Assembly (NCBI GenBank): GCA_043764415.1
Contig: JAYUKO010000155.1
Location: forward strand, 1-54,401
Direction of reading: 5' to 3'
DNA length: 54,401 nucleotides
Source: Bdellovibrionales bacterium
GTDB taxonomy: Bacteria; Bdellovibrionota; Bdellovibrionia; Bdellovibrionales; JAGQZY01
The position numbers and the translations under genes were made by a program. The notes under the pieces were generated by a model that was not told where the DNA came from, searched no databases, and saw only the letters and a list, made by a program, of their open reading frames with translations. Below are positions 1 through 54,401 of the stretch, piece by piece (positions within the stretch are counted from its first letter, which is position 1; every line of letters starts with the position of its first letter).

Positions 1-681
1 CACAAAATAGCTGACATTGCTTTTTTCTTTTTCCTGCGCCAAGTAGGTCAAACTCAGTCCGTAGGTTGTTCCTAACACGGCTCCAGCAATCACATCGTGT
101 AACCAGTGCTTGTTATCGTTGATTCGACTAAAGGCGACCATGGTGGCAAGGCCGTAAGCAGGCACTGCCCAGTACCACTCATGTTGAGTACCTACGACAG
201 ATGCAAAAGCGAAAGCTGTTGTTGTGTGACCGGATGGAAAACTCTCACGGCTGCTGCGTACATTGGGACGAGGCTCCCGCACGATGGCTTTCAAGCCATT
301 TGCAACAACACCCGAATACAAAGATGCTTTAAACATGAGTACTGACTTTTTATAATAGGTTTCGTCACCAAAATACTTATAGAGGCCGTACATAACGCCC
401 GCGTAAATTGCGTTAGGAATAGTTTGTCCAGCATAGTCGCCAATAGTAGACAAAGAGCCCAGGGGTTTGTTTTCCACAGTTTCGTTCTGAACGTCGTGTC
501 CCAGAGTGTCTTCCACCGTGTCCAGAGCAAATATCGCAGTGGTTGCAGACCCGGCCAGCAAAAAATATTTTGCATCCGTCGTGAATGGCGATGCCAGCTC
601 ATCGAGTCGATCTCCCCAAAATCCCGCTTGAGAGTTTTGTACCAATACAACAATCAGCAAAAAGAGAAGATTTCTTGTCAT
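1..681 (-). CDS. PAP2-superfamily lipid phosphatase (membrane); 3' end runs off the left edge of the window
   Basis: Absent from the ORF track because no stop codon lies in the window. Reading the minus strand from ATG (complement of 679-681) gives 227 uninterrupted codons, MTRNLLFLLIVVLVQNSQAGFWG... It carries the three PAP2 motifs in order: KAIVREPRP, PSGH, SRINDNKHWLHD. The listed ORFs at 106-687 are in other frames and have no motifs. Confidence 0.8.
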   Translation of the reverse strand, partial: MTRNLLFLLIVVLVQNSQAGFWGDRLDELASPFTTDAKYFLLAGSATTAIFALDTVEDTLGHDVQNETVENKPLGSLSTIGDYAGQTIPNAIYAGVMYGLYKYFGDETYYKKSVLMFKASLYSGVVANGLKAIVREPRPNVRSSRESFPSGHTTTAFAFASVVGTQHEWYWAVPAYGLATMVAFSRINDNKHWLHDVIAGAVLGTTYGLSLTYLAQEKEKSNVSYFV

Positions 682-727
682 TTATAAATGATACATGAGC
701 GGTGCTGAATTACAAAAATTAAATGCT

Positions 728-1684
728 TTAAAAACTGACCACGAGTTGAGTAGTCATCATGCCGTTTTTATATACAGGCATCACCGACCACGAATAGGAG
801 TCGTCCGACGACTCCTGGGTTTTTTCTTTTTTGCCAAGCTGAGAGGCGGTTTTTCCGCAAACGTACCCTAAGGCAATGCCTAGCGGATAATCACTGGCCC
901 AGTGGACTCCATTATTGACCATTTGCCATCCTAAAAGCGTAACCCAAGTGACCTCGAGCGGCCGCAGCCAGTACTCATATTCTGGGTAATTATCAATAAG
1001 CACAGTAAAGGTCATGGTGGCAGTCATAACGTGGCCACTTGGCATAGCATCGTAACTTGGAGTGTTGTTTGCGTATTCAGAAATCGAAGGGAATGGTCGC
1101 CAAGCACCTTGCTCTTGAGTTTTTACATAGGGACTTTCGCGCCCGGTCGCTCTTTTTAGTATTTGGCTAAAGACTGTCGACACGGTCATCCCATGCACGA
1201 TTTGCAATCCCGTATTGTAGGCGCGATTGTTTTCGGAAAAATATCCGTAACCGATCATCGATCCTGCGATTGTGAAGTGTGTGATCCCATCGCCCAGAAA
1301 ATACATGGCTGAACCTGCGTCTGTGGGAAATCGCACTGGCCAAGGACCAATCTCAAACAATGCGTGGGTATTGTCGCCATTGCCAATACCCCACTTTCTG
1401 CCGTTTTTTTGCGTGTCCGCGTAAATATCTTCGTCATACTCGTAGAGCAAGGCCGTCGAACCGATAATCAATCCCCAATAGGGCAAACTCTCTTTGCTAA
1501 AACCCATTTGCAGCGATTTCCAACCGGTGGCAGGCAATTCGGTGATGACCGAAAAAAGCTCAATCTTTTCTGGGTTCTCTCCGACTACAGCTTCTTCTTC
1601 AACTTCTTCATCTGCGCCGTCGTCAGCAAATCCTGAAATCGCAAAGCTAGTGGTTAATAGAATTAAAAAAATGGCTTTTATCAT
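728..1684 (-). CDS. secreted/periplasmic PAP2-like phosphatase
   Basis: 318 aa. Signal peptide MIKAIFLILLTTSFAISGFA. PAP2-type motifs KRATGRESP, MPSGHVMT and HWASDYPLG. Its ATG lies 1 nt past the stop of the upstream eptA-like gene. Confidence 0.65.
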   Translation of the reverse strand: MIKAIFLILLTTSFAISGFADDGADEEVEEEAVVGENPEKIELFSVITELPATGWKSLQMGFSKESLPYWGLIIGSTALLYEYDEDIYADTQKNGRKWGIGNGDNTHALFEIGPWPVRFPTDAGSAMYFLGDGITHFTIAGSMIGYGYFSENNRAYNTGLQIVHGMTVSTVFSQILKRATGRESPYVKTQEQGAWRPFPSISEYANNTPSYDAMPSGHVMTATMTFTVLIDNYPEYEYWLRPLEVTWVTLLGWQMVNNGVHWASDYPLGIALGYVCGKTASQLGKKEKTQESSDDSYSWSVMPVYKNGMMTTQLVVSF

Positions 1685-1685
1685 C

Positions 1686-3356
1686 CTAATTCACCGAATT
1701 TGTTTCGCAAGCATGATTATCCAGACTGAACAAATCCAAGGTTTTGTTGTACTCATGGGTTGAGATCGAAAGTAAACCAAGGACCGTAGAAAAAATGTAA
1801 TCGTGATTAAATTTGCATTTCTTCAGATGTTCAAAAGTAGAACTCATATGGGTTGTGCTCCTCAGCTCCGGAGACAGCCAAAAAAGCAGCGGAATTTCTT
1901 TCTGTTCTTTGGGCGCGATAAAGTATGGCAAAGAGTGCAAATAGACCCCGTTCTCCCCGAGGGACTCTCCATGATCCGAAACATACGCTAAAGCCGTATC
2001 TCTGTCTTGATGCAAAGTTTTTAAGTATTCAATGGTCTTTGCGATAAAATGATCTGTGTACAGAATTGTGTTATCATAGGAATTAATTATTTCGTTTTTT
2101 GCACATCGACTTAAATCGCTGGTCTGACAGGAAGGCTGAAACTTGTTAAATGTTTCTGGCACTCGGAGGTGATACGAAGGTCCATGACTTCCTAGAGTAT
2201 GTAACACCACAAGCTGATTTTCATTTTTTTTCACATCGACGATCGACTTGAGTGCTTCCAATAAAACTTCGTCATAGCACGAATTTTGGTTGCACAGCTT
2301 TGCTTGCTTAAACGCTGTGAGATCTATTTGCTGAATGCGGTTGCACACACCCTGGCATCCTGTGTTGTTGTCGATCCATGCAACTTGATAACCTGCAGAT
2401 TTAACCACATCCAATAAATTCCCGCGAGCGTCGGCCGAGTCCATATTAAAATTCGACTGACCCAAATTTGAAAAAATGCAGGGAACAGATGTCGCGGTCG
2501 CCGTGCCACAGGAAACAACTTTAGGAAAATTAATAATATCTAGCTTTTTGAGGAGCGGAGTTGTTTCGTTGGTCTTGTAACCATTTATCGAAAAATGATC
2601 GGAGCGAGCTGTCTCGCCCAAGATTAGGACGACCAATCGACCTTTTTTTGCACTGAACTTGGCATCCTGGCCGATGGGTATAAAGGTGTGATGTTTTGGA
2701 AAGGCTCTGCCTTTCCAGTATTTGCTAATTTGGTACACGGGCCCCACGGGATTTACCAGATGTCTGACCTGGCGATTATTTCTAAGGAAAGAAGCATAGT
2801 CTTTATAAAAAAATACCGAAATCACTCCCACTCCTAAAAAACAAAGCAAAACCACTTTTCCTGTAACTTGCAGTCTTCGAAGGGGTCGTTGGGATTGCAG
2901 ATTCACAAACAAATTTAATAGCAAAAAAACAAGGGTCCATAAAACCGACCAAAAGAGAAGGTCGCGATTAAAAAATTGCGAGGATTCGGCAAACGTGGTT
3001 TCAAAGAAGCTTTTAAAAATCGTATCATCCGCCACAATTCCATACCTTGTGGAAAAGTAATTTGCGTAGGCCGAAACGATAAACAGACAAAAAGCCCCAG
3101 AACGAAGAATATTGAGAAGGTAAAACGGCAACAAACAAATAGCGGAAAGTACACCCACGATAAAGACATTAGACAAAACAAAAAAGATGCCCTGTATACT
3201 GGGCATCTGATCCAAATTGAAAATAATTGAGAATAATTTTTGATTGAAGAAAAGACAGATGATCAGCGCATTTAGGAGAATAAAGGTCGCAGGCTCGAGG
3301 TTAATGCGCTGTAGCTTGGAGCTGCCAGATGAAGAAACAGATGCCGGAGTTGTCAT
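1686..3356 (-). CDS. eptA: phosphoethanolamine--lipid A transferase (EptA/MCR family)
   Basis: 556 aa. Hydrophobic N-terminal membrane domain, then a sulfatase-fold domain with the family nucleophile motif LGETARSDHFSINGY, plus HTLGSHGPSY and SDHGESLGENG. Confidence 0.85.
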   Translation of the reverse strand: MTTPASVSSSGSSKLQRINLEPATFILLNALIICLFFNQKLFSIIFNLDQMPSIQGIFFVLSNVFIVGVLSAICLLPFYLLNILRSGAFCLFIVSAYANYFSTRYGIVADDTIFKSFFETTFAESSQFFNRDLLFWSVLWTLVFLLLNLFVNLQSQRPLRRLQVTGKVVLLCFLGVGVISVFFYKDYASFLRNNRQVRHLVNPVGPVYQISKYWKGRAFPKHHTFIPIGQDAKFSAKKGRLVVLILGETARSDHFSINGYKTNETTPLLKKLDIINFPKVVSCGTATATSVPCIFSNLGQSNFNMDSADARGNLLDVVKSAGYQVAWIDNNTGCQGVCNRIQQIDLTAFKQAKLCNQNSCYDEVLLEALKSIVDVKKNENQLVVLHTLGSHGPSYHLRVPETFNKFQPSCQTSDLSRCAKNEIINSYDNTILYTDHFIAKTIEYLKTLHQDRDTALAYVSDHGESLGENGVYLHSLPYFIAPKEQKEIPLLFWLSPELRSTTHMSSTFEHLKKCKFNHDYIFSTVLGLLSISTHEYNKTLDLFSLDNHACETNSVN

Positions 3357-3426
3357 ACGAAAAGGTTAACAGGTGACCCTTGCGCCAGTATTGCGTGCGC
3401 ATTACAAATTAGTAATCATTCTTTTT

Positions 3427-3456
3427 TTGAATCTACCCTCGTAACTATGCTAGAAT
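3427..3456 (+). promoter_or_regulatory. candidate sigma70-type promoter (TTGAAT-N18-TAGAAT) for the response-regulator operon
   Basis: TTGAAT at 3427-3432 and TAGAAT at 3451-3456. Only 6 nt (gcaggc) separate the -10 box from the ATG at 3463, and there is no Shine-Dalgarno sequence. Confidence 0.35.
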
Positions 3457-3462
3457 GCAGGC

Positions 3463-4149
3463 ATGAATATTATCATCGTCGAGGATGACCACAAAATTTC
3501 GCAGTTTGTAACCAATGGGTTAAAACAAGAAGGCCATCAAGTGGACACTGCTTTTGACGGGCGCACTGGTCTCGACCTTTTACGACAAAAACAATACGAT
3601 CTTCTCATTCTCGACCTGATGCTGCCGTTGCTTGATGGATTGTCGGTTTTAAAAATTTTAAAGCAAGAAAACATTTCTTTACCCGTCTTAATTTTGAGTG
3701 CCAAGCAATCCGTAGACGACAAGGTCGAGGGTTTGAACATGGGTGCCGACGACTACCTGGTGAAACCATTTTCTTTTTCGGAACTCAATGCCCGGGTGAA
3801 TGCCCTCTCTCGACGAAAAATTGAAGTGGTGAAGGAATCGCAATATCTCAATCTCGGCGATTTGATTTTAGACCGCTATAGCCGAAAAGTGAGCGGGGCT
3901 GGCAAAACCATCGAGCTTCAATCGAAAGAGTTTTCCTTGCTCGAGCTTTTTTTAAAAAACAAAGATCGGGTTTTATCTAAAAATATTATCCTCGACAGAA
4001 TCTGGAATATTGATTTTGACCCACAAACCAACGTGGTGGATGTGTTGGTCTGTCGTTTAAGAAACAAGCTTGAACGGGCCACCAGCAAGAGGTATATAAC
4101 CACTATACGCGGCATGGGATACGTTTTAAATAATGAAGAATCGAATTAA
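3463..4149 (+). CDS. OmpR/PhoB-family response regulator (PmrA/BasR-like by context)
   Basis: 228 aa. Receiver motifs IIIVEDD, LLILDLMLP (phospho-Asp) and LVKPF. C-terminal winged-helix region ending RGMGYVL. Confidence 0.9.
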   Translation: MNIIIVEDDHKISQFVTNGLKQEGHQVDTAFDGRTGLDLLRQKQYDLLILDLMLPLLDGLSVLKILKQENISLPVLILSAKQSVDDKVEGLNMGADDYLVKPFSFSELNARVNALSRRKIEVVKESQYLNLGDLILDRYSRKVSGAGKTIELQSKEFSLLELFLKNKDRVLSKNIILDRIWNIDFDPQTNVVDVLVCRLRNKLERATSKRYITTIRGMGYVLNNEESN

Positions 4150-5515
4150 AAGAACATTAAGTCAGGCCTTGTCCATCAATTTGATACTGACGCTGCTTGG
4201 AAGTCATCTGCTCATCACCGGATCTCTTTTTTTCTTGTTAAAATTTGAATTGGCGAAACGCGACAAAAATGTCGCGATCATTCGTTCCCATGAAGTGTGT
4301 GACGTTATCGAGCTCCATGGCATCGACTACCTCAAAACAAAAGATGCTGCAATTCACTTAGAGGATTTCAACCGATTGCTTATTGTTGTCACCGATGCTT
4401 TAGGAAATAAAATCTTTGAAAAAATGCCGGTGGATTTGAAAAATTTTAGCCAGGAAGAGATCGCAACAGTCCTCAAAGAGTCGTTAGACAACTTAGGCGC
4501 GCACACTGTAAATCCAAAACTACCTTTAGAAGAAACCATCGAGATCTTTTCGCAAAATGTGCTTTCTTACCGAGTGGCTGTGGGTTTTGATACAGACTCC
4601 TCGGAAGATTTTGCCAATCTGTATTTTAAATCGGCCATCTATCTGGTTTTAATAACATCACTTTTAAGTGCGCTGTACGTGTATTTTTTTACGATTCGAA
4701 AACTAAAGCCTATCAATCAGCTTATTGAAACAGTTCAACAAATCCAGTTGGGTAATCTCACACCAATTCCCATGGATCTCGACTCAAAATACGAGCTGTA
4801 CGAACTCACAAGATTATTTAACGAAATGATTCTCCACATCCGAAAGCTCATTGCCTCGCTGCAAGGCTCCATCGACTCCATCGCCCACGACTTGCGAACT
4901 CCCCTCACCCATATTTCGCTCAAACTAGAATCGTTAATCAATTCCGACCAGCAGATCAGTAAAGAGACCTTCGGTGACCTGCTCGAAGAAACTAACGAAA
5001 TCACCAAGCTCGTCAACACGCTTCTTGAAATTACCGAAGCGGATTCAAAAAGTTTAACTCTTAAAAAAGAAGCCTTCCCGCTTCGCCCGCTTTTGCAGGA
5101 ATGTATCGATCTTTACGAGTACGTTTTAGAAGACAAAAAATCAAAGATTGATCTTTATTGCGAACCTGAGATTACGCTCAAAGCCGACAGAAACCGCATC
5201 AAGAGAGTTTTTGCCAACCTCATCGACAACGCCATCAAATTCTGCGGAGACAGCCCTACAATCTCCATTCGCTGTGCACAAATAGACTCCGCAATTTTAA
5301 TCACCATCGAAGATAACGGCGTGGGAATGTCTACAGACGATATTAATAAAATTTGGCAGCGTCTGTACCGCGGCGATCAAAGTCGAACAACCAAAGGGAT
5401 GGGTTTAGGACTGAGTTTTGTAAAATCCATTCTCGACGCCCACGGCTGGACCATCACTGTGGAAAGCGAAATCAATCAAGGCTCAAAATTTAAAATCGAG
5501 GCAACAACAACTTAA
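4133..5515 (+). CDS. sensor histidine kinase (PmrB/BasS-like by context)
   Basis: 460 aa. Two hydrophobic segments flank a periplasmic loop of about 130 aa. H-box IAHDLRTPLT, N-box NLIDNAIKF, G1 EDNGVGM, G2 GMGLGLS. Overlaps the regulator gene by 17 nt. Confidence 0.9.
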   Translation: MKNRIKRTLSQALSINLILTLLGSHLLITGSLFFLLKFELAKRDKNVAIIRSHEVCDVIELHGIDYLKTKDAAIHLEDFNRLLIVVTDALGNKIFEKMPVDLKNFSQEEIATVLKESLDNLGAHTVNPKLPLEETIEIFSQNVLSYRVAVGFDTDSSEDFANLYFKSAIYLVLITSLLSALYVYFFTIRKLKPINQLIETVQQIQLGNLTPIPMDLDSKYELYELTRLFNEMILHIRKLIASLQGSIDSIAHDLRTPLTHISLKLESLINSDQQISKETFGDLLEETNEITKLVNTLLEITEADSKSLTLKKEAFPLRPLLQECIDLYEYVLEDKKSKIDLYCEPEITLKADRNRIKRVFANLIDNAIKFCGDSPTISIRCAQIDSAILITIEDNGVGMSTDDINKIWQRLYRGDQSRTTKGMGLGLSFVKSILDAHGWTITVESEINQGSKFKIEATTT

Positions 5516-5540
5516 TCTCCCGACTTTTTTGCCTTCATTA

Positions 5541-6998
5541 TTAAGGCCCTTTAATAAGGATCAAACCACTACCCCACCCGGTACTCGTGGAATGTGTTCC
5601 TGTAAAATTTCCGGTGGCACCGGCTGTGGCTTGCACTTTGTCCATAGTTCTTGTTTCCCACCCTGCGTAATACTCTCTTTGTGTAAAGCCTGTTATCAAA
5701 CCTGGAGTTCCAAAACCTGTTCCCAGTGCATATATAACTGAATTGCTCAAAGAGGTTCCGCCCAAATAAGTGATCGTGGTGCCACTTCCAGTGTTTGCTG
5801 TCGCAACAGTGACTGGGTTCGTTATGTTGACTCCGCGGTAGATTGTAAAATTGGAGTAACTGTACGCTGCCCTGGTGTCTGAGGTTGAAAAAGAAAAATC
5901 AAAGTACGAAGCAGCGACGTCGGCACTGATTGCAAGTTTTGTAAAAATTCGATTCCCAAAAGTGCTAATATTAAACGAAACCTGTTCGGTCCAGCCTGTG
6001 GGTGGCGTGTACACTCCCGTATTTTGTACGGAGAGATAGACCACCATCAGATCGTTGATGGTCAGCTGCGAAGGTTTATTGAGTCGCATGTAGGTGGAAT
6101 TCATTGTATAGGAGCTCGCTGTGACCACATGTGTAGGAGTTGGGGCTGTACACGTAATACTAAATCGGCTGCTAAGTATTTTACAATTATGGGCCACCTC
6201 TGTTGGATTGAGTGCCACGTTATAAATGCGAACAATGCCATAAGCTCCAGCTAAATAGAACTGCGTTCCGTCCCAAGAGCCAATATGCACATTCCCAGTG
6301 GTATTTCCCATTCCTGTGTAAGTGCCCGTAGTGCTCGTCGCGCCTGCCATCAAAATTCCATTGTTATAAATACGAATTCCGTTAGGACTTTCTGATCCAT
6401 CATAAGTCACGATCACATGGTTCCATGCTCCTGTCGAAAGCGATGCAGTCGTTGCAAACCTGATTCGATTGGTACTCCAATTTGTAGTTATCAAATCAAC
6501 AGTGATGGTTTCGGTGCCCGACAGCCAAACGACAAACTCGCCTGCGTTTGCAGCGCCCATCTTGCTGATTAAAGTTCGATTGCTTGCCGAATCTGTGACA
6601 TTGACCCACATTTCTAAAGTGAACGGACGGTCGTTGCCGCTGCCATCTGTAAATGAAAGATTATTATGATCGCTCACTGTGATAGTGTCGTTAGTGGAAT
6701 CTTTACTAATGCGATTTGGAGAGTCTAACCAGCCCGTTGTTGTGCAGGTGTCGAAATTTGCGAGAGTTGCATTATAAAGGCCTTTCTGATCATACCATGT
6801 CAGGTTGCTGGCGCAGCCGGTGCCCGCAGTATAAGCTGCTGTGGTTGAACTGTTCGCTTTGAGTGCATCAAAGTTTAAAACTAAATCAGACAGTATAGGG
6901 CCGCTGGCTTTGCGCGTGCCGCCTCCCAACCGAGCTTCCGCTGGCGTAATTAACAATATCACTAACACAAATAGTGTATAGCTTAGTTTTCTCGCCAT
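5541..6998 (-). CDS. secreted LamG/concanavalin-A-like lectin domain protein with an unassigned C-terminal half of about 200 aa
   Basis: I start at the internal ATG (complement of 6996-6998), giving MARKLSYTLFVLVILLITPAEA as the signal peptide. LamG_3-type core: RPFTLEMWVNV...FVVWLSG...WNHVIVTYDGS...IRIYNNG...IVRIYN. Overlaps the 3' end of the giant gene by 16 nt. Confidence 0.7.
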   Translation of the reverse strand: MARKLSYTLFVLVILLITPAEARLGGGTRKASGPILSDLVLNFDALKANSSTTAAYTAGTGCASNLTWYDQKGLYNATLANFDTCTTTGWLDSPNRISKDSTNDTITVSDHNNLSFTDGSGNDRPFTLEMWVNVTDSASNRTLISKMGAANAGEFVVWLSGTETITVDLITTNWSTNRIRFATTASLSTGAWNHVIVTYDGSESPNGIRIYNNGILMAGATSTTGTYTGMGNTTGNVHIGSWDGTQFYLAGAYGIVRIYNVALNPTEVAHNCKILSSRFSITCTAPTPTHVVTASSYTMNSTYMRLNKPSQLTINDLMVVYLSVQNTGVYTPPTGWTEQVSFNISTFGNRIFTKLAISADVAASYFDFSFSTSDTRAAYSYSNFTIYRGVNITNPVTVATANTGSGTTITYLGGTSLSNSVIYALGTGFGTPGLITGFTQREYYAGWETRTMDKVQATAGATGNFTGTHSTSTGWGSGLILIKGP

Positions 6999-9900
6999 AC
7001 CATGGATGCATACCATGTTGTTTCTCCACCGATAATTAAAAACTGATAAATTGTTGTCTCGCCAACACCAGCTGCCGGAGCTGCTGCTGTCCCTGTGTCC
7101 CACTTGATTGTATTTCCGTTACCGGCCCACGCTAAGGTGCGCGAACCCGTAGCGTCCTGTACAACTCTCACTGTTAAAGTGAACGCCTGATCTGTCGCTA
7201 GTGTACCGATCGTAGGGAGTGTTAAAGTGGTATTCCCGTTGAGTGTAATTCTGCGCACGTTGCGGCTTAAATCCGGGATCGTGTAGGTCGTGCTCGAGTT
7301 CGTGGCCGTGGCTGCGCCCTCGTCAGAGGCCAGAACTCTTGCTGTTCCTGCCACATCCAATGCAACGGCTGGGGTGATGGAGCCGATACCAACATTGCCG
7401 GCGAAGTAGTTGGCGCCACCAGCCGAATAGAGCGCGTAATTCAGTGTTGATCCTGCCGTTTGACTGTCGATATAGACGCCGTAGTTGTTGGCAATGGCGC
7501 CGGTGCTTGTGTCGGTTGCGGCGCGGACTCTGACTCCGTAGTTGTTAGTGATGCTCCCTGTTCCGTCGACACCGCTAACTACGTCTAAAATACTCACGTT
7601 GGTGGCAGTTTCCGCACTACCTTGAAAGATAAATTCACCGACTTTTGCGGCCGAGAGATTGGCGCCACCCGCTGCTCCAGTGTGATCCACGCGTGCGCGG
7701 GTCGCCGTCATCGTACCAGTCTGGTTTCCAGAACGATTCGAAATTACATAACTCTCTTGCCCAATAAAATTGGCACTTCCAGCCGCAACTCCATTAACAA
7801 AAGCGTAATTCGATTGATTAATTACTGTGCCGGTCGTTTCGGAATAGGGATTTGTCATGAATTCAAATTTTGCAGGGTTAAACGATGCGCCGCCAAATTC
7901 AATATCTCCGTTATTTTTAATTTCTATCCGTGTTGAATTGTTGGTTTCGAACAACAGACCATAGTTGTCATTGGTCCCTAAGGTTGCATCAGCAGTAAAG
8001 GAATTCCCGGCGTTCACGAAGCCAGTGGTCCCGGTTAATGCCGTCACCCAAGATAAAACACCACTGCCATTCGTTTGTAGCACTTGTCCCGAACTTCCAG
8101 CCGTCGTTGGAAGTGTGAGCGCGTAGCTTGTAGTGATGGCATCGGGAGCGCGGATTGTGGCCGTGTCGGCACCACCGGCGGCGAGTTCGCGTAGGATCAG
8201 CTGACCGGTTTGTCCTGTCCCTGTTCCGCTTGGTCGCGAAGTGACTGCGCCAGCCACGTCTAGCAACGTGCCCGGAATCGTGGTTCCAATTCCAAAGTTC
8301 CCACTTGCCAGTATTCTTGCTTTCTCTGTGAGCGAGCTCGCGGTGCGGGTTTCAAACGCCATAAAATTGTTATTTGCTGACTCCACCTCTGTGTAAATGC
8401 TCGCAGCGTTTACCGTCCCAGCTTTAAATTGAATGGAAGTACCCGAACCGACCCCTGAGGACGAATTTTTTACGGTGACCACCGGAGATATGCCCGCCGA
8501 ATTGCCTTCGACCCATAGGCCATATTGATTCGTATTAAAGCCACCAATACCAACTCCACCAGAGGCTACGTAAAGAGCGTTCGCATCGGTAAACGTGGTG
8601 TTAGCGCCAGCTGTTGGTTTGTCCGCAATGTAGACTGTTGCCGCCTTGGTATATGTTGTGGCTCCGGATGCGGCTAACGTGGGCGTGGCAAACGCATTGA
8701 CGTAGTTAGCAGCAACGGTGCCGGAGCTTGTGGTGTCCGTATAAGTTGCGGCATCTTGGCGAATACCGATTCCGTTTGCAGCCCAGGCTGCAGCCGAGCG
8801 ATTTGACGATTGATGAAGAACAGCCGCTGGCGCTGAAGTGCCAATACCCACATTTCCGCTCTGATCGATTACGAATGGACTGGTGTCACTAGCGACGTCA
8901 TTCACACGAAATGAATCTCCCGTGCCCGTATTTGTAATAGATAAAAAATTTGTTCCTGAAGCTGCGATATCGGTAGATGCATCCAATGACATGGTGTCTG
9001 AGAATTTATCAAAGTTTAAACTATCGTCGGCAATCGATGCCGCTCCAGTGGATGTCCAACTTAAGATGCCAGCCCCGTCAGTAGTGAGAACTTGGTTCGC
9101 AGCCCCCGCCGTGCCTGGAAGAGTGAGTGCATAACTTGTAGTTATAGCATCTGGCGCCCGAATCGCTACAGTGTCGGTACCACCGACTGCGAGCTCGCGC
9201 ATGATCAACTGACCTGTTTGGCCTGTCCCTGTTCCGTTTGGACGTGACGTGATGGCTCCGTTCACATCAAGCAATGTCCCTGGGACCGTGGTTCCAATTC
9301 CTAAGTTCCCTGCAGAGTCGATGCGCAAACGTTCACTTGTGGTATTGTCGAGCGTTGTCGAAATCGAAAAATAGCTATCGCGCGCCGTCGTGTCGTTGGA
9401 TTGGGCACCTTCCCAACCCCAACTGAATTGCGATGCGGATACTCGTGAACCATCTGTAAAGCCTTCCAGTTGAAATGATACCTTACCGCCAAATCCTGCG
9501 CCCGGTGCCGTAGCGTCCCCGCGAAGTCTGTAAAAATTAACGATATTATCTGTACTGTTTGTTGAGCCAATATCTTCAAAGGTAGAATCATAAAATGAGT
9601 TAGAGGTTGTAATCGAATAGGCCGATATCGTGCCTGTCACTGCCATCGTATTGTTGTTGTTATCAATAATGCGAAGGCGCTCGGTTCCGCCCGTACTTGC
9701 AGCGAGAATATCTGCCGAGGGACTATACCAACCCGTGTTCGTATCACCCGAAAAGGAGTAAGTGGGAGCTCCAACGGACCCAAGACTTCCAAGTAGTGGA
9801 AAGGCTGGCGTTGTCGACGAAGTTGTCCAACTTAAAATACCTGCGCCGTCAGTTGTTAGAACTTGATTGGCAGCTCCAGCGGTCCCTGGAAGTGTGAGCG

Positions 9901-12900
9901 CGTAACTTGTCGTGATCGCATCCGGCGCCCGAATCGCTACAGTGTCGGTACCACCGACTGCGAGCTCGCGCATGATCAACTGACCTGTTTGGCCTGTCCC
10001 TGTTCCGTTTGGACGCGATGTAATTGCGCCAGCCGCATCGAGGATGGTACCTGGTACTGTCGTACCGATTCCAACATTTCCAACAGAATCAATTCGCACC
10101 TTTTCGGTGGGCGTTCCAGCAGTTCGAGTTGTAAAGGTCAATGCAGCATCCGTCGTTGCGGCTGATTCCCAGGCTGCGGCAACGTAGGCCATGTTTGTGG
10201 TGCCATTTCCTTGCAGCGAAATACGGGGTCCTCGGCCACTGGCTGCCGTCGCTGTATTCACAACAGTGAGAGTTGTCAGCTGCCCATTGGTAGTTCCAGA
10301 AACTTCCAGCAATGAGCCGGGCGTGGTGGTTCCGATACCAACCTGGCCGGAAGCATCAAAGGTCATGCGCTCAACACCATTTGTTACCATATGGAAGAGA
10401 TTTGCTGAAGAGCGATAGATACCCGTATCAACGTCACCCTGAAATGTATATCCTGGAACACTGACCGTTCCACTTGCCGCGTAAAATTTGGAGTTACTTG
10501 AAATAACTGTGGTGTTTACATTGTCGACAATATTCCCGTCGACTCGAACGTTACCAGTCACATGCAACGGCTGAGCAGGAACCGTTGTACCAATACCCAC
10601 ATTGCCGCTCTGATCAATAACAAATGGACTGGTGTCACTGGCGACGTCATTCACACGGAATGAATCTCCCGTGCCTGCATTTGTAATCGATAAAAAATTT
10701 GTACCTGAAGCTGCGATATCGGTAGATGCATCCAATGACATGGTGTCTGAGAATTTATCAAAGTTTAAACTGTCATCAGCAATCGATGCCGCTCCACTGG
10801 ATGTCCAACTTAAGATTCCAGCACCGTCGGTTGTGAGAACTTGGTTCGAAGTGCCTGCTGTGCCTGGAAGTGTGAGTGAATAACTTGTGGTTATGGCATC
10901 TGGCGCTCGAATCGCTACGGTGTCGGTACCACCGGCTGCGAGTTCGCGCATAATCAACTGACCTGTTTGACCTGTGCCTGTTCCGTTGGGCCTTGAAGTG
11001 ATAGCACCCGCCACGTCGAGTAATGTGCCTGCACTGCTTGTTCCGATACCAACTCCGCCGTTGGCGCCGATGCGCATGCGCTCTCCACCGCGATAAAACA
11101 TAAGATCATCAGAAGCTACAGGCTGAGCAATGGCCCACGCTTGGCCACCGGTACCGCCGAATAATTCGATACCAACTTCACCACCGGCTTGCGTTGCTCG
11201 CTCGACGCGAGCGTAGGAACTCCCAGACGATAAGATATGCAACTGTCTACCGGCCGCAGTAGTACCAATACCCACTTGACCACTGTTATCAATCACGAAG
11301 GGGCTTGTGTCGCCAGTGGCGTCGTTCACTCGGAAGGAATCACCAGTACCTGAATTCGTGACCGAAAGAACATTTGTGCCGCTGGCTGCGATATCTGTAC
11401 TTGCATCTAAAGTCATGGCATCTGCAAAGTGAGTGAAGTCTAAACTGTCTGCTGCTGGCGCGAGAGAGCTCACCCAACTGAGTATGCCTGTTCCGTCTGT
11501 TGAAAGAACCTGGCCAGAACTTCCTGCTGTAGCAGGTAACGTGAGAGCGTAGCTCGTTGTGATGGCATCCGGTGCACGAATCGTTGCGGTTTCGGCTCCA
11601 CCGGCTGCGAGCTCACGCATGGTCAACTGACCGGTTTCACCAGTGGCCGTTCCATAAGGTCGTGATGTCATGGCTCCAGATACATCTAGTAATGTTCCGG
11701 GAGCTGTTGTTCCTATACCCACACTGCCATTTGAAGAATTAATTGTCAGCCAAGTTGTTGAACCATTCATATTAGAAAAACGAAGATCTTTTTGGCTACC
11801 CGCTGTGTAATCAAGACCTGATTGAAACCAATTTGCCACCGCATTTGTTGTAAAACGCAGACTCCCCTGATTGGCAGCGGATGGTACAAAACGAATTGAC
11901 GAAGATGAACCTGAGTTTGCACCCACTTCAAAGGCGGCACCTGGAGCTGAGGTACCTACCCCCACATTTCCGCTGGCATCAATCACGAATGGAGATGTAT
12001 CTCCGGCCGCATCATTCACGCGGAACGAATCACCAGTTCCTGTATTTGTAATCGAAAGTACATTGGTTCCACTGGCCGCGATGTCTGTGCTTGCGTCTAA
12101 CGTCATGGAATCTGCAAAGTGTGTGAAGTCTAAAGTATCAGCACCTGGAGTTGTTGACGGTGTTGTCCAGCTCAATACTCCCGAGCCATTCGTAGTTAAA
12201 ACTTGGCTGGCGCTGCCGGCCGTATCTGGAAGTGTTAGTACGTAGTTTGTTCCTATGGTGGCTGGAGCTTGAATCGCTGCGTACTCACCTCCTGCACTGT
12301 CCGCGAAGCGGGCTTGATTTTGCGCATTCAATGTTAATGCTCCAGTCATGGAATCGCCAGACTTCGCAACTTTCTCCGTATCCAACTCGTTGATTGCGGT
12401 TTGTGCTGTTGTGGCTGCGAGTGCTCCTGCTGGGGTGTTAGGAATTGTTCCTAAATCTAAATTTGCCTCTGCAACATTAAGGTCAATTTCGTTATTGCCA
12501 GCATCAAGGGCCACACTGATTTTGTTGCTAGCAGCATTGATGTTTCTGAATTCCAGATCAAAAGTAGTTTTTTGTTTAAATACGCCCACGCCACCAGCGC
12601 CTTGATTGCTCGCAGTGTTGGTTTCGCCCACTCCTGCTGGAGTGACCCATGCAAGAACTCCGTTACCATCGGTTTGCAAATACTGACCGCTATTTCCATC
12701 GTCTGGAGGCAACGTGAGAGTGTAATTTGCTGCCAAAGTTGTGAGGGCCTTGAATGCCACGTAGTTTGCGCCGCTACCGTCGGCTTCGGAAAGTCTTAAT
12801 TCTTGCTCGTTATCGATATTCAATGCACCAGTCATCGTGTCGCCGGCTTTTGCTACTTTTTCAGTATCAAGTTCGTTAATCGCGGCCTGCACTTCCGTAG

Positions 12901-15544
12901 CGGAAATTGAACCCGCCGGAGTGTTGTCAATTTGATTAGCATCGTAATCACTGGCTGCCGCTACGACAGCTCCTGATCTTCCAAAAACTGTTGTTACGGG
13001 AGCCGAAGGAATCGCAATCCAACTGAGAACTCCCGCGCCGTTTGTGGAAAGCACTTGGCCGTTAGTTCCTGCGGTATCGGGTAAAGTTAACACATAGTTT
13101 GCTGCAATCGTCGCAGGAGCTTGGATGGCTGCGTACTCGCCGCCTGCACTGTCGGCAAAACGAGCTTGGGCTTGAGTGTTGAGTGTAATACTTGTAGCCG
13201 TACTGGCTCCGCGACCTGTTATAGTCGCTAATGTGTCGGCTTCAGCTGTTAGATAACCGTTATTCGACACCATAGCGTCCACTTCGGTTTCGCTGAGCAC
13301 GAAGTTTGTGCGGGTCATTTTTCTGAGTGCCGTTACGCTTGCATCATAAATCAAAATTTCGTCAGCGCCGGCAACTGCTGTTTCAGCTGTGGTTCCGTTA
13401 ATATTCACTGATAAACTGCGGTCAGCAGACAGGTCGCCACCACCGGTGAGTCCGCTGCCTGCAGCGGTATTGACAGCACGTGTGCTTGCCACTTTTTCGC
13501 TATCCAACTCGTTGATCGCGGCTTGTACATCTGTGGCAGCTATTGTTCCTGCCGCGGTGTTATCGATTTGATTGGCGTCGTAATCACTCGCTGCCGCTAC
13601 GACAGCGCCTGATCTTCCAAACACAGTTGTAACTGGCGCAGATGGAATCGCAATCCAGCTAAGAACGCCCGAACCGTTCGTTGAAAGCACTTGGCCATTT
13701 GTTCCTGCAGTGTCTGGCAACGTGAGAACGTAGTTTGCTCCGATTGTTGTAGGAGCTTGAATCGCCGCGTACTCACCGCCTGCGCTATCTGCAAAGCGCG
13801 CTTGATTTTGCGCAGTAAAAGTTAATGCACCACTCATAGAGTCGCCAACTTTAGCAACTTTGTCGGCATCGAGTTCGTTAATGGCTGCTTGAACATTGGT
13901 CGCGGCGATTGTGCCTGCTGCGGTATTTGGAATCACTGCGGAATCCAAATTGGCTTCGTTGACATTGATGTCCACTTCTTTGTTTGCGGCATCCAAAGCC
14001 ACACTCACTTTGTTGCTTGCGGCATTTAAATTTCTAAATTGCAAATCAACACCCGATTTCGCATCGTAAAATCCAACGCCACCAACACCTTGATTGCTTG
14101 CCGTGTTGGTCTCGCCTACTGCTGCAGGAGATGTCCAACTCAACACTCCGCTACCATTTGTGGTGAGCACTTGGTTTACAGCGCCAGCGCCTGCTGGCAG
14201 TGTAAGAGTGTAATTCGCACCCAATGTGGTAAGCGCTTTGATGGCCACGTAGTTTGCACCACTACCATCGGCTTCGGAAAGTCTTAATTCTTGTTCGTTG
14301 TCGATGTTAAGTGCACCGGTCATTGTGTCGCCGGCTTTTGCTACTTTTTCTGTATCTAATTCGTTGATCGCAGCTTGTACTTCAGTAGCGGAAATGGCAC
14401 CTGCAGGAGTGTTATCAATTTGCACAGCATCGTAATCACTGGCTGCTGCAACAACGGCACCCGTTCTGCCGAACACGCTGTCCACCGGAGACACTGCAAA
14501 TTCAGCCGGTCCATCCCAAAACATCAACTTATTCGTCGTGGTGTTGTACCACACCGTGCCTTCGTGCCCTGCTACTAGCGGAGTCGCAACAAGCGTCGCT
14601 TGCTGAGCCGTGGTATAAACTCCAAAGCGAAATGTTCTTTGCGCAGCTTGAGTCATGTGGCCAATGTCGGTTATGTCGTTTGTTGCCATGTCGATGGTGC
14701 CAGCCATTATACCGCCGGCTAAAGGAAGCTTCGTGGGATCGGCACTTCCTGAACTTAAAGTTTGAACAACTGTGCCATCGTAGTAGCGCAGCACAAAGTC
14801 GTCGCTGTCGTACCAAATTTGTCCCGCAGTGGGCGCTCCAGGATTTGTTGCACGGTTTGGAATTACCGTTCCGTTTGTTGTATTTTGTAAATACAGCGAA
14901 CTGCTACCGGCAAGGAGGCCGCTCAGTGTGGTGTAGCTGGCGCCAAAGAGCGTGTTCACTTTAGCCTGGGTGACATCGGTATTGGTCTGCACGAAATCTG
15001 ATGGCGCCATGCCTTGCAATGTTTCAGCAACCAAAGACTGCGGTACGGAATCAATTTGCATATCAGGCGAAAGCGTACTCGTCACACTCGTGGTGCTCGG
15101 TGTAACTATAAAACGAAAGTATCTTGTGTCGCCCGCTGTCGGAATGTACCCGCAACCTGCACCGCCTGAAGTTTTACCAGCAATCGATGCGTTTTGATTT
15201 TGGAAAATCTGCATCATGGAATTTCCAACGTCGATGGTAGCAGTCGTGCGTTTTAAAGACTCAGCGCCAGACGTGGGCGAGCCCACTCGCACGTTGAAGT
15301 ATCCGTTCGACGACAACGTGCTCACCGTTTGTTCTTCTTCGTACAAAATACAAGTTTTTGCAGGATTTAAAATCTGAATTTTCATCAACACGGAATTGTC
15401 GAGAAGCGGATCTTCGGGAGTGGCGGAATCGTAAAGACGTCCATCCACAGTCATAAACTGCGGAGGTTCAGTTTGTGCGAAGGCCATCGATGTCAAAATC
15501 ACCGACCCAACCACAACCGCTAACACTTTGAATTTTAAGAACAT
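6983..15544 (-). CDS. giant secreted repetitive fibre/adhesin (about 2,853 aa) built from phage-tail-fibre-like modules
   Basis: Single uninterrupted frame. The track starts at GTG 15562. I prefer ATG 15544, which gives MFLKFKVLAVVVGSVILTSMAFA|Q. It contains the tail-fibre hallmarks VFGR(T/S)GAVVAAASDYDA.QIDN, VQAAINELD.EKVAK.GD(T/S)M(T/S)GAL and G.VGIGT..PG.LLDV, plus a non-repeated C-terminal domain. Confidence 0.85.
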   Translation of the reverse strand: MFLKFKVLAVVVGSVILTSMAFAQTEPPQFMTVDGRLYDSATPEDPLLDNSVLMKIQILNPAKTCILYEEEQTVSTLSSNGYFNVRVGSPTSGAESLKRTTATIDVGNSMMQIFQNQNASIAGKTSGGAGCGYIPTAGDTRYFRFIVTPSTTSVTSTLSPDMQIDSVPQSLVAETLQGMAPSDFVQTNTDVTQAKVNTLFGASYTTLSGLLAGSSSLYLQNTTNGTVIPNRATNPGAPTAGQIWYDSDDFVLRYYDGTVVQTLSSGSADPTKLPLAGGIMAGTIDMATNDITDIGHMTQAAQRTFRFGVYTTAQQATLVATPLVAGHEGTVWYNTTTNKLMFWDGPAEFAVSPVDSVFGRTGAVVAAASDYDAVQIDNTPAGAISATEVQAAINELDTEKVAKAGDTMTGALNIDNEQELRLSEADGSGANYVAIKALTTLGANYTLTLPAGAGAVNQVLTTNGSGVLSWTSPAAVGETNTASNQGVGGVGFYDAKSGVDLQFRNLNAASNKVSVALDAANKEVDINVNEANLDSAVIPNTAAGTIAATNVQAAINELDADKVAKVGDSMSGALTFTAQNQARFADSAGGEYAAIQAPTTIGANYVLTLPDTAGTNGQVLSTNGSGVLSWIAIPSAPVTTVFGRSGAVVAAASDYDANQIDNTAAGTIAATDVQAAINELDSEKVASTRAVNTAAGSGLTGGGDLSADRSLSVNINGTTAETAVAGADEILIYDASVTALRKMTRTNFVLSETEVDAMVSNNGYLTAEADTLATITGRGASTATSITLNTQAQARFADSAGGEYAAIQAPATIAANYVLTLPDTAGTNGQVLSTNGAGVLSWIAIPSAPVTTVFGRSGAVVAAASDYDANQIDNTPAGSISATEVQAAINELDTEKVAKAGDTMTGALNIDNEQELRLSEADGSGANYVAFKALTTLAANYTLTLPPDDGNSGQYLQTDGNGVLAWVTPAGVGETNTASNQGAGGVGVFKQKTTFDLEFRNINAASNKISVALDAGNNEIDLNVAEANLDLGTIPNTPAGALAATTAQTAINELDTEKVAKSGDSMTGALTLNAQNQARFADSAGGEYAAIQAPATIGTNYVLTLPDTAGSASQVLTTNGSGVLSWTTPSTTPGADTLDFTHFADSMTLDASTDIAASGTNVLSITNTGTGDSFRVNDAAGDTSPFVIDASGNVGVGTSAPGAAFEVGANSGSSSSIRFVPSAANQGSLRFTTNAVANWFQSGLDYTAGSQKDLRFSNMNGSTTWLTINSSNGSVGIGTTAPGTLLDVSGAMTSRPYGTATGETGQLTMRELAAGGAETATIRAPDAITTSYALTLPATAGSSGQVLSTDGTGILSWVSSLAPAADSLDFTHFADAMTLDASTDIAASGTNVLSVTNSGTGDSFRVNDATGDTSPFVIDNSGQVGIGTTAAGRQLHILSSGSSYARVERATQAGGEVGIELFGGTGGQAWAIAQPVASDDLMFYRGGERMRIGANGGVGIGTSSAGTLLDVAGAITSRPNGTGTGQTGQLIMRELAAGGTDTVAIRAPDAITTSYSLTLPGTAGTSNQVLTTDGAGILSWTSSGAASIADDSLNFDKFSDTMSLDASTDIAASGTNFLSITNAGTGDSFRVNDVASDTSPFVIDQSGNVGIGTTVPAQPLHVTGNVRVDGNIVDNVNTTVISSNSKFYAASGTVSVPGYTFQGDVDTGIYRSSANLFHMVTNGVERMTFDASGQVGIGTTTPGSLLEVSGTTNGQLTTLTVVNTATAASGRGPRISLQGNGTTNMAYVAAAWESAATTDAALTFTTRTAGTPTEKVRIDSVGNVGIGTTVPGTILDAAGAITSRPNGTGTGQTGQLIMRELAVGGTDTVAIRAPDAITTSYALTLPGTAGAANQVLTTDGAGILSWTTSSTTPAFPLLGSLGSVGAPTYSFSGDTNTGWYSPSADILAASTGGTERLRIIDNNNNTMAVTGTISAYSITTSNSFYDSTFEDIGSTNSTDNIVNFYRLRGDATAPGAGFGGKVSFQLEGFTDGSRVSASQFSWGWEGAQSNDTTARDSYFSISTTLDNTTSERLRIDSAGNLGIGTTVPGTLLDVNGAITSRPNGTGTGQTGQLIMRELAVGGTDTVAIRAPDAITTSYALTLPGTAGAANQVLTTDGAGILSWTSTGAASIADDSLNFDKFSDTMSLDASTDIAASGTNFLSITNTGTGDSFRVNDVASDTSPFVIDQSGNVGIGTSAPAAVLHQSSNRSAAAWAANGIGIRQDAATYTDTTSSGTVAANYVNAFATPTLAASGATTYTKAATVYIADKPTAGANTTFTDANALYVASGGVGIGGFNTNQYGLWVEGNSAGISPVVTVKNSSSGVGSGTSIQFKAGTVNAASIYTEVESANNNFMAFETRTASSLTEKARILASGNFGIGTTIPGTLLDVAGAVTSRPSGTGTGQTGQLILRELAAGGADTATIRAPDAITTSYALTLPTTAGSSGQVLQTNGSGVLSWVTALTGTTGFVNAGNSFTADATLGTNDNYGLLFETNNSTRIEIKNNGDIEFGGASFNPAKFEFMTNPYSETTGTVINQSNYAFVNGVAAGSANFIGQESYVISNRSGNQTGTMTATRARVDHTGAAGGANLSAAKVGEFIFQGSAETATNVSILDVVSGVDGTGSITNNYGVRVRAATDTSTGAIANNYGVYIDSQTAGSTLNYALYSAGGANYFAGNVGIGSITPAVALDVAGTARVLASDEGAATATNSSTTYTIPDLSRNVRRITLNGNTTLTLPTIGTLATDQAFTLTVRVVQDATGSRTLAWAGNGNTIKWDTGTAAAPAAGVGETTIYQFLIIGGETTWYASMVWREN
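8045..11728 (-). repeat. five dispersed copies of an approximately 88-aa module, plus larger near-identical DNA duplications, inside the fibre gene
   Basis: Module GIGT..PGTLLDV.GA.TSRP.GTGTGQTGQL.(M/L)RELA.GG.DT..IRAPDAITTSY.LTLP.TAG...QVL.T.G.G.LSW occurs at about 8045-8302, 9055-9310, 9826-10080, 10804-11060 and 11471-11727. There is a 92-bp perfect identity at 9153-9244 = 9924-10015. About 250 bp at 8883-9134 is near-identical to 10632-10883 (offset 1749 bp). Confidence 0.85.
12165..14482 (-). repeat. A-B-A' super-repeat (about 290 + 206 + 290 aa) of tail-fibre-like modules inside the fibre gene
   Basis: Units starting VFGR(T/S)GAVVAAASDYDA recur three times. The first and third units are collinear (..NIDNEQELRLSEADGSGANYVA.KALTTL..NTASNQG.GGVG..). 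The DNA offset is 1488 bp, seen in the antisense ORFs ending at 12799 and 14287. Confidence 0.8.
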
Positions 15545-15635
15545 TAAAAGACGTAGCACCACGATAAACTTATCGGTTTTAAATGCGAAAAATTAAGGGA
15601 TTAGACAAAAGTTGGGCATATTGTATGGGTATATT

Positions 15636-15650
15636 TTCTCAATTTGAGAA
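15636..15650. promoter_or_regulatory. perfect 7-1-7 palindrome TTCTCAA-T-TTGAGAA in the divergent fibre/MFS intergenic region
   Basis: Read directly at 15636-15650. A second palindrome, CGATAA-ac-TTATCG, lies at 15562-15575 just upstream of the fibre ATG. Confidence 0.3.
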
Positions 15651-15738
15651 TGATCAGTCATCTACGCCTCAAACTAGACCAATTTATTGAAAAAATTGAA
15701 CATTGCCGGTGAAAAAAGCATGTGGCACCATTTGCTTG

Positions 15739-16986
15739 ATGACCTACTTCAGTCTGATGAAAGCCGAGCCTCGACCCCTCCTTTTTGCAATGTGTAACTC
15801 TTTTTTTTCGTGCTTTGGGCAATCGCACTTTTTAGCTCTCTTTAGTTTAACAATTTTGCAGCAATATCATCTTTCAAATACAAATTTTGGTAGCCTTTAC
15901 GCTGGAGCCACTTTTTTGAGCGCCTTTTTTTTACCAGTGATCGGCCCGTGGATCGATCGCGTGGACGTGCGAAAATACTGCTTGTTGGTTTTATTTTCGC
16001 TCATCATTGGATATTATTTTTTGCTCTCTACAAATTCCTTGGTGGTTCTTTTTATCAGCCTTTTTTTATTGCGCATGGGTGGTCAAGGTTTATGCACCCA
16101 TATCAACGGCGTCTGTACTGCCCGCTACTTCGGTAACAATCGCGGAAAGGCCCTCAGTCTTACAAATACGGGTTTTCCCTTGGCCGAGGGAATTTTCACA
16201 CCGATCATGGCGGGATTGATTGTGGTTTATTCACCGCAATTTATAATTTATATTTTACTCACCTTACTCGTGCTCATTTATTTTCCGATGACATTTTTTA
16301 TAACAAAAAATAATTCCCATTTTAACAAACCTCTCCTTTCCGAAGAAGTTCCCGATCATCATACCAGCCGAAAAAACTGGACACCGCACGATGTTCTTCG
16401 CCACAAGATTTTTTATCTTTTGATCTCTCACAGTATTTTTCCGGCATTTTCACTGTCTGGTTTTTTAATCTATCAAATGTCCTACGCACAAAGCAAAAAC
16501 TGGCCCCTCAATACGGTGGCTTTAGCCATGAGTCTTTTTGCCTGCGGCAGGCTGCTTTCGGCGTTCGTTACCGGGCCGTTGGTGGATCGATTGGGAGCTT
16601 TGCGACTATTTCCATTTTATCAGCTGCCGCTGGCCATAGCATTTTCACTCATGTGGTATTTTGAATCCCCGTGGATCGCCAGCGTGGGACTGTTTTTGTG
16701 CGGAGTCACTGTTGGCGCTGCAGCTCCCATCAAATCTTCCTTGTGGGCAGAGTTGTACGGGGTGGCACATTTGGGCGCCATTAAAAGTCTATTCGCCACG
16801 ATCATCGTTGTTGTAACGTCTGTCAGCCCGTTATTTTTTGGCTGGATGATTGATCAAAATCAGCACATCTTTTTACTACTATTACTCACTCTTATATCTC
16901 TCATCACCACAGCTTTGGGATCGCTCGCTGTGTTTCTTTATAGAAAAGAAAGTGCATCGGAACGTATATTGTCACTCAAAAGGTAA
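15739..16986 (+). CDS. MFS transporter
   Basis: Hydrophobic throughout. MFS motif-A-like loops GPWIDRVDVRK in the first half and GPLVDRLGALR in the second half. The track ORF begins at TTG 15703. I use the first in-frame ATG, so the start is uncertain. Confidence 0.75.
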   Translation: MTYFSLMKAEPRPLLFAMCNSFFSCFGQSHFLALFSLTILQQYHLSNTNFGSLYAGATFLSAFFLPVIGPWIDRVDVRKYCLLVLFSLIIGYYFLLSTNSLVVLFISLFLLRMGGQGLCTHINGVCTARYFGNNRGKALSLTNTGFPLAEGIFTPIMAGLIVVYSPQFIIYILLTLLVLIYFPMTFFITKNNSHFNKPLLSEEVPDHHTSRKNWTPHDVLRHKIFYLLISHSIFPAFSLSGFLIYQMSYAQSKNWPLNTVALAMSLFACGRLLSAFVTGPLVDRLGALRLFPFYQLPLAIAFSLMWYFESPWIASVGLFLCGVTVGAAAPIKSSLWAELYGVAHLGAIKSLFATIIVVVTSVSPLFFGWMIDQNQHIFLLLLLTLISLITTALGSLAVFLYRKESASERILSLKR

Positions 16987-17078
16987 TCTTTTCCCTCGAC
17001 CCCCCTCCATCAGCACTCTCAATCCACAAGGGCGTGGTACAGAAACTGTAATAGGTAGCTGTGGGGAGAGAGGTGCCG

Positions 17079-18560
17079 ATGAAAGTACACAACATCAAAT
17101 TATGGATAATCGCTATTCCGTTACTTTTGGTAACAAACCCATCTGTGGCTTTGGATTCCTATGTTTACTTTGGAAACACTTTTCAAAAAAATCTCTCCTG
17201 CCAGCGCCTCGCCGTTCAGTTTTCTCCCTACTATATCCTTAACAACGATCTCAGTAATACCAACAACTATCTCCGACGCGGTAGTTTTGTGGACTTTAAA
17301 AAAGATAAAATCATTCGCTCGTGGAATTTAGTTACGGAAAGTAAATTGAGCGTCGCCATCACTGACAATTTTTTAGACACCGCAGAAAAATGGAAAATCA
17401 AAGTTCTTACCACTCAAATAGATATTCCGCAGGTTTCTTTAATCAATAAAACTCTTGAAACACAAAAAACCGCTGACGGAAGATTCACCGTCCATCGCTG
17501 TTGCACCGGCAACTCCTGCGAAATCCTTCCCGTCTATAAAGTGTTGGATGGGCAAAAACAAATCGCCGAAATCTCGTTTCATCCAAAAAAATCAAACTTC
17601 TTAAAAAGTTACTCTCTTGCAAAGGGACAACAATCTCTTGTCGAACCGCGAATGTTGGCGCCTCGTGCGACTCCGGCCCACACGTCATCACTCGTTGCTG
17701 CCTCGGTGAGTGTGGTACCTGCCACGGCCGGCGACGAAGACGACCATGAATCCTACAACGACTCCACCACTTCGCAAATTGCGCAAAATATTGTCTGCAC
17801 CCGCTCCGATCCCCTTCGCATTTACGACGACTCCATGCAAACAGTGATCTACAACATTCAAAGATTTCAAGCCATTCGCATTTTTCAAACCTGGGATGGC
17901 GACCGCGAGGAACGACAATCTGGAAGAACCACGTACATAAAGGTGCTAGCTCACAATGCCCGCGGCCAAGAATTCGTGGGTTGGGCCGCCGCCACCTACA
18001 TCAAACGCCCCGATGATTGCCCAGCATTCGGTTTAGTGGGAAGCCCCAGCGGAGAAACCATCATCGAAGGTTCCACCATCGTTGTTGATAACACCTCTGG
18101 TGACTTCCGCTTTCCCACAGAAAATAAACCATCAGCCGAATACACTCGCGGCAATGGAGGACGATATTTCGGAGCCAGCCGTTCGGGCCGCAAACATGCC
18201 GCCTGCGATCTCTTGCGCCCCAACGGTGAAAAAGTCTTTGCTGTCTCTGGAGGAACTGTTCTTCAACGCTATCGCTTTTACGAAGGGACAGATGCCATCG
18301 AAGTAAAACACGACAGTGGCCATGTGATGCGCTACGGAGAGGTTTCCACAAGAACCGTTGGCCATTCTGGAAACGGCGCGCGTGTCGTTAAAGGACAGCA
18401 CCTTGGCTACATATCAAACCTTGGAATGCTGCATTTCGAAATGTATTCGGGCTCAGGCTCTGGCCCCCTCACCGTCCGAGGGCGTGATGAGTACTCTCGC
18501 CGCTCGGACCTTATCGATCCAACGAATTTTTTAAAACAATGGGAAGAATTAACTTTTTAA
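17079..18560 (+). CDS. secreted M23 (LytM-type) peptidase-domain protein with an SH3-like region
   Basis: ATG 17079 is preceded by gagagagg. Signal peptide MKVHNIKLWIIAIPLLLVTNPSVALD. C-terminal M23 motifs GRKHAACDL (HxxxD), VFAVSGGTV, IEVKHDSGHVMRYGEV, GQHLGYISNLGMLHFEMY. Confidence 0.7.
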   Translation: MKVHNIKLWIIAIPLLLVTNPSVALDSYVYFGNTFQKNLSCQRLAVQFSPYYILNNDLSNTNNYLRRGSFVDFKKDKIIRSWNLVTESKLSVAITDNFLDTAEKWKIKVLTTQIDIPQVSLINKTLETQKTADGRFTVHRCCTGNSCEILPVYKVLDGQKQIAEISFHPKKSNFLKSYSLAKGQQSLVEPRMLAPRATPAHTSSLVAASVSVVPATAGDEDDHESYNDSTTSQIAQNIVCTRSDPLRIYDDSMQTVIYNIQRFQAIRIFQTWDGDREERQSGRTTYIKVLAHNARGQEFVGWAAATYIKRPDDCPAFGLVGSPSGETIIEGSTIVVDNTSGDFRFPTENKPSAEYTRGNGGRYFGASRSGRKHAACDLLRPNGEKVFAVSGGTVLQRYRFYEGTDAIEVKHDSGHVMRYGEVSTRTVGHSGNGARVVKGQHLGYISNLGMLHFEMYSGSGSGPLTVRGRDEYSRRSDLIDPTNFLKQWEELTF

Positions 18561-18597
18561 TTTAACGTTAAAACGTCGAATACGACGGAGGACTCTT

Positions 18598-19314
18598 ATG
18601 TTACATCAACGCTGGCCGCTACTTTTTGTGATCTTAGGACTGGTCTTTTTTGTTTACTGGTTAAAACAGAAAGAACAAAATATATCAGAAAAACATTTTC
18701 ACTTAAAAACCTACGACCAACCCAAACTGCAGACACAAAGCTATGCACGGTCGACGGTTGACCCGAATGCACTAAATCATACTCCACAAAAACAAAAATC
18801 AATTCCGTTAAATATTAAAAACATTCAACAGATGACGCAAACACTTAAGTTGTCGGCACTCCAACCTTCCTTGCAAAGCACGTTAGACCAATTACAAAAA
18901 CTTCGCCTTCAGCCAAGCCTTTATCAGGATTCGAATCCAGAAACGGGAACTATGTCTGTAGTGCGAACAGAAAAACCCCTTCACGGAACTCGCTACTTTC
19001 ATGCTCAATATTTTTCGAGCGATAAACAAAAACCTTTTCTCCAACACATGTCTTTTGAAATCCCCCCGAATAAAGACTCCCTGCGCGTGGCCGCTCAGGC
19101 CATTAAAGATACTTTTGGTCCGCTCCCACAAGCCCATACACAAACAGCAAATATGATCGCGTGGACGTGGAAACGAAAATACACTGTGTGGGCGCTTAAA
19201 TTAGATAAGGATTCGCTCGTGAGCGACGCTTTTAACGCTTACACCGCGCAGGATGAAGGAACCGTGCGCATCGCCATCGAGCTCGATGTTCACACCCATG
19301 CACACCATGAATAG
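18598..19314 (+). CDS. hypothetical membrane-anchored protein
   Basis: 238 aa. Strong RBS (ggagga, 7 nt upstream). A single N-terminal hydrophobic helix, WPLLFVILGLVFFVYWL. No recognisable motifs. Confidence 0.55.
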   Translation: MLHQRWPLLFVILGLVFFVYWLKQKEQNISEKHFHLKTYDQPKLQTQSYARSTVDPNALNHTPQKQKSIPLNIKNIQQMTQTLKLSALQPSLQSTLDQLQKLRLQPSLYQDSNPETGTMSVVRTEKPLHGTRYFHAQYFSSDKQKPFLQHMSFEIPPNKDSLRVAAQAIKDTFGPLPQAHTQTANMIAWTWKRKYTVWALKLDKDSLVSDAFNAYTAQDEGTVRIAIELDVHTHAHHE

Positions 19315-19651
19315 GACGAAATTTGCTGCGTCATTGATGATGAATAATTAAGCAGATTGTTTTTGCTAACAAAAAGTCTACCTACAAAAAAATTAGCGTA
19401 GCTTTTGGAAATTTTTCTAAGCATAAAATTCCTTTACGATTTTGGAACAACTAATTTTTACTGGTTTTATCGTCTAAATACGCAAATGCTCTGCGACATT
19501 TCAGAATATTTTGAATTTCAAAAAATTTATGATGCGTACCTTCAATTACAATCGAGTGTATAAATTTTTTCTTGTCGATGATGCCACTTTGACACTTTTT
19601 TTGATCTCAAGCACCACCCTACCAGAAACAAAAAGGTAAAAAGGGGTTTTT

Positions 19652-22462
19652 ATGGGGTGGTCTTTAAGTTTTGGGGCTTTATTTTTTACGATTCAATTAT
19701 TGATGCCGCTTGCGGCCAGTGCCGAGGGGCTCAAATGCGAGGCCGTATTTTCGGCACCATCACAAGTTCTACTTTCACCCCTCGAATCGGCCGAGCGCTT
19801 TCGCGACTATTTTTCAGCACTCAACGAAACACTCGTTGAACGTCAGGAAGTGCTGCATTTAATTCAAGTGGCATTGATTGCCCAAGAACACGTTTTACTC
19901 ATGGGACCTCCAGGAAATGCAAAGTCCATGGTGGCAGATCTAGTTTTAGGTGGAATCACCGAAAAAGCCACTGGCGAAAAGTCTTATTACCGAATTCAAA
20001 TGACGCCCGAGACCTCCATGTCTGAAACACATGGTCCCATCAACCCTAAAGAGATTTTTGAATCTGGAAAAATTGTGCGTGAGTATGATCAAGGCATGCT
20101 TTTTTCCAGAAATGTTTTTATCGACGAAATTTTTGATGCTCGAGCCAACGCACAGAGAAATATTCTAGGTCTCCTCGCCGAGCGCCAACACGCCCAAGGA
20201 ACAGAAATTGTTGCAGGAGATATCGAAACGGTTATCGGTGCCACTAATAGATACCTTGACGAAGTTTACGAAAAAGCCGGAGATCAAGGGCCCAAAGCGC
20301 TTTTAGATCGATTTAGTTTTAATATTTATGTGCCAGGTGAATTCCATCTTTCCTCAAGCTACAATCGACTCATCAGCTCTTCAAAAAAAGATCGAAAGCC
20401 GTTACCAAAACTTACTTTTGACGATTTAGAAAGTTTGCGAACGCTCGTAAAGGACGTGGAAATCACCCAAGATGTGGGCCAGTTTTTATCGCTGCTATCA
20501 TTTCGTATGAAGTCACAAACCGAGGCCATGGAACAGGCGGAGCTAAAAAACTACCGCAAGAGAATTCAACAGGGCGAAAATCCACCACCTCCCTACAGAG
20601 CAACGAAGTACCACTCCCCCCGCACATTGTTTAAAGCCGCAGGCATTTTAAAAGCCTTTGTTGTTTACGATTGGGTGCAATCAGGTGGAACTCGTCCTTT
20701 AAGCACAACCATCGAAGATATTAAAATGTTAAAAGACTTTTTTGTGTTGAGCGGCCCCGAGCAGACTTTTGTTCTCGCCATGCTCGAAAGAACTTCGAAC
20801 CCGTACGAGCGCAGCCAGCTGTCGACAATTATCGAAGAGTCAAAAATGTTCGAAGACATTTATCGTGAGATATCTTCCGAGACAAATGACGTTATCTATA
20901 AATACGCGCTTGAAGACCTGGAACACAGTGTGATCAATTCGCAAACCAAGGATCAAAAACAAGCGGTTATTCTCAATCTGGTTAAAATATGGATAGAAAC
21001 CCGCGAGGCCAGTCGCCAAGAAATTCAGGCAGACATGTCCGGTCGAGAGATTGGCTATGCTGTTGTAGCGACCTATGTGGAACAAAAACTTCGCCAAATT
21101 GCAGGGTCTGATTTTGAGAACGTTGTACAAAAGAAAGTTCTCGAGATCGAAGCGGCTCAACGCGAGGCCATTGAACAGCAACGTTTGGCAGAAAAAAAGC
21201 AAAAAGAGGAAATAGAACGCCAGGCGCGGGAGCTTGTAGCTCAACAAAAGCGCGCCGAAATGGAGAAAAAGATAGATCAATATCTTGCGAACCAGGGCCT
21301 CGAAGCTCTTAAAGATATACCTCATTCATTTGTGAACCATTCGGATTTTCCCATCAACAAAATAGACAGGAGCATTTTCTTTGAACAGGGAAAGTCGCAT
21401 TATATTAAGTCCGGCGATGATATCTACGCGCTGCTGCCAGGGGACGCTGGATATGTGGTCAAAAAGGATGGGTCCGTCGTCATCATTGACTACAAAAATG
21501 TGGCAGATTCCGTTTTGCGAGAACTTTTAATGTCGGATTCCACGAAGGTTTTTGAAAAGATCGACGAAACAACGCTTTTGATTTCGGACCATAACAGCGT
21601 GGCACAGATCGTAAGTCTCCCCGATTTTAAGGTGAACAAAACAATCATCTTAAAAAATGTCTCTCAAGTCTTCCTCGATCAAAATAAAAAGCAAATCTGG
21701 GCGACCAGTTTTTCAACCCAGGAATTTCGTCGCATTGATATAAAAACTGGTACGACCGAAGTGTTTAAAACAGGTCAATTGCAATATTTTACTTCGGAAT
21801 CACTTAAGAGCAAAATTATACAAATCAGTTCTAGTGAATTTATTTTTATAATCAATGAGCCTTCCCAAGGAAATATACTTTGGGCAGAAATTAAAGTTGG
21901 TGATCCATCCCAGGGTTTAAATCTTTCGTGGAATCATATCTTACCCACATCACTCCATCGATCTGAAATTCCTCTCTTTACATCGCAACGTTCAGACCAA
22001 CAGGACATTGTTTATGCTCGAACAGGACATATCATTATGCCGTTCAGCATAAGACTCCAGCGAAGCAAAGACACGACCGCAATAGACAACGATACGCGGT
22101 CAAAACCGATTCAAATTGTTGATCAGACAGGAGGGAAGCTGAATAACGATACCGATATTTATTTTCCGCAGAGCGATAAATACGTTGCCGTACAGCAAAA
22201 CAATGGAGACCTTCTTGTTTTCGATCTCGAGTCACAGCAATATATAAATCAAGCAAAACCCATAATGTTGGATAGTGAGTCTAAAAACGTGACAGAGATG
22301 TTTTGGATCGATAACGAGACATTATTGGTAACGTATTTGGATCTTGCCGGAAATAGCGGAATCAGAGTTTTGAAGTTAAAATCACAACCTCGAGCGACGA
22401 TCGAAGCGCTTATCAAAAGACGTGATTCTGAAGCTGCTCTACAGAAAAAAGACGAAAACTAA
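19652..22462 (+). CDS. MoxR/RavA-like AAA+ ATPase with an N-terminal signal-like segment, a coiled coil and a beta-rich C-terminal domain of about 370 aa
   Basis: 936 aa. RBS aaaagggg. N-terminus MGWSLSFGALFFTIQLLMPLAASA|EG. Walker A GPPGNAKS (19904-19927), Walker B VFIDEIFD (20114-20137), then ..VIGATN..LLDRFSF, as in RavA/MoxR. E/K/Q coiled coil at about 21140-21290. Confidence 0.8.
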   Translation: MGWSLSFGALFFTIQLLMPLAASAEGLKCEAVFSAPSQVLLSPLESAERFRDYFSALNETLVERQEVLHLIQVALIAQEHVLLMGPPGNAKSMVADLVLGGITEKATGEKSYYRIQMTPETSMSETHGPINPKEIFESGKIVREYDQGMLFSRNVFIDEIFDARANAQRNILGLLAERQHAQGTEIVAGDIETVIGATNRYLDEVYEKAGDQGPKALLDRFSFNIYVPGEFHLSSSYNRLISSSKKDRKPLPKLTFDDLESLRTLVKDVEITQDVGQFLSLLSFRMKSQTEAMEQAELKNYRKRIQQGENPPPPYRATKYHSPRTLFKAAGILKAFVVYDWVQSGGTRPLSTTIEDIKMLKDFFVLSGPEQTFVLAMLERTSNPYERSQLSTIIEESKMFEDIYREISSETNDVIYKYALEDLEHSVINSQTKDQKQAVILNLVKIWIETREASRQEIQADMSGREIGYAVVATYVEQKLRQIAGSDFENVVQKKVLEIEAAQREAIEQQRLAEKKQKEEIERQARELVAQQKRAEMEKKIDQYLANQGLEALKDIPHSFVNHSDFPINKIDRSIFFEQGKSHYIKSGDDIYALLPGDAGYVVKKDGSVVIIDYKNVADSVLRELLMSDSTKVFEKIDETTLLISDHNSVAQIVSLPDFKVNKTIILKNVSQVFLDQNKKQIWATSFSTQEFRRIDIKTGTTEVFKTGQLQYFTSESLKSKIIQISSSEFIFIINEPSQGNILWAEIKVGDPSQGLNLSWNHILPTSLHRSEIPLFTSQRSDQQDIVYARTGHIIMPFSIRLQRSKDTTAIDNDTRSKPIQIVDQTGGKLNNDTDIYFPQSDKYVAVQQNNGDLLVFDLESQQYINQAKPIMLDSESKNVTEMFWIDNETLLVTYLDLAGNSGIRVLKLKSQPRATIEALIKRRDSEAALQKKDEN

Positions 22463-22465
22463 AGC

Positions 22466-25400
22466 ATGAATCTTACTTTGAGTTTTTTTCTTATTTTTCT
22501 AACTGGTTGGAATGCACTTGCCGCAGACAAGTGCACCAGTTTGTTTTCTATCTTTCAAAAACAAGAAGCTGATTTGTATCAGGGGCAAGACGTTCTTGAT
22601 GCCATCAAAAAACTCAATCCCTACTTTTTGGACTATTCGAATTTGCAAAAAAGTATTGATTCACTCCTCAATGATATATCGTCGTTACGAGATCCAAACT
22701 CTCGGATCAAAGACATCGAAGCGGCGCTCGATAACGAACAGCTTGATCCGTGGGTGGCCCAAACATTAGTCGAAGCTCTCTCTCGTCGACTGGCAGAGGA
22801 TGCGCGACAAATTCTGACGGACCAGAATCCGTCGGCCGCGCCGGTGCGAAAAACTCTAGAGGGCTACCGCCTTCTTTTATCGAAACTGCAAAAGCTTTCG
22901 CAAAAAGCTCAGGAGCTTGCAAAGGAGCCGCAAACTGCCGAAGATCAGCCCACTCGGCCTGTCGAAGAGTCTGCTGAGCAAAAACAGCGACCGCGCATTG
23001 ATAAAAAAAGCTTGAGCCTCGAAGACGTCGCAAAGGAAATGGCAGAGCAGCTCAGCGAGCAAAAACAGCGCCCAGTGAACCGCCAAGATGTGGACGCACT
23101 GAACGAGCAGGACGTTCGCGATTTACAAGAGCAAGCAGCGCAAAAAATGATGGACCAACTGAAGAACAACGAATCTTCGCCGCCTGATCCCAACCAAAGC
23201 AAAGATTCGCCCCAATCCGAAAACCGTGAAGCCCAGGAGGCGCTTGAAGAGCGTTTGCAAAAAATGGCCGAAGAGGCGCAGGAGCGCAATCAAGAACAAG
23301 ATTCCAAACCCGAGGAAGCCAAAGGCGAACCTAAAGAAGCTGCTGAGTCCGAGCCTCCTCCCCGTTCCCTTTTTGAGGAAGCTTATAAAAAAGCACTCGA
23401 AGAATGGAATCAGAAGGAATCTAAAGAAAGCGAAAAACCACAAGAGGACGGCAAACCACAAGAGGACGGCAAACCACAAGACGGCAAAGGCGACGGCAAA
23501 CCGCAAGACGGCAAAGGTGAAGGCAAACCCCAAGACGGCAAATCACCAGATAGCCAATCACAAAAAGACGAAAAAGGCGGAGATAGCTCCGGTGACGGCT
23601 CGGGCATCAAAGACTTATTGGGCAATCTCAGTGATTTTCTCGATAAACTCAAAGCCGACCAAAAAGAGCGACTCGATTTGCAGAAACAGGACTCAACGCA
23701 AGACCCAGAACAAGAACGTCCTGATCGAGAATTGCCAAAAGACACAACCTCGCGCAACAACGATAATTTTGGCAAAGAAAGCAAAACAAGAAATCCCAAA
23801 ACTCCGAAAAAACCAGATCTCGTGCAAAATTTAGATCAACTGCTCGATTCGATCTGGTCGCAAATTCTTAATCAATATCAGAATAGTTCACACTTTATGC
23901 GAATGGTGACAGATTTTTCTTCGCTATGTCAGTCCCTAGCCGTGAACAACCCTCATCAGGCCCATATCCTCCAACAAAAAATCGCTCGTGCGAACGAACT
24001 AACAGACAAACTACGCCTGCTGGCCGTGGAGTATAAAGACATCGAAGATCTTGCCACCTCCCTGTCCAGCGGATCTGCAAAAATCGAATTTCTTCGAAGA
24101 ATCAGATATCTCAAAACCATTTTTGAAGCCAAAGACGACGCTCACAATTTAGAAAACGGCGAAGAACGCGCGCTGCAAACAATTAACGAAATTTTAAATC
24201 AACTGGAAACAAGCTTAGGATCTGCGAATAATGAAGTTATTAGCGAAACCTTTCGCGATCTTTTGGCTGGACCACTTTCGCGAAAAGTCGTCGACGAAAA
24301 CTATCCCCCGGTTACTAAATCGCAACAAATGGATGCAGACACGCTCGTCCAAGACTTAAAAAATGGAACGTTAAACGATCTCGTTATTTACAATCGGTTA
24401 AAACCGTATGTGGATATTCTCTTTAATGATCTATTTAAGCCTCGTTCTTTCGAAAAGTTCGAAGGCCCTTATATTCCGATCAATGAGTCTGATCGGAAAT
24501 TAGAAAAACTTGAAGACTTCGACGACATCCCCCACGCTGTGAAGGAAGGGTTTTCGTCAGAACTCGAATTGCTTCGCCTCCTCGCTGGCGACATGCTCAA
24601 ATTTGCTTATCCAGAAAAAATAAAAAAGATGGATCCGCGCAAACCCTATCCAAAACGTGCAAGTATTGTGCTTTACGACATTAGCGGATCCATGACGGAG
24701 AATCATAAACAAGATCTGCGAAATGCGCTATTAACAGCATTCATGGACCGCAGTCAGATCGAAGTGGCCAAGGGTGAGGGTGAACACACCGTTTACTTGA
24801 TTCCTTTTGATGATCGTCCCCATGAGACCCGATTGATCGCAAATCTCGCGCAAGCACAAACGGCCTTTGATGACTTTCGGGCTCATCCAACGGGTTCCGG
24901 CGGCGGCACCAGCATCACAGCTGCGTTAGTTCGAGCCTTTAACCTTATTGCTGAACATCAGAAAAATGGTGGAGATTTGGAACGGGCAAATATTCTTCTC
25001 TTAACTGATGGGCAAGACTCTCTCGACTTTGCAAAGCTCGAGGAGGCTCGCTCGCAGATAGATCCCACAGTGGATATCGCTCTCAACGCTGTCACTTTGG
25101 GTGTGTGGAACGACAACCTCAGCGACATGGTCAAGAAATATGCTGTGAAAGGCGATGGCGACATAGGCAAAGTTTCCCATCAACATATTCCCTACGACGA
25201 AATCCAACGACTCCTTAGCCCCGAAAGTGAAGTCGAGGAGCTGATTCAATCCGCTAAATATTTTGACAAGACAAACACTTCAACAATTTCTGATCAACTG
25301 ATCGATAAAGCGCGCGGCCGCATGATGGCTGTGGCTAACGAGCGTTCAAGCCGCGATAGAAATGCGGGGATGCAGCTTGAGCGTTGGGCTCAAAAATTAC

Positions 25401-25630
25401 AAGCTCTTAAGCTCTCTTCCGAAGCCAACGAACTCACTCCTCTGTTTGATGTGTTCGTCGATACGGTGGTTAGCGCTACCGGTAAAAGCTGGTCGCGCTT
25501 CGGAAAATTAGAAGCCTGGGAAGCGTTTATTGAAAACTCCGAAACTCAAACAGAGCTTTCACAAAAAGATCTCCTCAGTTACTTAGGGGCAAAACACCGC
25601 GACCGCATCTTTCAATGGATGTCAGAGTGA
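22466..25630 (+). CDS. vWA (MIDAS) domain protein, ViaA-like partner of the AAA+ ATPase, with a signal-like N-terminus and an acidic disordered region of about 300 aa
   Basis: 1054 aa. Starts 3 nt after the upstream stop. N-terminus MNLTLSFFLIFLTGWNALA|AD. C-terminal vWA domain with MIDAS VLYDISGSM (DISGS = 24677-24691) and a later LLLTDGQDS. Confidence 0.8.
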   Translation: MNLTLSFFLIFLTGWNALAADKCTSLFSIFQKQEADLYQGQDVLDAIKKLNPYFLDYSNLQKSIDSLLNDISSLRDPNSRIKDIEAALDNEQLDPWVAQTLVEALSRRLAEDARQILTDQNPSAAPVRKTLEGYRLLLSKLQKLSQKAQELAKEPQTAEDQPTRPVEESAEQKQRPRIDKKSLSLEDVAKEMAEQLSEQKQRPVNRQDVDALNEQDVRDLQEQAAQKMMDQLKNNESSPPDPNQSKDSPQSENREAQEALEERLQKMAEEAQERNQEQDSKPEEAKGEPKEAAESEPPPRSLFEEAYKKALEEWNQKESKESEKPQEDGKPQEDGKPQDGKGDGKPQDGKGEGKPQDGKSPDSQSQKDEKGGDSSGDGSGIKDLLGNLSDFLDKLKADQKERLDLQKQDSTQDPEQERPDRELPKDTTSRNNDNFGKESKTRNPKTPKKPDLVQNLDQLLDSIWSQILNQYQNSSHFMRMVTDFSSLCQSLAVNNPHQAHILQQKIARANELTDKLRLLAVEYKDIEDLATSLSSGSAKIEFLRRIRYLKTIFEAKDDAHNLENGEERALQTINEILNQLETSLGSANNEVISETFRDLLAGPLSRKVVDENYPPVTKSQQMDADTLVQDLKNGTLNDLVIYNRLKPYVDILFNDLFKPRSFEKFEGPYIPINESDRKLEKLEDFDDIPHAVKEGFSSELELLRLLAGDMLKFAYPEKIKKMDPRKPYPKRASIVLYDISGSMTENHKQDLRNALLTAFMDRSQIEVAKGEGEHTVYLIPFDDRPHETRLIANLAQAQTAFDDFRAHPTGSGGGTSITAALVRAFNLIAEHQKNGGDLERANILLLTDGQDSLDFAKLEEARSQIDPTVDIALNAVTLGVWNDNLSDMVKKYAVKGDGDIGKVSHQHIPYDEIQRLLSPESEVEELIQSAKYFDKTNTSTISDQLIDKARGRMMAVANERSSRDRNAGMQLERWAQKLQALKLSSEANELTPLFDVFVDTVVSATGKSWSRFGKLEAWEAFIENSETQTELSQKDLLSYLGAKHRDRIFQWMSE
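23435..23542 (+). repeat. in-frame tandem repeats encoding KPQ(E)DG(KG.G) units
   Basis: AAACCACAAGAGGACGGC occurs twice, followed by three units of the AAACC.CAAGACGGCAAAGG.GA.GGC type. Translation: KPQEDGKPQEDGKPQDGKGDGKPQDGKGEGKPQDGK. Confidence 0.9.
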
Positions 25631-25782
25631 TCACTTTTTAGTCACTGGCTGTTGACCGTACGCAGACTTCGCTTGACTCATTTTGAAACACTAATTTTCA
25701 TAAGTTATTTCAATAATTTGCGGGATAAATCTCAAGCCTTTTTGGCACTCCCTTTGCTTTAATACCAAGTAAGGGGTGATTT

Positions 25783-26082
25783 ATGAAAACACTATTAGTT
25801 CTACTAACAATGTCTGTAACGTTCTCGGCTTTGGCAATTCCACAACACGAAGAGCGAACCGTGAGCTCTAGCGAAACACCAACTTGTGTGTTCGAGTCCG
25901 CAGACGTGGGCAAGATGAAATTTCGCGGCACATCACGTGAAGAGGCCTTTGAGCGAACTGCTAGAGCCTGTTTGCAAGCACGGGTTCAAGGCTACATTAA
26001 AATTCGTGGGGACATTCCATCCACAGAACGAAAAATTCTCTTCGCTGAAGACTGCGTCAACAAAACCTATTGTAAACACTAA
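25783..26082 (+). CDS. small secreted protein with four Cys
   Basis: 99 aa. RBS aagggg. Signal peptide MKTLLVLLTMSVTFSALA. Four cysteines in the mature part. Confidence 0.55.
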   Translation: MKTLLVLLTMSVTFSALAIPQHEERTVSSSETPTCVFESADVGKMKFRGTSREEAFERTARACLQARVQGYIKIRGDIPSTERKILFAEDCVNKTYCKH

Positions 26083-26104
26083 GGGATCGCAGTAAAAAAG
26101 AAGC

Positions 26105-26305
26105 ATGTTGAAACCTGTACTCGATTTTCTTTTTGGTAAAGACGCGAAAATTTTTAATAAAAAAGGCGTCGTAGAACACGATTTGGGAGCAAAAAAGTGG
26201 TCTGGCTGGACAGATCGCTTTACAAAAAATCCCGACTACGACTTTACCCAGCACCAGGGCCGCGCAGAAAAAAAGAGCGACATAGCTCCTACCGACAGCC
26301 ATTAA
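26105..26305 (+). CDS. small hypothetical protein
   Basis: 66 aa ORF, 22 nt after the previous stop. Hydrophilic, with no motifs. Confidence 0.35.
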   Translation: MLKPVLDFLFGKDAKIFNKKGVVEHDLGAKKWSGWTDRFTKNPDYDFTQHQGRAEKKSDIAPTDSH

Positions 26306-26352
26306 ATCGGACAACCACTCATTCGATAGTCACTGAATCGACGGTCAATATT

Positions 26353-27597
26353 TTACAGCAAAATTTTACTTATAATTTCATCGCGGGTGAAATTTGGATT
26401 TTGCAGCTGAAGCAAAAAGGCTTTCTGAAGCAACTGTCCCAATTCAGGCCCAGGCTTCACTCCAGCATCTAACAGGTCTTTCCCCGCCACCATGGCCACC
26501 GGTAAGCCAGCAGCCGCGTATTTGCTTGTTAATGAGTCCCAGGAAGCGAACGCATCGAGCTCCTGTCGAAAGCCTTCTGTTGCCGCAAGGCATTTTCTTA
26601 AAAAAGCCACAACGTCCCCGATCTGCGCCTTCTGCATCAATGAGACAAATGGAGCGAGCGTCACAGCTTCTGTTTTCTCAGCTCCCGCTTTTAAAAAAAC
26701 ATTTAACTCTAAACACAAATGAATAAAACTAAGAGTGTCTTTAGAAAGTTTAAAGGTGGATACAATTCGAATCGCTTCCGCAGATTTTTTGCTGCTTTCA
26801 AGACAGACAAGCGCGGCCCAACCCCAGTGTGGCGGACGTGGATTTTTGAAAAATCTTTGTAGATCCGCTTCATTCCAATCCAAAGTACTAAAGAGCACAG
26901 TTTGCAAATTCATTTGTCGAAGTTTTTTAAAAAACAAAAACGGTTTCTCAATGGCGAAGGCCTTGTTGATTTCGTCGTGACGTCGCTCCGAAGACACGCG
27001 CGTGAGTTGCCCGGCCGCCTTCTGCACCGCTTGTAAAGTTTTTTCTTCCACGGTGAATTCCAATTGCGCAGCAAAGCGCGCAGCCCGAAGCAAGCGCAGA
27101 GAATCCTCAGCGAAACGCTCTTCCGGAACACCCACCGTGCGCAGCACTTTGTTTTGCAGGTCCGTCAGACCGCCCACATAGTCCAGCACATGCTTTTGAC
27201 CGATATCATAAAACATGGCATTGACGGTAAAGTCCCGGCGCGCGGAATCTTTTTTCATATCCGAATACGCAACGTGCTCAGGATGACGACCGTCTTTGTA
27301 ATCCGACTCTTCACGAAACGTTGCGAGCTCTATAGGATCTTGGTCGTCGGCCATGACAACTCGGCACACACCAAAGCTTTTGCCCACCATGATGACTCGG
27401 GGAAAGATCTTCTCGATCTGCTCGGGCGTGGCACTGGTGGCTATGTCGATGTCCTTTGCAAGCTTACCCAACAAAGCATCGCGCACACACCCACCCGCCA
27501 GTACCGCCTCGTACCCTTGGTTGTGCAATTGCTGGCAAATCTGCACGACGTATTTCCACTGTGGGTGCTGAGCAAGTAAAGTTTCCATGAATTTCAT
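26353..27597 (-). CDS. cca: tRNA nucleotidyltransferase (CCA-adding enzyme / poly(A) polymerase family)
   Basis: 414 aa. Class II nucleotidyltransferase head motif AGGCVRDALLGKLAKDIDIAT, plus RRDFTVNAM. Confidence 0.8.
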   Translation of the reverse strand: MKFMETLLAQHPQWKYVVQICQQLHNQGYEAVLAGGCVRDALLGKLAKDIDIATSATPEQIEKIFPRVIMVGKSFGVCRVVMADDQDPIELATFREESDYKDGRHPEHVAYSDMKKDSARRDFTVNAMFYDIGQKHVLDYVGGLTDLQNKVLRTVGVPEERFAEDSLRLLRAARFAAQLEFTVEEKTLQAVQKAAGQLTRVSSERRHDEINKAFAIEKPFLFFKKLRQMNLQTVLFSTLDWNEADLQRFFKNPRPPHWGWAALVCLESSKKSAEAIRIVSTFKLSKDTLSFIHLCLELNVFLKAGAEKTEAVTLAPFVSLMQKAQIGDVVAFLRKCLAATEGFRQELDAFASWDSLTSKYAAAGLPVAMVAGKDLLDAGVKPGPELGQLLQKAFLLQLQNPNFTRDEIISKILL

Positions 27598-27637
27598 GAT
27601 AACAGAATATTATGTTCTGTGTTACTGGATTTGTCGG

Positions 27638-28663
27638 ATGAAAAACCACGGTTTTTTAAAATCAGTCTTCGAAAATCACGATCTCCAGCACTGGAATTGG
27701 ACTCCTTTGCAGACGCCGCTTTCCATGGACATTTATAAAACCTGGATCGAAAAGTCCTACCACGGCGACATGGCTTATCTTAAAAATCACATTCCGCAAA
27801 AAGAACAACCGCAAAATCTTTTGCCGCAAGCTCAAAGCGCCTTTGTGTTCACCGTTGAATACGGACTGAAGCCCAATACGCTACCAACAAAAAATCTCCG
27901 GGTCGCGGCTTACGCGAAAGACGAAGACTATCATGTCTGGTTTAAACAAAAAACCCTGCAACTTTGCAAAGATCTCAAAGCTCTGTTTCCGCAAAACGAA
28001 TTTGTGGGTTTTACAGATTCCTCGCCAGTGATGGAAAGAGACTTGGCATACCGGGCCGGTCTGGGGTGGTTTGGAAAGAACACGTGCTTGATTGATCGAA
28101 AACGCGGAAGTCTTTTTTTTATTGGCGAGATTTACTCCACCTTAGCTTATCCGCAGACAAAGGCTCCTTCACCAAGCCTAGATCACTGTGGCACTTGCGA
28201 CCGCTGCATCGTAGCTTGCCCCACCAATGCCATCGAGCCCGAGCGAACTCTCAACGCCACTAAATGCATTTCGTACTGGACCATTGAGTCTAAAAAAGTG
28301 CCGCCGCCAGAGCTTCGCGAAAAATTTTCCGATTGGTTTTTTGGCTGTGATATTTGCCAAACAGTCTGTCCGTGGAACATCAAAGTTCGCGATCTCGCGG
28401 AGCCTGCGCCGCAAGACCCCACCGACGATTTACGGATGATTCTCGAAAGCTCTAACAAGACTTTAATGCGCCTGTTTGCAAACACGCCATTAAGTCGCGC
28501 TGGCGGCCGCGGACTTAAACGCAATGCTCTGATTGTCATTGCCAATAAAAAACTGACGGCCCTTGCCCCCTCTGTGAAAGCTTATCTTTCCAATCCGGAG
28601 CTTAGCGAACTCGCCCAATGGACCATGGACAAACTTGCGGAATCGTGTAAAATCGCCCTATAA
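27638..28663 (+). CDS. queG: epoxyqueuosine reductase
   Basis: Two 4Fe-4S motifs, CGTCDRCIVACPTNAI and CDICQTVCPWN, with a GLGWFGKNT region upstream. I start at ATG 27638 (MKNHGF..), because the track start at 27587 would overlap the cca start. Confidence 0.85.
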   Translation: MKNHGFLKSVFENHDLQHWNWTPLQTPLSMDIYKTWIEKSYHGDMAYLKNHIPQKEQPQNLLPQAQSAFVFTVEYGLKPNTLPTKNLRVAAYAKDEDYHVWFKQKTLQLCKDLKALFPQNEFVGFTDSSPVMERDLAYRAGLGWFGKNTCLIDRKRGSLFFIGEIYSTLAYPQTKAPSPSLDHCGTCDRCIVACPTNAIEPERTLNATKCISYWTIESKKVPPPELREKFSDWFFGCDICQTVCPWNIKVRDLAEPAPQDPTDDLRMILESSNKTLMRLFANTPLSRAGGRGLKRNALIVIANKKLTALAPSVKAYLSNPELSELAQWTMDKLAESCKIAL

Positions 28664-28692
28664 AAACCAGGAGCTAAAAACCAGGAGCCTCG

Positions 28693-29217
28693 ATGTCCAA
28701 AGCATGGAAATTACTTGCAACAAAAACCGGCGAAAAAGTTAAAGTGGATGCCGAAGATTACGAAGAATTACTCAACCGCAGCTGGCGAGTGATTTATCGT
28801 GGCAAAGAAAAAAAGCCGCTGGTTGTAACAAGTATTCGCACGGGTGATTCCTCACGGACCATGTCGTTGGGCCAATACTTGATGAAGCCTAAAAAAGGAA
28901 AAATGGCCTACCCCCGTCGCTGGCAAGCCGGGCTGGACTATCGAAAAGAAAATATCGTCGTTTGCAGCATGAAGGAACGCCAGCGCATGCTTCCGAAGCG
29001 CGCCGAAAAAACGTCTTCAAAATTTCGCGGAGTTTCGTACATTCGAGCTAAAAAAATCTGGCGAGCTCGCATCGAGAAAAACAGCAAGGCCTTCTTTTTG
29101 GGAGATTACGCCACCGAAGAGGCCGCCGCCAGAGCTTACAACAAAGCCGCTCGCGATCTATTTGGCGACTTGGCCTATCAAAATATCGTCGATCGCATTA
29201 AAGACCGACGCAATTAA
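28693..29217 (+). CDS. AP2/ERF-type DNA-binding domain protein on a degenerate HNH-like scaffold
   Basis: 174 aa. RBS aggag. AP2 domain: SKFRGVSYIRAKKIWRARIEKNSKAFFLGDYATEEAAARAYNKAARDLFG. The N-terminal 110 aa resemble the HNH_3 layout (VDAEDYEEL..W, LDYRKENIVVCS) but contain no histidine. Confidence 0.75.
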   Translation: MSKAWKLLATKTGEKVKVDAEDYEELLNRSWRVIYRGKEKKPLVVTSIRTGDSSRTMSLGQYLMKPKKGKMAYPRRWQAGLDYRKENIVVCSMKERQRMLPKRAEKTSSKFRGVSYIRAKKIWRARIEKNSKAFFLGDYATEEAAARAYNKAARDLFGDLAYQNIVDRIKDRRN

Positions 29218-29221
29218 CTGA

Positions 29222-29247
29222 ATGCCGACACGAAGTCGGCATCTTTT
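29222..29247 (+). terminator. rho-independent terminator
   Basis: ATGCCGAC-acgaa-GTCGGCAT followed by cTTTT. Begins 5 nt after the AP2 gene stop. Confidence 0.8.
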
Positions 29248-29271
29248 AACCTATTACCAAATAATTAAATA

Positions 29272-29736
29272 CTACTGAGGTTGTTGGTCGGAAGAAGTAC
29301 CTGTAGAAGCTTCGCCACCACAGTTAAAACCAGCACCTTCAAGATTTGTTTTCATCTTGCTAGATACTGAATCGCAATAGCTCATTGATTTTGCAACGGC
29401 CACAGTTTTGTCTGCACCCATTTTGTTATAAACAACGCCACAGCCACCTTCAGACACAGTTAAAACAGAAATTTTTCGTGTGTCTGATTTATTTGTGCAA
29501 GTAACCGCTGATTTTTCAGTGCCAGTGATTGTTGGAAACGCGCTTGTATCAGACGAAGTTGTCGTTTCTGTTGTTGTCGTGGTTTTTTTTGTAGGAGCGT
29601 CAGTGCTCGTAGACGTTGCAGGAGTTGCCGCAGTTGTCGTCTCCGTTTTTTCTGTCGTGGTTGATGTTGTGCTTTTTGGAGTTGATGAACAAGCCACCAA
29701 GCTCACCATCGCGATTGTGACCAATATAAATTTCAT
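29272..29736 (-). CDS. Thr-rich lipoprotein
   Basis: 154 aa. Lipobox LVAC|S. A T/S-rich linker of about 60 aa, then a C-terminal domain with four Cys. Confidence 0.6.
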   Translation of the reverse strand: MKFILVTIAMVSLVACSSTPKSTTSTTTEKTETTTAATPATSTSTDAPTKKTTTTTETTTSSDTSAFPTITGTEKSAVTCTNKSDTRKISVLTVSEGGCGVVYNKMGADKTVAVAKSMSYCDSVSSKMKTNLEGAGFNCGGEASTGTSSDQQPQ

Positions 29737-29881
29737 GAGTACCTCTTTGTTGAGTCGTTTGTATTATGACTAAAAGTCATTTTTTTTAGTCTAAATAGAG
29801 AGTTAGAATGAATCCATCAAAATAAATGACGCAGCGCCATTAAGGTCGAGGTCTAGTAAGCGAAGAATTGATCGTTTATCT

Positions 29882-31057
29882 CTACAAGCTTTGAAAATTT
29901 TTAAGAAAATTGAGCATTTTTGTTTCTGATTTTTTTGGCCAAGTTACATGATTTTGAAATGCATGATTCTGATTGCACTCATTGGGACCGTTTCCAACGG
30001 GCATACAACTGCTTGTTGGGTTTCCGTCATCATCGATCAAACTAAATTCAGCGTTGGAGTCTTTCAAAGTATTAATTAAAATATCTTTCCATAAAGAAAT
30101 CGGCGTGCCATGGTTTGCAACTGCATCTTTTCCAAAAAAATCCTGCTGCTCCTGGTTACAAGGTATATCGCAGCTGCGGCTAATAATTTGTATCGGAAAT
30201 TGCGTCGTGAAATCTAAATTTGTACTGCAATAATCCTCGTTAGCAGAATATCGCCATAAAAACGGCGAAGGTGCGGAGTAAATGGCTGTAGCCGCTATTT
30301 TTATTCCGTGAACGGATGGTGTCTGATGGCGAGAAATCCCATAGAGTTGAGAGAGCATTCCCCCCTCAGACCATCCCACAAGGTAAATGCGAGTTTTATC
30401 TACAGCATACTTGGCCACAATAGAAGCAATAATATCATCCAAATCTCTCATGTCTGGGTTCGTAGATGGAGCGCGAAAATCCCACCAAAAAGCATCATGA
30501 TGTGTCGACGGACTTAAACCAATCTCGTAGCCATTTAAATTGCGTGCTTGGAGTGAGAGTATGTGGAATCCGTTAACCGAGGGGCTCAAAGAAAAAGTTT
30601 CGGCCTTAGCGCGAAGTAGGGAGCTACCATACATATTGGAGGCATTACCTGATCCTCCATGAAGATAAATCACCAAGGGTCTAGGTTTGGAGTCCGAGGC
30701 AGATCCGTTGTAGAAACAGAAGTGTCTAGTCACCTGATCGGCATTGTTAAAAGTTCTGGCTGGATTGTCTTGAGCGCAATCCGGGACATCGGAAGGCAAA
30801 ATAATATTACCTGTATCGGTTACACACGGTTTGTCTGCAGTACAAGCACTTACTGGTTTCTCTAAGCATTGCTTTCGTGTCAAATTCTCAATGGTGTTAA
30901 CTGTGTCACCACTACCAGAGGAATCGTCAGAATCACCACTTGTAGAAGTCGTTGGATTTAAAATGGTAGAAGATTTCATGGGACTGCAATTCAGATATGC
31001 AGTCATAAGGACGAAACAAAGTCCTATTTGCAGAAAAGTTACGATTCGATAGTTCAT
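29882..31057 (-). CDS. lipoprotein alpha/beta-hydrolase (esterase)
   Basis: I start at the internal ATG preceded by GGGGGA, giving MNYRIVTFLQIGLCFVLMTAYLNC|S. Motifs: LVIYLHGGSGN, and nucleophile elbow LVGWSEGG. Confidence 0.65.
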   Translation of the reverse strand: MNYRIVTFLQIGLCFVLMTAYLNCSPMKSSTILNPTTSTSGDSDDSSGSGDTVNTIENLTRKQCLEKPVSACTADKPCVTDTGNIILPSDVPDCAQDNPARTFNNADQVTRHFCFYNGSASDSKPRPLVIYLHGGSGNASNMYGSSLLRAKAETFSLSPSVNGFHILSLQARNLNGYEIGLSPSTHHDAFWWDFRAPSTNPDMRDLDDIIASIVAKYAVDKTRIYLVGWSEGGMLSQLYGISRHQTPSVHGIKIAATAIYSAPSPFLWRYSANEDYCSTNLDFTTQFPIQIISRSCDIPCNQEQQDFFGKDAVANHGTPISLWKDILINTLKDSNAEFSLIDDDGNPTSSCMPVGNGPNECNQNHAFQNHVTWPKKSETKMLNFLKNFQSL

Positions 31058-31077
31058 AAATCCCCCATTACTAAACA

Positions 31078-32061
31078 TTATTTTTGTTCGAGCAGAAATT
31101 TCATCACAACTTTTGAACCTTCAAGATCCAATCGGCCGGGGCCGTATTTACCAAACCCGACCTCTCCCGGCCATGTATGCCCCTGCCCCTCAATGATGGT
31201 GTAGTGCGTATTTGAATTGAGCTTCACTCGCATGCTGTCCAAATCTGCGTCGTAGGTTTCTGTGACAGGATTGGTTTTACCGCCATTGCGACCAGCGATG
31301 ACTTCTAAATACTCTAGAAGCGGCGGAGTTTGAATTCCTGAATTTGGATAGTACCCATCGGCCTGACCATTTATATTCATTTGCGCATCATCGGCTCCAT
31401 GAATATGAAAAACAGGAATTGTGGCTCCCCAGACGCAAGAATTTGTATTGGTAACATCTTGCATTCGTAAGTAGGCAGCAAAGGGAACTGCCGCCAAAAT
31501 TTTATCTGATCGACTGCACAACAGACGATAAACCATCATGGCGCCGCTTGAGTAACCGGTCACTGCAACCTTCGATTTAATTTTAGTGAGACTCGCCAAA
31601 TCCTTTAACATGGCATCAAAAAATGCAAGATCATCACCTCCGGTGCAGCAAAAACCAACATTCCATGCTTGCTTACCGCCTGGCCCCTGTACTCCATCCG
31701 GATAAACAATGATAAGGTTTTCTGCTCCCGTTTGCTCGTGCAGGCGAGAAATACCTTCGAATTGCTCGGCGGAATTACTTCCTGGATGGAATCCCATCAC
31801 GACAAGTGTTTCAGTAGTTCTGCTGGCGTAATCACTGGGAAGGTGAACAATATAGTCTCTATTCACTTGGCCATCGAAAACTTTTCTCGATTGAACGACG
31901 TGTTGACCTAAGGGAGCTGCAGGAGGCAGGTTATTGGCGCCAGAACCACTTGGCGCATTGGTTTGCTCGGAGGTAGATTCAAAATTTTCACAATTCTGAA
32001 AGCCCACCATCAGCACTGAAACCAAACCAAGCTGAAGCAAACCACGTATTCTATTTTTCAT
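31078..32061 (-). CDS. lipoprotein esterase, PHB-depolymerase (LpqC/COG3509-like) family
   Basis: Start at the ATG preceded by GGGGGA, giving MKNRIRGLLQLGLVSVLMVGFQNC|E. Motifs: VVMGFHPGSNSAEQF, AWNVGFCC, DDLAFFDAM, nucleophile VTGYSSGAMM. Confidence 0.7.
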   Translation of the reverse strand: MKNRIRGLLQLGLVSVLMVGFQNCENFESTSEQTNAPSGSGANNLPPAAPLGQHVVQSRKVFDGQVNRDYIVHLPSDYASRTTETLVVMGFHPGSNSAEQFEGISRLHEQTGAENLIIVYPDGVQGPGGKQAWNVGFCCTGGDDLAFFDAMLKDLASLTKIKSKVAVTGYSSGAMMVYRLLCSRSDKILAAVPFAAYLRMQDVTNTNSCVWGATIPVFHIHGADDAQMNINGQADGYYPNSGIQTPPLLEYLEVIAGRNGGKTNPVTETYDADLDSMRVKLNSNTHYTIIEGQGHTWPGEVGFGKYGPGRLDLEGSKVVMKFLLEQK

Positions 32062-32084
32062 AAATCCCCCGTTTTGCATTTTGT

Positions 32085-32145
32085 AATAAGACGCTCGGGC
32101 CGCAAAAAAGTTGCGAACTATTTTATTATCTCATAATGAGACACC
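32085..32145 (-). promoter_or_regulatory. conserved upstream element, copy 1 (upstream of the esterase gene)
   Basis: Shares the core aaaaaagttgc.a....ttt.attatctca.aa.ga.acac with 33598-33659 (about 32 of 41 positions by eye). Confidence 0.4.
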
Positions 32146-32165
32146 AAAAAGGTTTTAAACTGACT

Positions 32166-33575
32166 CTACGGGACTATTTTAAAAATCGCCGTTCCCACGG
32201 CTCCGTTTTCGTCGCGTGCAATGATTGTATAATCACCTACGGGAATAAATTTGTTGGGCCAAATCTTGGTAGGAGAATCATTACTTGCAGCTTGATATAT
32301 GATTTCTGCATTTGGTCCGTAAATGGTAAACGTGCACGTGCCTATTGCGCCGGTGACCTCGAAAAGTTGGTTGCCTGGCCCTTGCGTAAAGTAAGCCACC
32401 GCTGGAGTCATTTTCAGCGTTGGCTTAAATGTACGCCAATTTTTTTTGCATTCATTGTAACCCAGTAAAAAACCATCAAGCAGGTTTTTGTTGTTCCCCA
32501 TCTCCTGTGAATTTGGGACCGTATCATTCCACGTGTACGGGAACAAAGCGACGGCGCCTTGATCGCAGTACGAGATCACTTGCGTTTGCAGGTCTGTTTT
32601 TAACGGAGTGACGTAGGTGACACCAATGCTCGGCATCTCCCAACCGAAGGCGGAAGGCATTCCTATCACAGGTTGTATATCCTGATCCCAGCCTTGCTCC
32701 TTCAGATAGCCATACAACCGAGGCAAAAGCTCCGACATCGTCCAATCATACATAGATCTGTCTCTTCCGCTCTCGATGGCATAGGCATAATTATAAAAGG
32801 CTACAAAATCACAGCCGAGCGGAGTGAAATTCTTGCTAGCAGCTTTGATGTAATTATCCCATCCCGCATAATTTTGTTTCATAGCTTCGCTAAGACTTGT
32901 GCCAACCGCGGGATCCAAAATCGAACCAAAACCGCAGATCGTGGGACGCGGAATCGCTGCCCCATTTGCGTTCATTTGCATGACAGCATTGCGCATTCGC
33001 ACGAGGATGTCTTTTAAATCTCCTCCTGGATTGTCATCCAAAATCCAATAGGCAATCAACTGCTGATCGGCCGCCGTATTCGCAAGGTGTTTTTGAAAGT
33101 CGCTTATGATTTTATCTTTGCGCTGTTCCGACAAATTACAAGAGCCCGGCACTTGATCGGCTTCGTGGCAAGCGGAGAACACTAACTGCGAGGGTGAAAG
33201 ATCGATATAGGCCATCTGGGTATCGGCGATGACCTTGCGATAGGGATCTAGGATGTCGGGATATGGCGAGTTGATACCCACCATATTTAGGCCAGCCGCC
33301 TTAACGTCGAATATCTCGTCAGCTGAGCCCATCACAGCATAGGGACCGGCTCGGCCACAGAGTTGCGGCCAGCGCTTACAACCCAAAGGAGCTTTGTCGT
33401 CGTTTTGAAGGCTGTTTTGTGTCGCGCTTCCATTTTCGCCGTTAGTATCTATCGTTCCCGGAAGGGAAGACTCGGACTTCTGCCCTTCGAGTGATTTAAA
33501 ATTGCAGTTTTGAAATCCTGCGAGGATCATCGCCACGAAAATAAGTAGTACTCCTACGTATCCTTTATTTTTCAT
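32166..33575 (-). CDS. hypothetical lipoprotein (possible glycosidase-like fold plus a C-terminal Ig-like domain)
   Basis: 469 aa. RBS GGGGGA. Lipobox AGFQNC|N. No catalytic motif I can name. Confidence 0.6.
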   Translation of the reverse strand: MKNKGYVGVLLIFVAMILAGFQNCNFKSLEGQKSESSLPGTIDTNGENGSATQNSLQNDDKAPLGCKRWPQLCGRAGPYAVMGSADEIFDVKAAGLNMVGINSPYPDILDPYRKVIADTQMAYIDLSPSQLVFSACHEADQVPGSCNLSEQRKDKIISDFQKHLANTAADQQLIAYWILDDNPGGDLKDILVRMRNAVMQMNANGAAIPRPTICGFGSILDPAVGTSLSEAMKQNYAGWDNYIKAASKNFTPLGCDFVAFYNYAYAIESGRDRSMYDWTMSELLPRLYGYLKEQGWDQDIQPVIGMPSAFGWEMPSIGVTYVTPLKTDLQTQVISYCDQGAVALFPYTWNDTVPNSQEMGNNKNLLDGFLLGYNECKKNWRTFKPTLKMTPAVAYFTQGPGNQLFEVTGAIGTCTFTIYGPNAEIIYQAASNDSPTKIWPNKFIPVGDYTIIARDENGAVGTAIFKIVP

Positions 33576-33597
33576 TGCTCCCCCATTTGCTCTTTGG

Positions 33598-33659
33598 AAT
33601 AAAGACGATTGAATTTGAAAAAAGTTGCAAAGATTTTAATTATCTCAAAACGAAACACT
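33598..33659 (-). promoter_or_regulatory. conserved upstream element, copy 2
   Basis: See 32085-32145. It sits at the same position relative to its gene start. Confidence 0.4.
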
Positions 33660-33860
33660 CAATTCGACCGAAAGGGCACTTCCCGTAAAACTATGCCCTG
33701 GTTTTTGTAGTTTATGATTTTTACACAAAAACCATAGAAGTTTTATACTTTGCGTTAAATTAAAACAAATTCACTTCTTAGTCAGGTATGTATCCCCTTA
33801 TTCACATTAAACACTGCCAGTTTTTTTTAAAATGAATGATTGGTGGAAAGGACTTTATAC

Positions 33861-36800
33861 ATGTCAAAAAGCCTCCTCATAGTTCTCTCTTTTGCAGGCC
33901 TCGCTCTGGCGAGCTGTTCCCAATCACAAACAGGTGAATCTCCTGCCGTCGAAACTTCGCACGCGTTTCGTCTCATGCCCACTCCCGCCGACCAAACGCT
34001 CTGGACCTCTCAGCTCAGCCGCTACGCAGGGCAAACTGAGTTTCTGACGATCAATCCCTGGAGCGATGGCGGAATGGAAGCGGCAGTACCTGTTTCAGCA
34101 GAAGCGAGTAACGAGCGCGAAGAACAAGAGGCCGATGTTTTTAAAATCGGCAAACCAGGCTCAAAAGAAGTCTATCTTCTTAATAACTACCGCGGACTGC
34201 AAATTGTCTCCTTCGCAAAAGGCGCCAACAATCCAGAAATTTTAGGACGCGTGAATCCTACTGGAAATTATCCGCAAAGAATGTATTCGGATCTCACCAA
34301 CGATCGCCTGATTGTGATCGAAAACACTTACAATAATAGTAAAATGACATCTCGCCTTGTGGTCTATGATGTTAGCAACTCCTCTGCTCCTCTCATTTCG
34401 AGCATCATTGATATCGCTGGCTACAGTGTTGACTCACGCATTGTGGGCTCTGTGCTTTACCTTGCAACCTACGAGAGTCAAACCAGCGGATCTATTTGGT
34501 TTAATGATGAAGCCAGCAACGGAAAAGTTCTCTCCTTTGATATTCAAGGCAAAGACATCACTGCCATCGCTGAATTTAAAATGAAATTGCCCATCGCAAG
34601 CCCAGAAATGATGAACATCCAAGTTACCGGCGCGGGCGCAGATACTAAATATTATTTGGTCGCTATTCAGACAGAAATGAATCGTGACTGGTGGAGTTGG
34701 TGGAGCGGCCCAGCGGCTGTAGAAGTCATCGATATCACGGATCCAAAAGGTGAAATCAAACCCTTGATGACAGCCAATGTAAAAGGTTTCATCAGCGAAC
34801 GCAGCAGCACACTGATTCGCAACGGCTACTTAATCGTTACTAGCAATTATATCATCAATGCAGAGGCAGAGGAGCAAGTGCTCCGCATCGCCGTAGAAGC
34901 TTTCCAACTTCCAAAAGCAAATTCAGAAGTCATCTCTCCGCAAGAAGCCCAATATCGTCAGCTTCACATCGATCGCCAAGTGAGTGCGGCAAAAGACTCC
35001 GACAAACAAAAACTCCACGAGCAACTTCTAGCAGACTCAGCACTTGGACTTAAAGGCCGTTTTGTTCAAGAAGACAACGGCTCTCTCAAGAAAATCGTTG
35101 CTGACTCTGACGTCACTGTTGGCGACACTAACGGAAAAAGTGCTTCTCTCCAAGACGTACGTTATGACGGAAATTATTTGTACGCCTTTTGGGTTCCTGC
35201 GGATCAAGTAGACCCTCTCGATGTTTTTGACATTGGAAATTTAGATCAAGGCGTAAAACATTTGGGACGCCTTGAGTTTGACGGTTGGATCGAAAAATCT
35301 TTCCCCATCACTTTTCAAAGTCGCAAATTCATCGTTGGTCTTGGTTGGGTTGTTCCCGCTGTGGACACAGAAGACACGCAAAGAAAAATGCAAGCCAAGT
35401 TGTTTGAAGTTAAAACAGAAAAAATTTCTGAACGCGATCCAATAACAGGCAATATAATCACTAAGGATAAAGTGGTTGCAACGGTTGTTCCTGGTGCCGA
35501 ACTTGTAATCACAATGGATGGCGGCAGCATGTACGCTGACCTCAACAGTCCTGATCGCTACATTCAATTGCTCATGAATCCCGCAGCACCTGGCAAAGGA
35601 CAAATTCTTTTCGAAGCCGCCTCTTACGAAGCTGGATCTTATCGCCAAGGTGGACAAATCATTCAGATCGACATGAACGAGGCTGTTTTAGGTCTTGGTT
35701 CCACTGCGATTTCTAAAGGTCCCTTCCTCGAAGCAAACGAAGGCTGGCTACGTCGCATGTTTGCAAACCCAGAGCTCGCAAACATGTACAACGCATTTTC
35801 AGACTCAAGCCTTTCGACTTTTGAAACAATTAGTTCTGGTCAGGGTCTCGCAAAAACAATCAGCGTTCTTGAACTCGCAAGAAATATTACGGCTTATTAT
35901 GTCCTCAAAGCCGCTCAGTCTGACGTTGGTGTGCAAGTGATTTCCAATTATAACTACAATGACACAAGCATCGTCGAGTTGCGGACCGTAAAAACCAACC
36001 AGGCAGATGCTGAAAGCAATAAAGTGTCTGGTGTTGTAAAAATTGAAGGTTCCCTGCAAAGCAGTATTGTTTATGAAAACAACAAAAGTGTTCTCCTTTT
36101 AACTTCACAGACGGTGAACACAAAGCAGGATGTTGAAAACTCCTCGACGACGATTAAATACTCCCTCACCAAAGTAAATCTTAATGCCAACCAAGAAATG
36201 CAAACTAGCACACAATCTTGGACTGAAACACAGAGCTACCAATGGGATCCTTCGGCGGCTGCCAAAACGCAATTTGATGGCAACGAAAGCCTCACGCTTT
36301 TGAGAGATGGAACTGTTTTAGTTAAAACAGAACAAGCACAGATTTTAAAAGCCAATCAAACACTGGGCTTGGTGGCGATTAACGATTCAACGTGCCCACA
36401 AGCTTCTAATGTGAAAGCTGTTACAGTTAAAGAAATCGACGGACAGCTTGTATACTTTACGCAGCAAACAGTTGATGTTGAAAATGTTAAAGGGGCCGCC
36501 ACAAAAAATACGATCTCTTTAGCCACACTCAAAGCTGGCACCTTGGTTTGCTCCGCTGAAATCAACATTCCTGGCACCCCAGTAATGATCACTGGGACGC
36601 AAGTTGTAACCGACGACTTGTTTGCTTCGGACGTAAAAATTATTGAAGAAGAGTATACCAACGAAGATGGCACAAAAATTTATGGCTTAAAAAGCAAAAA
36701 TGTAAATGCTTTATCTCTTGTTGAGTTACAAACAACGAATAAAGCGTCTCTTCTTGATTCAACAACTGATATCTCAACGAATTACGGTATGGAACAGACT

Positions 36801-37229
36801 TCACGCCTCAGCGGTGATCAGAACTTTTACGTGATCCGCAATACAGAGTCGGACTCTTGGATGAATTCTTTGCAAGAACCAGAACTCATCACCGTTACGA
36901 TAGAGAACAAACGTTTTGTGACAACTTCTGCCTACCTTGATGGAGCCAAAGGCTACACAACGATGGTTGGCTTGGTTCGCGGTTCGCAAAAAATCGCCGT
37001 GATTGAGTCTGAGGCTGGAGTGCAGGTTTTTGCTCTCAGCAAAGATCAGCGTCCCGAAGTTATCAACGTCCGTATGACAAAAGAGGATGGTTCCATCAGC
37101 GACGCCCAAAGCGCCCTTGAAATTGGCGGACTTAGCTATTCTCCAATGATTAATTATACTGAAGCGCAAAACAGTATCGAAGTGGCTGCCGGCCTTCGCG
37201 GTGTTGTTCAGCTGTATCTTAGCAAGTAA
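33861..37229 (+). CDS. large lipoprotein, beta-propeller (COG4880/Beta_propel-like) family
   Basis: I start at ATG 33861, giving MSKSLLIVLSFAGLALASC|S. The segment EQEADVFKIGKPGSKEVYLLNNYRGLQIVSF resembles the family motif (D.vK.DG..iY..n...L.I.d). Long beta-rich sequence. Confidence 0.6.
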   Translation: MSKSLLIVLSFAGLALASCSQSQTGESPAVETSHAFRLMPTPADQTLWTSQLSRYAGQTEFLTINPWSDGGMEAAVPVSAEASNEREEQEADVFKIGKPGSKEVYLLNNYRGLQIVSFAKGANNPEILGRVNPTGNYPQRMYSDLTNDRLIVIENTYNNSKMTSRLVVYDVSNSSAPLISSIIDIAGYSVDSRIVGSVLYLATYESQTSGSIWFNDEASNGKVLSFDIQGKDITAIAEFKMKLPIASPEMMNIQVTGAGADTKYYLVAIQTEMNRDWWSWWSGPAAVEVIDITDPKGEIKPLMTANVKGFISERSSTLIRNGYLIVTSNYIINAEAEEQVLRIAVEAFQLPKANSEVISPQEAQYRQLHIDRQVSAAKDSDKQKLHEQLLADSALGLKGRFVQEDNGSLKKIVADSDVTVGDTNGKSASLQDVRYDGNYLYAFWVPADQVDPLDVFDIGNLDQGVKHLGRLEFDGWIEKSFPITFQSRKFIVGLGWVVPAVDTEDTQRKMQAKLFEVKTEKISERDPITGNIITKDKVVATVVPGAELVITMDGGSMYADLNSPDRYIQLLMNPAAPGKGQILFEAASYEAGSYRQGGQIIQIDMNEAVLGLGSTAISKGPFLEANEGWLRRMFANPELANMYNAFSDSSLSTFETISSGQGLAKTISVLELARNITAYYVLKAAQSDVGVQVISNYNYNDTSIVELRTVKTNQADAESNKVSGVVKIEGSLQSSIVYENNKSVLLLTSQTVNTKQDVENSSTTIKYSLTKVNLNANQEMQTSTQSWTETQSYQWDPSAAAKTQFDGNESLTLLRDGTVLVKTEQAQILKANQTLGLVAINDSTCPQASNVKAVTVKEIDGQLVYFTQQTVDVENVKGAATKNTISLATLKAGTLVCSAEINIPGTPVMITGTQVVTDDLFASDVKIIEEEYTNEDGTKIYGLKSKNVNALSLVELQTTNKASLLDSTTDISTNYGMEQTSRLSGDQNFYVIRNTESDSWMNSLQEPELITVTIENKRFVTTSAYLDGAKGYTTMVGLVRGSQKIAVIESEAGVQVFALSKDQRPEVINVRMTKEDGSISDAQSALEIGGLSYSPMINYTEAQNSIEVAAGLRGVVQLYLSK

Positions 37230-37234
37230 TCACG

Positions 37235-37257
37235 AAAAGGGGCCCTCGCCCCTTTTT
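37235..37257. terminator. bidirectional rho-independent terminator
   Basis: AAAAGGGGC-cctc-GCCCCTTTT+T. The A-tract and T-tract are symmetric, so it can serve both the + gene ending at 37229 and the minus-strand tRNA. Confidence 0.8.
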
Positions 37258-37311
37258 GCATCCATGAGATGGGCGTCCGCAAATGACGCAGCGCTTTTAA
37301 TGATGTTTGAT

Positions 37312-37388
37312 TGGTAGCGGGAGAGGGACTTGAACCCCCGACAAGCGGATTATGATTCCGCTGCTCTAACCACCTGAGCTACCCCGCC
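37312..37388 (-). tRNA. tRNA with anticodon CAT (elongator Met, or Ile2 if lysidine-modified); CCA end encoded
   Basis: The reverse complement GGCGGGGTAGCTCAGGTGGTTAGAGCAGCGGAATCATAATCCGCTTGTCGGGGGTTCAAGTCCCTCTCCCGCTACCA folds as a 77-nt cloverleaf (7/4/5/5 stems, anticodon loop AUCAUAA). It lacks the initiator features: there is no run of three G-C pairs in the anticodon stem. Confidence 0.9.
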
Positions 37389-37468
37389 GTGATAACAAAG
37401 TTCGTCCAAGTTGTAGTTCTGTCTAGTAAGGGAGTCAAGCCTTAAGGACTTCAGATATTTAGAGCTCT

Positions 37469-38461
37469 ATGCTACAAGAATTTATGGCAACTCTTCTTGC
37501 AGTTCTAGTGTTTTTTTTCGTTCATGGGGAGCTTCTCCCTGCGCAAAAGTTTTTGCAAACGGCCACTTCCATCAAGGTTCCACACCCGTTTCAGCCGCCG
37601 CTTTACAACCATTACTATATGGTGAATCCCGGTCAGTCGGTGGCGGTTGTCTTTTTACCGGGGATGGGGGAATCCAGCCTCAAGTATTACGATATTTTCG
37701 AAAACCTGCGGCTGCAAAATACAACGTACTATGGGTGGGACCATATTGGTCAGGGGTTTTCCTCGCATCTATTGCCGCAGGAGCTGATTAAGGTTCATAT
37801 CGATAGCTTCGATACGTACTTAACAGCGATTCAAGCGTTTTTAAAAAAACTTCGAACGCAGCATCGGAAAGTGATCGTCATTGGACACTCCATGGGCGCG
37901 CATTTGGCCGTGCGTGCGGCTGCAGAAAACCCAGGTCTGATTGATGCGTTGATTCTTTCGGCACCCTTATTTGATATCCATCCCACGTTGCGGACGGGGG
38001 CTGTGCTCACGTGGCTGCTGTCCCTCTTTCCCGACAGTTCCTACCCCCCGCTTTATAGTTTTTTTGTGAAAAAAAATATCAAGAACGGCTGGGTTACAAA
38101 CAGTGTTGAGAAACAGGAGGAGTTTCAGAAAACTTTAACCCTTTATCCAGAACTGAAGCGACAGGGGGCAACGCTCGGCTGGTTGCGCGCCGCTCGTGAA
38201 TCCGTGGGCAAACTCAAACAGCTTAATTTTAAATCCCTGCATGCCCCCGTTTTGCTTTTACAAGCAGACACCGATTATCTTGTCGACAATTCCGCGCAGG
38301 ACTGGGCGTGTTCTCAGTTGCCAAAATGTCAAAAAGAAGTGATGAAAAATAGCAAACACGAAATTTTATTCGAAGTGGATGCGGTCCGTAATTTGGCGTT
38401 TGAAAAAATGCGTCTTTTTATAACTTCGCTAAATGAAACGAATAAGGCAGCAAGTCTTTAA
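37469..38461 (+). CDS. alpha/beta hydrolase (lysophospholipase-like)
   Basis: 330 aa. LPGMGES oxyanion region, nucleophile elbow VIGHSMGAH, C-terminal KHE. Confidence 0.7.
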   Translation: MLQEFMATLLAVLVFFFVHGELLPAQKFLQTATSIKVPHPFQPPLYNHYYMVNPGQSVAVVFLPGMGESSLKYYDIFENLRLQNTTYYGWDHIGQGFSSHLLPQELIKVHIDSFDTYLTAIQAFLKKLRTQHRKVIVIGHSMGAHLAVRAAAENPGLIDALILSAPLFDIHPTLRTGAVLTWLLSLFPDSSYPPLYSFFVKKNIKNGWVTNSVEKQEEFQKTLTLYPELKRQGATLGWLRAARESVGKLKQLNFKSLHAPVLLLQADTDYLVDNSAQDWACSQLPKCQKEVMKNSKHEILFEVDAVRNLAFEKMRLFITSLNETNKAASL

Positions 38462-38840
38462 AAATAACTTCTTTTTGCAACCCTGCTAAATTCGCCAGGA
38501 ACACCGGAGTGTCCGGCGCCAGGAATTCGCTCATGGTTTGCAAACACATGCCGCAAGGGGTTGCAACTGGATTCATCGTGTCTGTGACTAAGACTAAAAA
38601 TTCAATATTCTTTGAAGCTCTCGCGCTTTCGTCTTCGCACTGGCTCACCCAGTTCCAAAGGGCAACGCGCTCCGCACACACCGTGGCACCAAAGCTTGCA
38701 TTCTCCACATTGCAGCCGGATATATACAAATCCTGATTACGAATCTTTAAGCACGCCCCCACAAGAAATTTTGAGTAAGGAGCATAGGCTCGTTCGCGGG
38801 CTTTCATGGCTTCTTGGTAGGCTTTAGTGACTTGTTCCAT
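38418..38840 (-). CDS. cdd: cytidine deaminase
   Basis: 140 aa. Zinc motifs CAERVA and PCGMCLQ. Confidence 0.85.
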   Translation of the reverse strand: MEQVTKAYQEAMKARERAYAPYSKFLVGACLKIRNQDLYISGCNVENASFGATVCAERVALWNWVSQCEDESARASKNIEFLVLVTDTMNPVATPCGMCLQTMSEFLAPDTPVFLANLAGLQKEVIFKDLLPYSFHLAKL

Positions 38841-38913
38841 GGGCCAAGAATAACAAATTTCTTCCCCTTTGCCAGCGTTTTATGTTAACGCCTTACTTGC
38901 GTGGGGGACTCAA

Positions 38914-39993
38914 ATGAAATTTCTATTTCAATGTTTAGTTGTTCTCCTTGTAGTGTCCTGCGGCTTCGGAACCAACGCTCCGACCACAAAGAACTCACCT
39001 GACGACGCGGCTCTGCCCCTTCCTCAACCTTTGCAAAACTTTTCAGCAGCCTCACCGTCCATCACCATTATGACCTGGAATGTGGAAAACCTTTACGATG
39101 CCGAGGACGATCCGCAAAAATTAGACGACACTTACTTGCCGCTGCAAATTAAAAAACAAATTCCAAATCACTTTAAAGACTGCAAAAAACTCGACGCCAA
39201 ATCCTGGCAGGAGCAGTGTGCCGAATGGGATTGGAACGAGAGCGTTGTGAGCGAAAAATTGCGCAGACTCGGGCAGGTGATACGCGCCGTTAACTCTGGA
39301 GCCGGGCCTGACTTTTTAGCTTTGCAGGAAGTGGAGAACATCCAGCTGCTGCAGCGACTGATCGATGAGCAACTTCCCAACATGAATTACAAAGCTTACC
39401 TTATCGAAAACAACGATGCGCGAGGCATCGACGTTGGAGTCATTACTCGCTTGCCGATCGCCGAAGCGCCAAAACTGATTCCTCTCGGTAAATCGCGTCC
39501 CGCTCTCAAACTCAATGTGGAACTTCCCGACAAAAATAAAATGTCGATCACCGTGGTGCATTTTCCCATTGCCAGTTCTCCCCTTAAAAAACGGCTCGGG
39601 ATGCTGTCGAAAATTACCAGTCAATCAGGAGAGAATCTGCAGCTGATCCTCGGTGATTTTAATTTTCCGCGAGATGAAATGCAAGGAAGCGAAATCGCCA
39701 AAACTCTTTTGCTGCCAAAATGGGTTCCAATGCATCTTTATTGCACCTCCTGCCAAGGAAGCACCTACGAAACTTTTACTGGGGATTGGTCGTTTTTAGA
39801 CATGATTCTTGTGAATGAAGCTTTTTTTTCCGCGCACACACCGTGGACTGTGAATGTGAATTCGTTCCGTCTGCACAATCCACTGCCGTTTCAGACCAAC
39901 CGCTATGGTTCGCCCGCGGACTTTACATTGCCTTCAATGCGCGGTGTATCGGACCACTGGCCTCTTGTGATTCAGCTTTTTAAGACGCCTTAA
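38914..39993 (+). CDS. lipoprotein endonuclease/exonuclease/phosphatase (EEP) family protein
   Basis: Start at ATG 38914 after ggggga, giving MKFLFQCLVVLLVVSC|G. EEP motifs TWNVENLYD, LALQEVEN, GDFNF, SDHWPL. Confidence 0.75.
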   Translation: MKFLFQCLVVLLVVSCGFGTNAPTTKNSPDDAALPLPQPLQNFSAASPSITIMTWNVENLYDAEDDPQKLDDTYLPLQIKKQIPNHFKDCKKLDAKSWQEQCAEWDWNESVVSEKLRRLGQVIRAVNSGAGPDFLALQEVENIQLLQRLIDEQLPNMNYKAYLIENNDARGIDVGVITRLPIAEAPKLIPLGKSRPALKLNVELPDKNKMSITVVHFPIASSPLKKRLGMLSKITSQSGENLQLILGDFNFPRDEMQGSEIAKTLLLPKWVPMHLYCTSCQGSTYETFTGDWSFLDMILVNEAFFSAHTPWTVNVNSFRLHNPLPFQTNRYGSPADFTLPSMRGVSDHWPLVIQLFKTP

Positions 39994-40077
39994 CATTATT
40001 TTTGTTGCTAATGTCTTTGATATTTTGTTCTTATGTGCGAACAACAAACAACCTTCGGGTTCGACAAAGGAGAATAA

Positions 40078-40551
40078 ATGAAATTATGTATCGTAGCGGC
40101 TTTGATGCTGATGGGTCTCAACGCTTCCGCACAAACGTCTAAAGTTTTAATGTTCTGTGATTACTACACACCCAACCAAACTGGCGACATTTACGTAGAT
40201 GTTTATCTTGATTATGATGCTGCAACCGGCACCTACACAAATATCGAATCTGGAATCGTCGAAACTAAAAACGCAAAATACCCTGATTATCTTTGGGCTT
40301 TGAATCTTGTGTACACAGCTGGTGATTCGGTTGCAAAAGTAACCATCGAAAGAGATCTCGATGTTCTCTCTTTTGATTTTCCAACGCTCACAACAGCATC
40401 AACTCCCACATTCGCAATTCCTAAAAACGCCGAAGGCGTGATTCAAGATTTTAAAGTGACGATGACTGGCTTTTACACAGGCCTCACCATCAACCAAGAA
40501 TTCTTATGTTACGACCCTGCTACAAAGCAAGCCCCACCAGCAACTCGCTAG
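40078..40551 (+). CDS. small secreted hypothetical protein
   Basis: 157 aa. RBS aaggag. Signal peptide MKLCIVAALMLMGLNASA|Q. Confidence 0.55.
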   Translation: MKLCIVAALMLMGLNASAQTSKVLMFCDYYTPNQTGDIYVDVYLDYDAATGTYTNIESGIVETKNAKYPDYLWALNLVYTAGDSVAKVTIERDLDVLSFDFPTLTTASTPTFAIPKNAEGVIQDFKVTMTGFYTGLTINQEFLCYDPATKQAPPATR

Positions 40552-40576
40552 GTACGGACACACTTTTTGGGACTTG
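40551..40576. repeat. left inverted repeat GGTACGGACACACTTTTTGGGACTTG
   Basis: Exact reverse complement of 41278-41303. Its first base is the last base of the TAG stop of the upstream gene. Confidence 0.9.
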
Positions 40577-40641
40577 GCGTGTTATTTCTATCGCGCCAAG
40601 TACTTAAACTTTTCTCAAATTTAAAACACCAAATAATTGAA

Positions 40642-41235
40642 TCAATATTGCCTTAAAGGAATTTTAAATTCTGTTCTTCTGAGTGCTTTTTTTATCTTTT
40701 CTTCCCTCTCGTGATCGCTGGGCGAATTTAACCAAGCTAAGATATTAGATGGAATCTCTTTAATAAATTCTTGCGACGGTGGGGTTATAATCATTCTACT
40801 ATTCGAAATAGTAGAATAAGGATGTTTTTCGACAAGATCTACCATTCCGGCTTTTACCGGATTTCGATAAATATATCTCAATACATCTGAAAAATCTTTT
40901 CCGTGTTTGATAAGCGCAGCTTTGTAGGGGCCACCAAAAACATGATTGCTTCTTTCTGCGGCTTTATTAATCCTCCGACTGACGGATTTCTGGAGTTCAC
41001 ACATGGCTTCGCCCAGAGCGTAATTGGGATCAGCCGTAACTAACATATGATAGTGGTTGCTCATCAAGACAAATGCATGAAGTGACATCTTATGCTCTGT
41101 AAAGGTACGATTTACCTCTGAAACGAAAATATTCCATGTCTCATGGAGTGGCAGATAAAACCACTCTCTGTTATTTGAACGAGCATAAACATGGTACGGG
41201 AATTCGTGAGTATAAATTAATTTTTTACGTGGCAT
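40642..41235 (-). CDS. REP-associated tyrosine transposase (RAYT, Y1_Tnp family)
   Basis: 197 aa. YHVYARSNNREWF, HUH motif VLMSNHYHMLV, catalytic Tyr region YIYRNPVKAGMV. Confidence 0.85.
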   Translation of the reverse strand: MPRKKLIYTHEFPYHVYARSNNREWFYLPLHETWNIFVSEVNRTFTEHKMSLHAFVLMSNHYHMLVTADPNYALGEAMCELQKSVSRRINKAAERSNHVFGGPYKAALIKHGKDFSDVLRYIYRNPVKAGMVDLVEKHPYSTISNSRMIITPPSQEFIKEIPSNILAWLNSPSDHEREEKIKKALRRTEFKIPLRQY

Positions 41236-41277
41236 GTTTTTCTCATGTTCAAAAACAATGCCAGGGACTTGACGCTA

Positions 41278-41303
41278 CAAGTCCCAAAAAGTGTGTCCGT
41301 ACC
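41278..41303. repeat. right inverted repeat CAAGTCCCAAAAAGTGTGTCCGTACC
   Basis: Exact reverse complement of 40551-40576. Ends 1 nt before the sppA stop codon. Confidence 0.9.
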
Positions 41304-41304
41304 T

Positions 41305-43074
41305 TTAGAGTTTTACGTCGAAAGGCCAGCGGGCATAGAAGATTTCTTGCTTGGGGTCGCGGATGAATATTTTCTGCAACCAGGTGGGGACGATGGAAGC
41401 GCCGCTGAGTGAGTCCATCACTTTGTCGATCCAGCGTTTTTCATCCGGGTACAAAATCACATCGTAGCTTTTCAGTCCTGCAAGCGTTGCCGCCTTAGCA
41501 ATGGCTGCATCCAGGGATCCCATGCCGTCAACGAGTCCGATCTCCATGGCTTTTGAGCCAAGCCAAACGCGGCCTTCGGCCACTTCGCGCACAGCCTCTT
41601 TGTCTTCAAACTTCTTTCGCCCCTGTTGAACCACGCCAAGGAACGTTCCGTAAATGTCGGTGACTTCTTCTTGAATGCGATTTTTTTCGAACTCAGTCAG
41701 CGATCTGGAATTGGACATAATATCCGCAGACGAATGGGTTTTTACGCCGTCAAAGGTGATGCCGAGTTTGTTGTCGAAAAACTTTTCGGCGTTAAATAAC
41801 ATTCCAAAAACGCCGATGGAGCCTGTAATTGTAGTTGGCTCCGCGTAAATATAATCAGCACCTGCGGCGATATAGTACCCGCCCGAGGCCGCAACATCCG
41901 AAAACGAAGCCACAACTTTTTTATGCTTTTTTAAATACTCAAGACTTCGCCAAATCACATCCGAGGCAAGGGCGCTTCCGCCCGGGCTATCGATACGCAG
42001 GACAACGGCCTTCACTTCTTTGTCTTTATCGAGTTCGCGAATCAGCGAGGAGAGCTCGTCGGAGTAAATGGTGCCGTTGTTTGAGCCACTGCCCATTTGT
42101 ATTTCGCCTTCGGCGAGAATCACGGCCACTTTGTCTTTTTTGCTTAAAAATGAGCGCGAGGAAACCGCCGTGTCGGCGTAGGAGTTCCACGCCACTAAGC
42201 GCACTTCTTCGTCGCCTTTTAAACCGCTCATTTTCAACAACTTTTTTTCGACTTCTTCCACCGGCACGAGTTGACTCACAAGTTTTGCATTGTATGCAGT
42301 TTTGGCAGAAAATACTTCGAGTTTTTCAGCCCATTGATTGAGCTGCTCCACCGTCAGTTGTTTTTGCTCTTCTACAATTTGCGCGAGAACCGTATTCCAC
42401 AGGCCTTGTGTGAGCTCGGTCACCTGCAAGCGATTCTCGTCAGACATTTTTTCTTGCGTGATCATCTCTCCTGCGGATTTAAATTTTCCTGCGCGGATCA
42501 ATGTGGGCTCGACTTCGAGTTTGGCCAGAGTTTTTTTAAAAAACATAGACTGTGAAAAAATACCGTTAAATTCAAACTCACCCAGTGGATACATTAAGAT
42601 TTCGTTGGCCACTGTTGCCAGGTAATAAAGTTTTTCGTCGTAAGCTTCGCTGTAGGCGATAATAAATTTTCCGCTTTTTTTAAATTTCTTTAAAAGATTG
42701 CGCAAAGTCTCGATCTTCGCCCAACCACTCTCGGCATAGCGCAAGCGCAGGTAGACGCCTTTGATGTTTTTATCGGTGGCGGCCGCAGCTAAGGCTTCGC
42801 GCATTTCGTAAAGACCAATGGTCTTTGGTTTTTCGTCGTACAGAACTTCCTGCACCACATCCACAGCGCCTCGGCGTTCGGCGATTTCCCCCTCAACGTT
42901 AATAAATAAGACAGATTTATCTTCAACAACTACAGAGCTTTCACCGCCGCCGCCGTAGGAAGCTGCAAAAAATCCGATGATTCCAAAAACAATAAACATC
43001 GTTAGTAAGCTAAAGACGCCGAAGGCCACAAACGTTCCAATGGCGCTGGCTAAAATCTGTTTTAAAAAGTTCAC
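41305..43074 (-). CDS. sppA: signal peptide peptidase SppA, 67K type (protease IV)
   Basis: 589 aa. N-terminal TM segment and two tandem ClpP/crotonase-like halves. Motifs IDSPGGSALASD and DVAASGGYYIA. Confidence 0.85.
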   Translation of the reverse strand: MNFLKQILASAIGTFVAFGVFSLLTMFIVFGIIGFFAASYGGGGESSVVVEDKSVLFINVEGEIAERRGAVDVVQEVLYDEKPKTIGLYEMREALAAAATDKNIKGVYLRLRYAESGWAKIETLRNLLKKFKKSGKFIIAYSEAYDEKLYYLATVANEILMYPLGEFEFNGIFSQSMFFKKTLAKLEVEPTLIRAGKFKSAGEMITQEKMSDENRLQVTELTQGLWNTVLAQIVEEQKQLTVEQLNQWAEKLEVFSAKTAYNAKLVSQLVPVEEVEKKLLKMSGLKGDEEVRLVAWNSYADTAVSSRSFLSKKDKVAVILAEGEIQMGSGSNNGTIYSDELSSLIRELDKDKEVKAVVLRIDSPGGSALASDVIWRSLEYLKKHKKVVASFSDVAASGGYYIAAGADYIYAEPTTITGSIGVFGMLFNAEKFFDNKLGITFDGVKTHSSADIMSNSRSLTEFEKNRIQEEVTDIYGTFLGVVQQGRKKFEDKEAVREVAEGRVWLGSKAMEIGLVDGMGSLDAAIAKAATLAGLKSYDVILYPDEKRWIDKVMDSLSGASIVPTWLQKIFIRDPKQEIFYARWPFDVKL

Positions 43075-44135
43075 GTAAGGCCTCCTGATGCCGTTTTATC
43101 TGAATTGGGTCGATCTGAGGCAGCCAGTATGCTGCGTTGAATGAGCTTCGTCAATTGGGCCATCCACTCCTCGTCGTCATTCAGACAACGAATGGCGTGA
43201 AATGACTCTCCACCGGCTTTCATAAACTGCTCGCGGGCGCGATCGTTGATCTCTTCCAGGGTTTCTAAGCAATCCACAGTGAACGCTGGCATCACCACCG
43301 CCAGGTTTTTAATTCCTTTTTTTGGCAGTTCCTCGAGAACCTGGTCGGTGAACGGTTGAATCCACGGGTCCCGCCCAAGTCGCGATTGAAAACTCACTTG
43401 GTAGTTTTTAAGCTTTAACCTTCGAGCCAATTCGCGCGACACGTAATAGCAGTGGGCGCGATAACAAAGCTGATTGTTTTTATTGATTTCGTCGCAGCAG
43501 TTCGCTTTTTTCAAGCAATGCGCTTTGCTCGGATCGAGCTTTTTGACGTGTCTTTCTGGAAGACCGTGATAACTCATCAGCAGCATATCAATGTCTTTGC
43601 CTTCAATTTCCCGCTGCACCAGCGAAGCTAGAGACGATAGATATTCCTCCGCTTGGTAAAACGACGACACTGTGATGACTTGCGCTTTGATATTTTGTTT
43701 TTTAATTTCGATATAAGCATCATCGAGCCACGTTTGGGTGGAGGATTCGGCATACTGAGGATACTGCGGAAATAAAAGAATTTTTTCGCAGTCCCGCACT
43801 TCTTCCAAGGCCTGCCCAATGGAAGGAGTTCCGTAGCGCATGCCAAGAACCACTTTGTAATCGCTGCCCAATCGGGCTTGAATTTTTTTGACCACTTTTT
43901 GCGAGAAAACTAACAACGGCGAGCCGTCCTTTGTCCAAACTGTAGAATAAGCGTGGGCCGACTTCCTGGATCGCAATGGTGCAATGATCCCATAAACCAG
44001 CAGCGCCCGAAACCAGTAGGGTTTATCGATCACGTAGGGATCCATAAGAAATTGCTTGAGATATGTTTTAACGTCTGCGACTGAGGGACTTTGCGGCGTC
44101 CCTAGATTGCCAATGATTACACCCGTTTTGACCAT
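43071..44135 (-). CDS. hemH: ferrochelatase
   Basis: 354 aa. N-terminus GVIIGNLGTPQSPSVADVKTYLKQFLMDPYVID, plus LLFPQYPQYAESST and LLMSYHGLPE. Overlaps sppA by 4 nt. Confidence 0.9.
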   Translation of the reverse strand: MVKTGVIIGNLGTPQSPSVADVKTYLKQFLMDPYVIDKPYWFRALLVYGIIAPLRSRKSAHAYSTVWTKDGSPLLVFSQKVVKKIQARLGSDYKVVLGMRYGTPSIGQALEEVRDCEKILLFPQYPQYAESSTQTWLDDAYIEIKKQNIKAQVITVSSFYQAEEYLSSLASLVQREIEGKDIDMLLMSYHGLPERHVKKLDPSKAHCLKKANCCDEINKNNQLCYRAHCYYVSRELARRLKLKNYQVSFQSRLGRDPWIQPFTDQVLEELPKKGIKNLAVVMPAFTVDCLETLEEINDRAREQFMKAGGESFHAIRCLNDDEEWMAQLTKLIQRSILAASDRPNSDKTASGGLT

Positions 44136-44608
44136 GACCTCTTTTTAATGGATCTTCGCAGGTCTGTCAGGCTAATAAATGATGTAAACTTCTTCCAGAA
44201 AGTAGAGACTTGTTTATTTTCCAAGCAGTTGATCATTTTCTTTCTGGCACTATCATCTATTTGGAAGGCGTTTTCTAAAACCAACATACACTGGGCTAGA
44301 GCCCGGGAGTTGGGACGCGAGTCGTACTGCAAAAGCTCAAACACTTCCCCGGCCTTTTCCTCTTCGATCATCACGCCGGTTCGCGCGCCATCAAAGCGGT
44401 TCCATTCCACCACCTGGCCAAAAACATTCACATGAATTTTTACTAAGTCATGATTCGATTTTTCGAAGTAATACAGGTCGATAGAGTCGTGTTTATACCA
44501 ATGGCTGCGCATTTCCTTGTCCTGAAACTGCACCACATCAAACGACACAAAGCGAATTTTTTGCGCCATGGACTTTAAGGCTCCAAGGCTCTGGCCAAAT
44601 TGACTCAT
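44117..44608 (-). CDS. hypothetical protein
   Basis: 163-aa ORF that overlaps the hemH start by 19 nt (same operon). No motifs. Confidence 0.5.
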   Translation of the reverse strand: MSQFGQSLGALKSMAQKIRFVSFDVVQFQDKEMRSHWYKHDSIDLYYFEKSNHDLVKIHVNVFGQVVEWNRFDGARTGVMIEEEKAGEVFELLQYDSRPNSRALAQCMLVLENAFQIDDSARKKMINCLENKQVSTFWKKFTSFISLTDLRRSIKKRSWSKRV

Positions 44609-44637
44609 AAAACCCTATCGGAATGAGACGTTTTTAA

Positions 44638-44680
44638 CTGTAGACGGGGGGTGTTCCCTACGAACACCCCCAACCTACAG
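44638..44680. other. strong two-tier stem-loop in a divergent intergenic region
   Basis: CTGTAG-ac-g-GGGGGTGTTC-cctac-GAACACCCCC-aac-CTACAG, that is, a 10-bp GC-rich stem extended by a 6-bp outer stem. Confidence 0.5.
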
Positions 44681-44721
44681 ACGTTTGACCTGGTGCAAAA
44701 AGACGTGCTAAACCTTTCATC

Positions 44722-46017
44722 ATGGAAACTTGGGACATATCACCGCGCGGAGAGAAGCGATTTAACGAAGGCCACCCCTGGGTGTTCTCCAACGAAATCA
44801 CCTCGCCCATCAAAAAAATCCAGCCTGGCGACTTGGTCAAACTCACCAATTCCAAGGGACGCACTCTGGCCGTAGGTTACGGTAACCCCCACTCCCTCAT
44901 CGCTTTTCGCTGCTTGCAAAGATCGGAATCTGCCACCATCGACAGCGCCTGGTTTGCGGCCCAGCTGATCAAGGCCGCGCGCGTGCGCGATCAGTTGCAA
45001 CTCACCAAATACTCCCATCGCCTGGTATTTTCCGAAGCCGATCAACTGCCGGGCTTGGTGATCGATTGCTTTAAAACGCCGCACAGCCAGCAAATTTTTG
45101 TCATCGAAATTTTGACCGCCGGCATGGATCGATGGCTGGAGAATCTACCGCAAATTTTCGAGATGTTTTTAAAATCCTGCACCGAGCATTCTTTTAATTA
45201 CTACGCCTGGGCAAAAACCACCCTCGTCGTTAAGCGGGATAATTCCTTTCGCAAGATGGAAAACATCGAGGTGCGCGAAGCCGAAGTGTTTGGCGAGTTG
45301 ACGGTCGAACAGTTGAAGTCCATTTCCATCATCACTGCGCAATCACTGCACCCCAGAGACTACGTGATTTTTCACACGGATTTGTTTGAGGGGCAAAAAA
45401 CGGGATTTTTTCTCGACCAACGAAGCAACGTTGAACTCCTGCTTAAGAATCTTCCTAAAATAAGCTCGTCGCCAATTCGGGTTTTGGATTTATTTTGCTA
45501 CGTGGGCCAGTGGAGCACACAGATTGCCAAACATCTTAAAGATCAAGGCTCCACGGTGGAAGTGACGTCGGTGGATAGCTCGCAAAAAGCCTTAGACTTC
45601 TGTGCCAAAAACGTGGCCCCCTACGCCGATCGTGTGACTCCGCTCAAAATGGACATCGTCGAAAAATGTTTGGAGCTCATTCCCCCGCAGACCTACGACA
45701 TTGTGGTCTGCGATCCACCCGCTTTGATTAAAGCGAAAAAAGATTTCGAAGCCGGAAAGTTTGCCTACACCAAGGTCAACTCCGCAGCCATGCGTGCCTT
45801 AAAACCCGGCGGTATGATGATCTCCTGCTCATGCTCGCAGCATTTGAGCGATGTGGACTTGACCGAAGTGCTTACGGCCAGTGCCTTGAAATCACATAAA
45901 AAAATGTTGTGGCTGGCGAAGGGACAACAGGCTGCCGATCACCCCATGCTCATGGAATTTCCGCAAGGGACTTATCTTAATAGTTGGTTGGGACTTGCCA
46001 AAGCTGATCTCGAATAG
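44722..46017 (+). CDS. rlmI: class I SAM-dependent rRNA methyltransferase (RlmI/COG1092-like, PUA plus MTase)
   Basis: 431 aa. N-terminal GHPWVFSNEI, SAM-binding VLDLFCYVGQWS, and VVCDPPAL. Confidence 0.75.
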   Translation: METWDISPRGEKRFNEGHPWVFSNEITSPIKKIQPGDLVKLTNSKGRTLAVGYGNPHSLIAFRCLQRSESATIDSAWFAAQLIKAARVRDQLQLTKYSHRLVFSEADQLPGLVIDCFKTPHSQQIFVIEILTAGMDRWLENLPQIFEMFLKSCTEHSFNYYAWAKTTLVVKRDNSFRKMENIEVREAEVFGELTVEQLKSISIITAQSLHPRDYVIFHTDLFEGQKTGFFLDQRSNVELLLKNLPKISSSPIRVLDLFCYVGQWSTQIAKHLKDQGSTVEVTSVDSSQKALDFCAKNVAPYADRVTPLKMDIVEKCLELIPPQTYDIVVCDPPALIKAKKDFEAGKFAYTKVNSAAMRALKPGGMMISCSCSQHLSDVDLTEVLTASALKSHKKMLWLAKGQQAADHPMLMEFPQGTYLNSWLGLAKADLE

Positions 46018-46029
46018 GATAAATAACGG

Positions 46030-46707
46030 ATGGTTTTTTCGTGGGCTCGCTGTAAAAAGTCATTGCAAAGTATTCCCGAACTTCTCGGTCATTTTGCACT
46101 ACCGCTCATCGGAATGCATCTTATCAACATGGGCTTTAATCAGGCCATGATTATTTTGCAAGAAATTCGCATGGAAGCAAAATCCGATAGCTTTATTCCG
46201 CAAATGTTTGCCGTGGCCATTGTCGGGTTTGTGATTCAATCGCTGTTTAAAGTCTTAGCGGTCTTGCTAATCAGCTATCATTTTTATCACAAGAGTCCCC
46301 TACCCGCTTTTTTAAAAAAACACACGGAGCTGGGTTTGATCGAATCCCTGCGCGCGTTTGCGCAAGCTGTCCTCTGGGGATTTCTATTTATTATCCCAGG
46401 AATCGTAAAAATGATTCGCTATCAGTTTGTGGTTTACATCGTTGCTTCCAGCAAAAGATACGAAACTGGTGAATTGGATGCTCTCGAAGCTTCAGAAAAG
46501 CTCACCCACGGACGTTTTTGGAGTTTAACGTCGCTGATTTTAATTCTTGCAACTGCTGCTTTCGCCCTCAGCACCAGCCAGTCGATTTTACAAGCGCCCA
46601 TGGAAGTTCTTGTTCTCGAAATTGTGGGCTTCTTTTTTCTCTGCTGGCAGGGGCTTTACCTTTTGTTTCTATTTCAAGATCTTCTGCAAAAACAGGAGCA
46701 ACGATGA
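46030..46707 (+). CDS. hypothetical integral membrane protein
   Basis: 225 aa with several hydrophobic helices. Its stop overlaps the murI start (ATGA). Confidence 0.55.
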   Translation: MVFSWARCKKSLQSIPELLGHFALPLIGMHLINMGFNQAMIILQEIRMEAKSDSFIPQMFAVAIVGFVIQSLFKVLAVLLISYHFYHKSPLPAFLKKHTELGLIESLRAFAQAVLWGFLFIIPGIVKMIRYQFVVYIVASSKRYETGELDALEASEKLTHGRFWSLTSLILILATAAFALSTSQSILQAPMEVLVLEIVGFFFLCWQGLYLLFLFQDLLQKQEQR

Positions 46708-47471
46708 TTGGGCTTTTTGATTCCGGCATTGGCGGCCTCACGGTTCTTTCCAGTCTTAAAAAGGCTTTGCCCAATGATTCGTTTATCTACTTGGGCGACA
46801 CCGCCCGCTTGCCCTACGGCACAAAGTCGCCGGAGACTATTCAACGTTATACCAAACAAAATATTCGTTTTTTAAAAAACCAAGGCGTGGATGTGGTTGT
46901 GTCGGCCTGTCACTCGGCCTCCAGCAGTATTTTGCAATACAACATCCAAGATGACATTCCGTTGTACAATGTGATTGCACCCTCTTGCGAAGAGGCAAAA
47001 TTAAAAACCAAATCGCGCAAAATCGGCTTGCTTGCAACTCAAGCCACCGTGGATGGTGGGCAATACCACAAACTCATCGCCGCGCCCTTCGAGCTTTACG
47101 CCCAGGCCAGCCCGTTGTTAGTTCCATTGGTGGAAAGCGGATGGATCGAAGATGTGATCACCGAGGCAGTCATTGCTCGCTACGTAAAGCCGTTGCTCGA
47201 TCAAAACGTTGACGTGATTATTTTAGGTTGCACGCACTTTCCGCTTTTAAAAAATATCATCCAAAAAATTGTAGGGCCTCATGTTGCTCTTGTAGATCCG
47301 GGTGATTCCCTCGCAGACCTTTTAAAAAAGTCTTCAATGCCAGTCACAACAGCGGAGCCGTTAAAAGTTTTTCTGACGGATCAGTCTCCGCACTTTATTC
47401 GCCTCGCAAAAACCTTGCTCAGCGATGCTTCGTTAAAAATAACGCAGGTAGATTTAACGCCTCTCAGCTGA
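46704..47471 (+). CDS. murI: glutamate racemase
   Basis: I start at ATG 46704 after aggag, giving MIGLFDSGIGGLTVL. Also YLGDTARLPYG, catalytic Cys regions VSACHSAS and LGCTHFP. The longer track ORF from 46518 is an out-of-context extension. Confidence 0.9.
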   Translation: MIGLFDSGIGGLTVLSSLKKALPNDSFIYLGDTARLPYGTKSPETIQRYTKQNIRFLKNQGVDVVVSACHSASSSILQYNIQDDIPLYNVIAPSCEEAKLKTKSRKIGLLATQATVDGGQYHKLIAAPFELYAQASPLLVPLVESGWIEDVITEAVIARYVKPLLDQNVDVIILGCTHFPLLKNIIQKIVGPHVALVDPGDSLADLLKKSSMPVTTAEPLKVFLTDQSPHFIRLAKTLLSDASLKITQVDLTPLS

Positions 47472-47503
47472 CATTAGGAATCCCAACTGCTAGGTTCCAA
47501 TGC

Positions 47504-48157
47504 ATGAGATCATTTATTTTCGGCCACACTCGACTCAACGTTCCCATTCCCGCATATCACTTTGGGCATAGCGGAACAAAAATCCTTATCCTCGGCGGCG
47601 TGCATGGCGACGAAATCGAAGGCGTGCAGGCCACCCACGGATTGCTCGGTGTTTTTTTAAAAAACTTTCCTTATTCATATCAAGCAACACTTGTGCCGTG
47701 CCTCAACATTGATGGCATGCATTTGAAGCAGCGAAAAAATGCTGCGGGTGTGGACCTCAACCGAAATCTACCAACTTCTGATTGGTCTGTACAGTTTACC
47801 AAGGAATCCTACTATCCCGGCACGCACTCCAACAGCGAGCCTGAAAATCAATGTTTGGTGGAATATATAAAATCCTACAAGCCGCATTTTATTTTAAGCA
47901 TGCACTCGTGGAATCCTATGCTGAACACCAATGGCGATTGCAAACGTTTTGCAAAAGCCGTATCGGCATTAACAGGCTATATCATCACCGACGACATAGG
48001 CTACCCAACGCCTGGTTCCCTTGGAACCTATGCCGGCATCGAACGAAATATTCCAACACTCACCTACGAAGTGGAACGCGGCCTTGATGGCCGGCAAATT
48101 AGCGCCATTCATGTGCCTGCTATTTTAGAAGGATTAAAAGTTTATGAACTCAACTGA
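47504..48157 (+). CDS. M14-family zinc carboxypeptidase/amidase (MpaA-like murein peptide amidase)
   Basis: 217 aa. GGVHGDEIEG (zinc HxxE), DLNRN, and SMHSW. Confidence 0.65.
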   Translation: MRSFIFGHTRLNVPIPAYHFGHSGTKILILGGVHGDEIEGVQATHGLLGVFLKNFPYSYQATLVPCLNIDGMHLKQRKNAAGVDLNRNLPTSDWSVQFTKESYYPGTHSNSEPENQCLVEYIKSYKPHFILSMHSWNPMLNTNGDCKRFAKAVSALTGYIITDDIGYPTPGSLGTYAGIERNIPTLTYEVERGLDGRQISAIHVPAILEGLKVYELN

Positions 48158-48992
48158 GTCACAAAAAACGGACCGACAAAACAATATCGAAGCGTTGTAT
48201 GCGCAAACCGAACCGCTCTCCGACGCGCAAAAGAGTATCGTTGAAACTTGCATCGAAGATTTGGATCAAGGTCGACTGTGTGTTGTTCAGAAAAATGTCG
48301 ACGCTAAAGCTTCAGAAGCATGGCTTGTAAACGAGTGGGTTAAGAAAGCCATTCTGCTTTACTTCCGCATTCGCAAGATCGAAAAGATCGAACACGGACC
48401 TTTTGATTACATTGATAAAATCCCCGTTAAACGCTGGTCTGGCACCGAAGGCGTGCGCGTTGTTCCCCATGCCATCGTTCGCCGGGGAGCCTATGTGGAA
48501 AGCGGTGCAGTGCTGATGCCAAGTTACGTAAACATCGGCGCGCGCGTGGGTGCGGGCTCCATGATCGACACCTGGGCCACTGTGGGCTCCTGTGGTTACG
48601 TTGGCAAACACGTGCATGTGTCGGGCGGCGTGGGTATTGGCGGAGTGCTCGAACCTCTGCAAGCCAAACCTGTCATCGTCGAAGACAATGCATTTCTGGG
48701 CAGTCGCTGTATTTTGGTGGAAGGCGTGCATGTGTCTAAGGGCGCAGTACTCGGCGCTGGTGTCACCATCACTGGCAGCACAAAAATTATCGATGTGTCC
48801 GCTAGCCAAACACAAACCTATTCTGGCTTTGTTCCCGAAAACTCCGTTGTGATTCCTGGCACCATTGATAAAACCTTTCCCGGCGGAACCTACGGTGTTC
48901 CCTGCGCGTTGATTATCGGCAAGAGAAAACCCAGTACCGATCTTAAAACGTCTTTGAACGATGCTCTTCGCACTTTCGATGTATCGGTTTAG
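48144..48992 (+). CDS. dapD: 2,3,4,5-tetrahydropyridine-2,6-dicarboxylate N-succinyltransferase
   Basis: 282 aa. Long collinear similarity to DapD as I remember the E. coli sequence: VLMPSYVNIGA.V..G.M.DTWATVGSC..(I/V)GK.VH.SGGVGIGGVLEPLQA.P.I.ED. Confidence 0.95.
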   Translation: MNSTESQKTDRQNNIEALYAQTEPLSDAQKSIVETCIEDLDQGRLCVVQKNVDAKASEAWLVNEWVKKAILLYFRIRKIEKIEHGPFDYIDKIPVKRWSGTEGVRVVPHAIVRRGAYVESGAVLMPSYVNIGARVGAGSMIDTWATVGSCGYVGKHVHVSGGVGIGGVLEPLQAKPVIVEDNAFLGSRCILVEGVHVSKGAVLGAGVTITGSTKIIDVSASQTQTYSGFVPENSVVIPGTIDKTFPGGTYGVPCALIIGKRKPSTDLKTSLNDALRTFDVSV

Positions 48993-48994
48993 CC

Positions 48995-49477
48995 ATGCCA
49001 TATGCTTTATTTTTAAAAAAACAGAATTTTAAATTTTCTTCTTCGCACTTTACAATTTTTAGTGACTCGCAAGCCGAGTTTTTGCACGGTCACAATTATC
49101 AGGTGGCGGTAAAAATTCAATTGGAGGATGTGGACAAAAAAACCGAAATGGCCGTGGACTTTAACATTGTTAAAAAAGCCGTGCGCTCCCTCTGTGACGA
49201 GATGGACGAAAAAATCCTGCTGCCAAAAAACTCCACGTTCTTAAAAATTAGCGAAAGCCCGCATTACAAAAAACACACCGAGGTGCGCTTTCAAGACCGC
49301 ATTTATTGTTTTCCAAGCAACGAGATTTTTTATGTGGACGCTAACAACGTCACATCGGAGTCCCTGGCGCGCTTTATTCATCAGCAGCTTGCAAAAGGTC
49401 TTAGCTTCAAAACCTTCTCAGTCACCGTCTATGAAACCGCTGGCCAAGCCGCTAGCTACCAGTCACTACCAACGTGA
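48995..49477 (+). CDS. queD: 6-carboxytetrahydropterin synthase / 6-pyruvoyl-tetrahydropterin synthase family
   Basis: 160 aa. FKFSSSHF and LHGHNY zinc-binding motifs. Confidence 0.75.
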   Translation: MPYALFLKKQNFKFSSSHFTIFSDSQAEFLHGHNYQVAVKIQLEDVDKKTEMAVDFNIVKKAVRSLCDEMDEKILLPKNSTFLKISESPHYKKHTEVRFQDRIYCFPSNEIFYVDANNVTSESLARFIHQQLAKGLSFKTFSVTVYETAGQAASYQSLPT

Positions 49478-49497
49478 GACCCTCATGGATCTCACGT
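49472..49497. terminator. hairpin between convergent genes (weak terminator candidate; no U-tract)
   Basis: ACGTGAGA-10 nt-TCTCACGT. It overlaps the queD stop codon. Confidence 0.3.
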
Positions 49498-49515
49498 GTA
49501 CAATCGCTTAAAAAA

Positions 49516-50118
49516 TTACGGAAGTGTCACCTGAGCTGCAGGATCTAAAGGCTGTTGCATTTCGACGCTGTCTTGACCCCAGAGGCGACCAAATAATTCT
49601 TTGCGAATTAAAAGTTCCACGCGGCTGGCGCGTGTGCAAAGTGCTGAATCTTGGCGCATTTTTTCTGCCACCACGCGCGAAGACTCGTAGGCGCCGCTCA
49701 CGTCATTCCAAGCCTGGTCTGTGTCGCCAGAGAGAGCCAAAAATAGATACTGAACAGTGTCGATCACTAGCGCACCGGCTCCACCAAGAGCACCTTGAGC
49801 CGCATCACCCATTGGGGTGTTGTTGGACAAGCTTTGGTAATCGGCGTCCACTGTGTTTGCTAGAATTTCAGAAAGTAAATTTCCAACCGGCAATGTGTCG
49901 GCGGCCATGGCAGCGAGCACTGTGGTTTCCGACACGCCACAGATCACAACAGCGGATGTCACATGCTGCGCCCAGTAGAGTGTGAGCAATCCCGAATTCA
50001 TTTCCGGCGCGTCTTTTGTCCAAGTGGTAAGTTCCACTTCCCAAGGCTCAAGCTCTTGAGCGTTTGAGCTCGAAACAAAACCAAACATCGCTAGACTTAC
50101 AATTATGTACTTTATCAT
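49516..50118 (-). CDS. secreted hypothetical protein
   Basis: 200 aa. RBS gagggga. Signal peptide MIKYIIVSLAMFGFVSSSNA|Q. Confidence 0.55.
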   Translation of the reverse strand: MIKYIIVSLAMFGFVSSSNAQELEPWEVELTTWTKDAPEMNSGLLTLYWAQHVTSAVVICGVSETTVLAAMAADTLPVGNLLSEILANTVDADYQSLSNNTPMGDAAQGALGGAGALVIDTVQYLFLALSGDTDQAWNDVSGAYESSRVVAEKMRQDSALCTRASRVELLIRKELFGRLWGQDSVEMQQPLDPAAQVTLP

Positions 50119-50331
50119 AGGAGTATCCCCTCGTTAGTGTTGAAGGGGTACTATTCGGTTTAGACTTCGAAAAGACACTTAAAAAAAATCGAACTATAAA
50201 TTATTCATCTAAAAAAGAATTATGCTGCGGCGATCTCCTCACTATTTTACAAACTTTACATCTAGTCTTTCATTTAACTCCAAAAAGTTCTCAACTTCGG
50301 CAAGTCTCTCCGGAATCAGGGGGATTATCCA

Positions 50332-50724
50332 ATGTTTAAAATAAATTTATTCGTGTTTGTTTTTCTAGGTACTTTCACAATGTATAAAACGTCTTTGGCT
50401 GAAATCCATCTTTCAGGTTCTAAGGATTTTGGACTCTTTCCCACCGAAAAAGAAGATTCAAAGAAAAAGCACCTACTTCCAGCTTGTGATGATCCTAAGT
50501 ATGCGAAGGAAGCCAAAACTGGGTATTGCCTTGGTTCAGTACTTCCAGAGGAAACATTCGGCATCTCTTTGGATGGAGAATGGATTTACGAGGAATACAT
50601 CATACGCATTATTAAGCGAAATCCAGCTCTTGTTGGCTTTGCGGAATTTTTAGAGATCTGTCGTCCACGAGGTGGGATTCTGAGCCCAGATAAAATGTCT
50701 TGCGAATACACGATCTGGTTTTAG
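50332..50724 (+). CDS. secreted hypothetical protein
   Basis: 130 aa. RBS ggggga. Signal-like N-terminus MFKINLFVFVFLGTFTMYKTSLA. Confidence 0.5.
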   Translation: MFKINLFVFVFLGTFTMYKTSLAEIHLSGSKDFGLFPTEKEDSKKKHLLPACDDPKYAKEAKTGYCLGSVLPEETFGISLDGEWIYEEYIIRIIKRNPALVGFAEFLEICRPRGGILSPDKMSCEYTIWF

Positions 50725-50760
50725 AATCCGCTATAACTAAAAATTATGGCTATCGACGTC

Positions 50761-50842
50761 GCATCCGTGGGCGACGTAACAGTGGCGCCTGAGTCAAATT
50801 CCTTTTCCTCTGGAAAAAACTCAAGACGCGCACGGTTCTGAT
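50761..50842 (-). pseudogene. 82-nt remnant homologous to the 3' part of the 152-aa gene at 52751-53209
   Basis: Aligns by eye to 52816-52897 at about 80% identity (about 12 mismatches plus 4 indel nt). The indels break the frame. The ends still read IR.VR... and ...RP.M as in the intact gene. Confidence 0.5.
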
Positions 50843-50846
50843 GTTT

Positions 50847-52490
50847 TTAGTTCGTATATCCACCAAACTCATTCGTACGACACTGATTAAAATCAGATAC
50901 TGGATCATTGATTGATCTTCGCACCTTTGGGTGACAGTCAATCCAGTTTTTCTTGGCCTTGTTAAATAGATCGACCGCAGCTTGCCCTTTGATCACTGTA
51001 AAACAAGATGGAATTGTTCCAACGTCTGATGGAATTGTGCGATCAGACATCCATAAGAAAAGATTATTTCCGCAAGCAGACATATCTTTCCATGTATTGA
51101 GCCAATTTGTACTCGACAGAGAAACACCAGAGCCCGGATCAACAGCAAGAACCGTGTTGTGAACGCTACTCTTTGGTGCCCCAGAACTTGTTGTCTTAAA
51201 AAGAGCACCAAATTCAAGATTCCCTTCGTAAATATGACTTCTAATCCGAATCACCGAGCCAGATACTTGAATCACCTTTGATGAAGAGTCGGGAACGCTC
51301 GAACTGCTTGACGGACGAATACTTATACCTTGAAAAGATCCATCTACCAGGTTGTCGATAAAATTTAAATTTGAACGGTAATCATTCTCAACAAAGTCAT
51401 CTCGTACGCCGGAGAGCCAAGAATTCTTCACGGTTAAGTTGTCTGATCCCTCACCTTGTCTAATAGCATCCCAAGAACTTGTGATACGAACACCGTCGAC
51501 AGTTCCATTGATCGCACTTTCTCTAAATGCAATGGCAGCACTGTTACAATAGGTCGCACGCCATTCTGTTTCTTGTGGAACCTGACCAGTCATAAATACG
51601 CCGGCGATTCCTACATAATCCGCACCGCCTCTAATTTGAATTGGATAGAGATTGGTCGGCAGTGACCCGTTATTGCAATCATTAGCGAGAGTCGGGAAAG
51701 AGTTTTTACTATTTGCGACAATGAAATTAGCTTCGCGCATATCTATGGCAAGAGCTTTACCATCGGCCGAAACCGAGTGGCTCACTGGACTGTAGTTGTA
51801 GTTTCCACTCAATTTGATAACAGTAACACCGTTTAACAAAATTGAATGAGTGTCGTCATTATATGCGGTGGGCGTCGTTGGTATCGTAGGCGTCGAAGGC
51901 TCAGTCGGTGTAATGGGCGTAGCAGGCTCAGTTGGCGTCGTTACCTCTGAGCTCGTTACAACGATTAACAATGGACGTCTTGTTGTATAGCTAGATTCTC
52001 GTGATCCACTATCCATTCCATCGCTAGAATCTGGTCTCAGAATAAAGCTAAACACACCGTTCCCTTTAACGACACTAGAAACATCAAAATCCACATACTT
52101 GCTTGAGCTCACCGTTGAAACATCATAAAGAACCTGACTCAGGATTGCAGGACGAGTCGCGTATGTGACGGTCGTTTCTATCCAGTTCGCATCCGTTTGA
52201 TAAACTTTTGGTCCATTCTTAGAACCATTAGTTACATAGAGACGTACTTTCGCAGAAGTAATATTTCCCGCAATTTCTGATACTGAAAACTTTAATAAGG
52301 CTTCAATATTGCTATCCACCTCTATTTCTGAAGATCTTCCATAATTTGAGGATGCCGAACTCGATTTTATTGTTGCATCATGAGTTGACGAAAATTCTTT
52401 CGTGACTTGGCCAAACGCACCAAATGGCATAATGAGCAGACTCAATATGAAACATATTGTGAGACATTTTTTATACTTGATTGAATACAT
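50847..52490 (-). CDS. secreted CBM96/DNRLRE-domain protein with a PT linker and a beta-helix-like C-terminal domain (putative polysaccharide lyase/hydrolase)
   Basis: 547 aa. RBS aggggg. Signal peptide ..LSLLIMPFGAFG|Q. DNRLRE-type region: HDATIKSSSASSNYGRSSEIEVDS..ALLKFSVS..ITSAKVRLYV...ANWIETTVTYATRP. Linker: PTEPATPITPTEPSTPTIPTTPT. The C-terminal part has repetitive N/D/G-rich rungs. Confidence 0.65.
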   Translation of the reverse strand: MYSIKYKKCLTICFILSLLIMPFGAFGQVTKEFSSTHDATIKSSSASSNYGRSSEIEVDSNIEALLKFSVSEIAGNITSAKVRLYVTNGSKNGPKVYQTDANWIETTVTYATRPAILSQVLYDVSTVSSSKYVDFDVSSVVKGNGVFSFILRPDSSDGMDSGSRESSYTTRRPLLIVVTSSEVTTPTEPATPITPTEPSTPTIPTTPTAYNDDTHSILLNGVTVIKLSGNYNYSPVSHSVSADGKALAIDMREANFIVANSKNSFPTLANDCNNGSLPTNLYPIQIRGGADYVGIAGVFMTGQVPQETEWRATYCNSAAIAFRESAINGTVDGVRITSSWDAIRQGEGSDNLTVKNSWLSGVRDDFVENDYRSNLNFIDNLVDGSFQGISIRPSSSSSVPDSSSKVIQVSGSVIRIRSHIYEGNLEFGALFKTTSSGAPKSSVHNTVLAVDPGSGVSLSSTNWLNTWKDMSACGNNLFLWMSDRTIPSDVGTIPSCFTVIKGQAAVDLFNKAKKNWIDCHPKVRRSINDPVSDFNQCRTNEFGGYTN

Positions 52491-52750
52491 AATTACCCCC
52501 TACGTACCTGTGTAAGTAAATTAACATGCAAAAGAATGGCCATCAGGAAACCGTCTTTATTTACTTCAAATCTCAATCAACACACTTTTAGATTGCGTGA
52601 TATGACAAAATATTTTTCATCGCAGTAAAGTTTGACGTCTGTTTTTGAGATTAAACTATTGGAGTTACCGAGAAATTTTGAATTTATATCTGTGACAACC
52701 TGAGACTACTGTCTCATGCGAAGGCTATGACATCATTCGATGTTTGAGGA

Positions 52751-53209
52751 CTAAAATAAAAAAGTAATCCCTAAGAATTTCCAAAAAATGGTGTTTCCGG
52801 CATTCCATATGGGAAGCATCCACGGGCGCACGTAAGAGTGAAGCTTGAGTCGGATGCCTTTTTCCTCGCGAAAAAACTCAAGACGCACGGGTCTGATCAG
52901 GCGAAAACTCAGCACGTAGGAGCCGTAAAAGTACTGCAGATCGCGGTAATCCTTTTGAACTTTGCCAATGATGCCGTGAACGCTAAGGCCGGGTCCGTGA
53001 TGAATATTGAGTTCGCCTTCTTGGAAGGGCCCCTCTTGCGACGGAGAATCAAATTCAACACGGTAAGGAAAAACTTGGCCTTTCACAAAGCTTTCGCGCA
53101 AATTGAGGCCTTGCCAGATCGCATCGATTTTTACTGCGCGAACAGGAAAAAATCGTTCAAAAACATGTTCTTGCATAAAGGCAGGGCATTTGGATTGATG
53201 TTTAGACAT
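52751..53209 (-). CDS. hypothetical protein
   Basis: 152-aa ORF with no motif I recognise. It is the source family of the remnant at 50761-50842. Confidence 0.5.
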   Translation of the reverse strand: MSKHQSKCPAFMQEHVFERFFPVRAVKIDAIWQGLNLRESFVKGQVFPYRVEFDSPSQEGPFQEGELNIHHGPGLSVHGIIGKVQKDYRDLQYFYGSYVLSFRLIRPVRLEFFREEKGIRLKLHSYVRPWMLPIWNAGNTIFWKFLGITFLF

Positions 53210-53426
53210 CTAGCCACTGTCGCTCAGCTTCTCGTCGAGATCAACTCAATTTGATCATCTCTGAACCGTCGTTGAAGGCCCTAACCCACGCCCATTACTT
53301 TGGCGATCAAAATTTTCTCTCGCTCGTCCAAAAACAACTCGCATTATTTTTATCTCTTGCTCAGGTCCGCCGTACTGTCTCCTCCGGCAGTCGTGATTGG
53401 CAGGATTCCTGCTTAAGCAATTTTGC

Positions 53427-54401
53427 ATGCGGCGGTCTTTGTTCGTTCTTACTTTCTTTTTTGTAGGCCTTCTAGAAGCTCGAGCCGAGCTGTCCTGTTT
53501 TCAGATTTTCGCAGCAAATCCCAAATTAACAGCTTTTTCTTTTTTTCAGCCATTCAAAATTGCCCCTCTAGCTCAGAGGGTGGACTATCGCGACAACTTT
53601 AATCCTGAGTCCCTCGATCCGACTTTGGACAAACTGGTGTTCAGCCGCAATGATATCCAACTTCTTCAGGAATTTGAGCTTCCCATGCATCGCATGCGGA
53701 GCGAAGATCGCTGGGTGGAGACCGATTATGGCTATGCCTTGATGACTGTGAACGAGCTGAGAGACTGGACCCTACTCGCTCGAATCATTAGGGATCCCGA
53801 GGCGTCTAAACGGTTTATCGAGAACATCGCCAAGCGTGACGATGTTTACCCCGGCGGTATTACCCGCGAGTCTGCCGACTGGATTAGATGGTCTGTTTTT
53901 GTCAATGAGCTTGCTGTTCAGCGAGCCGTAAACAGACTCAACCCGCGAGAGAATGATCTGACCAACTATCAAAAGTTTAAAATTTATCTTAACCATGAAT
54001 ATAGCAAACTAGTTCGTAAAAATGAAAAGCTAATGTTTCCTTTAGGAATAGATATGTATTTAGCAAACTACGAGATCAGTCTGAAAGATGCCTCTGTAGT
54101 TTTGGCCACACTTGCAAGATTCTATCTTTTAAACCACCTCTATGTGAAGAGTCCCAATCAAAGCTATTATCGTTTGCTTGCAGAGTATCTTGATAAAGAC
54201 ACCTTGATGTTGATGAGCCGCATCCCAGAACTGTTACCGTCCCATCCTGCTTTTGAAGCTGGACATTTTTCTATCGACAAAGAATCTATTCGTATCGGTC
54301 ACGACGATCATTATAAAATAGCCTCCAGACTGTTTTTTAAGGCCTCTGTGCGATCTGCTGTGCAATATGAAGTGCATTTTGTTGCACAAGCTAAGGCCAA
54401 A
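53427..54401 (+). CDS. hypothetical secreted protein; 3' end runs off the right edge
   Basis: Not in the track because there is no stop in the window. The frame is open from the TGA at 53394-53396 to 54401. ATG 53427 gives MRRSLFVLTFFFVGLLEARA, which is signal-like, followed by 300+ helical-looking residues with no motif. Confidence 0.5.
   Translation, partial: MRRSLFVLTFFFVGLLEARAELSCFQIFAANPKLTAFSFFQPFKIAPLAQRVDYRDNFNPESLDPTLDKLVFSRNDIQLLQEFELPMHRMRSEDRWVETDYGYALMTVNELRDWTLLARIIRDPEASKRFIENIAKRDDVYPGGITRESADWIRWSVFVNELAVQRAVNRLNPRENDLTNYQKFKIYLNHEYSKLVRKNEKLMFPLGIDMYLANYEISLKDASVVLATLARFYLLNHLYVKSPNQSYYRLLAEYLDKDTLMLMSRIPELLPSHPAFEAGHFSIDKESIRIGHDDHYKIASRLFFKASVRSAVQYEVHFVAQAKAK

Follow-up and report, generated by a model that had tools for sequence, protein, structure and literature searches.

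The 54,401-nt window, meaning the whole stretch of Bdellovibrionales DNA analysed, contains an 8.6-kb gene that probably encodes a giant, prey-contacting, non-S74 member of the mosaic adhesive trimer (MAT) family from a Bdellovibrio-like bacterium. MAT proteins are the fibres with which predatory Bdellovibrio grip prey, and members of the family have been shown to be displayed at the surface, to form trimeric fibres and to bind glycans (Caulton et al. 2024, PMC10769870). That work describes fibres with a conserved N terminus and, at the C terminus, a diversified tip that can be exchanged, either S74 or non-S74, in a multigene repertoire logic by which diverse prey are recognised by swapped tips. 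It also describes a β-helix capping-loop motif, V-G-G/N-π-x-x-P-x-x-x-L, with the shortest members, Bd2734 and Bd2740, lacking these domains. Judged by sequence, the N-terminal domain and β-helix units of the present fibre are those of the MAT family, because the former scored 95.2 bits against the NCBIfam model NF053851 (Bdello_MAT_N; cutoff, 60 bits) and a profile of the latter matched only MAT structures in the PDB. A very long MAT-type fibre had been suggested in an initial annotation made from the letters alone, and both matches bear this out. Pfam scans of the whole fibre and of its pieces detected no S74 domain, and the fibre was therefore assigned to the NS74 class.

The fibre gene is a single uninterrupted frame on the minus strand, with its stop codon at 6983–6985. 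Initiation at the ATG at 15544 gives a protein of 2,853 aa, the form found in the public protein collection, and initiation at an upstream GTG (15562) gives 2,859 aa. The initial annotation had placed an 8.6-kb frame with a signal peptide at 6983–15544; frame, leader and coordinates hold, and the strand was corrected to minus. The translation begins with the Sec-type signal peptide MFLKFKVLAVVVGSVILTSMAFA (15476..15544, minus strand), with cleavage predicted before QTEPP. In an alignment of seven relatives, a variable hydrophobic leader is followed by invariant columns from A-Q-T-E-P-P onward. Promoter and terminator scans around the gene gave results at chance level. The GC content of the gene (0.51, compared with ~0.44 in the flanks) prompted consideration of recent horizontal acquisition, which was rejected because the excess sits in GC2 (0.546, from an Ala/Gly/Thr/Ser-rich composition) while GC3 (0.443) equals that of the neighbours.

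The leader is followed by the MAT N-terminal β-rich domain (14963..15475, minus strand), of which aa 22–194 matched Bdello_MAT_N with an E-value of 3.4e-27. An AlphaFold2 model of this domain has nine strands and a pLDDT of 80.6. It matched no PDB fold at E ≤ 0.001, and a single-sequence PDB search with the N-terminal region likewise gave no match; the MAT N domain has been reported to be without a PDB homologue (PMC10769870). The domain is presumed to be the cell-proximal anchor. A conserved neck with high identity to paralogues (aa ~201–357; 14492..14962, minus strand) was found by phmmer at full length, immediately after the N domain, in 16 relatives. The 354-aa N module shows 65–93% identity across 19 loci of four Bdellovibrionales MAGs. 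A protein search with the N-domain profile returned only 17 short fragments, some of them labelled 'partial'.

The next segment, aa 358–1140 (12143..14491, minus strand), is an array of phage-fibre-type 'A' modules, delineated by motifs, self-BLAST, DNA repeats and a module profile (A4). Its signatures are GAVVAAASDYDA.QIDN, AINELD..KVAK.GD.M.GAL and Y.LTLP....Q.L.T.G.G.LSW. In the array a super-unit of ~496 aa is tandemly duplicated, with DNA repeats D4–D6 of 73–82% identity at a spacing of 1,488 nt. Searching the PDB with profile A4 revealed matches to two solved phage fibres, the tail fibre 8JOV (8JOV_1, E 1.1e-6) and gp28 of cyanophage P-SCSP1u (8I4M_e, E 5.8e-4). A single-sequence PDB search with this region returned FtbO (9J1L) alone, at a non-significant score.

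Seven MAT-type β-helix units then occupy 8039..12142 (minus strand), as defined by a unit profile (A3), HMM envelopes, PHROG matches and DNA repeats. The envelopes span aa 1150–1311, 1382–1534, 1539–1680, 1700–1860, 1930–2117, 2124–2283 and 2291–2453. The units carry VGIGT capping-loop motifs, with Y.LTLP...LSW elements interleaved. Across the whole PDB, profile A3 matched solely the MAT structures 8OND (Bd2133, E 6.2e-30), 8OML (Bd1334, 3.6e-17), 8OJN (Bd3182, 2.1e-14), 8OL4 (Bd2439, 1.5e-9) and 8ON4, over a range of 6e-30 to 2e-8 in the search as a whole. PHROG tail-fibre families 9942 and 18345 also match the array (E ~6e-14), and its DNA repeats D1–D3 reach 91% identity at a spacing of 1,749 nt.

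These repeats bear on how the fibre attained its length. Whole-protein self-BLAST gave the identity match only, and self-BLAST with fragment queries showed that the modules are repeated at the protein level too. Because direct DNA repeats of 66–91% identity run through the gene at spacings of 1,488 and 1,749 nt, the extra length is best attributed to intragenic duplication of two super-units, of ~496 and ~583 aa, a supported reading of the sequence that agrees with the module duplication proposed at the outset. Exact internal repeats reach at most 92 nt. The tail-fibre motifs cited in the initial annotation are all present: GAVVAAASDYDA.QIDN three times, VQAAINELD.EKVAK.GD.M.GAL twice and G.VGIGT..PG.LLDV once exactly, alongside five copies of AINELD and 11 of the looser G.[VF]G[IV]G. 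The comparison of modules with known fibres that it had put forward gave the phage-fibre matches of the A modules and the MAT matches of the β-helix profile. The arrays are followed by a single-copy, β-rich pre-tip segment (aa 2509–2744; 7331..8038, minus strand) that ends in the last GNVGIGS capping motif. It showed no internal repeat partner in fragment self-BLAST and no Pfam match, and homologous segments lie in the interior of further giants, P0026 and P0052 among them.

The C-terminal tip (aa 2745–2859; 6986..7330, minus strand) is an all-β domain ending in ...WYASMVWREN and is assigned to Pfam family PF26209 (Phage_phiTE_241_C). This assignment comes from precomputed Pfam annotation, which places PF26209.2 on the identical protein P0001 and on all close tip relatives. 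A local hmmscan of the whole fibre and five pieces gave sub-threshold noise only, presumably because the local copy lacks the PF26209 model or holds a different one. The domain was matched in 591 representative clusters at E ≤ 0.001, nearly always at the extreme C-terminus. The initial annotation had called the C-terminal domain unique; it has no second copy in the fibre, but the Pfam annotation places it in this widespread family. The AlphaFold2 model of the tip has eight strands with a pLDDT of ~90 over most of its length, and in a Foldseek search it matched 259 viral models (E ≤ 0.001), of which many represent tail-fibre proteins. The best PDB fold match was the capsid spike of phage Pa223 (9NY6, E 3e-4), and the matching BFVD models include a fibre of Roseobacter phage CRP-4. 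By sequence, tblastn of the tip against INPHARED (50,697 phage records) gave no match, and a scan of IMG/VR with tip patterns recovered no relative of the tip subfamily. The apparent phage link of the tip is thus drawn from the Pfam family name and from similarity of the modelled fold.

Of 99 homologues (1,579–4,283 aa), 48 begin with the same N domain. Giant MATs of 1,600–4,300 aa are common in MAGs of related uncultured Bdellovibrionales, and proteins of 2,000–4,300 aa with the same build occur in dozens of independent assemblies; the fibre is not exceptional in length among these bacteria. Four related MAGs hold four to five loci with this N module each, and the 54-kb source contig holds one copy. 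P0004 (2,952 aa), from an independent assembly, is collinear with the fibre over aa 31–1750 at 75% identity, and the C-terminal 1,100 aa of the fibre have no collinear counterpart in another assembly. P0009 (3,783 aa) has a tip 83% identical to that of the fibre on a body of ~47% identity. These two proteins and P0002 (3,243 aa), all unannotated, share the N module and the module vocabulary with the fibre, but differ in module number and order, and most such giants carry other tips (S74, DUF1566 and two other small β-sandwich types). The literature searched contains no experimental study of these giants, and one match, a CASP16 paper, was set aside as it concerns a different Bdellovibrio protein. 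Tip comparison among relatives, also put forward in the initial annotation, revealed at least five tip types on conserved N modules among sixteen close relatives: tips are swapped among paralogues on a conserved N-terminal part. Several homologues bear the JGI name trimeric autotransporter adhesin; that class is characterised by a YadA-type β-barrel membrane anchor at the C-terminus with head and coiled-coil stalk repeats. This identity was rejected for the fibre, because Pfam scans of the whole protein and its pieces detected none of the YadA families for anchor, head or stalk, and its C-terminus is a soluble β-sandwich tip.

The gene directly downstream (5541..6998, minus strand) encodes a secreted, lectin-like LamG protein of 485 aa (PF13385, Laminin_G_3, ConA-like lectin; E 1e-20) with a signal-like N-terminal segment. 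The first 16 nt of this gene coincide with the end of the fibre gene, the ATG at 6998–6996 lying within the last codons of the fibre, and the two genes are probably co-transcribed. Beyond it lies a convergent histidine kinase gene, and a divergent MFS gene is the upstream neighbour of the fibre gene. The MFS transporter and two-component system named as neighbours in the initial annotation are present, but the adjacent LamG gene had been missed. A LamG homologue of 60% identity occupies the same overlapping position after the P0009 tip (locus L020), and a copy of 85% identity follows the tip in locus L023. The tip/LamG junction was recovered from an independent read set, at 97% and 85% identity. 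Among ten distinct loci with a PF26209 tip, the following gene is directly adjacent (gap ≤94 nt) in eight and overlapping in five. The bodies of the partners are mutually unrelated: besides the LamG lectin of this locus, they include a second, distinct LamG-like protein and one rich in glycine. A basic motif (TRKAS, RMRKG, RMRRT, HMRKN or RARKA) stands just behind a signal-like hydrophobic N-terminus in six of the seven independent partners.

The fibre shares its build with the NS74 fibres Bd2133 (8OND) and Bd1334 (8OML) of B. bacteriovorus HD100: a signal peptide followed by a conserved β-rich N domain, β-helix units with VGIGT-type capping loops, and a small non-S74 β-sandwich tip, with tips swapped on a conserved N-terminal part. 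It differs in length (2,853 aa, compared with 1,031 aa for Bd2133 and 1,151 aa for Bd1334), in the number of β-helix units (seven, compared with two and one-and-a-half in the respective solved tip fragments), and in having a 780-aa A-module array and an overlapping downstream LamG gene. Its PF26209 tip type is absent from the covered rows of the tip tables of Caulton et al. The longest MAT in Table S3 of that paper, as far as covered, is BMS_2153 of Halobacteriovorax marinus (1,915 aa), a Bdellovibrio-like organism, indicating that the family tolerates large length increases; by its description, which is the basis of the likeness drawn here, BMS_2153 is ~940 aa shorter and ends in an S74 chaperone-protease domain, which the present fibre lacks. 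With phage fibres the present fibre shares the KxxKAGDTMTGxL and YxLTxP...LSW motifs (8I4M and 8JOV) and the tip fold (9NY6 and the CRP-4 model). Phage fibres have neither a signal peptide nor the N domain of MATs, and their genes sit in structural modules.

If the protein were a tail fibre from a prophage, a tailocin or a contractile injection system, with the remaining genes beyond the window, this would account for the PHROG matches and for the likeness of the A modules and tip fold to phage fibres, but not for the Sec signal peptide and Bdello_MAT_N domain. Moreover, none of the 30 larger neighbouring ORFs in the 54-kb window matched capsid, tail, terminase or integrase families, consistent with the earlier statements that the fibre lies outside any prophage and that no phage genes are nearby. 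The two flanks, of ~7 and ~39 kb, contain exclusively cellular genes, including EptA, a two-component system, MFS, M23, MoxR/VWA, QueG, ferrochelatase and DapD, and are syntenic with other MAGs (72–89% nucleotide identity) in which phage genes are absent as well. The GC3 of the fibre gene, too, is that of its neighbours. We regard this reading as extremely improbable, and within the contig it is effectively refuted. The 8.6-kb frame could also be partly an assembly artefact: in-frame fusion of short reads that came from fibre paralogues or from different repeats would have inflated the length or produced a spurious chimera. The repeat-rich gene, the collinearity with an independent assembly limited to aa 31–1750, the many related MAG contigs that end within such genes (L002, L003, L006, L007, L008 and L014–L019) and the 'partial' protein fragments lend this some plausibility. 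Set against these, the frame stays open over its full length, the longest exact repeat is shorter than the k of 141 that appears in the names of contigs from related assemblies (the present contig may have been built with another assembler), proteins of the same build recur in independent assemblies, and the tip/LamG junction is repeated in independent reads. Such an artefact appears improbable.

The fibre could instead be a general-purpose surface adhesin or spacer on a MAT scaffold, used for attaching to particles, for biofilm or for binding a host, whether eukaryotic or bacterial, rather than for prey recognition. The source is an uncultured member of the Bdellovibrionales known from a metagenomic contig alone, none of the neighbouring genes scanned in the 54-kb window is specific to predation, MAT-like proteins are listed for non-predators too (Table S3, PMC10769870), and databases label homologues 'autotransporter adhesin'. 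However, the Bdello_MAT_N cutoff is clearly exceeded, the presence of multiple copies in each related genome, with tips exchanged among them, accords with the published logic by which diverse prey are recognised, and the tip fold is one found on phage host-recognition fibres; a role of this kind seems unlikely. A further, tentative possibility, suggested by the recurrent tip/partner gene pairs and likewise given only a minor chance, is that the PF26209 tip serves not as the final recognition element but as a platform on which an exchangeable partner from another gene docks. Phage fibres with separately encoded tip partners include T4 gp37 with gp38 and those served by Mu-type Tfa chaperones. 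By analogy with these systems, the protein encoded immediately downstream could have a part in assembling or decorating the fibre tip; the LamG partner differs from them in its signal-like N-terminus and shows no detected similarity to Tfa or gp38. If the docking reading were right, tip and partner would act as a two-gene cassette that determines which targets are bound, a bacterial counterpart of phage fibre and adhesin/chaperone pairs such as T4 gp37/gp38.

In the favoured reading, that of a prey-contacting giant MAT, the protein would be exported through Sec and held at the cell surface by its conserved N-terminal β-rich domain. Three chains, a stoichiometry suggested by homology to trimeric crystal structures, would intertwine into a very long fibre of phage-fibre-type modules followed by seven MAT β-helix units. 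At its far end the PF26209 β-sandwich would contact a ligand on another cell, the prey, most likely a surface glycan. Tip and overlapping LamG gene would form an exchangeable cassette grafted onto the conserved N-terminal part. Surface display, binding of prey or glycan, and any role of the LamG protein are proposed here by homology and gene arrangement.

The basic nature of the fibre is essentially explained by existing MAT work, and its tip, annotated as PF26209, is of a C-terminal type already known from phage fibres and reused widely. The recurrent pairing of that tip with a downstream partner offers a concrete lead, amenable to experiment, on how the specificity of the tip is built up or extended. 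In uncultured Bdellovibrionales, MAT fibres reach lengths two to four times those of B. bacteriovorus members, which measure 626–1,492 aa in the table rows covered (PMC10769870), and these giants have arisen through duplication of a limited set of modules derived from phage. The published Bd3182 model extends ~550 Å for ~760 mature residues (PMC10769870); at the same rise per residue, the present fibre would, as a rough estimate, be ~0.2 µm long. A fibre of that length would be a sizeable fraction of the cell length, and could change the distance from the surface at which targets are sensed.

The fibre gene is an uninterrupted open reading frame on the minus strand, starting at 15562 (GTG) or 15544 (ATG) and stopping at 6983-6985, and encodes 2,859 or 2,853 amino acids; the 2,853-residue form is present at 100% identity in a public protein collection, assigned there to an NCBI contig of 54,401 nt, which makes the window an entire contig. 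Residue numbers here follow the longer form. Alanine, threonine, glycine and serine make up 47% of the protein, which contains two cysteines. The N-terminus, MFLKFKVLAVVVGSVILTSMAFA followed directly by QTEPP, reads as a Sec signal peptide (residues 7-29), in agreement with the initial annotation: in an alignment of seven relatives, invariant columns begin precisely at A-QTEPP, preceded by variable, hydrophobic leaders. Residues 30-200 match NCBIfam NF053851 "Bdello_MAT_N" (95.2 bits, cutoff 60), the N domain of the mosaic adhesive trimer (MAT) fibres of Bdellovibrio. An AlphaFold2 model of this domain is beta-rich, with nine strands and a pLDDT of 80.6, and a fold search of the PDB gave nothing at E ≤ 0.001, as likewise stated for the MAT N domain by Caulton et al. 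2024 (PMC10769870). Homologue comparison delimits a conserved neck at about residues 201-357.

Motif counts, internal repeats and profile searches resolve the fibre body into an array of "A" modules (residues 358-1140) and seven beta-helix units with VGIGT capping motifs (residues 1141-2508, from the profile search), followed by a beta-rich pre-tip segment (residues 2509-2744) that is single-copy according to the internal repeat search and homologue comparison. The three tail-fibre motifs quoted in the initial annotation occur in 3, 2 and 1 exact copies, and in looser forms in 5 to 11. Among solved structures, the A-module profile finds two phage fibres: 8JOV_1 (E 1.1e-6) and the gp28 fibre of cyanophage P-SCSP1u (8I4M_e, E 5.8e-4). 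Searched against the whole PDB, the beta-helix profile matches only MAT crystal structures (Bd2133, 6.2e-30; Bd1334, 3.6e-17; Bd3182, 2.1e-14; Bd2439, 1.5e-9), which, together with the N-domain match, bears out the earlier proposal of a very long MAT-class member; PHROGs tail-fibre families also match this region (E about 6e-14).

The full-length query retrieved 99 homologues; 48 of them, 1,579-4,283 aa long, begin with the same N domain. Four Bdellovibrionales MAGs hold 4-5 such loci per genome, whose first 354 residues are 65-93% identical to the fibre protein. At least five tip types occur among 16 close relatives: PF26209, two other small beta-sandwich types, S74 (the chaperone-protease tip of other MATs) and DUF1566. 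In one homologue, P0009, the tip is 83% identical to that in the window and the best fibre-body segments only about 47%. MATs are defined by this mosaic principle of one N-terminal part with differing tips (PMC10769870), and the tip exchange apparent from these alignments follows it. MATs measure 626-1,492 aa among the HD100 table rows of that paper used for comparison, and 1,915 aa is the greatest length in other predators; the window fibre is therefore longer than any MAT described there, yet typical of its unstudied metagenomic relatives.

The suggestion that this length arose through module duplication is upheld by direct DNA repeats of 66-91% identity within the gene. A spacing of 1,488 nt reflects the duplication of a roughly 496-aa super-unit within the A array, and in the beta-helix array a 1,749-nt spacing marks the youngest copy pair (91% nucleotide and up to 95-97% amino acid identity). 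That the reading frame is in part an assembly artefact of such repeats is improbable: the longest exact repeat inside the gene is 92 nt, and a gross artefact is argued against for residues 31-1750 because a 2,952-aa protein from an independent ENA assembly (P0004) aligns collinearly there at 75% identity, the last 1,100 residues lying outside this stretch. Many contigs bearing the related MAG loci end inside the gene (L002, L003, L006, L007, L008, L014-L019), and in databases a large share of the entries cover just a short N- or C-terminal stretch and are labelled "partial" (P0253-P0269). Short-read assemblies systematically break up these repetitive genes, whose true number and length are therefore under-counted.

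An origin as a prophage fibre is very improbable. As first noted, phage genes are missing nearby: a scan of the 30 larger ORFs around the fibre gene over 54 kb found no match to a capsid, tail, terminase or integrase family. GC content is raised in the fibre gene (0.506) through second codon positions (0.546), GC3 (0.443) equals that of the neighbours, and the window flanks are syntenic with Bdellovibrionales MAG contigs at 72-89% nucleotide identity. Because of these three observations, we conclude that the gene is native and chromosomal, outside any prophage.

Domain matches in the neighbourhood include an MFS transporter, a CCA/poly(A) polymerase-family nucleotidyltransferase, QueG, hydrolases, SppA, ferrochelatase and DapD, among others. 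A cluster at 728-5515 (PAP2 phosphatase, EptA-type phosphoethanolamine transferase, OmpR-family response regulator and HAMP histidine kinase) looks like a PmrAB/EptA-style lipid A modification module; L001 has the PAP2/EptA part in a different arrangement, some 8 kb upstream of a fibre-gene paralogue. ORFs 19652-22462 (+) and 22466-25630 (+) encode a MoxR-type AAA ATPase, whose C-terminus is beta-propeller-like, and a large VWA-domain protein, the signature of MoxR-vWA-beta-propeller ternary systems; the two sit in a block (19316-25624, about 6.3 kb) that is missing from the otherwise collinear L002 and L006, whereas L008 has at least part of it. Judging from their domains, three other large ORFs may be envelope- or glycan-related; they encode an M23 peptidase-domain protein (17061-18560, +; two genes away from the fibre), a 1,129-aa beta-propeller protein (33840-37229, +) and a CBM96 carbohydrate-binding protein (50847-52490, -). 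The sole mobile-element gene seen on the contig encodes an IS200-like Y1 transposase (40642-41235, -); L020 has a similar Y1_Tnp gene, some 4 kb downstream of its P0009 fibre. A 174-aa ORF (28693-29217, +) has a weak AP2 DNA-binding match (32.1 bits, just below the 33.3 cutoff). Except in homing-endonuclease or phage contexts, such domains are unusual for bacteria.

The tip comprises the C-terminal 115 residues (2745-2859). It has no second copy in the protein, so the earlier description of a unique domain holds internally; it is not novel, since precomputed Pfam assigns PF26209 (Phage_phiTE_241_C) to the fibre protein and all close tip relatives, and HMMER, run exhaustively over 1.84 billion cluster representatives, returned 591 proteins at E ≤ 0.001. 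A local Pfam scan of the fibre protein did not reproduce the PF26209 assignment. In the 591 matches the domain lies nearly always at the extreme C-terminus of proteins of about 100 to 3,783 aa. The AlphaFold2 model is all-beta and confident (pLDDT about 90 across most of the tip). Of the viral models, Foldseek matched 259 at E ≤ 0.001, and many of these bear a tail fibre or fibre annotation; the top PDB match is a phage capsid spike (9NY6_C, E 3e-4). Searches of INPHARED and IMG/VR found no sequence-level relative of this tip subfamily.

Omitted from the initial neighbour list was the next gene (5541-6998, -), whose ATG (6998-6996) lies within the last codons of the fibre gene, a 16-nt overlap. 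Its 485-aa product has a signal-like N-terminus and a Laminin_G_3 (LamG, ConA-like lectin) domain (E 1e-20). LamG genes likewise follow the tip in L020 (LamG protein 60% identical) and in L023, from an independent read set (tip 97%, LamG protein 85%). Ten PF26209-tip loci were compared: the window, L020-L024, L025/L026 (same protein, P0103) and L027-L029. In eight, a same-strand gene follows within 94 nt of the tip (window; L020, 17319-18197; L021, 11849-13675; L023, 1784-2089; L024, 880-1785; L025, 797-1555; L027, 441-1313; L029, 467-1078), overlapping the fibre gene in five. Two loci depart from this pattern: the tip is followed in L022 by a further giant MAT gene and in L028 by a gene in convergent orientation. 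Because L023 is the window orthologue, the eight loci give seven independent partners, six of which carry a basic motif (TRKAS, RMRKG, RMRRT, HMRKN or RARKA) just after the signal-like hydrophobic N-terminus; this motif carries limited weight because it was defined after inspecting the sequences. The window, L020 and L023 have orthologous LamG genes; otherwise BLAST found no similarity among partner bodies. By type, the partners comprise a LamG lectin, a second protein resembling LamG, a glycine-rich one and others of no known type.

Together, these results support a giant, non-S74 member of the MAT family from an uncultured Bdellovibrionales genome, lengthened through module duplication and capped with a phage-type tip of a reusable kind. 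From its family membership the fibre would be expected to trimerise, to be displayed at the surface and to bind a target; that the fibre is instead a non-predatory adhesin seems unlikely, while carrying more weight than a prophage or artefactual origin. As a MAT, the fibre adds a member to an already known family. The tip and its partner may constitute an exchangeable two-gene tip cassette, a lead and not a result, and the most interesting remainder of the fibre locus.

What the first reader, a model, noticed from the sequence alone, without database searches (positions are those of the whole stretch)
19652..25630. Oversized RavA/ViaA-like MoxR AAA+ and vWA pair in which both proteins look exported
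Seen in the sequence:
- Two genes lie 3 nt apart.
- Gene 1 (936 aa) has a complete MoxR/RavA-type P-loop module: GPPGNAKS, VFIDEIFD, VIGATN, LLDRFSF.
- Gene 2 (1054 aa) ends in a vWA domain with an intact MIDAS DxSxS motif (DISGS).
- Both proteins begin with a hydrophobic segment ending in a canonical AxA site (LAASA|EG and NALA|AD).
- Both are about twice the size of classical RavA/ViaA. The ATPase adds a coiled coil and a beta-rich C-terminal domain of about 370 aa. The vWA protein adds an acidic disordered spacer of about 300 aa.

Established knowledge: MoxR ATPases work with vWA partners (RavA-ViaA, NorQ-NorD, CbbQ-CbbO) in the cytoplasm. MoxR-vWA cores have also been predicted computationally in conflict systems.

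Inference: an ATPase behind a Sec-type signal is paradoxical, because the periplasm has no ATP. There are three readings:
- The segments are N-out membrane tethers. Neither has a basic n-region, which fits this.
- The pair acts inside another cell, for example prey cytoplasm if this organism is a predator.
- The ATPase has been repurposed.

I know of no described family with this architecture.
Basis: partly seen in the sequence, partly recalled or inferred. Interest (0 to 1): 0.8.

Follow-up and report, generated by a model that had tools for sequence, protein, structure and literature searches.

The report
Exported MoxR ATPase–vWA pair in predators
Two adjacent genes from an uncultured predatory bacterium (Bdellovibrionota) encode an intact ATP-burning motor protein and its adhesion-type partner that both carry export signals, so the motor appears built to work outside the cytoplasm, where bacteria normally have no ATP.

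Summary
Gene 1 (19652-22462, 936 aa) has a Sec-type signal, one invariant Cys, a MoxR AAA+ core, a helical lid, a ~96-residue single-helix stalk and a beta-propeller. Gene 2 (22466-25630, 1054 aa) has a signal, one Cys, a helical domain, a 298-aa acidic disordered spacer, a second helical domain, a vWA domain with intact MIDAS, and a helical tail.

The pair is adjacent in all 15 loci examined (window, L001-L013, L017). All 13 loci from the named genome collection are Bdellovibrionota MAGs. No third gene is conserved.

The ATPase is not RavA. Its best Pfam family is PF20030 (bpMoxR, Kaur et al. 2020). It belongs to a signal-bearing clade of about 100 clusters, next to a signal-less GPPGTAKS clade.

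Evidence for export:
- The n-region is basic in 85 of 100 members, with small-x-small sites.
- Cys is almost absent (0.02% vs 0.97% in the sister clade, p = 6e-28).
- Catalytic residues are kept in 95-96 of 96 members.

The propeller evolves about 13 times faster than the motor, and some relatives carry an FGE-sulfatase domain instead.

Best reading: an extracytoplasmic MoxR-vWA machine, probably fuelled by prey-derived ATP. That last step is inferred. It is a new variant of a known kind.

The parts
19641..19646 (+). SD-like AAGGGG, 5 nt upstream of the gene 1 ATG
   Evidence: Read directly from the sequence. There is no in-frame alternative start before Met84, which lies inside the AAA+ core.
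19652..22462 (+). Gene 1: exported-type MoxR AAA+ ATPase with stalk and beta-propeller (936 aa)
   Evidence: ORF. PF20030 bpMoxR at 78 bits. AF2 model with pLDDT 84.5. Foldseek matches to RavA, CHU_0153 and WD40/BamB propellers.
19652..19723 (+). Gene 1 signal peptide-like segment (aa 1-24, ...PLAASA|EG)
   Evidence: The tripartite signal is conserved in about 100 relatives.
19736..19738 (+). Cys29, the only Cys in gene 1, in the motif C-x-x-x-[LFV]
   Evidence: Invariant in 42 of 42 sequences in alignment A1. Present in 96 signal-bearing relatives.
19787..20461 (+). AAA+ core (aa 46-270): Walker A GPPGNAKS, Walker B DE158-159, sensor-1 N199, R220
   Evidence: Catalytic residues are kept in 95-96 of 96 members.
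20462..21031 (+). Helical lid and extension (aa 271-460)
   Evidence: pLDDT above 90. 46% mean identity across the family.
21041..21328 (+). Single long helix, the 'stalk' (aa 464-559, ~96 residues)
   Evidence: DSSP helix 464-559 in the AF2 model.
21329..22381 (+). Beta-propeller head (aa 560-910), fast-evolving
   Evidence: Foldseek matches to Fbw7, BamB and WDR5 at E 1e-8 to 1e-10. 13% mean family identity. 56% identity to the L001 orthologue against 96% for the AAA+ core.
22466..25630 (+). Gene 2: exported-type vWA/MIDAS partner (1054 aa)
   Evidence: ORF. VWA_2 at 32 bits. Adjacent to gene 1 in all 15 loci examined.
22466..22525 (+). Gene 2 signal peptide-like segment (aa 1-20, ...WNALA|AD)
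22532..22534 (+). Cys23 in the motif C-T-S-L-F, the same C-x-x-x-hydrophobic motif as gene 1
   Evidence: Present in 10 of 11 sequences in alignment A3.
22583..22921 (+). N-terminal helical domain (aa 40-152)
   Evidence: Secondary structure from the low-confidence model. 84% identity to L001.
22922..23815 (+). Acidic disordered spacer (aa 153-450). It includes the KPQ(E)DG tandem repeats at nt 23435-23542.
   Evidence: Composition. TRF. Length ranges from 186 to 433 aa among homologues.
23819..24607 (+). Conserved helical domain (aa 452-714), with no Pfam match
   Evidence: 91% identity to L001.
24653..25216 (+). vWA domain (aa 730-917) with MIDAS DISGS (nt 24677-24691), T847 and D848
25220..25624 (+). 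All-helical C-terminal tail (aa 919-1053). It is not a propeller.
   Evidence: Secondary structure. No Pfam hit.

Best explanation
**What it is.** A self-contained two-gene operon encodes an export-adapted MoxR-vWA machine. So far it is found only in predatory Bdellovibrionota.

**Export.** Both proteins are made with Sec-type signal peptides and end up outside the cytoplasmic membrane. They could be in the periplasm, at the cell surface, in the bdelloplast lumen or inside the prey cell. The final destination is not resolved.

**The motor.** The MoxR protein presumably forms the usual AAA+ ring. Each subunit projects a ~14 nm helical stalk that ends in a rapidly diverging beta-propeller. In some relatives the head is an FGE-sulfatase-like domain instead. 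This head is the target-recognition part.

**The partner.** The vWA partner docks on the motor and uses its MIDAS site as the second grip on a substrate. The single conserved Cys left in each otherwise Cys-free protein forms an intermolecular disulfide or another covalent link in that oxidising compartment.

**The fuel.** The catalytic site is strictly conserved, so the machine hydrolyses ATP. The only plausible source outside the predator's cytoplasm is the prey. ATP could leak from the breached prey cytoplasm into the bdelloplast and the predator's periplasm, or the machine could enter the prey cytosol. The machine would then be inert until prey is breached, and would go on to remodel, extract or disassemble a prey or interface protein.

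**Shown:** genes, domains, strict pairing, signals, Cys purge, intact active site, fast-evolving head, and descent from cytoplasmic bpMoxR-type pairs.

**Inferred:** actual export and cleavage, ring assembly, the disulfide, prey ATP as fuel, and a role in predation.
For: **Family placement**
- PF20030 bpMoxR scores 78 bits against a gathering cut-off of 27.
- Exhaustive phmmer finds 177 clusters at E < 1e-30. They split into a signal-bearing clade, mostly GPPGNAK[ST], and a signal-less ~850 aa clade, mostly GPPGTAKS.

**Pairing**
- Gene 1 and gene 2 homologues are adjacent in the window, L001-L013 and L017.
- No third gene is conserved, and flanks vary except in L001.
- A signal-less sister pair, L018, shares the MoxR-then-vWA order. 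Its vWA domain is 30% identical to that of gene 2 (E 1e-16), and neither protein has a signal.

**Export**
- 85 of 100 n-regions are net positive.
- 59 of 100 flanks after the segment are net negative.
- The median uncharged span is 19 residues.
- All 60 sequences scored have a small-x-small site.
- There is no lipobox and no twin-arginine motif.

**Cys purge**
- Over the homologous 370 aa, Cys is 0.02% in the signal-bearing clade and 0.97% in the sister clade (p = 6e-28).
- 69 of 86 members have no Cys downstream of the N-terminal one.
- Cytoplasmic proteins in the same window have 1.5-3.6% Cys.

**Active ATPase**
- K91, E159, N199 and R220 are 96/96, and D158 is 95/96.

**Structure**
- AF2 pLDDT is 84.5.
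- Foldseek matches RavA and CHU_0153 for the motor, and WD40/BamB propellers for the head.

**Variable head**
- Family identity is 59% for the AAA+ core and 13% for the propeller.
- Against the L001 orthologue, identity is 96% vs 56% and dN is 0.024 vs 0.323.
- The head is an FGE-sulfatase domain in P0029, P0034 and P0055.

**Taxonomy**
- All 13 genome-collection loci are Bdellovibrionota MAGs.

**ATP outside the predator**
- They also cite uptake of intact nucleoside monophosphates (Ruby 1985).
- Extracytoplasmic MIDAS proteins already have a role in predation: Bd0875 (PMC11003981).
Against: - No dedicated signal-peptide or topology predictor could be run. Export rests on heuristics and the Cys signature.
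- This window's own n-regions have no K or R.
- The Cys comparison is between different phyla. In-window exported proteins are not all Cys-poor.
- Cys co-occurrence between partners is imperfect: 13 loci have it in both, L013 in neither, and L017 only in the vWA protein.
- No close homologue was found in a cultured Bdellovibrio. There are no expression, proteome or phenotype data.
- I could not read the ATP-uptake papers themselves. I saw only their titles.
- The gene 2 model is poor (pLDDT 47.6), and no complex model was possible.
Confidence: 0.55

Rival explanations
1. Envelope surveillance or defence rather than attack. The exported MoxR-vWA-propeller pair is the predator's own extracytoplasmic threat sensor against phage, competitors or prey counter-measures. 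This would keep the conflict-system role proposed for its cytoplasmic relatives. The propeller would act as a diversifying antigen sensor.
For: - It is homologous to bpMoxR of predicted conflict systems.
- It has a fast-evolving sensor-like head, and some relatives carry an FGE-sulfatase head instead.
- In Actinobacteria, a Sec-exported surface beta-propeller sensor (EsrA) signals through MoxR and vWA proteins to sense epibionts (bioRxiv 10.64898/2026.09.08.750141).
Against: - No effector, kinase, FHA or transmembrane signalling partner is conserved next to the pair.
- In Esr only the sensor is described as carrying a Sec signal. Here the motor itself carries the signal.
- An exported ATPase still needs an external ATP source. 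That source exists only when a cell has been breached.
Confidence: 0.17
2. Uncleaved signal-anchor version. The N-terminal segments are not cleaved. They hold both proteins on the outer face of the predator's inner membrane (N-in, body in the periplasm), and the Cys sits just beyond the membrane.
For: - The median uncharged span is 19 residues. In this window's gene 1 the hydrophobic run is about 20 residues.
- AF2 models residues 3-17 as a helix.
Against: - Small-x-small sites follow every h-region scored, often with a helix-breaking Pro or Gly.
- Many relatives have h-cores of only 9-14 residues, too short to span a membrane.
- This reading changes only the tethering. It does not change the compartment.
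Confidence: 0.15
3. N-out membrane tether with cytoplasmic bodies. The hydrophobic N-termini insert with the N-terminus outside, and the ATPase and vWA domains stay in the ATP-containing cytoplasm.
For: - This window's two proteins have no K or R before the hydrophobic segment.
- This reading would remove the ATP paradox.
Against: - Across the family, 85 of 100 n-regions are net positive. The following 15 residues are net negative in 59 and neutral in 17. That is the opposite of what the positive-inside rule requires.
- Cys is purged relative to cytoplasmic homologues.
- The conserved AxA-type sites would have no purpose in this topology.
Confidence: 0.07
4. Ordinary cytoplasmic RavA/ViaA-type or bpMoxR conflict pair with mis-called starts. 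The hydrophobic segments would not be translated.
For: Two database homologues (P0017, P0030) lack the segment as annotated.
Against: - Both of those start inside the conserved Cys motif, so they are truncated gene calls.
- The next Met in gene 1 after the signal is residue 84, inside the AAA+ fold.
- An SD-like site precedes the annotated ATG.
- The signal architecture is conserved in about 100 clusters even though its sequence identity is only ~23%.
- RavA scores 43 bits against a cut-off of 681.
Confidence: 0.03

Closest known systems
bpMoxR (Pfam PF20030) of the MoxR-vWA-beta-propeller ternary conflict systems (Kaur, Burroughs, Iyer & Aravind 2020, eLife 9:e52696; PMC7159879)
   Same: - It is the best-scoring family for the AAA+ domain (78 bits).
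- The MoxR gene is followed directly by a vWA gene.
- A beta-propeller is part of the system.
- No conventional effector is present.
- A signal-less clade carrying the published GXXXTAKS P-loop is the nearest relative found.
   Different: - Both proteins carry Sec-type signals and one Cys.
[quoted passage not shown]
- There is no third TM/TPR/propeller component.
- The P-loop is GPPGNAKS.
- The mature proteins are Cys-free.
- All named members are Bdellovibrionota. The paper's main text does not mention that group or signal peptides.
E. coli RavA-ViaA (PDB 3nbx, 4upb, 6q7l)
   Same: - It is the closest solved structure for the motor (Foldseek E 1.6e-12; phmmer 9e-11).
- The overall logic is the same: an AAA+ ring, then a helical arm, then a beta-rich target-binding domain (LARA in RavA), with a vWA partner gene.
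   Different: - RavA and ViaA are cytoplasmic and about half the size.
- The NCBIfam RavA equivalog model scores 43 bits against a cut-off of 681.
- The head is a propeller, not a LARA domain.
- Gene 2 has no ViaA match.
Bd0875-type MIDAS adhesins of Bdellovibrio bacteriovorus (Nat Commun 2024, PMC11003981)
   Same: - It is an extracytoplasmic vWA/MIDAS protein of a bdellovibrio.
- It acts at the predator-prey junction.
- Its function requires the DxSxS motif.
   Different: - Bd0875 is a ~380 aa lipoprotein with a lipobox and four predicted disulfides.
- The paper describes no MoxR partner for it.
- Gene 2 is 1054 aa, has no lipobox, is almost Cys-free, and is always paired with an ATPase.
Outward-facing AAA+/FtsH proteins predicted in phytoplasmas (PMC6981957, citing Seemuller et al. 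2013). From my own knowledge, signal-peptide-bearing AAA+ proteins of parasites and organelles: Plasmodium HSP101 in PTEX and ER-lumenal torsins.
   Same: An AAA+ ATPase is placed outside the producer's cytoplasm, in a compartment where another cell supplies the ATP.
   Different: - They belong to different AAA+ clades (FtsH, ClpB, torsin).
- The phytoplasma proteins are membrane-anchored, and their topology is only predicted and is disputed.
- None involves a vWA partner or a diderm periplasm.
Esr threat-sensing pathway of Actinomycetales (bioRxiv 10.64898/2026.09.08.750141)
   Same: A diversifying beta-propeller sensor exposed outside the cell is combined with MoxR and vWA proteins.
   Different: - In Esr the propeller sensor is a separate Sec-exported filament.
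- MoxR and vWA there pass the signal on to kinase and FHA proteins.
- Here the propeller and motor are one exported polypeptide, and no signalling genes are linked.

Membership tests
MoxR class of AAA+ ATPases | Walker A, Walker B, sensor-1 and Arg finger all intact | tested here: met
   GPPGNAKS, D158-E159, N199 and R220 are present. They are kept in 95-96 of 96 members of the clade.
MoxR class of AAA+ ATPases | Fold closest to solved MoxR proteins | tested here: met
   The top Foldseek hits are RavA (4upb, 3nbx, 6q7l) and CHU_0153 (2r44), at E about 1e-12.
MoxR class of AAA+ ATPases | Adjacent vWA/MIDAS partner gene | tested here: met
   Adjacent in all 15 loci examined.
RavA/ViaA (NCBIfam NF010054 equivalog) | Whole-protein score above the curated cut-off | tested here: not met
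   43.2 bits against a cut-off of 681. Only aa 46-279 match.
RavA/ViaA (NCBIfam NF010054 equivalog) | LARA domain on a triple-helical arm, and a ViaA-type partner | tested here: not met
   The C-terminal domain matches WD40/BamB propellers, not LARA. Gene 2 has no ViaA or PDB sequence match.
MoxR-vWA-beta-propeller ternary system (Kaur et al. 2020) | MoxR domain matches PF20030 above the gathering score | tested here: met
   78.2 bits against 27. All homologues also match.
MoxR-vWA-beta-propeller ternary system (Kaur et al. 2020) | [quoted passage not shown] | tested here: not met
   Only 137 residues follow the vWA domain. They are predicted all-helical and have no Pfam hit. The model is low-confidence, but the length alone rules out a propeller.
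MoxR-vWA-beta-propeller ternary system (Kaur et al. 2020) | Third conserved component with a variable N-terminus, a TM segment, TPR and a beta-propeller | tested here: not met
   All-against-all clustering of flanking ORFs in 14 loci finds no conserved third family.
MoxR-vWA-beta-propeller ternary system (Kaur et al. 2020) | P-loop often of the form GXXXTAKS | tested here: not met
   The window has GPPGNAKS. In the signal-bearing clade, 50 of 86 have GPPGNAKS and 7 have GPPGTAKS. In the signal-less clade, 49 of 64 have GPPGTAKS.
Sec (SPase I) signal peptide | Tripartite n/h/c structure with small residues at -3 and -1 | tested here: met
   LAASA|EG and NALA|AD are present. All 60 sequences scored have such a site. 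This was tested by heuristic only. SignalP was not available.
Sec (SPase I) signal peptide | Basic n-region and N-in orientation (positive-inside rule) | tested here: inconclusive
   The window's own proteins have no K or R in the n-region. Across the family, 85 of 100 are net positive, and the charge difference favours N-in in 81 of 100.
Sec (SPase I) signal peptide | Actual translocation and cleavage | not testable with these tools
   This needs fusions, fractionation or N-terminal proteomics.
Bacterial lipoprotein (SPase II) | Lipobox [LVI][ASTVI][GAS]C with Cys at +1 | tested here: not met
   The Cys lies a median of 9.5 residues (range 1-47) after the h-region, in acidic context. Canonical lipoboxes do occur elsewhere in the window: LVAC, LASC and VVSC.
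Tat signal | Twin-arginine S/T-R-R-x-F-L-K motif | tested here: not met
   The motif is absent from both N-termini and from nearly all relatives.
Bd0875-type MIDAS adhesin | Lipobox, small N/C beta domain and inserted MIDAS domain, ~380 aa | tested here: not met
   Gene 2 is 1054 aa, has no lipobox, and has helical flanking domains. No direct sequence comparison was possible because the Bd0875 sequence is not held.

The most novel reading that the evidence does not exclude
This would be the first family of Sec-exported, catalytically active AAA+ ATPases in diderm bacteria. It would be a MoxR-vWA machine that predatory Bdellovibrionota place outside their own cytoplasm. Prey ATP would be both its fuel and its 'prey breached' trigger. 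A diversifying propeller or FGE head and a MIDAS grip would seize prey or interface proteins. A conserved N-terminal Cys in each partner would link them covalently in the oxidising compartment.
Probability: 0.35. Interest if true: 0.85.

Novelty: new variant of a known kind. Interest (0 to 1): 0.7.

Why it matters
Textbook bacterial cell biology holds that the periplasm and cell exterior contain no ATP, so AAA+ motors are cytoplasmic.

This family has about 100 sequence clusters, an untouched active site, export signals on both partners, and a Cys content rewritten for an oxidising compartment. That suggests one lineage, the obligate predators, has moved an ATP-driven remodelling machine across its membrane.

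If true, three things follow:
- It gives a concrete handle on how bdellovibrios act on prey from outside their own cytoplasm.
- It makes 'is there usable ATP in the bdelloplast or predator periplasm?' directly testable.
- It shows how a cytoplasmic conflict module (bpMoxR-vWA) can be re-tooled for inter-cellular attack.

If the proteins turn out to be cytoplasmic, the strict conservation of Sec-like N-termini and the Cys purge would themselves need explaining.

Tried and rejected
- **tblastn of gene 1 against plasmids.** It gave only generic AAA hits at 25-28% identity over the core. Uninformative.
- **PADLOC.** No defence-system match.
- **Word-indexed homologue searches for gene 2.** They were swamped by the low-complexity spacer or were too insensitive, giving 3 hits each. 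I recovered the gene 2 family by tblastn on the fetched loci instead.
- **Gene 2 AF2 model from a 5-sequence alignment.** Mean pLDDT was 47.6. I used only its secondary structure and ran no fold search on it.
- **Profile search of the gene 2 family against the PDB.** It returned only low-complexity hits (Nop58 tail) and a weak CLCA vWA hit.
- **The listing of cluster members for taxonomy of divergent members.** No organism names were returned.
- **Regex check of catalytic motifs.** It produced false negatives because of insertions. I replaced it with an alignment-based count.
- **Obligate MoxR-S-S-vWA heterodisulfide.** L013 lacks the Cys in both partners, which fits. L017 lacks it only in MoxR. 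I downgraded this to one option among several; the others are a homodimer or another covalent link.
- **Supplement search of Kaur et al. for Bdellovibrio.** Nothing was held.
- **Ruby & McCabe 1986.** The paper could not be read. Its title is known only from a reference list.
- **Literature phrases such as 'periplasmic AAA+', 'secreted AAA+' and 'periplasmic MoxR', and 'Bdellovibrio' with 'MoxR'.** No relevant paper was found.
- **Promoter and terminator scan.** Results were at chance level.

Full report
**1. Observation**

Every quoted motif is present. An SD-like AAGGGG lies 5 nt before the gene 1 ATG. The next in-frame Met after the signal is residue 84, inside the AAA+ fold, so a downstream start is not credible.

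The genes are real. About 100 homologue clusters exist. Against the syntenic orthologue in L001, dN/dS is 0.016-0.022 for the AAA+ core, lid and stalk.

**2. Anatomy of gene 1**

Pfam's best hit is PF20030, 'MoxR domain in the MoxR-vWA-beta-propeller ternary systems' (78 bits against a cut-off of 27, aa 49-225). There are weak WD40 and propeller hits at aa 836-904. The NCBIfam RavA equivalog scores 43 bits against a cut-off of 681, so this is not RavA.

An AlphaFold2 model built on a 42-sequence alignment is confident (mean pLDDT 84.5):

| Residues | Element |
|---|---|
| 3-17 | low-confidence N-terminal helix |
| ~40-270 | AAA+ core |
| 273-460 | helical lid and extension (pLDDT above 90) |
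| 464-559 | one uninterrupted helix |
| 560-910 | beta-rich domain |
| 914-935 | terminal helix |

Foldseek against the PDB matches the motor to RavA and the MoxR protein CHU_0153 (E about 1e-12). It matches the beta domain to WD40 and BamB-type propellers (Fbw7, BamB, WDR5; E 1e-8 to 1e-10).

**3. Anatomy of gene 2**

Pfam finds only a generic vWA domain (VWA_2, 32 bits, aa 735-850). The MIDAS residues D738, S740, S742, T847 and D848 are invariant in 11 family members.

The spacer (aa 153-450) is 24.8% D+E with net charge -21. It contains KPQ(E)DG tandem repeats. Its length varies from 186 to 433 aa among homologues.

The AF2 model is poor (pLDDT 47.6), so I used only its secondary structure: helical 40-152, mostly disordered 153-450, helical 452-714, alpha/beta vWA 730-917, and helical 919-1053. 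There is no propeller after the vWA domain.

**4. Family and context**

A scan of one genome per species (185,579 species) found 13 loci. All are uncultured Bdellovibrionota or Bdellovibrionales MAGs.

- Gene 1 and gene 2 homologues are adjacent in the window, L001-L013 and L017. The order is reversed in the two FGE-sulfatase variants, L009 and L017.
- No third gene is conserved. Flanks are unrelated except in L001, the 78%-identical relative, which is syntenic over about 10 genes.
- One 1.6 Mb MAG chromosome carries two pairs (L002 and L006).
- The window's neighbours are housekeeping or envelope genes: an MFS transporter, an M23 peptidase, a CCA/poly(A) polymerase and QueG.

**5. Two clades**

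Exhaustive phmmer against 1.84 billion representatives gave 3330 hits, 177 of them at E < 1e-30. Inspecting the top 150 shows a sharp split.

- **Signal-bearing clade.** The best ~100 clusters have an N-terminal signal-like segment followed by a Cys. The Walker A motif starts at residue ~75-160, and at ~415-485 in a few members with a large N-terminal insert. The P-loop is mostly GPPGNAK[ST].
- **Signal-less clade.** Below about 190 bits lies a large set of ~850 aa proteins that begin directly with the AAA+ domain. Their P-loop is GPPGTAKS, the 'GXXXTAKS' variant that Kaur et al. report for these systems.

One such sister, P0060 in L018 (72% GC), is also followed after a 3-nt gap by a vWA gene. 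That vWA domain is 30% identical to gene 2 (E 1e-16). Neither protein has a signal. The MoxR-then-vWA operon is therefore ancestral, and export is the derived trait.

**6. Are they really exported?**

No dedicated predictor was available, so I used four independent lines.

- **(a) Signal anatomy.** Of the 60 sequences scored, which include three gene 2 homologues, 52 have a net-positive n-region and all have a small-x-small site just after the hydrophobic core. Many cores are only 9-14 residues long.
- **(b) Positive-inside rule.** Over 100 signal-bearing members, the N-flank is net positive in 85. The 15 residues after the segment are net negative in 59 and neutral in 17. The charge difference favours N-in/C-out in 81. 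The lack of K or R in this window's two proteins is the exception, not the rule.
- **(c) Cys purge.** Over the homologous 370-residue AAA+/lid region, the signal-bearing clade has 0.02% Cys and the signal-less clade has 0.97% (Mann-Whitney p = 6e-28). 69 of 86 members have no Cys at all downstream of the N-terminal one, against 1 of 64 whole proteins in the sister clade. This is not a genome-wide trait: cytoplasmic proteins in this window have 1.5-3.6% Cys, while gene 1 has 0.11% and gene 2 has 0.19%.
- **(d) Other signal types.** The Cys is not in a lipobox. It lies a median of 9.5 residues beyond the h-region, whereas genuine lipoboxes occur elsewhere in the window. There is no twin-arginine motif.

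**7. The retained Cys**

Cys29 is invariant in 42 of 42 aligned sequences. Both partner families share the same context, C-x-x-x-[L/F/V]. Position +4 is L, F or V in 83 of 96 gene 1 relatives, and the gene 2 family shows the same pattern.

A lone conserved Cys in an otherwise Cys-free exported protein suggests an intermolecular disulfide or another covalent link. Co-occurrence between partners is suggestive but imperfect: both have it in 13 loci, neither in L013, and only the vWA protein in L017. I therefore do not claim an obligate MoxR-vWA heterodisulfide.

**8. The ATPase is alive**

In an alignment of 96 signal-bearing members, K91, E159, N199 and R220 are 96/96, D158 is 95/96 and R169 is 95/96. 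A decayed or merely structural AAA+ domain would not be held like this.

**9. Constant motor, variable head**

| Region | Mean family identity to the window protein | Identity to the L001 orthologue | dN against L001 |
|---|---|---|---|
| AAA+ core | 59% | 96% | 0.024 |
| Lid | 46% | 95% | 0.032 |
| Stalk | 24% | 92% | 0.041 |
| Propeller | 13% | 56% | 0.323 |

dS is saturated, so the dN/dS ratios are approximate. In about ten relatives the head is an FGE-sulfatase-like domain instead. Some members lack a head, for example P0066 at 493 aa.

In gene 2, the vWA domain (74% identity to L001) and the C-terminal tail (74%) diverge faster than the 451-720 helical domain (91%). That makes the helical domain the likely motor-docking part and the vWA domain the likely target-facing part. 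This is inference.

**10. Mechanism**

*Shown:* an intact MoxR motor and a MIDAS partner, always together. Both have export signals and an exported-type composition. The motor carries a fast-evolving protein-binding head on a long stalk.

*Inferred:*
- After Sec export the motor forms a ring, as RavA does.
- The vWA protein docks on it.
- The propeller or FGE head and the MIDAS site hold a substrate, and ATP hydrolysis remodels or extracts it.

ATP is the crux. For an obligate predator, the space outside its cytoplasm can contain prey ATP once the prey membrane is breached. Reference lists cite an ATP transport system in B. bacteriovorus 109J (Ruby & McCabe 1986) and uptake of intact nucleoside monophosphates (Ruby et al. 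1985). I could read only the titles. The machine would then be switched on by prey breach.

Whether it stays in the predator periplasm, sits on the surface or enters the prey is unresolved. An extracytoplasmic MIDAS protein already has a demonstrated role at the invasion junction (Bd0875, PMC11003981), but it is an unrelated ~380 aa lipoprotein with no described ATPase partner.

**11. Comparison with known systems**

The pair works like a RavA-ViaA or bpMoxR-vWA pair: a motor, a helical arm, a beta-rich binding domain and a vWA adaptor. Membership is narrower.

- It meets the MoxR criteria.
- It fails the RavA equivalog test.
- It meets only the PF20030 criterion of the published beta-propeller ternary system. 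It fails the vWA-propeller fusion, the third component and the GXXXTAKS P-loop.

The nearest conceptual precedents for an AAA+ domain facing a foreign ATP pool are the predicted outward-facing FtsH/AAA+ proteins of phytoplasmas (PMC6981957). From my own knowledge, Plasmodium HSP101 is another.

The Esr pathway puts a Sec-exported propeller sensor outside the cell and links it to MoxR and vWA proteins. The preprint passages I read describe a Sec signal only for the sensor.

I found no paper on Bdellovibrio MoxR or on exported or periplasmic AAA+ proteins in the searchable library.

**12. Verdict**

This is a new variant of a known kind: an export-adapted, two-gene, head-on-motor offshoot of the bpMoxR-vWA systems in predatory bacteria.

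| Claim | Confidence |
|---|---|
| Both bodies are extracytoplasmic | about 0.75 |
| Prey ATP fuels the machine and it serves predation | about 0.35 |

Interest is 0.7.

Noticed in passing
window 6983-15562 (-): A 2859 aa ORF with a signal-like N-terminus, no Pfam hit and only 2 Cys (0.07%). It is a giant exported protein of unknown function. The adjacent ORF at 5541-7103 (-) carries a Laminin_G_3 domain.
   Followed up: partly
window 23435-23542 (+): Near-perfect 18-nt and 27-nt tandem repeats encode KPQ(E)DG(KG) units inside the gene 2 spacer. Spacer length varies from 186 to 433 aa among homologues, so the linker expands and contracts.
   Followed up: partly
window 25783-26082 (+): A 99 aa ORF with a signal peptide and 4 Cys lies just downstream of the pair, after a terminator-like hairpin at 25750-25776. 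It has no Pfam hit and is not conserved in other loci.
   Followed up: partly
window 40642-41235 (-): An IS200-like Y1 transposase (PF01797, E 5e-10).
   Followed up: partly
window 33840-37229 (+): A 1129 aa predicted lipoprotein (LASC lipobox) with a PF09826 beta-propeller domain. It is a second exported propeller protein in the window and has no sequence link to gene 1.
   Followed up: partly
window 28693-29217 (+): A 174 aa protein with a sub-threshold AP2-domain hit (32.1 bits against a cut-off of 33.3). This domain is unusual in bacteria.
   Followed up: no
L006 8734-14085 (OZ220488.1, second pair in a 1.6 Mb MAG): The MoxR of this paralogous pair is only 493 aa (P0066). It has the signal, Cys, AAA+ core and lid, but no stalk or propeller. 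A 415-nt gap separates it from the vWA gene. It is either a headless variant or a decaying copy.
   Followed up: no
P0103, P0104, P0117, P0124, P0134, P0135; P0082, P0083, P0091, P0092, P0123: Some signal-bearing clade members have a 350-440 aa insert between the signal/Cys and the AAA+ domain. Others are giants of 1200-1600 aa. The exported family has more architectures than the one in the window.
   Followed up: no
L017 788-1759: The gene upstream of the FGE-variant pair encodes a 323 aa protein with a signal followed by '...SGPCREE', another post-signal Cys. It is not seen in other loci.
   Followed up: no
L009 and L017: Both FGE-sulfatase-headed variants have the gene order vWA then MoxR, the reverse of the propeller-headed loci.
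   Followed up: partly
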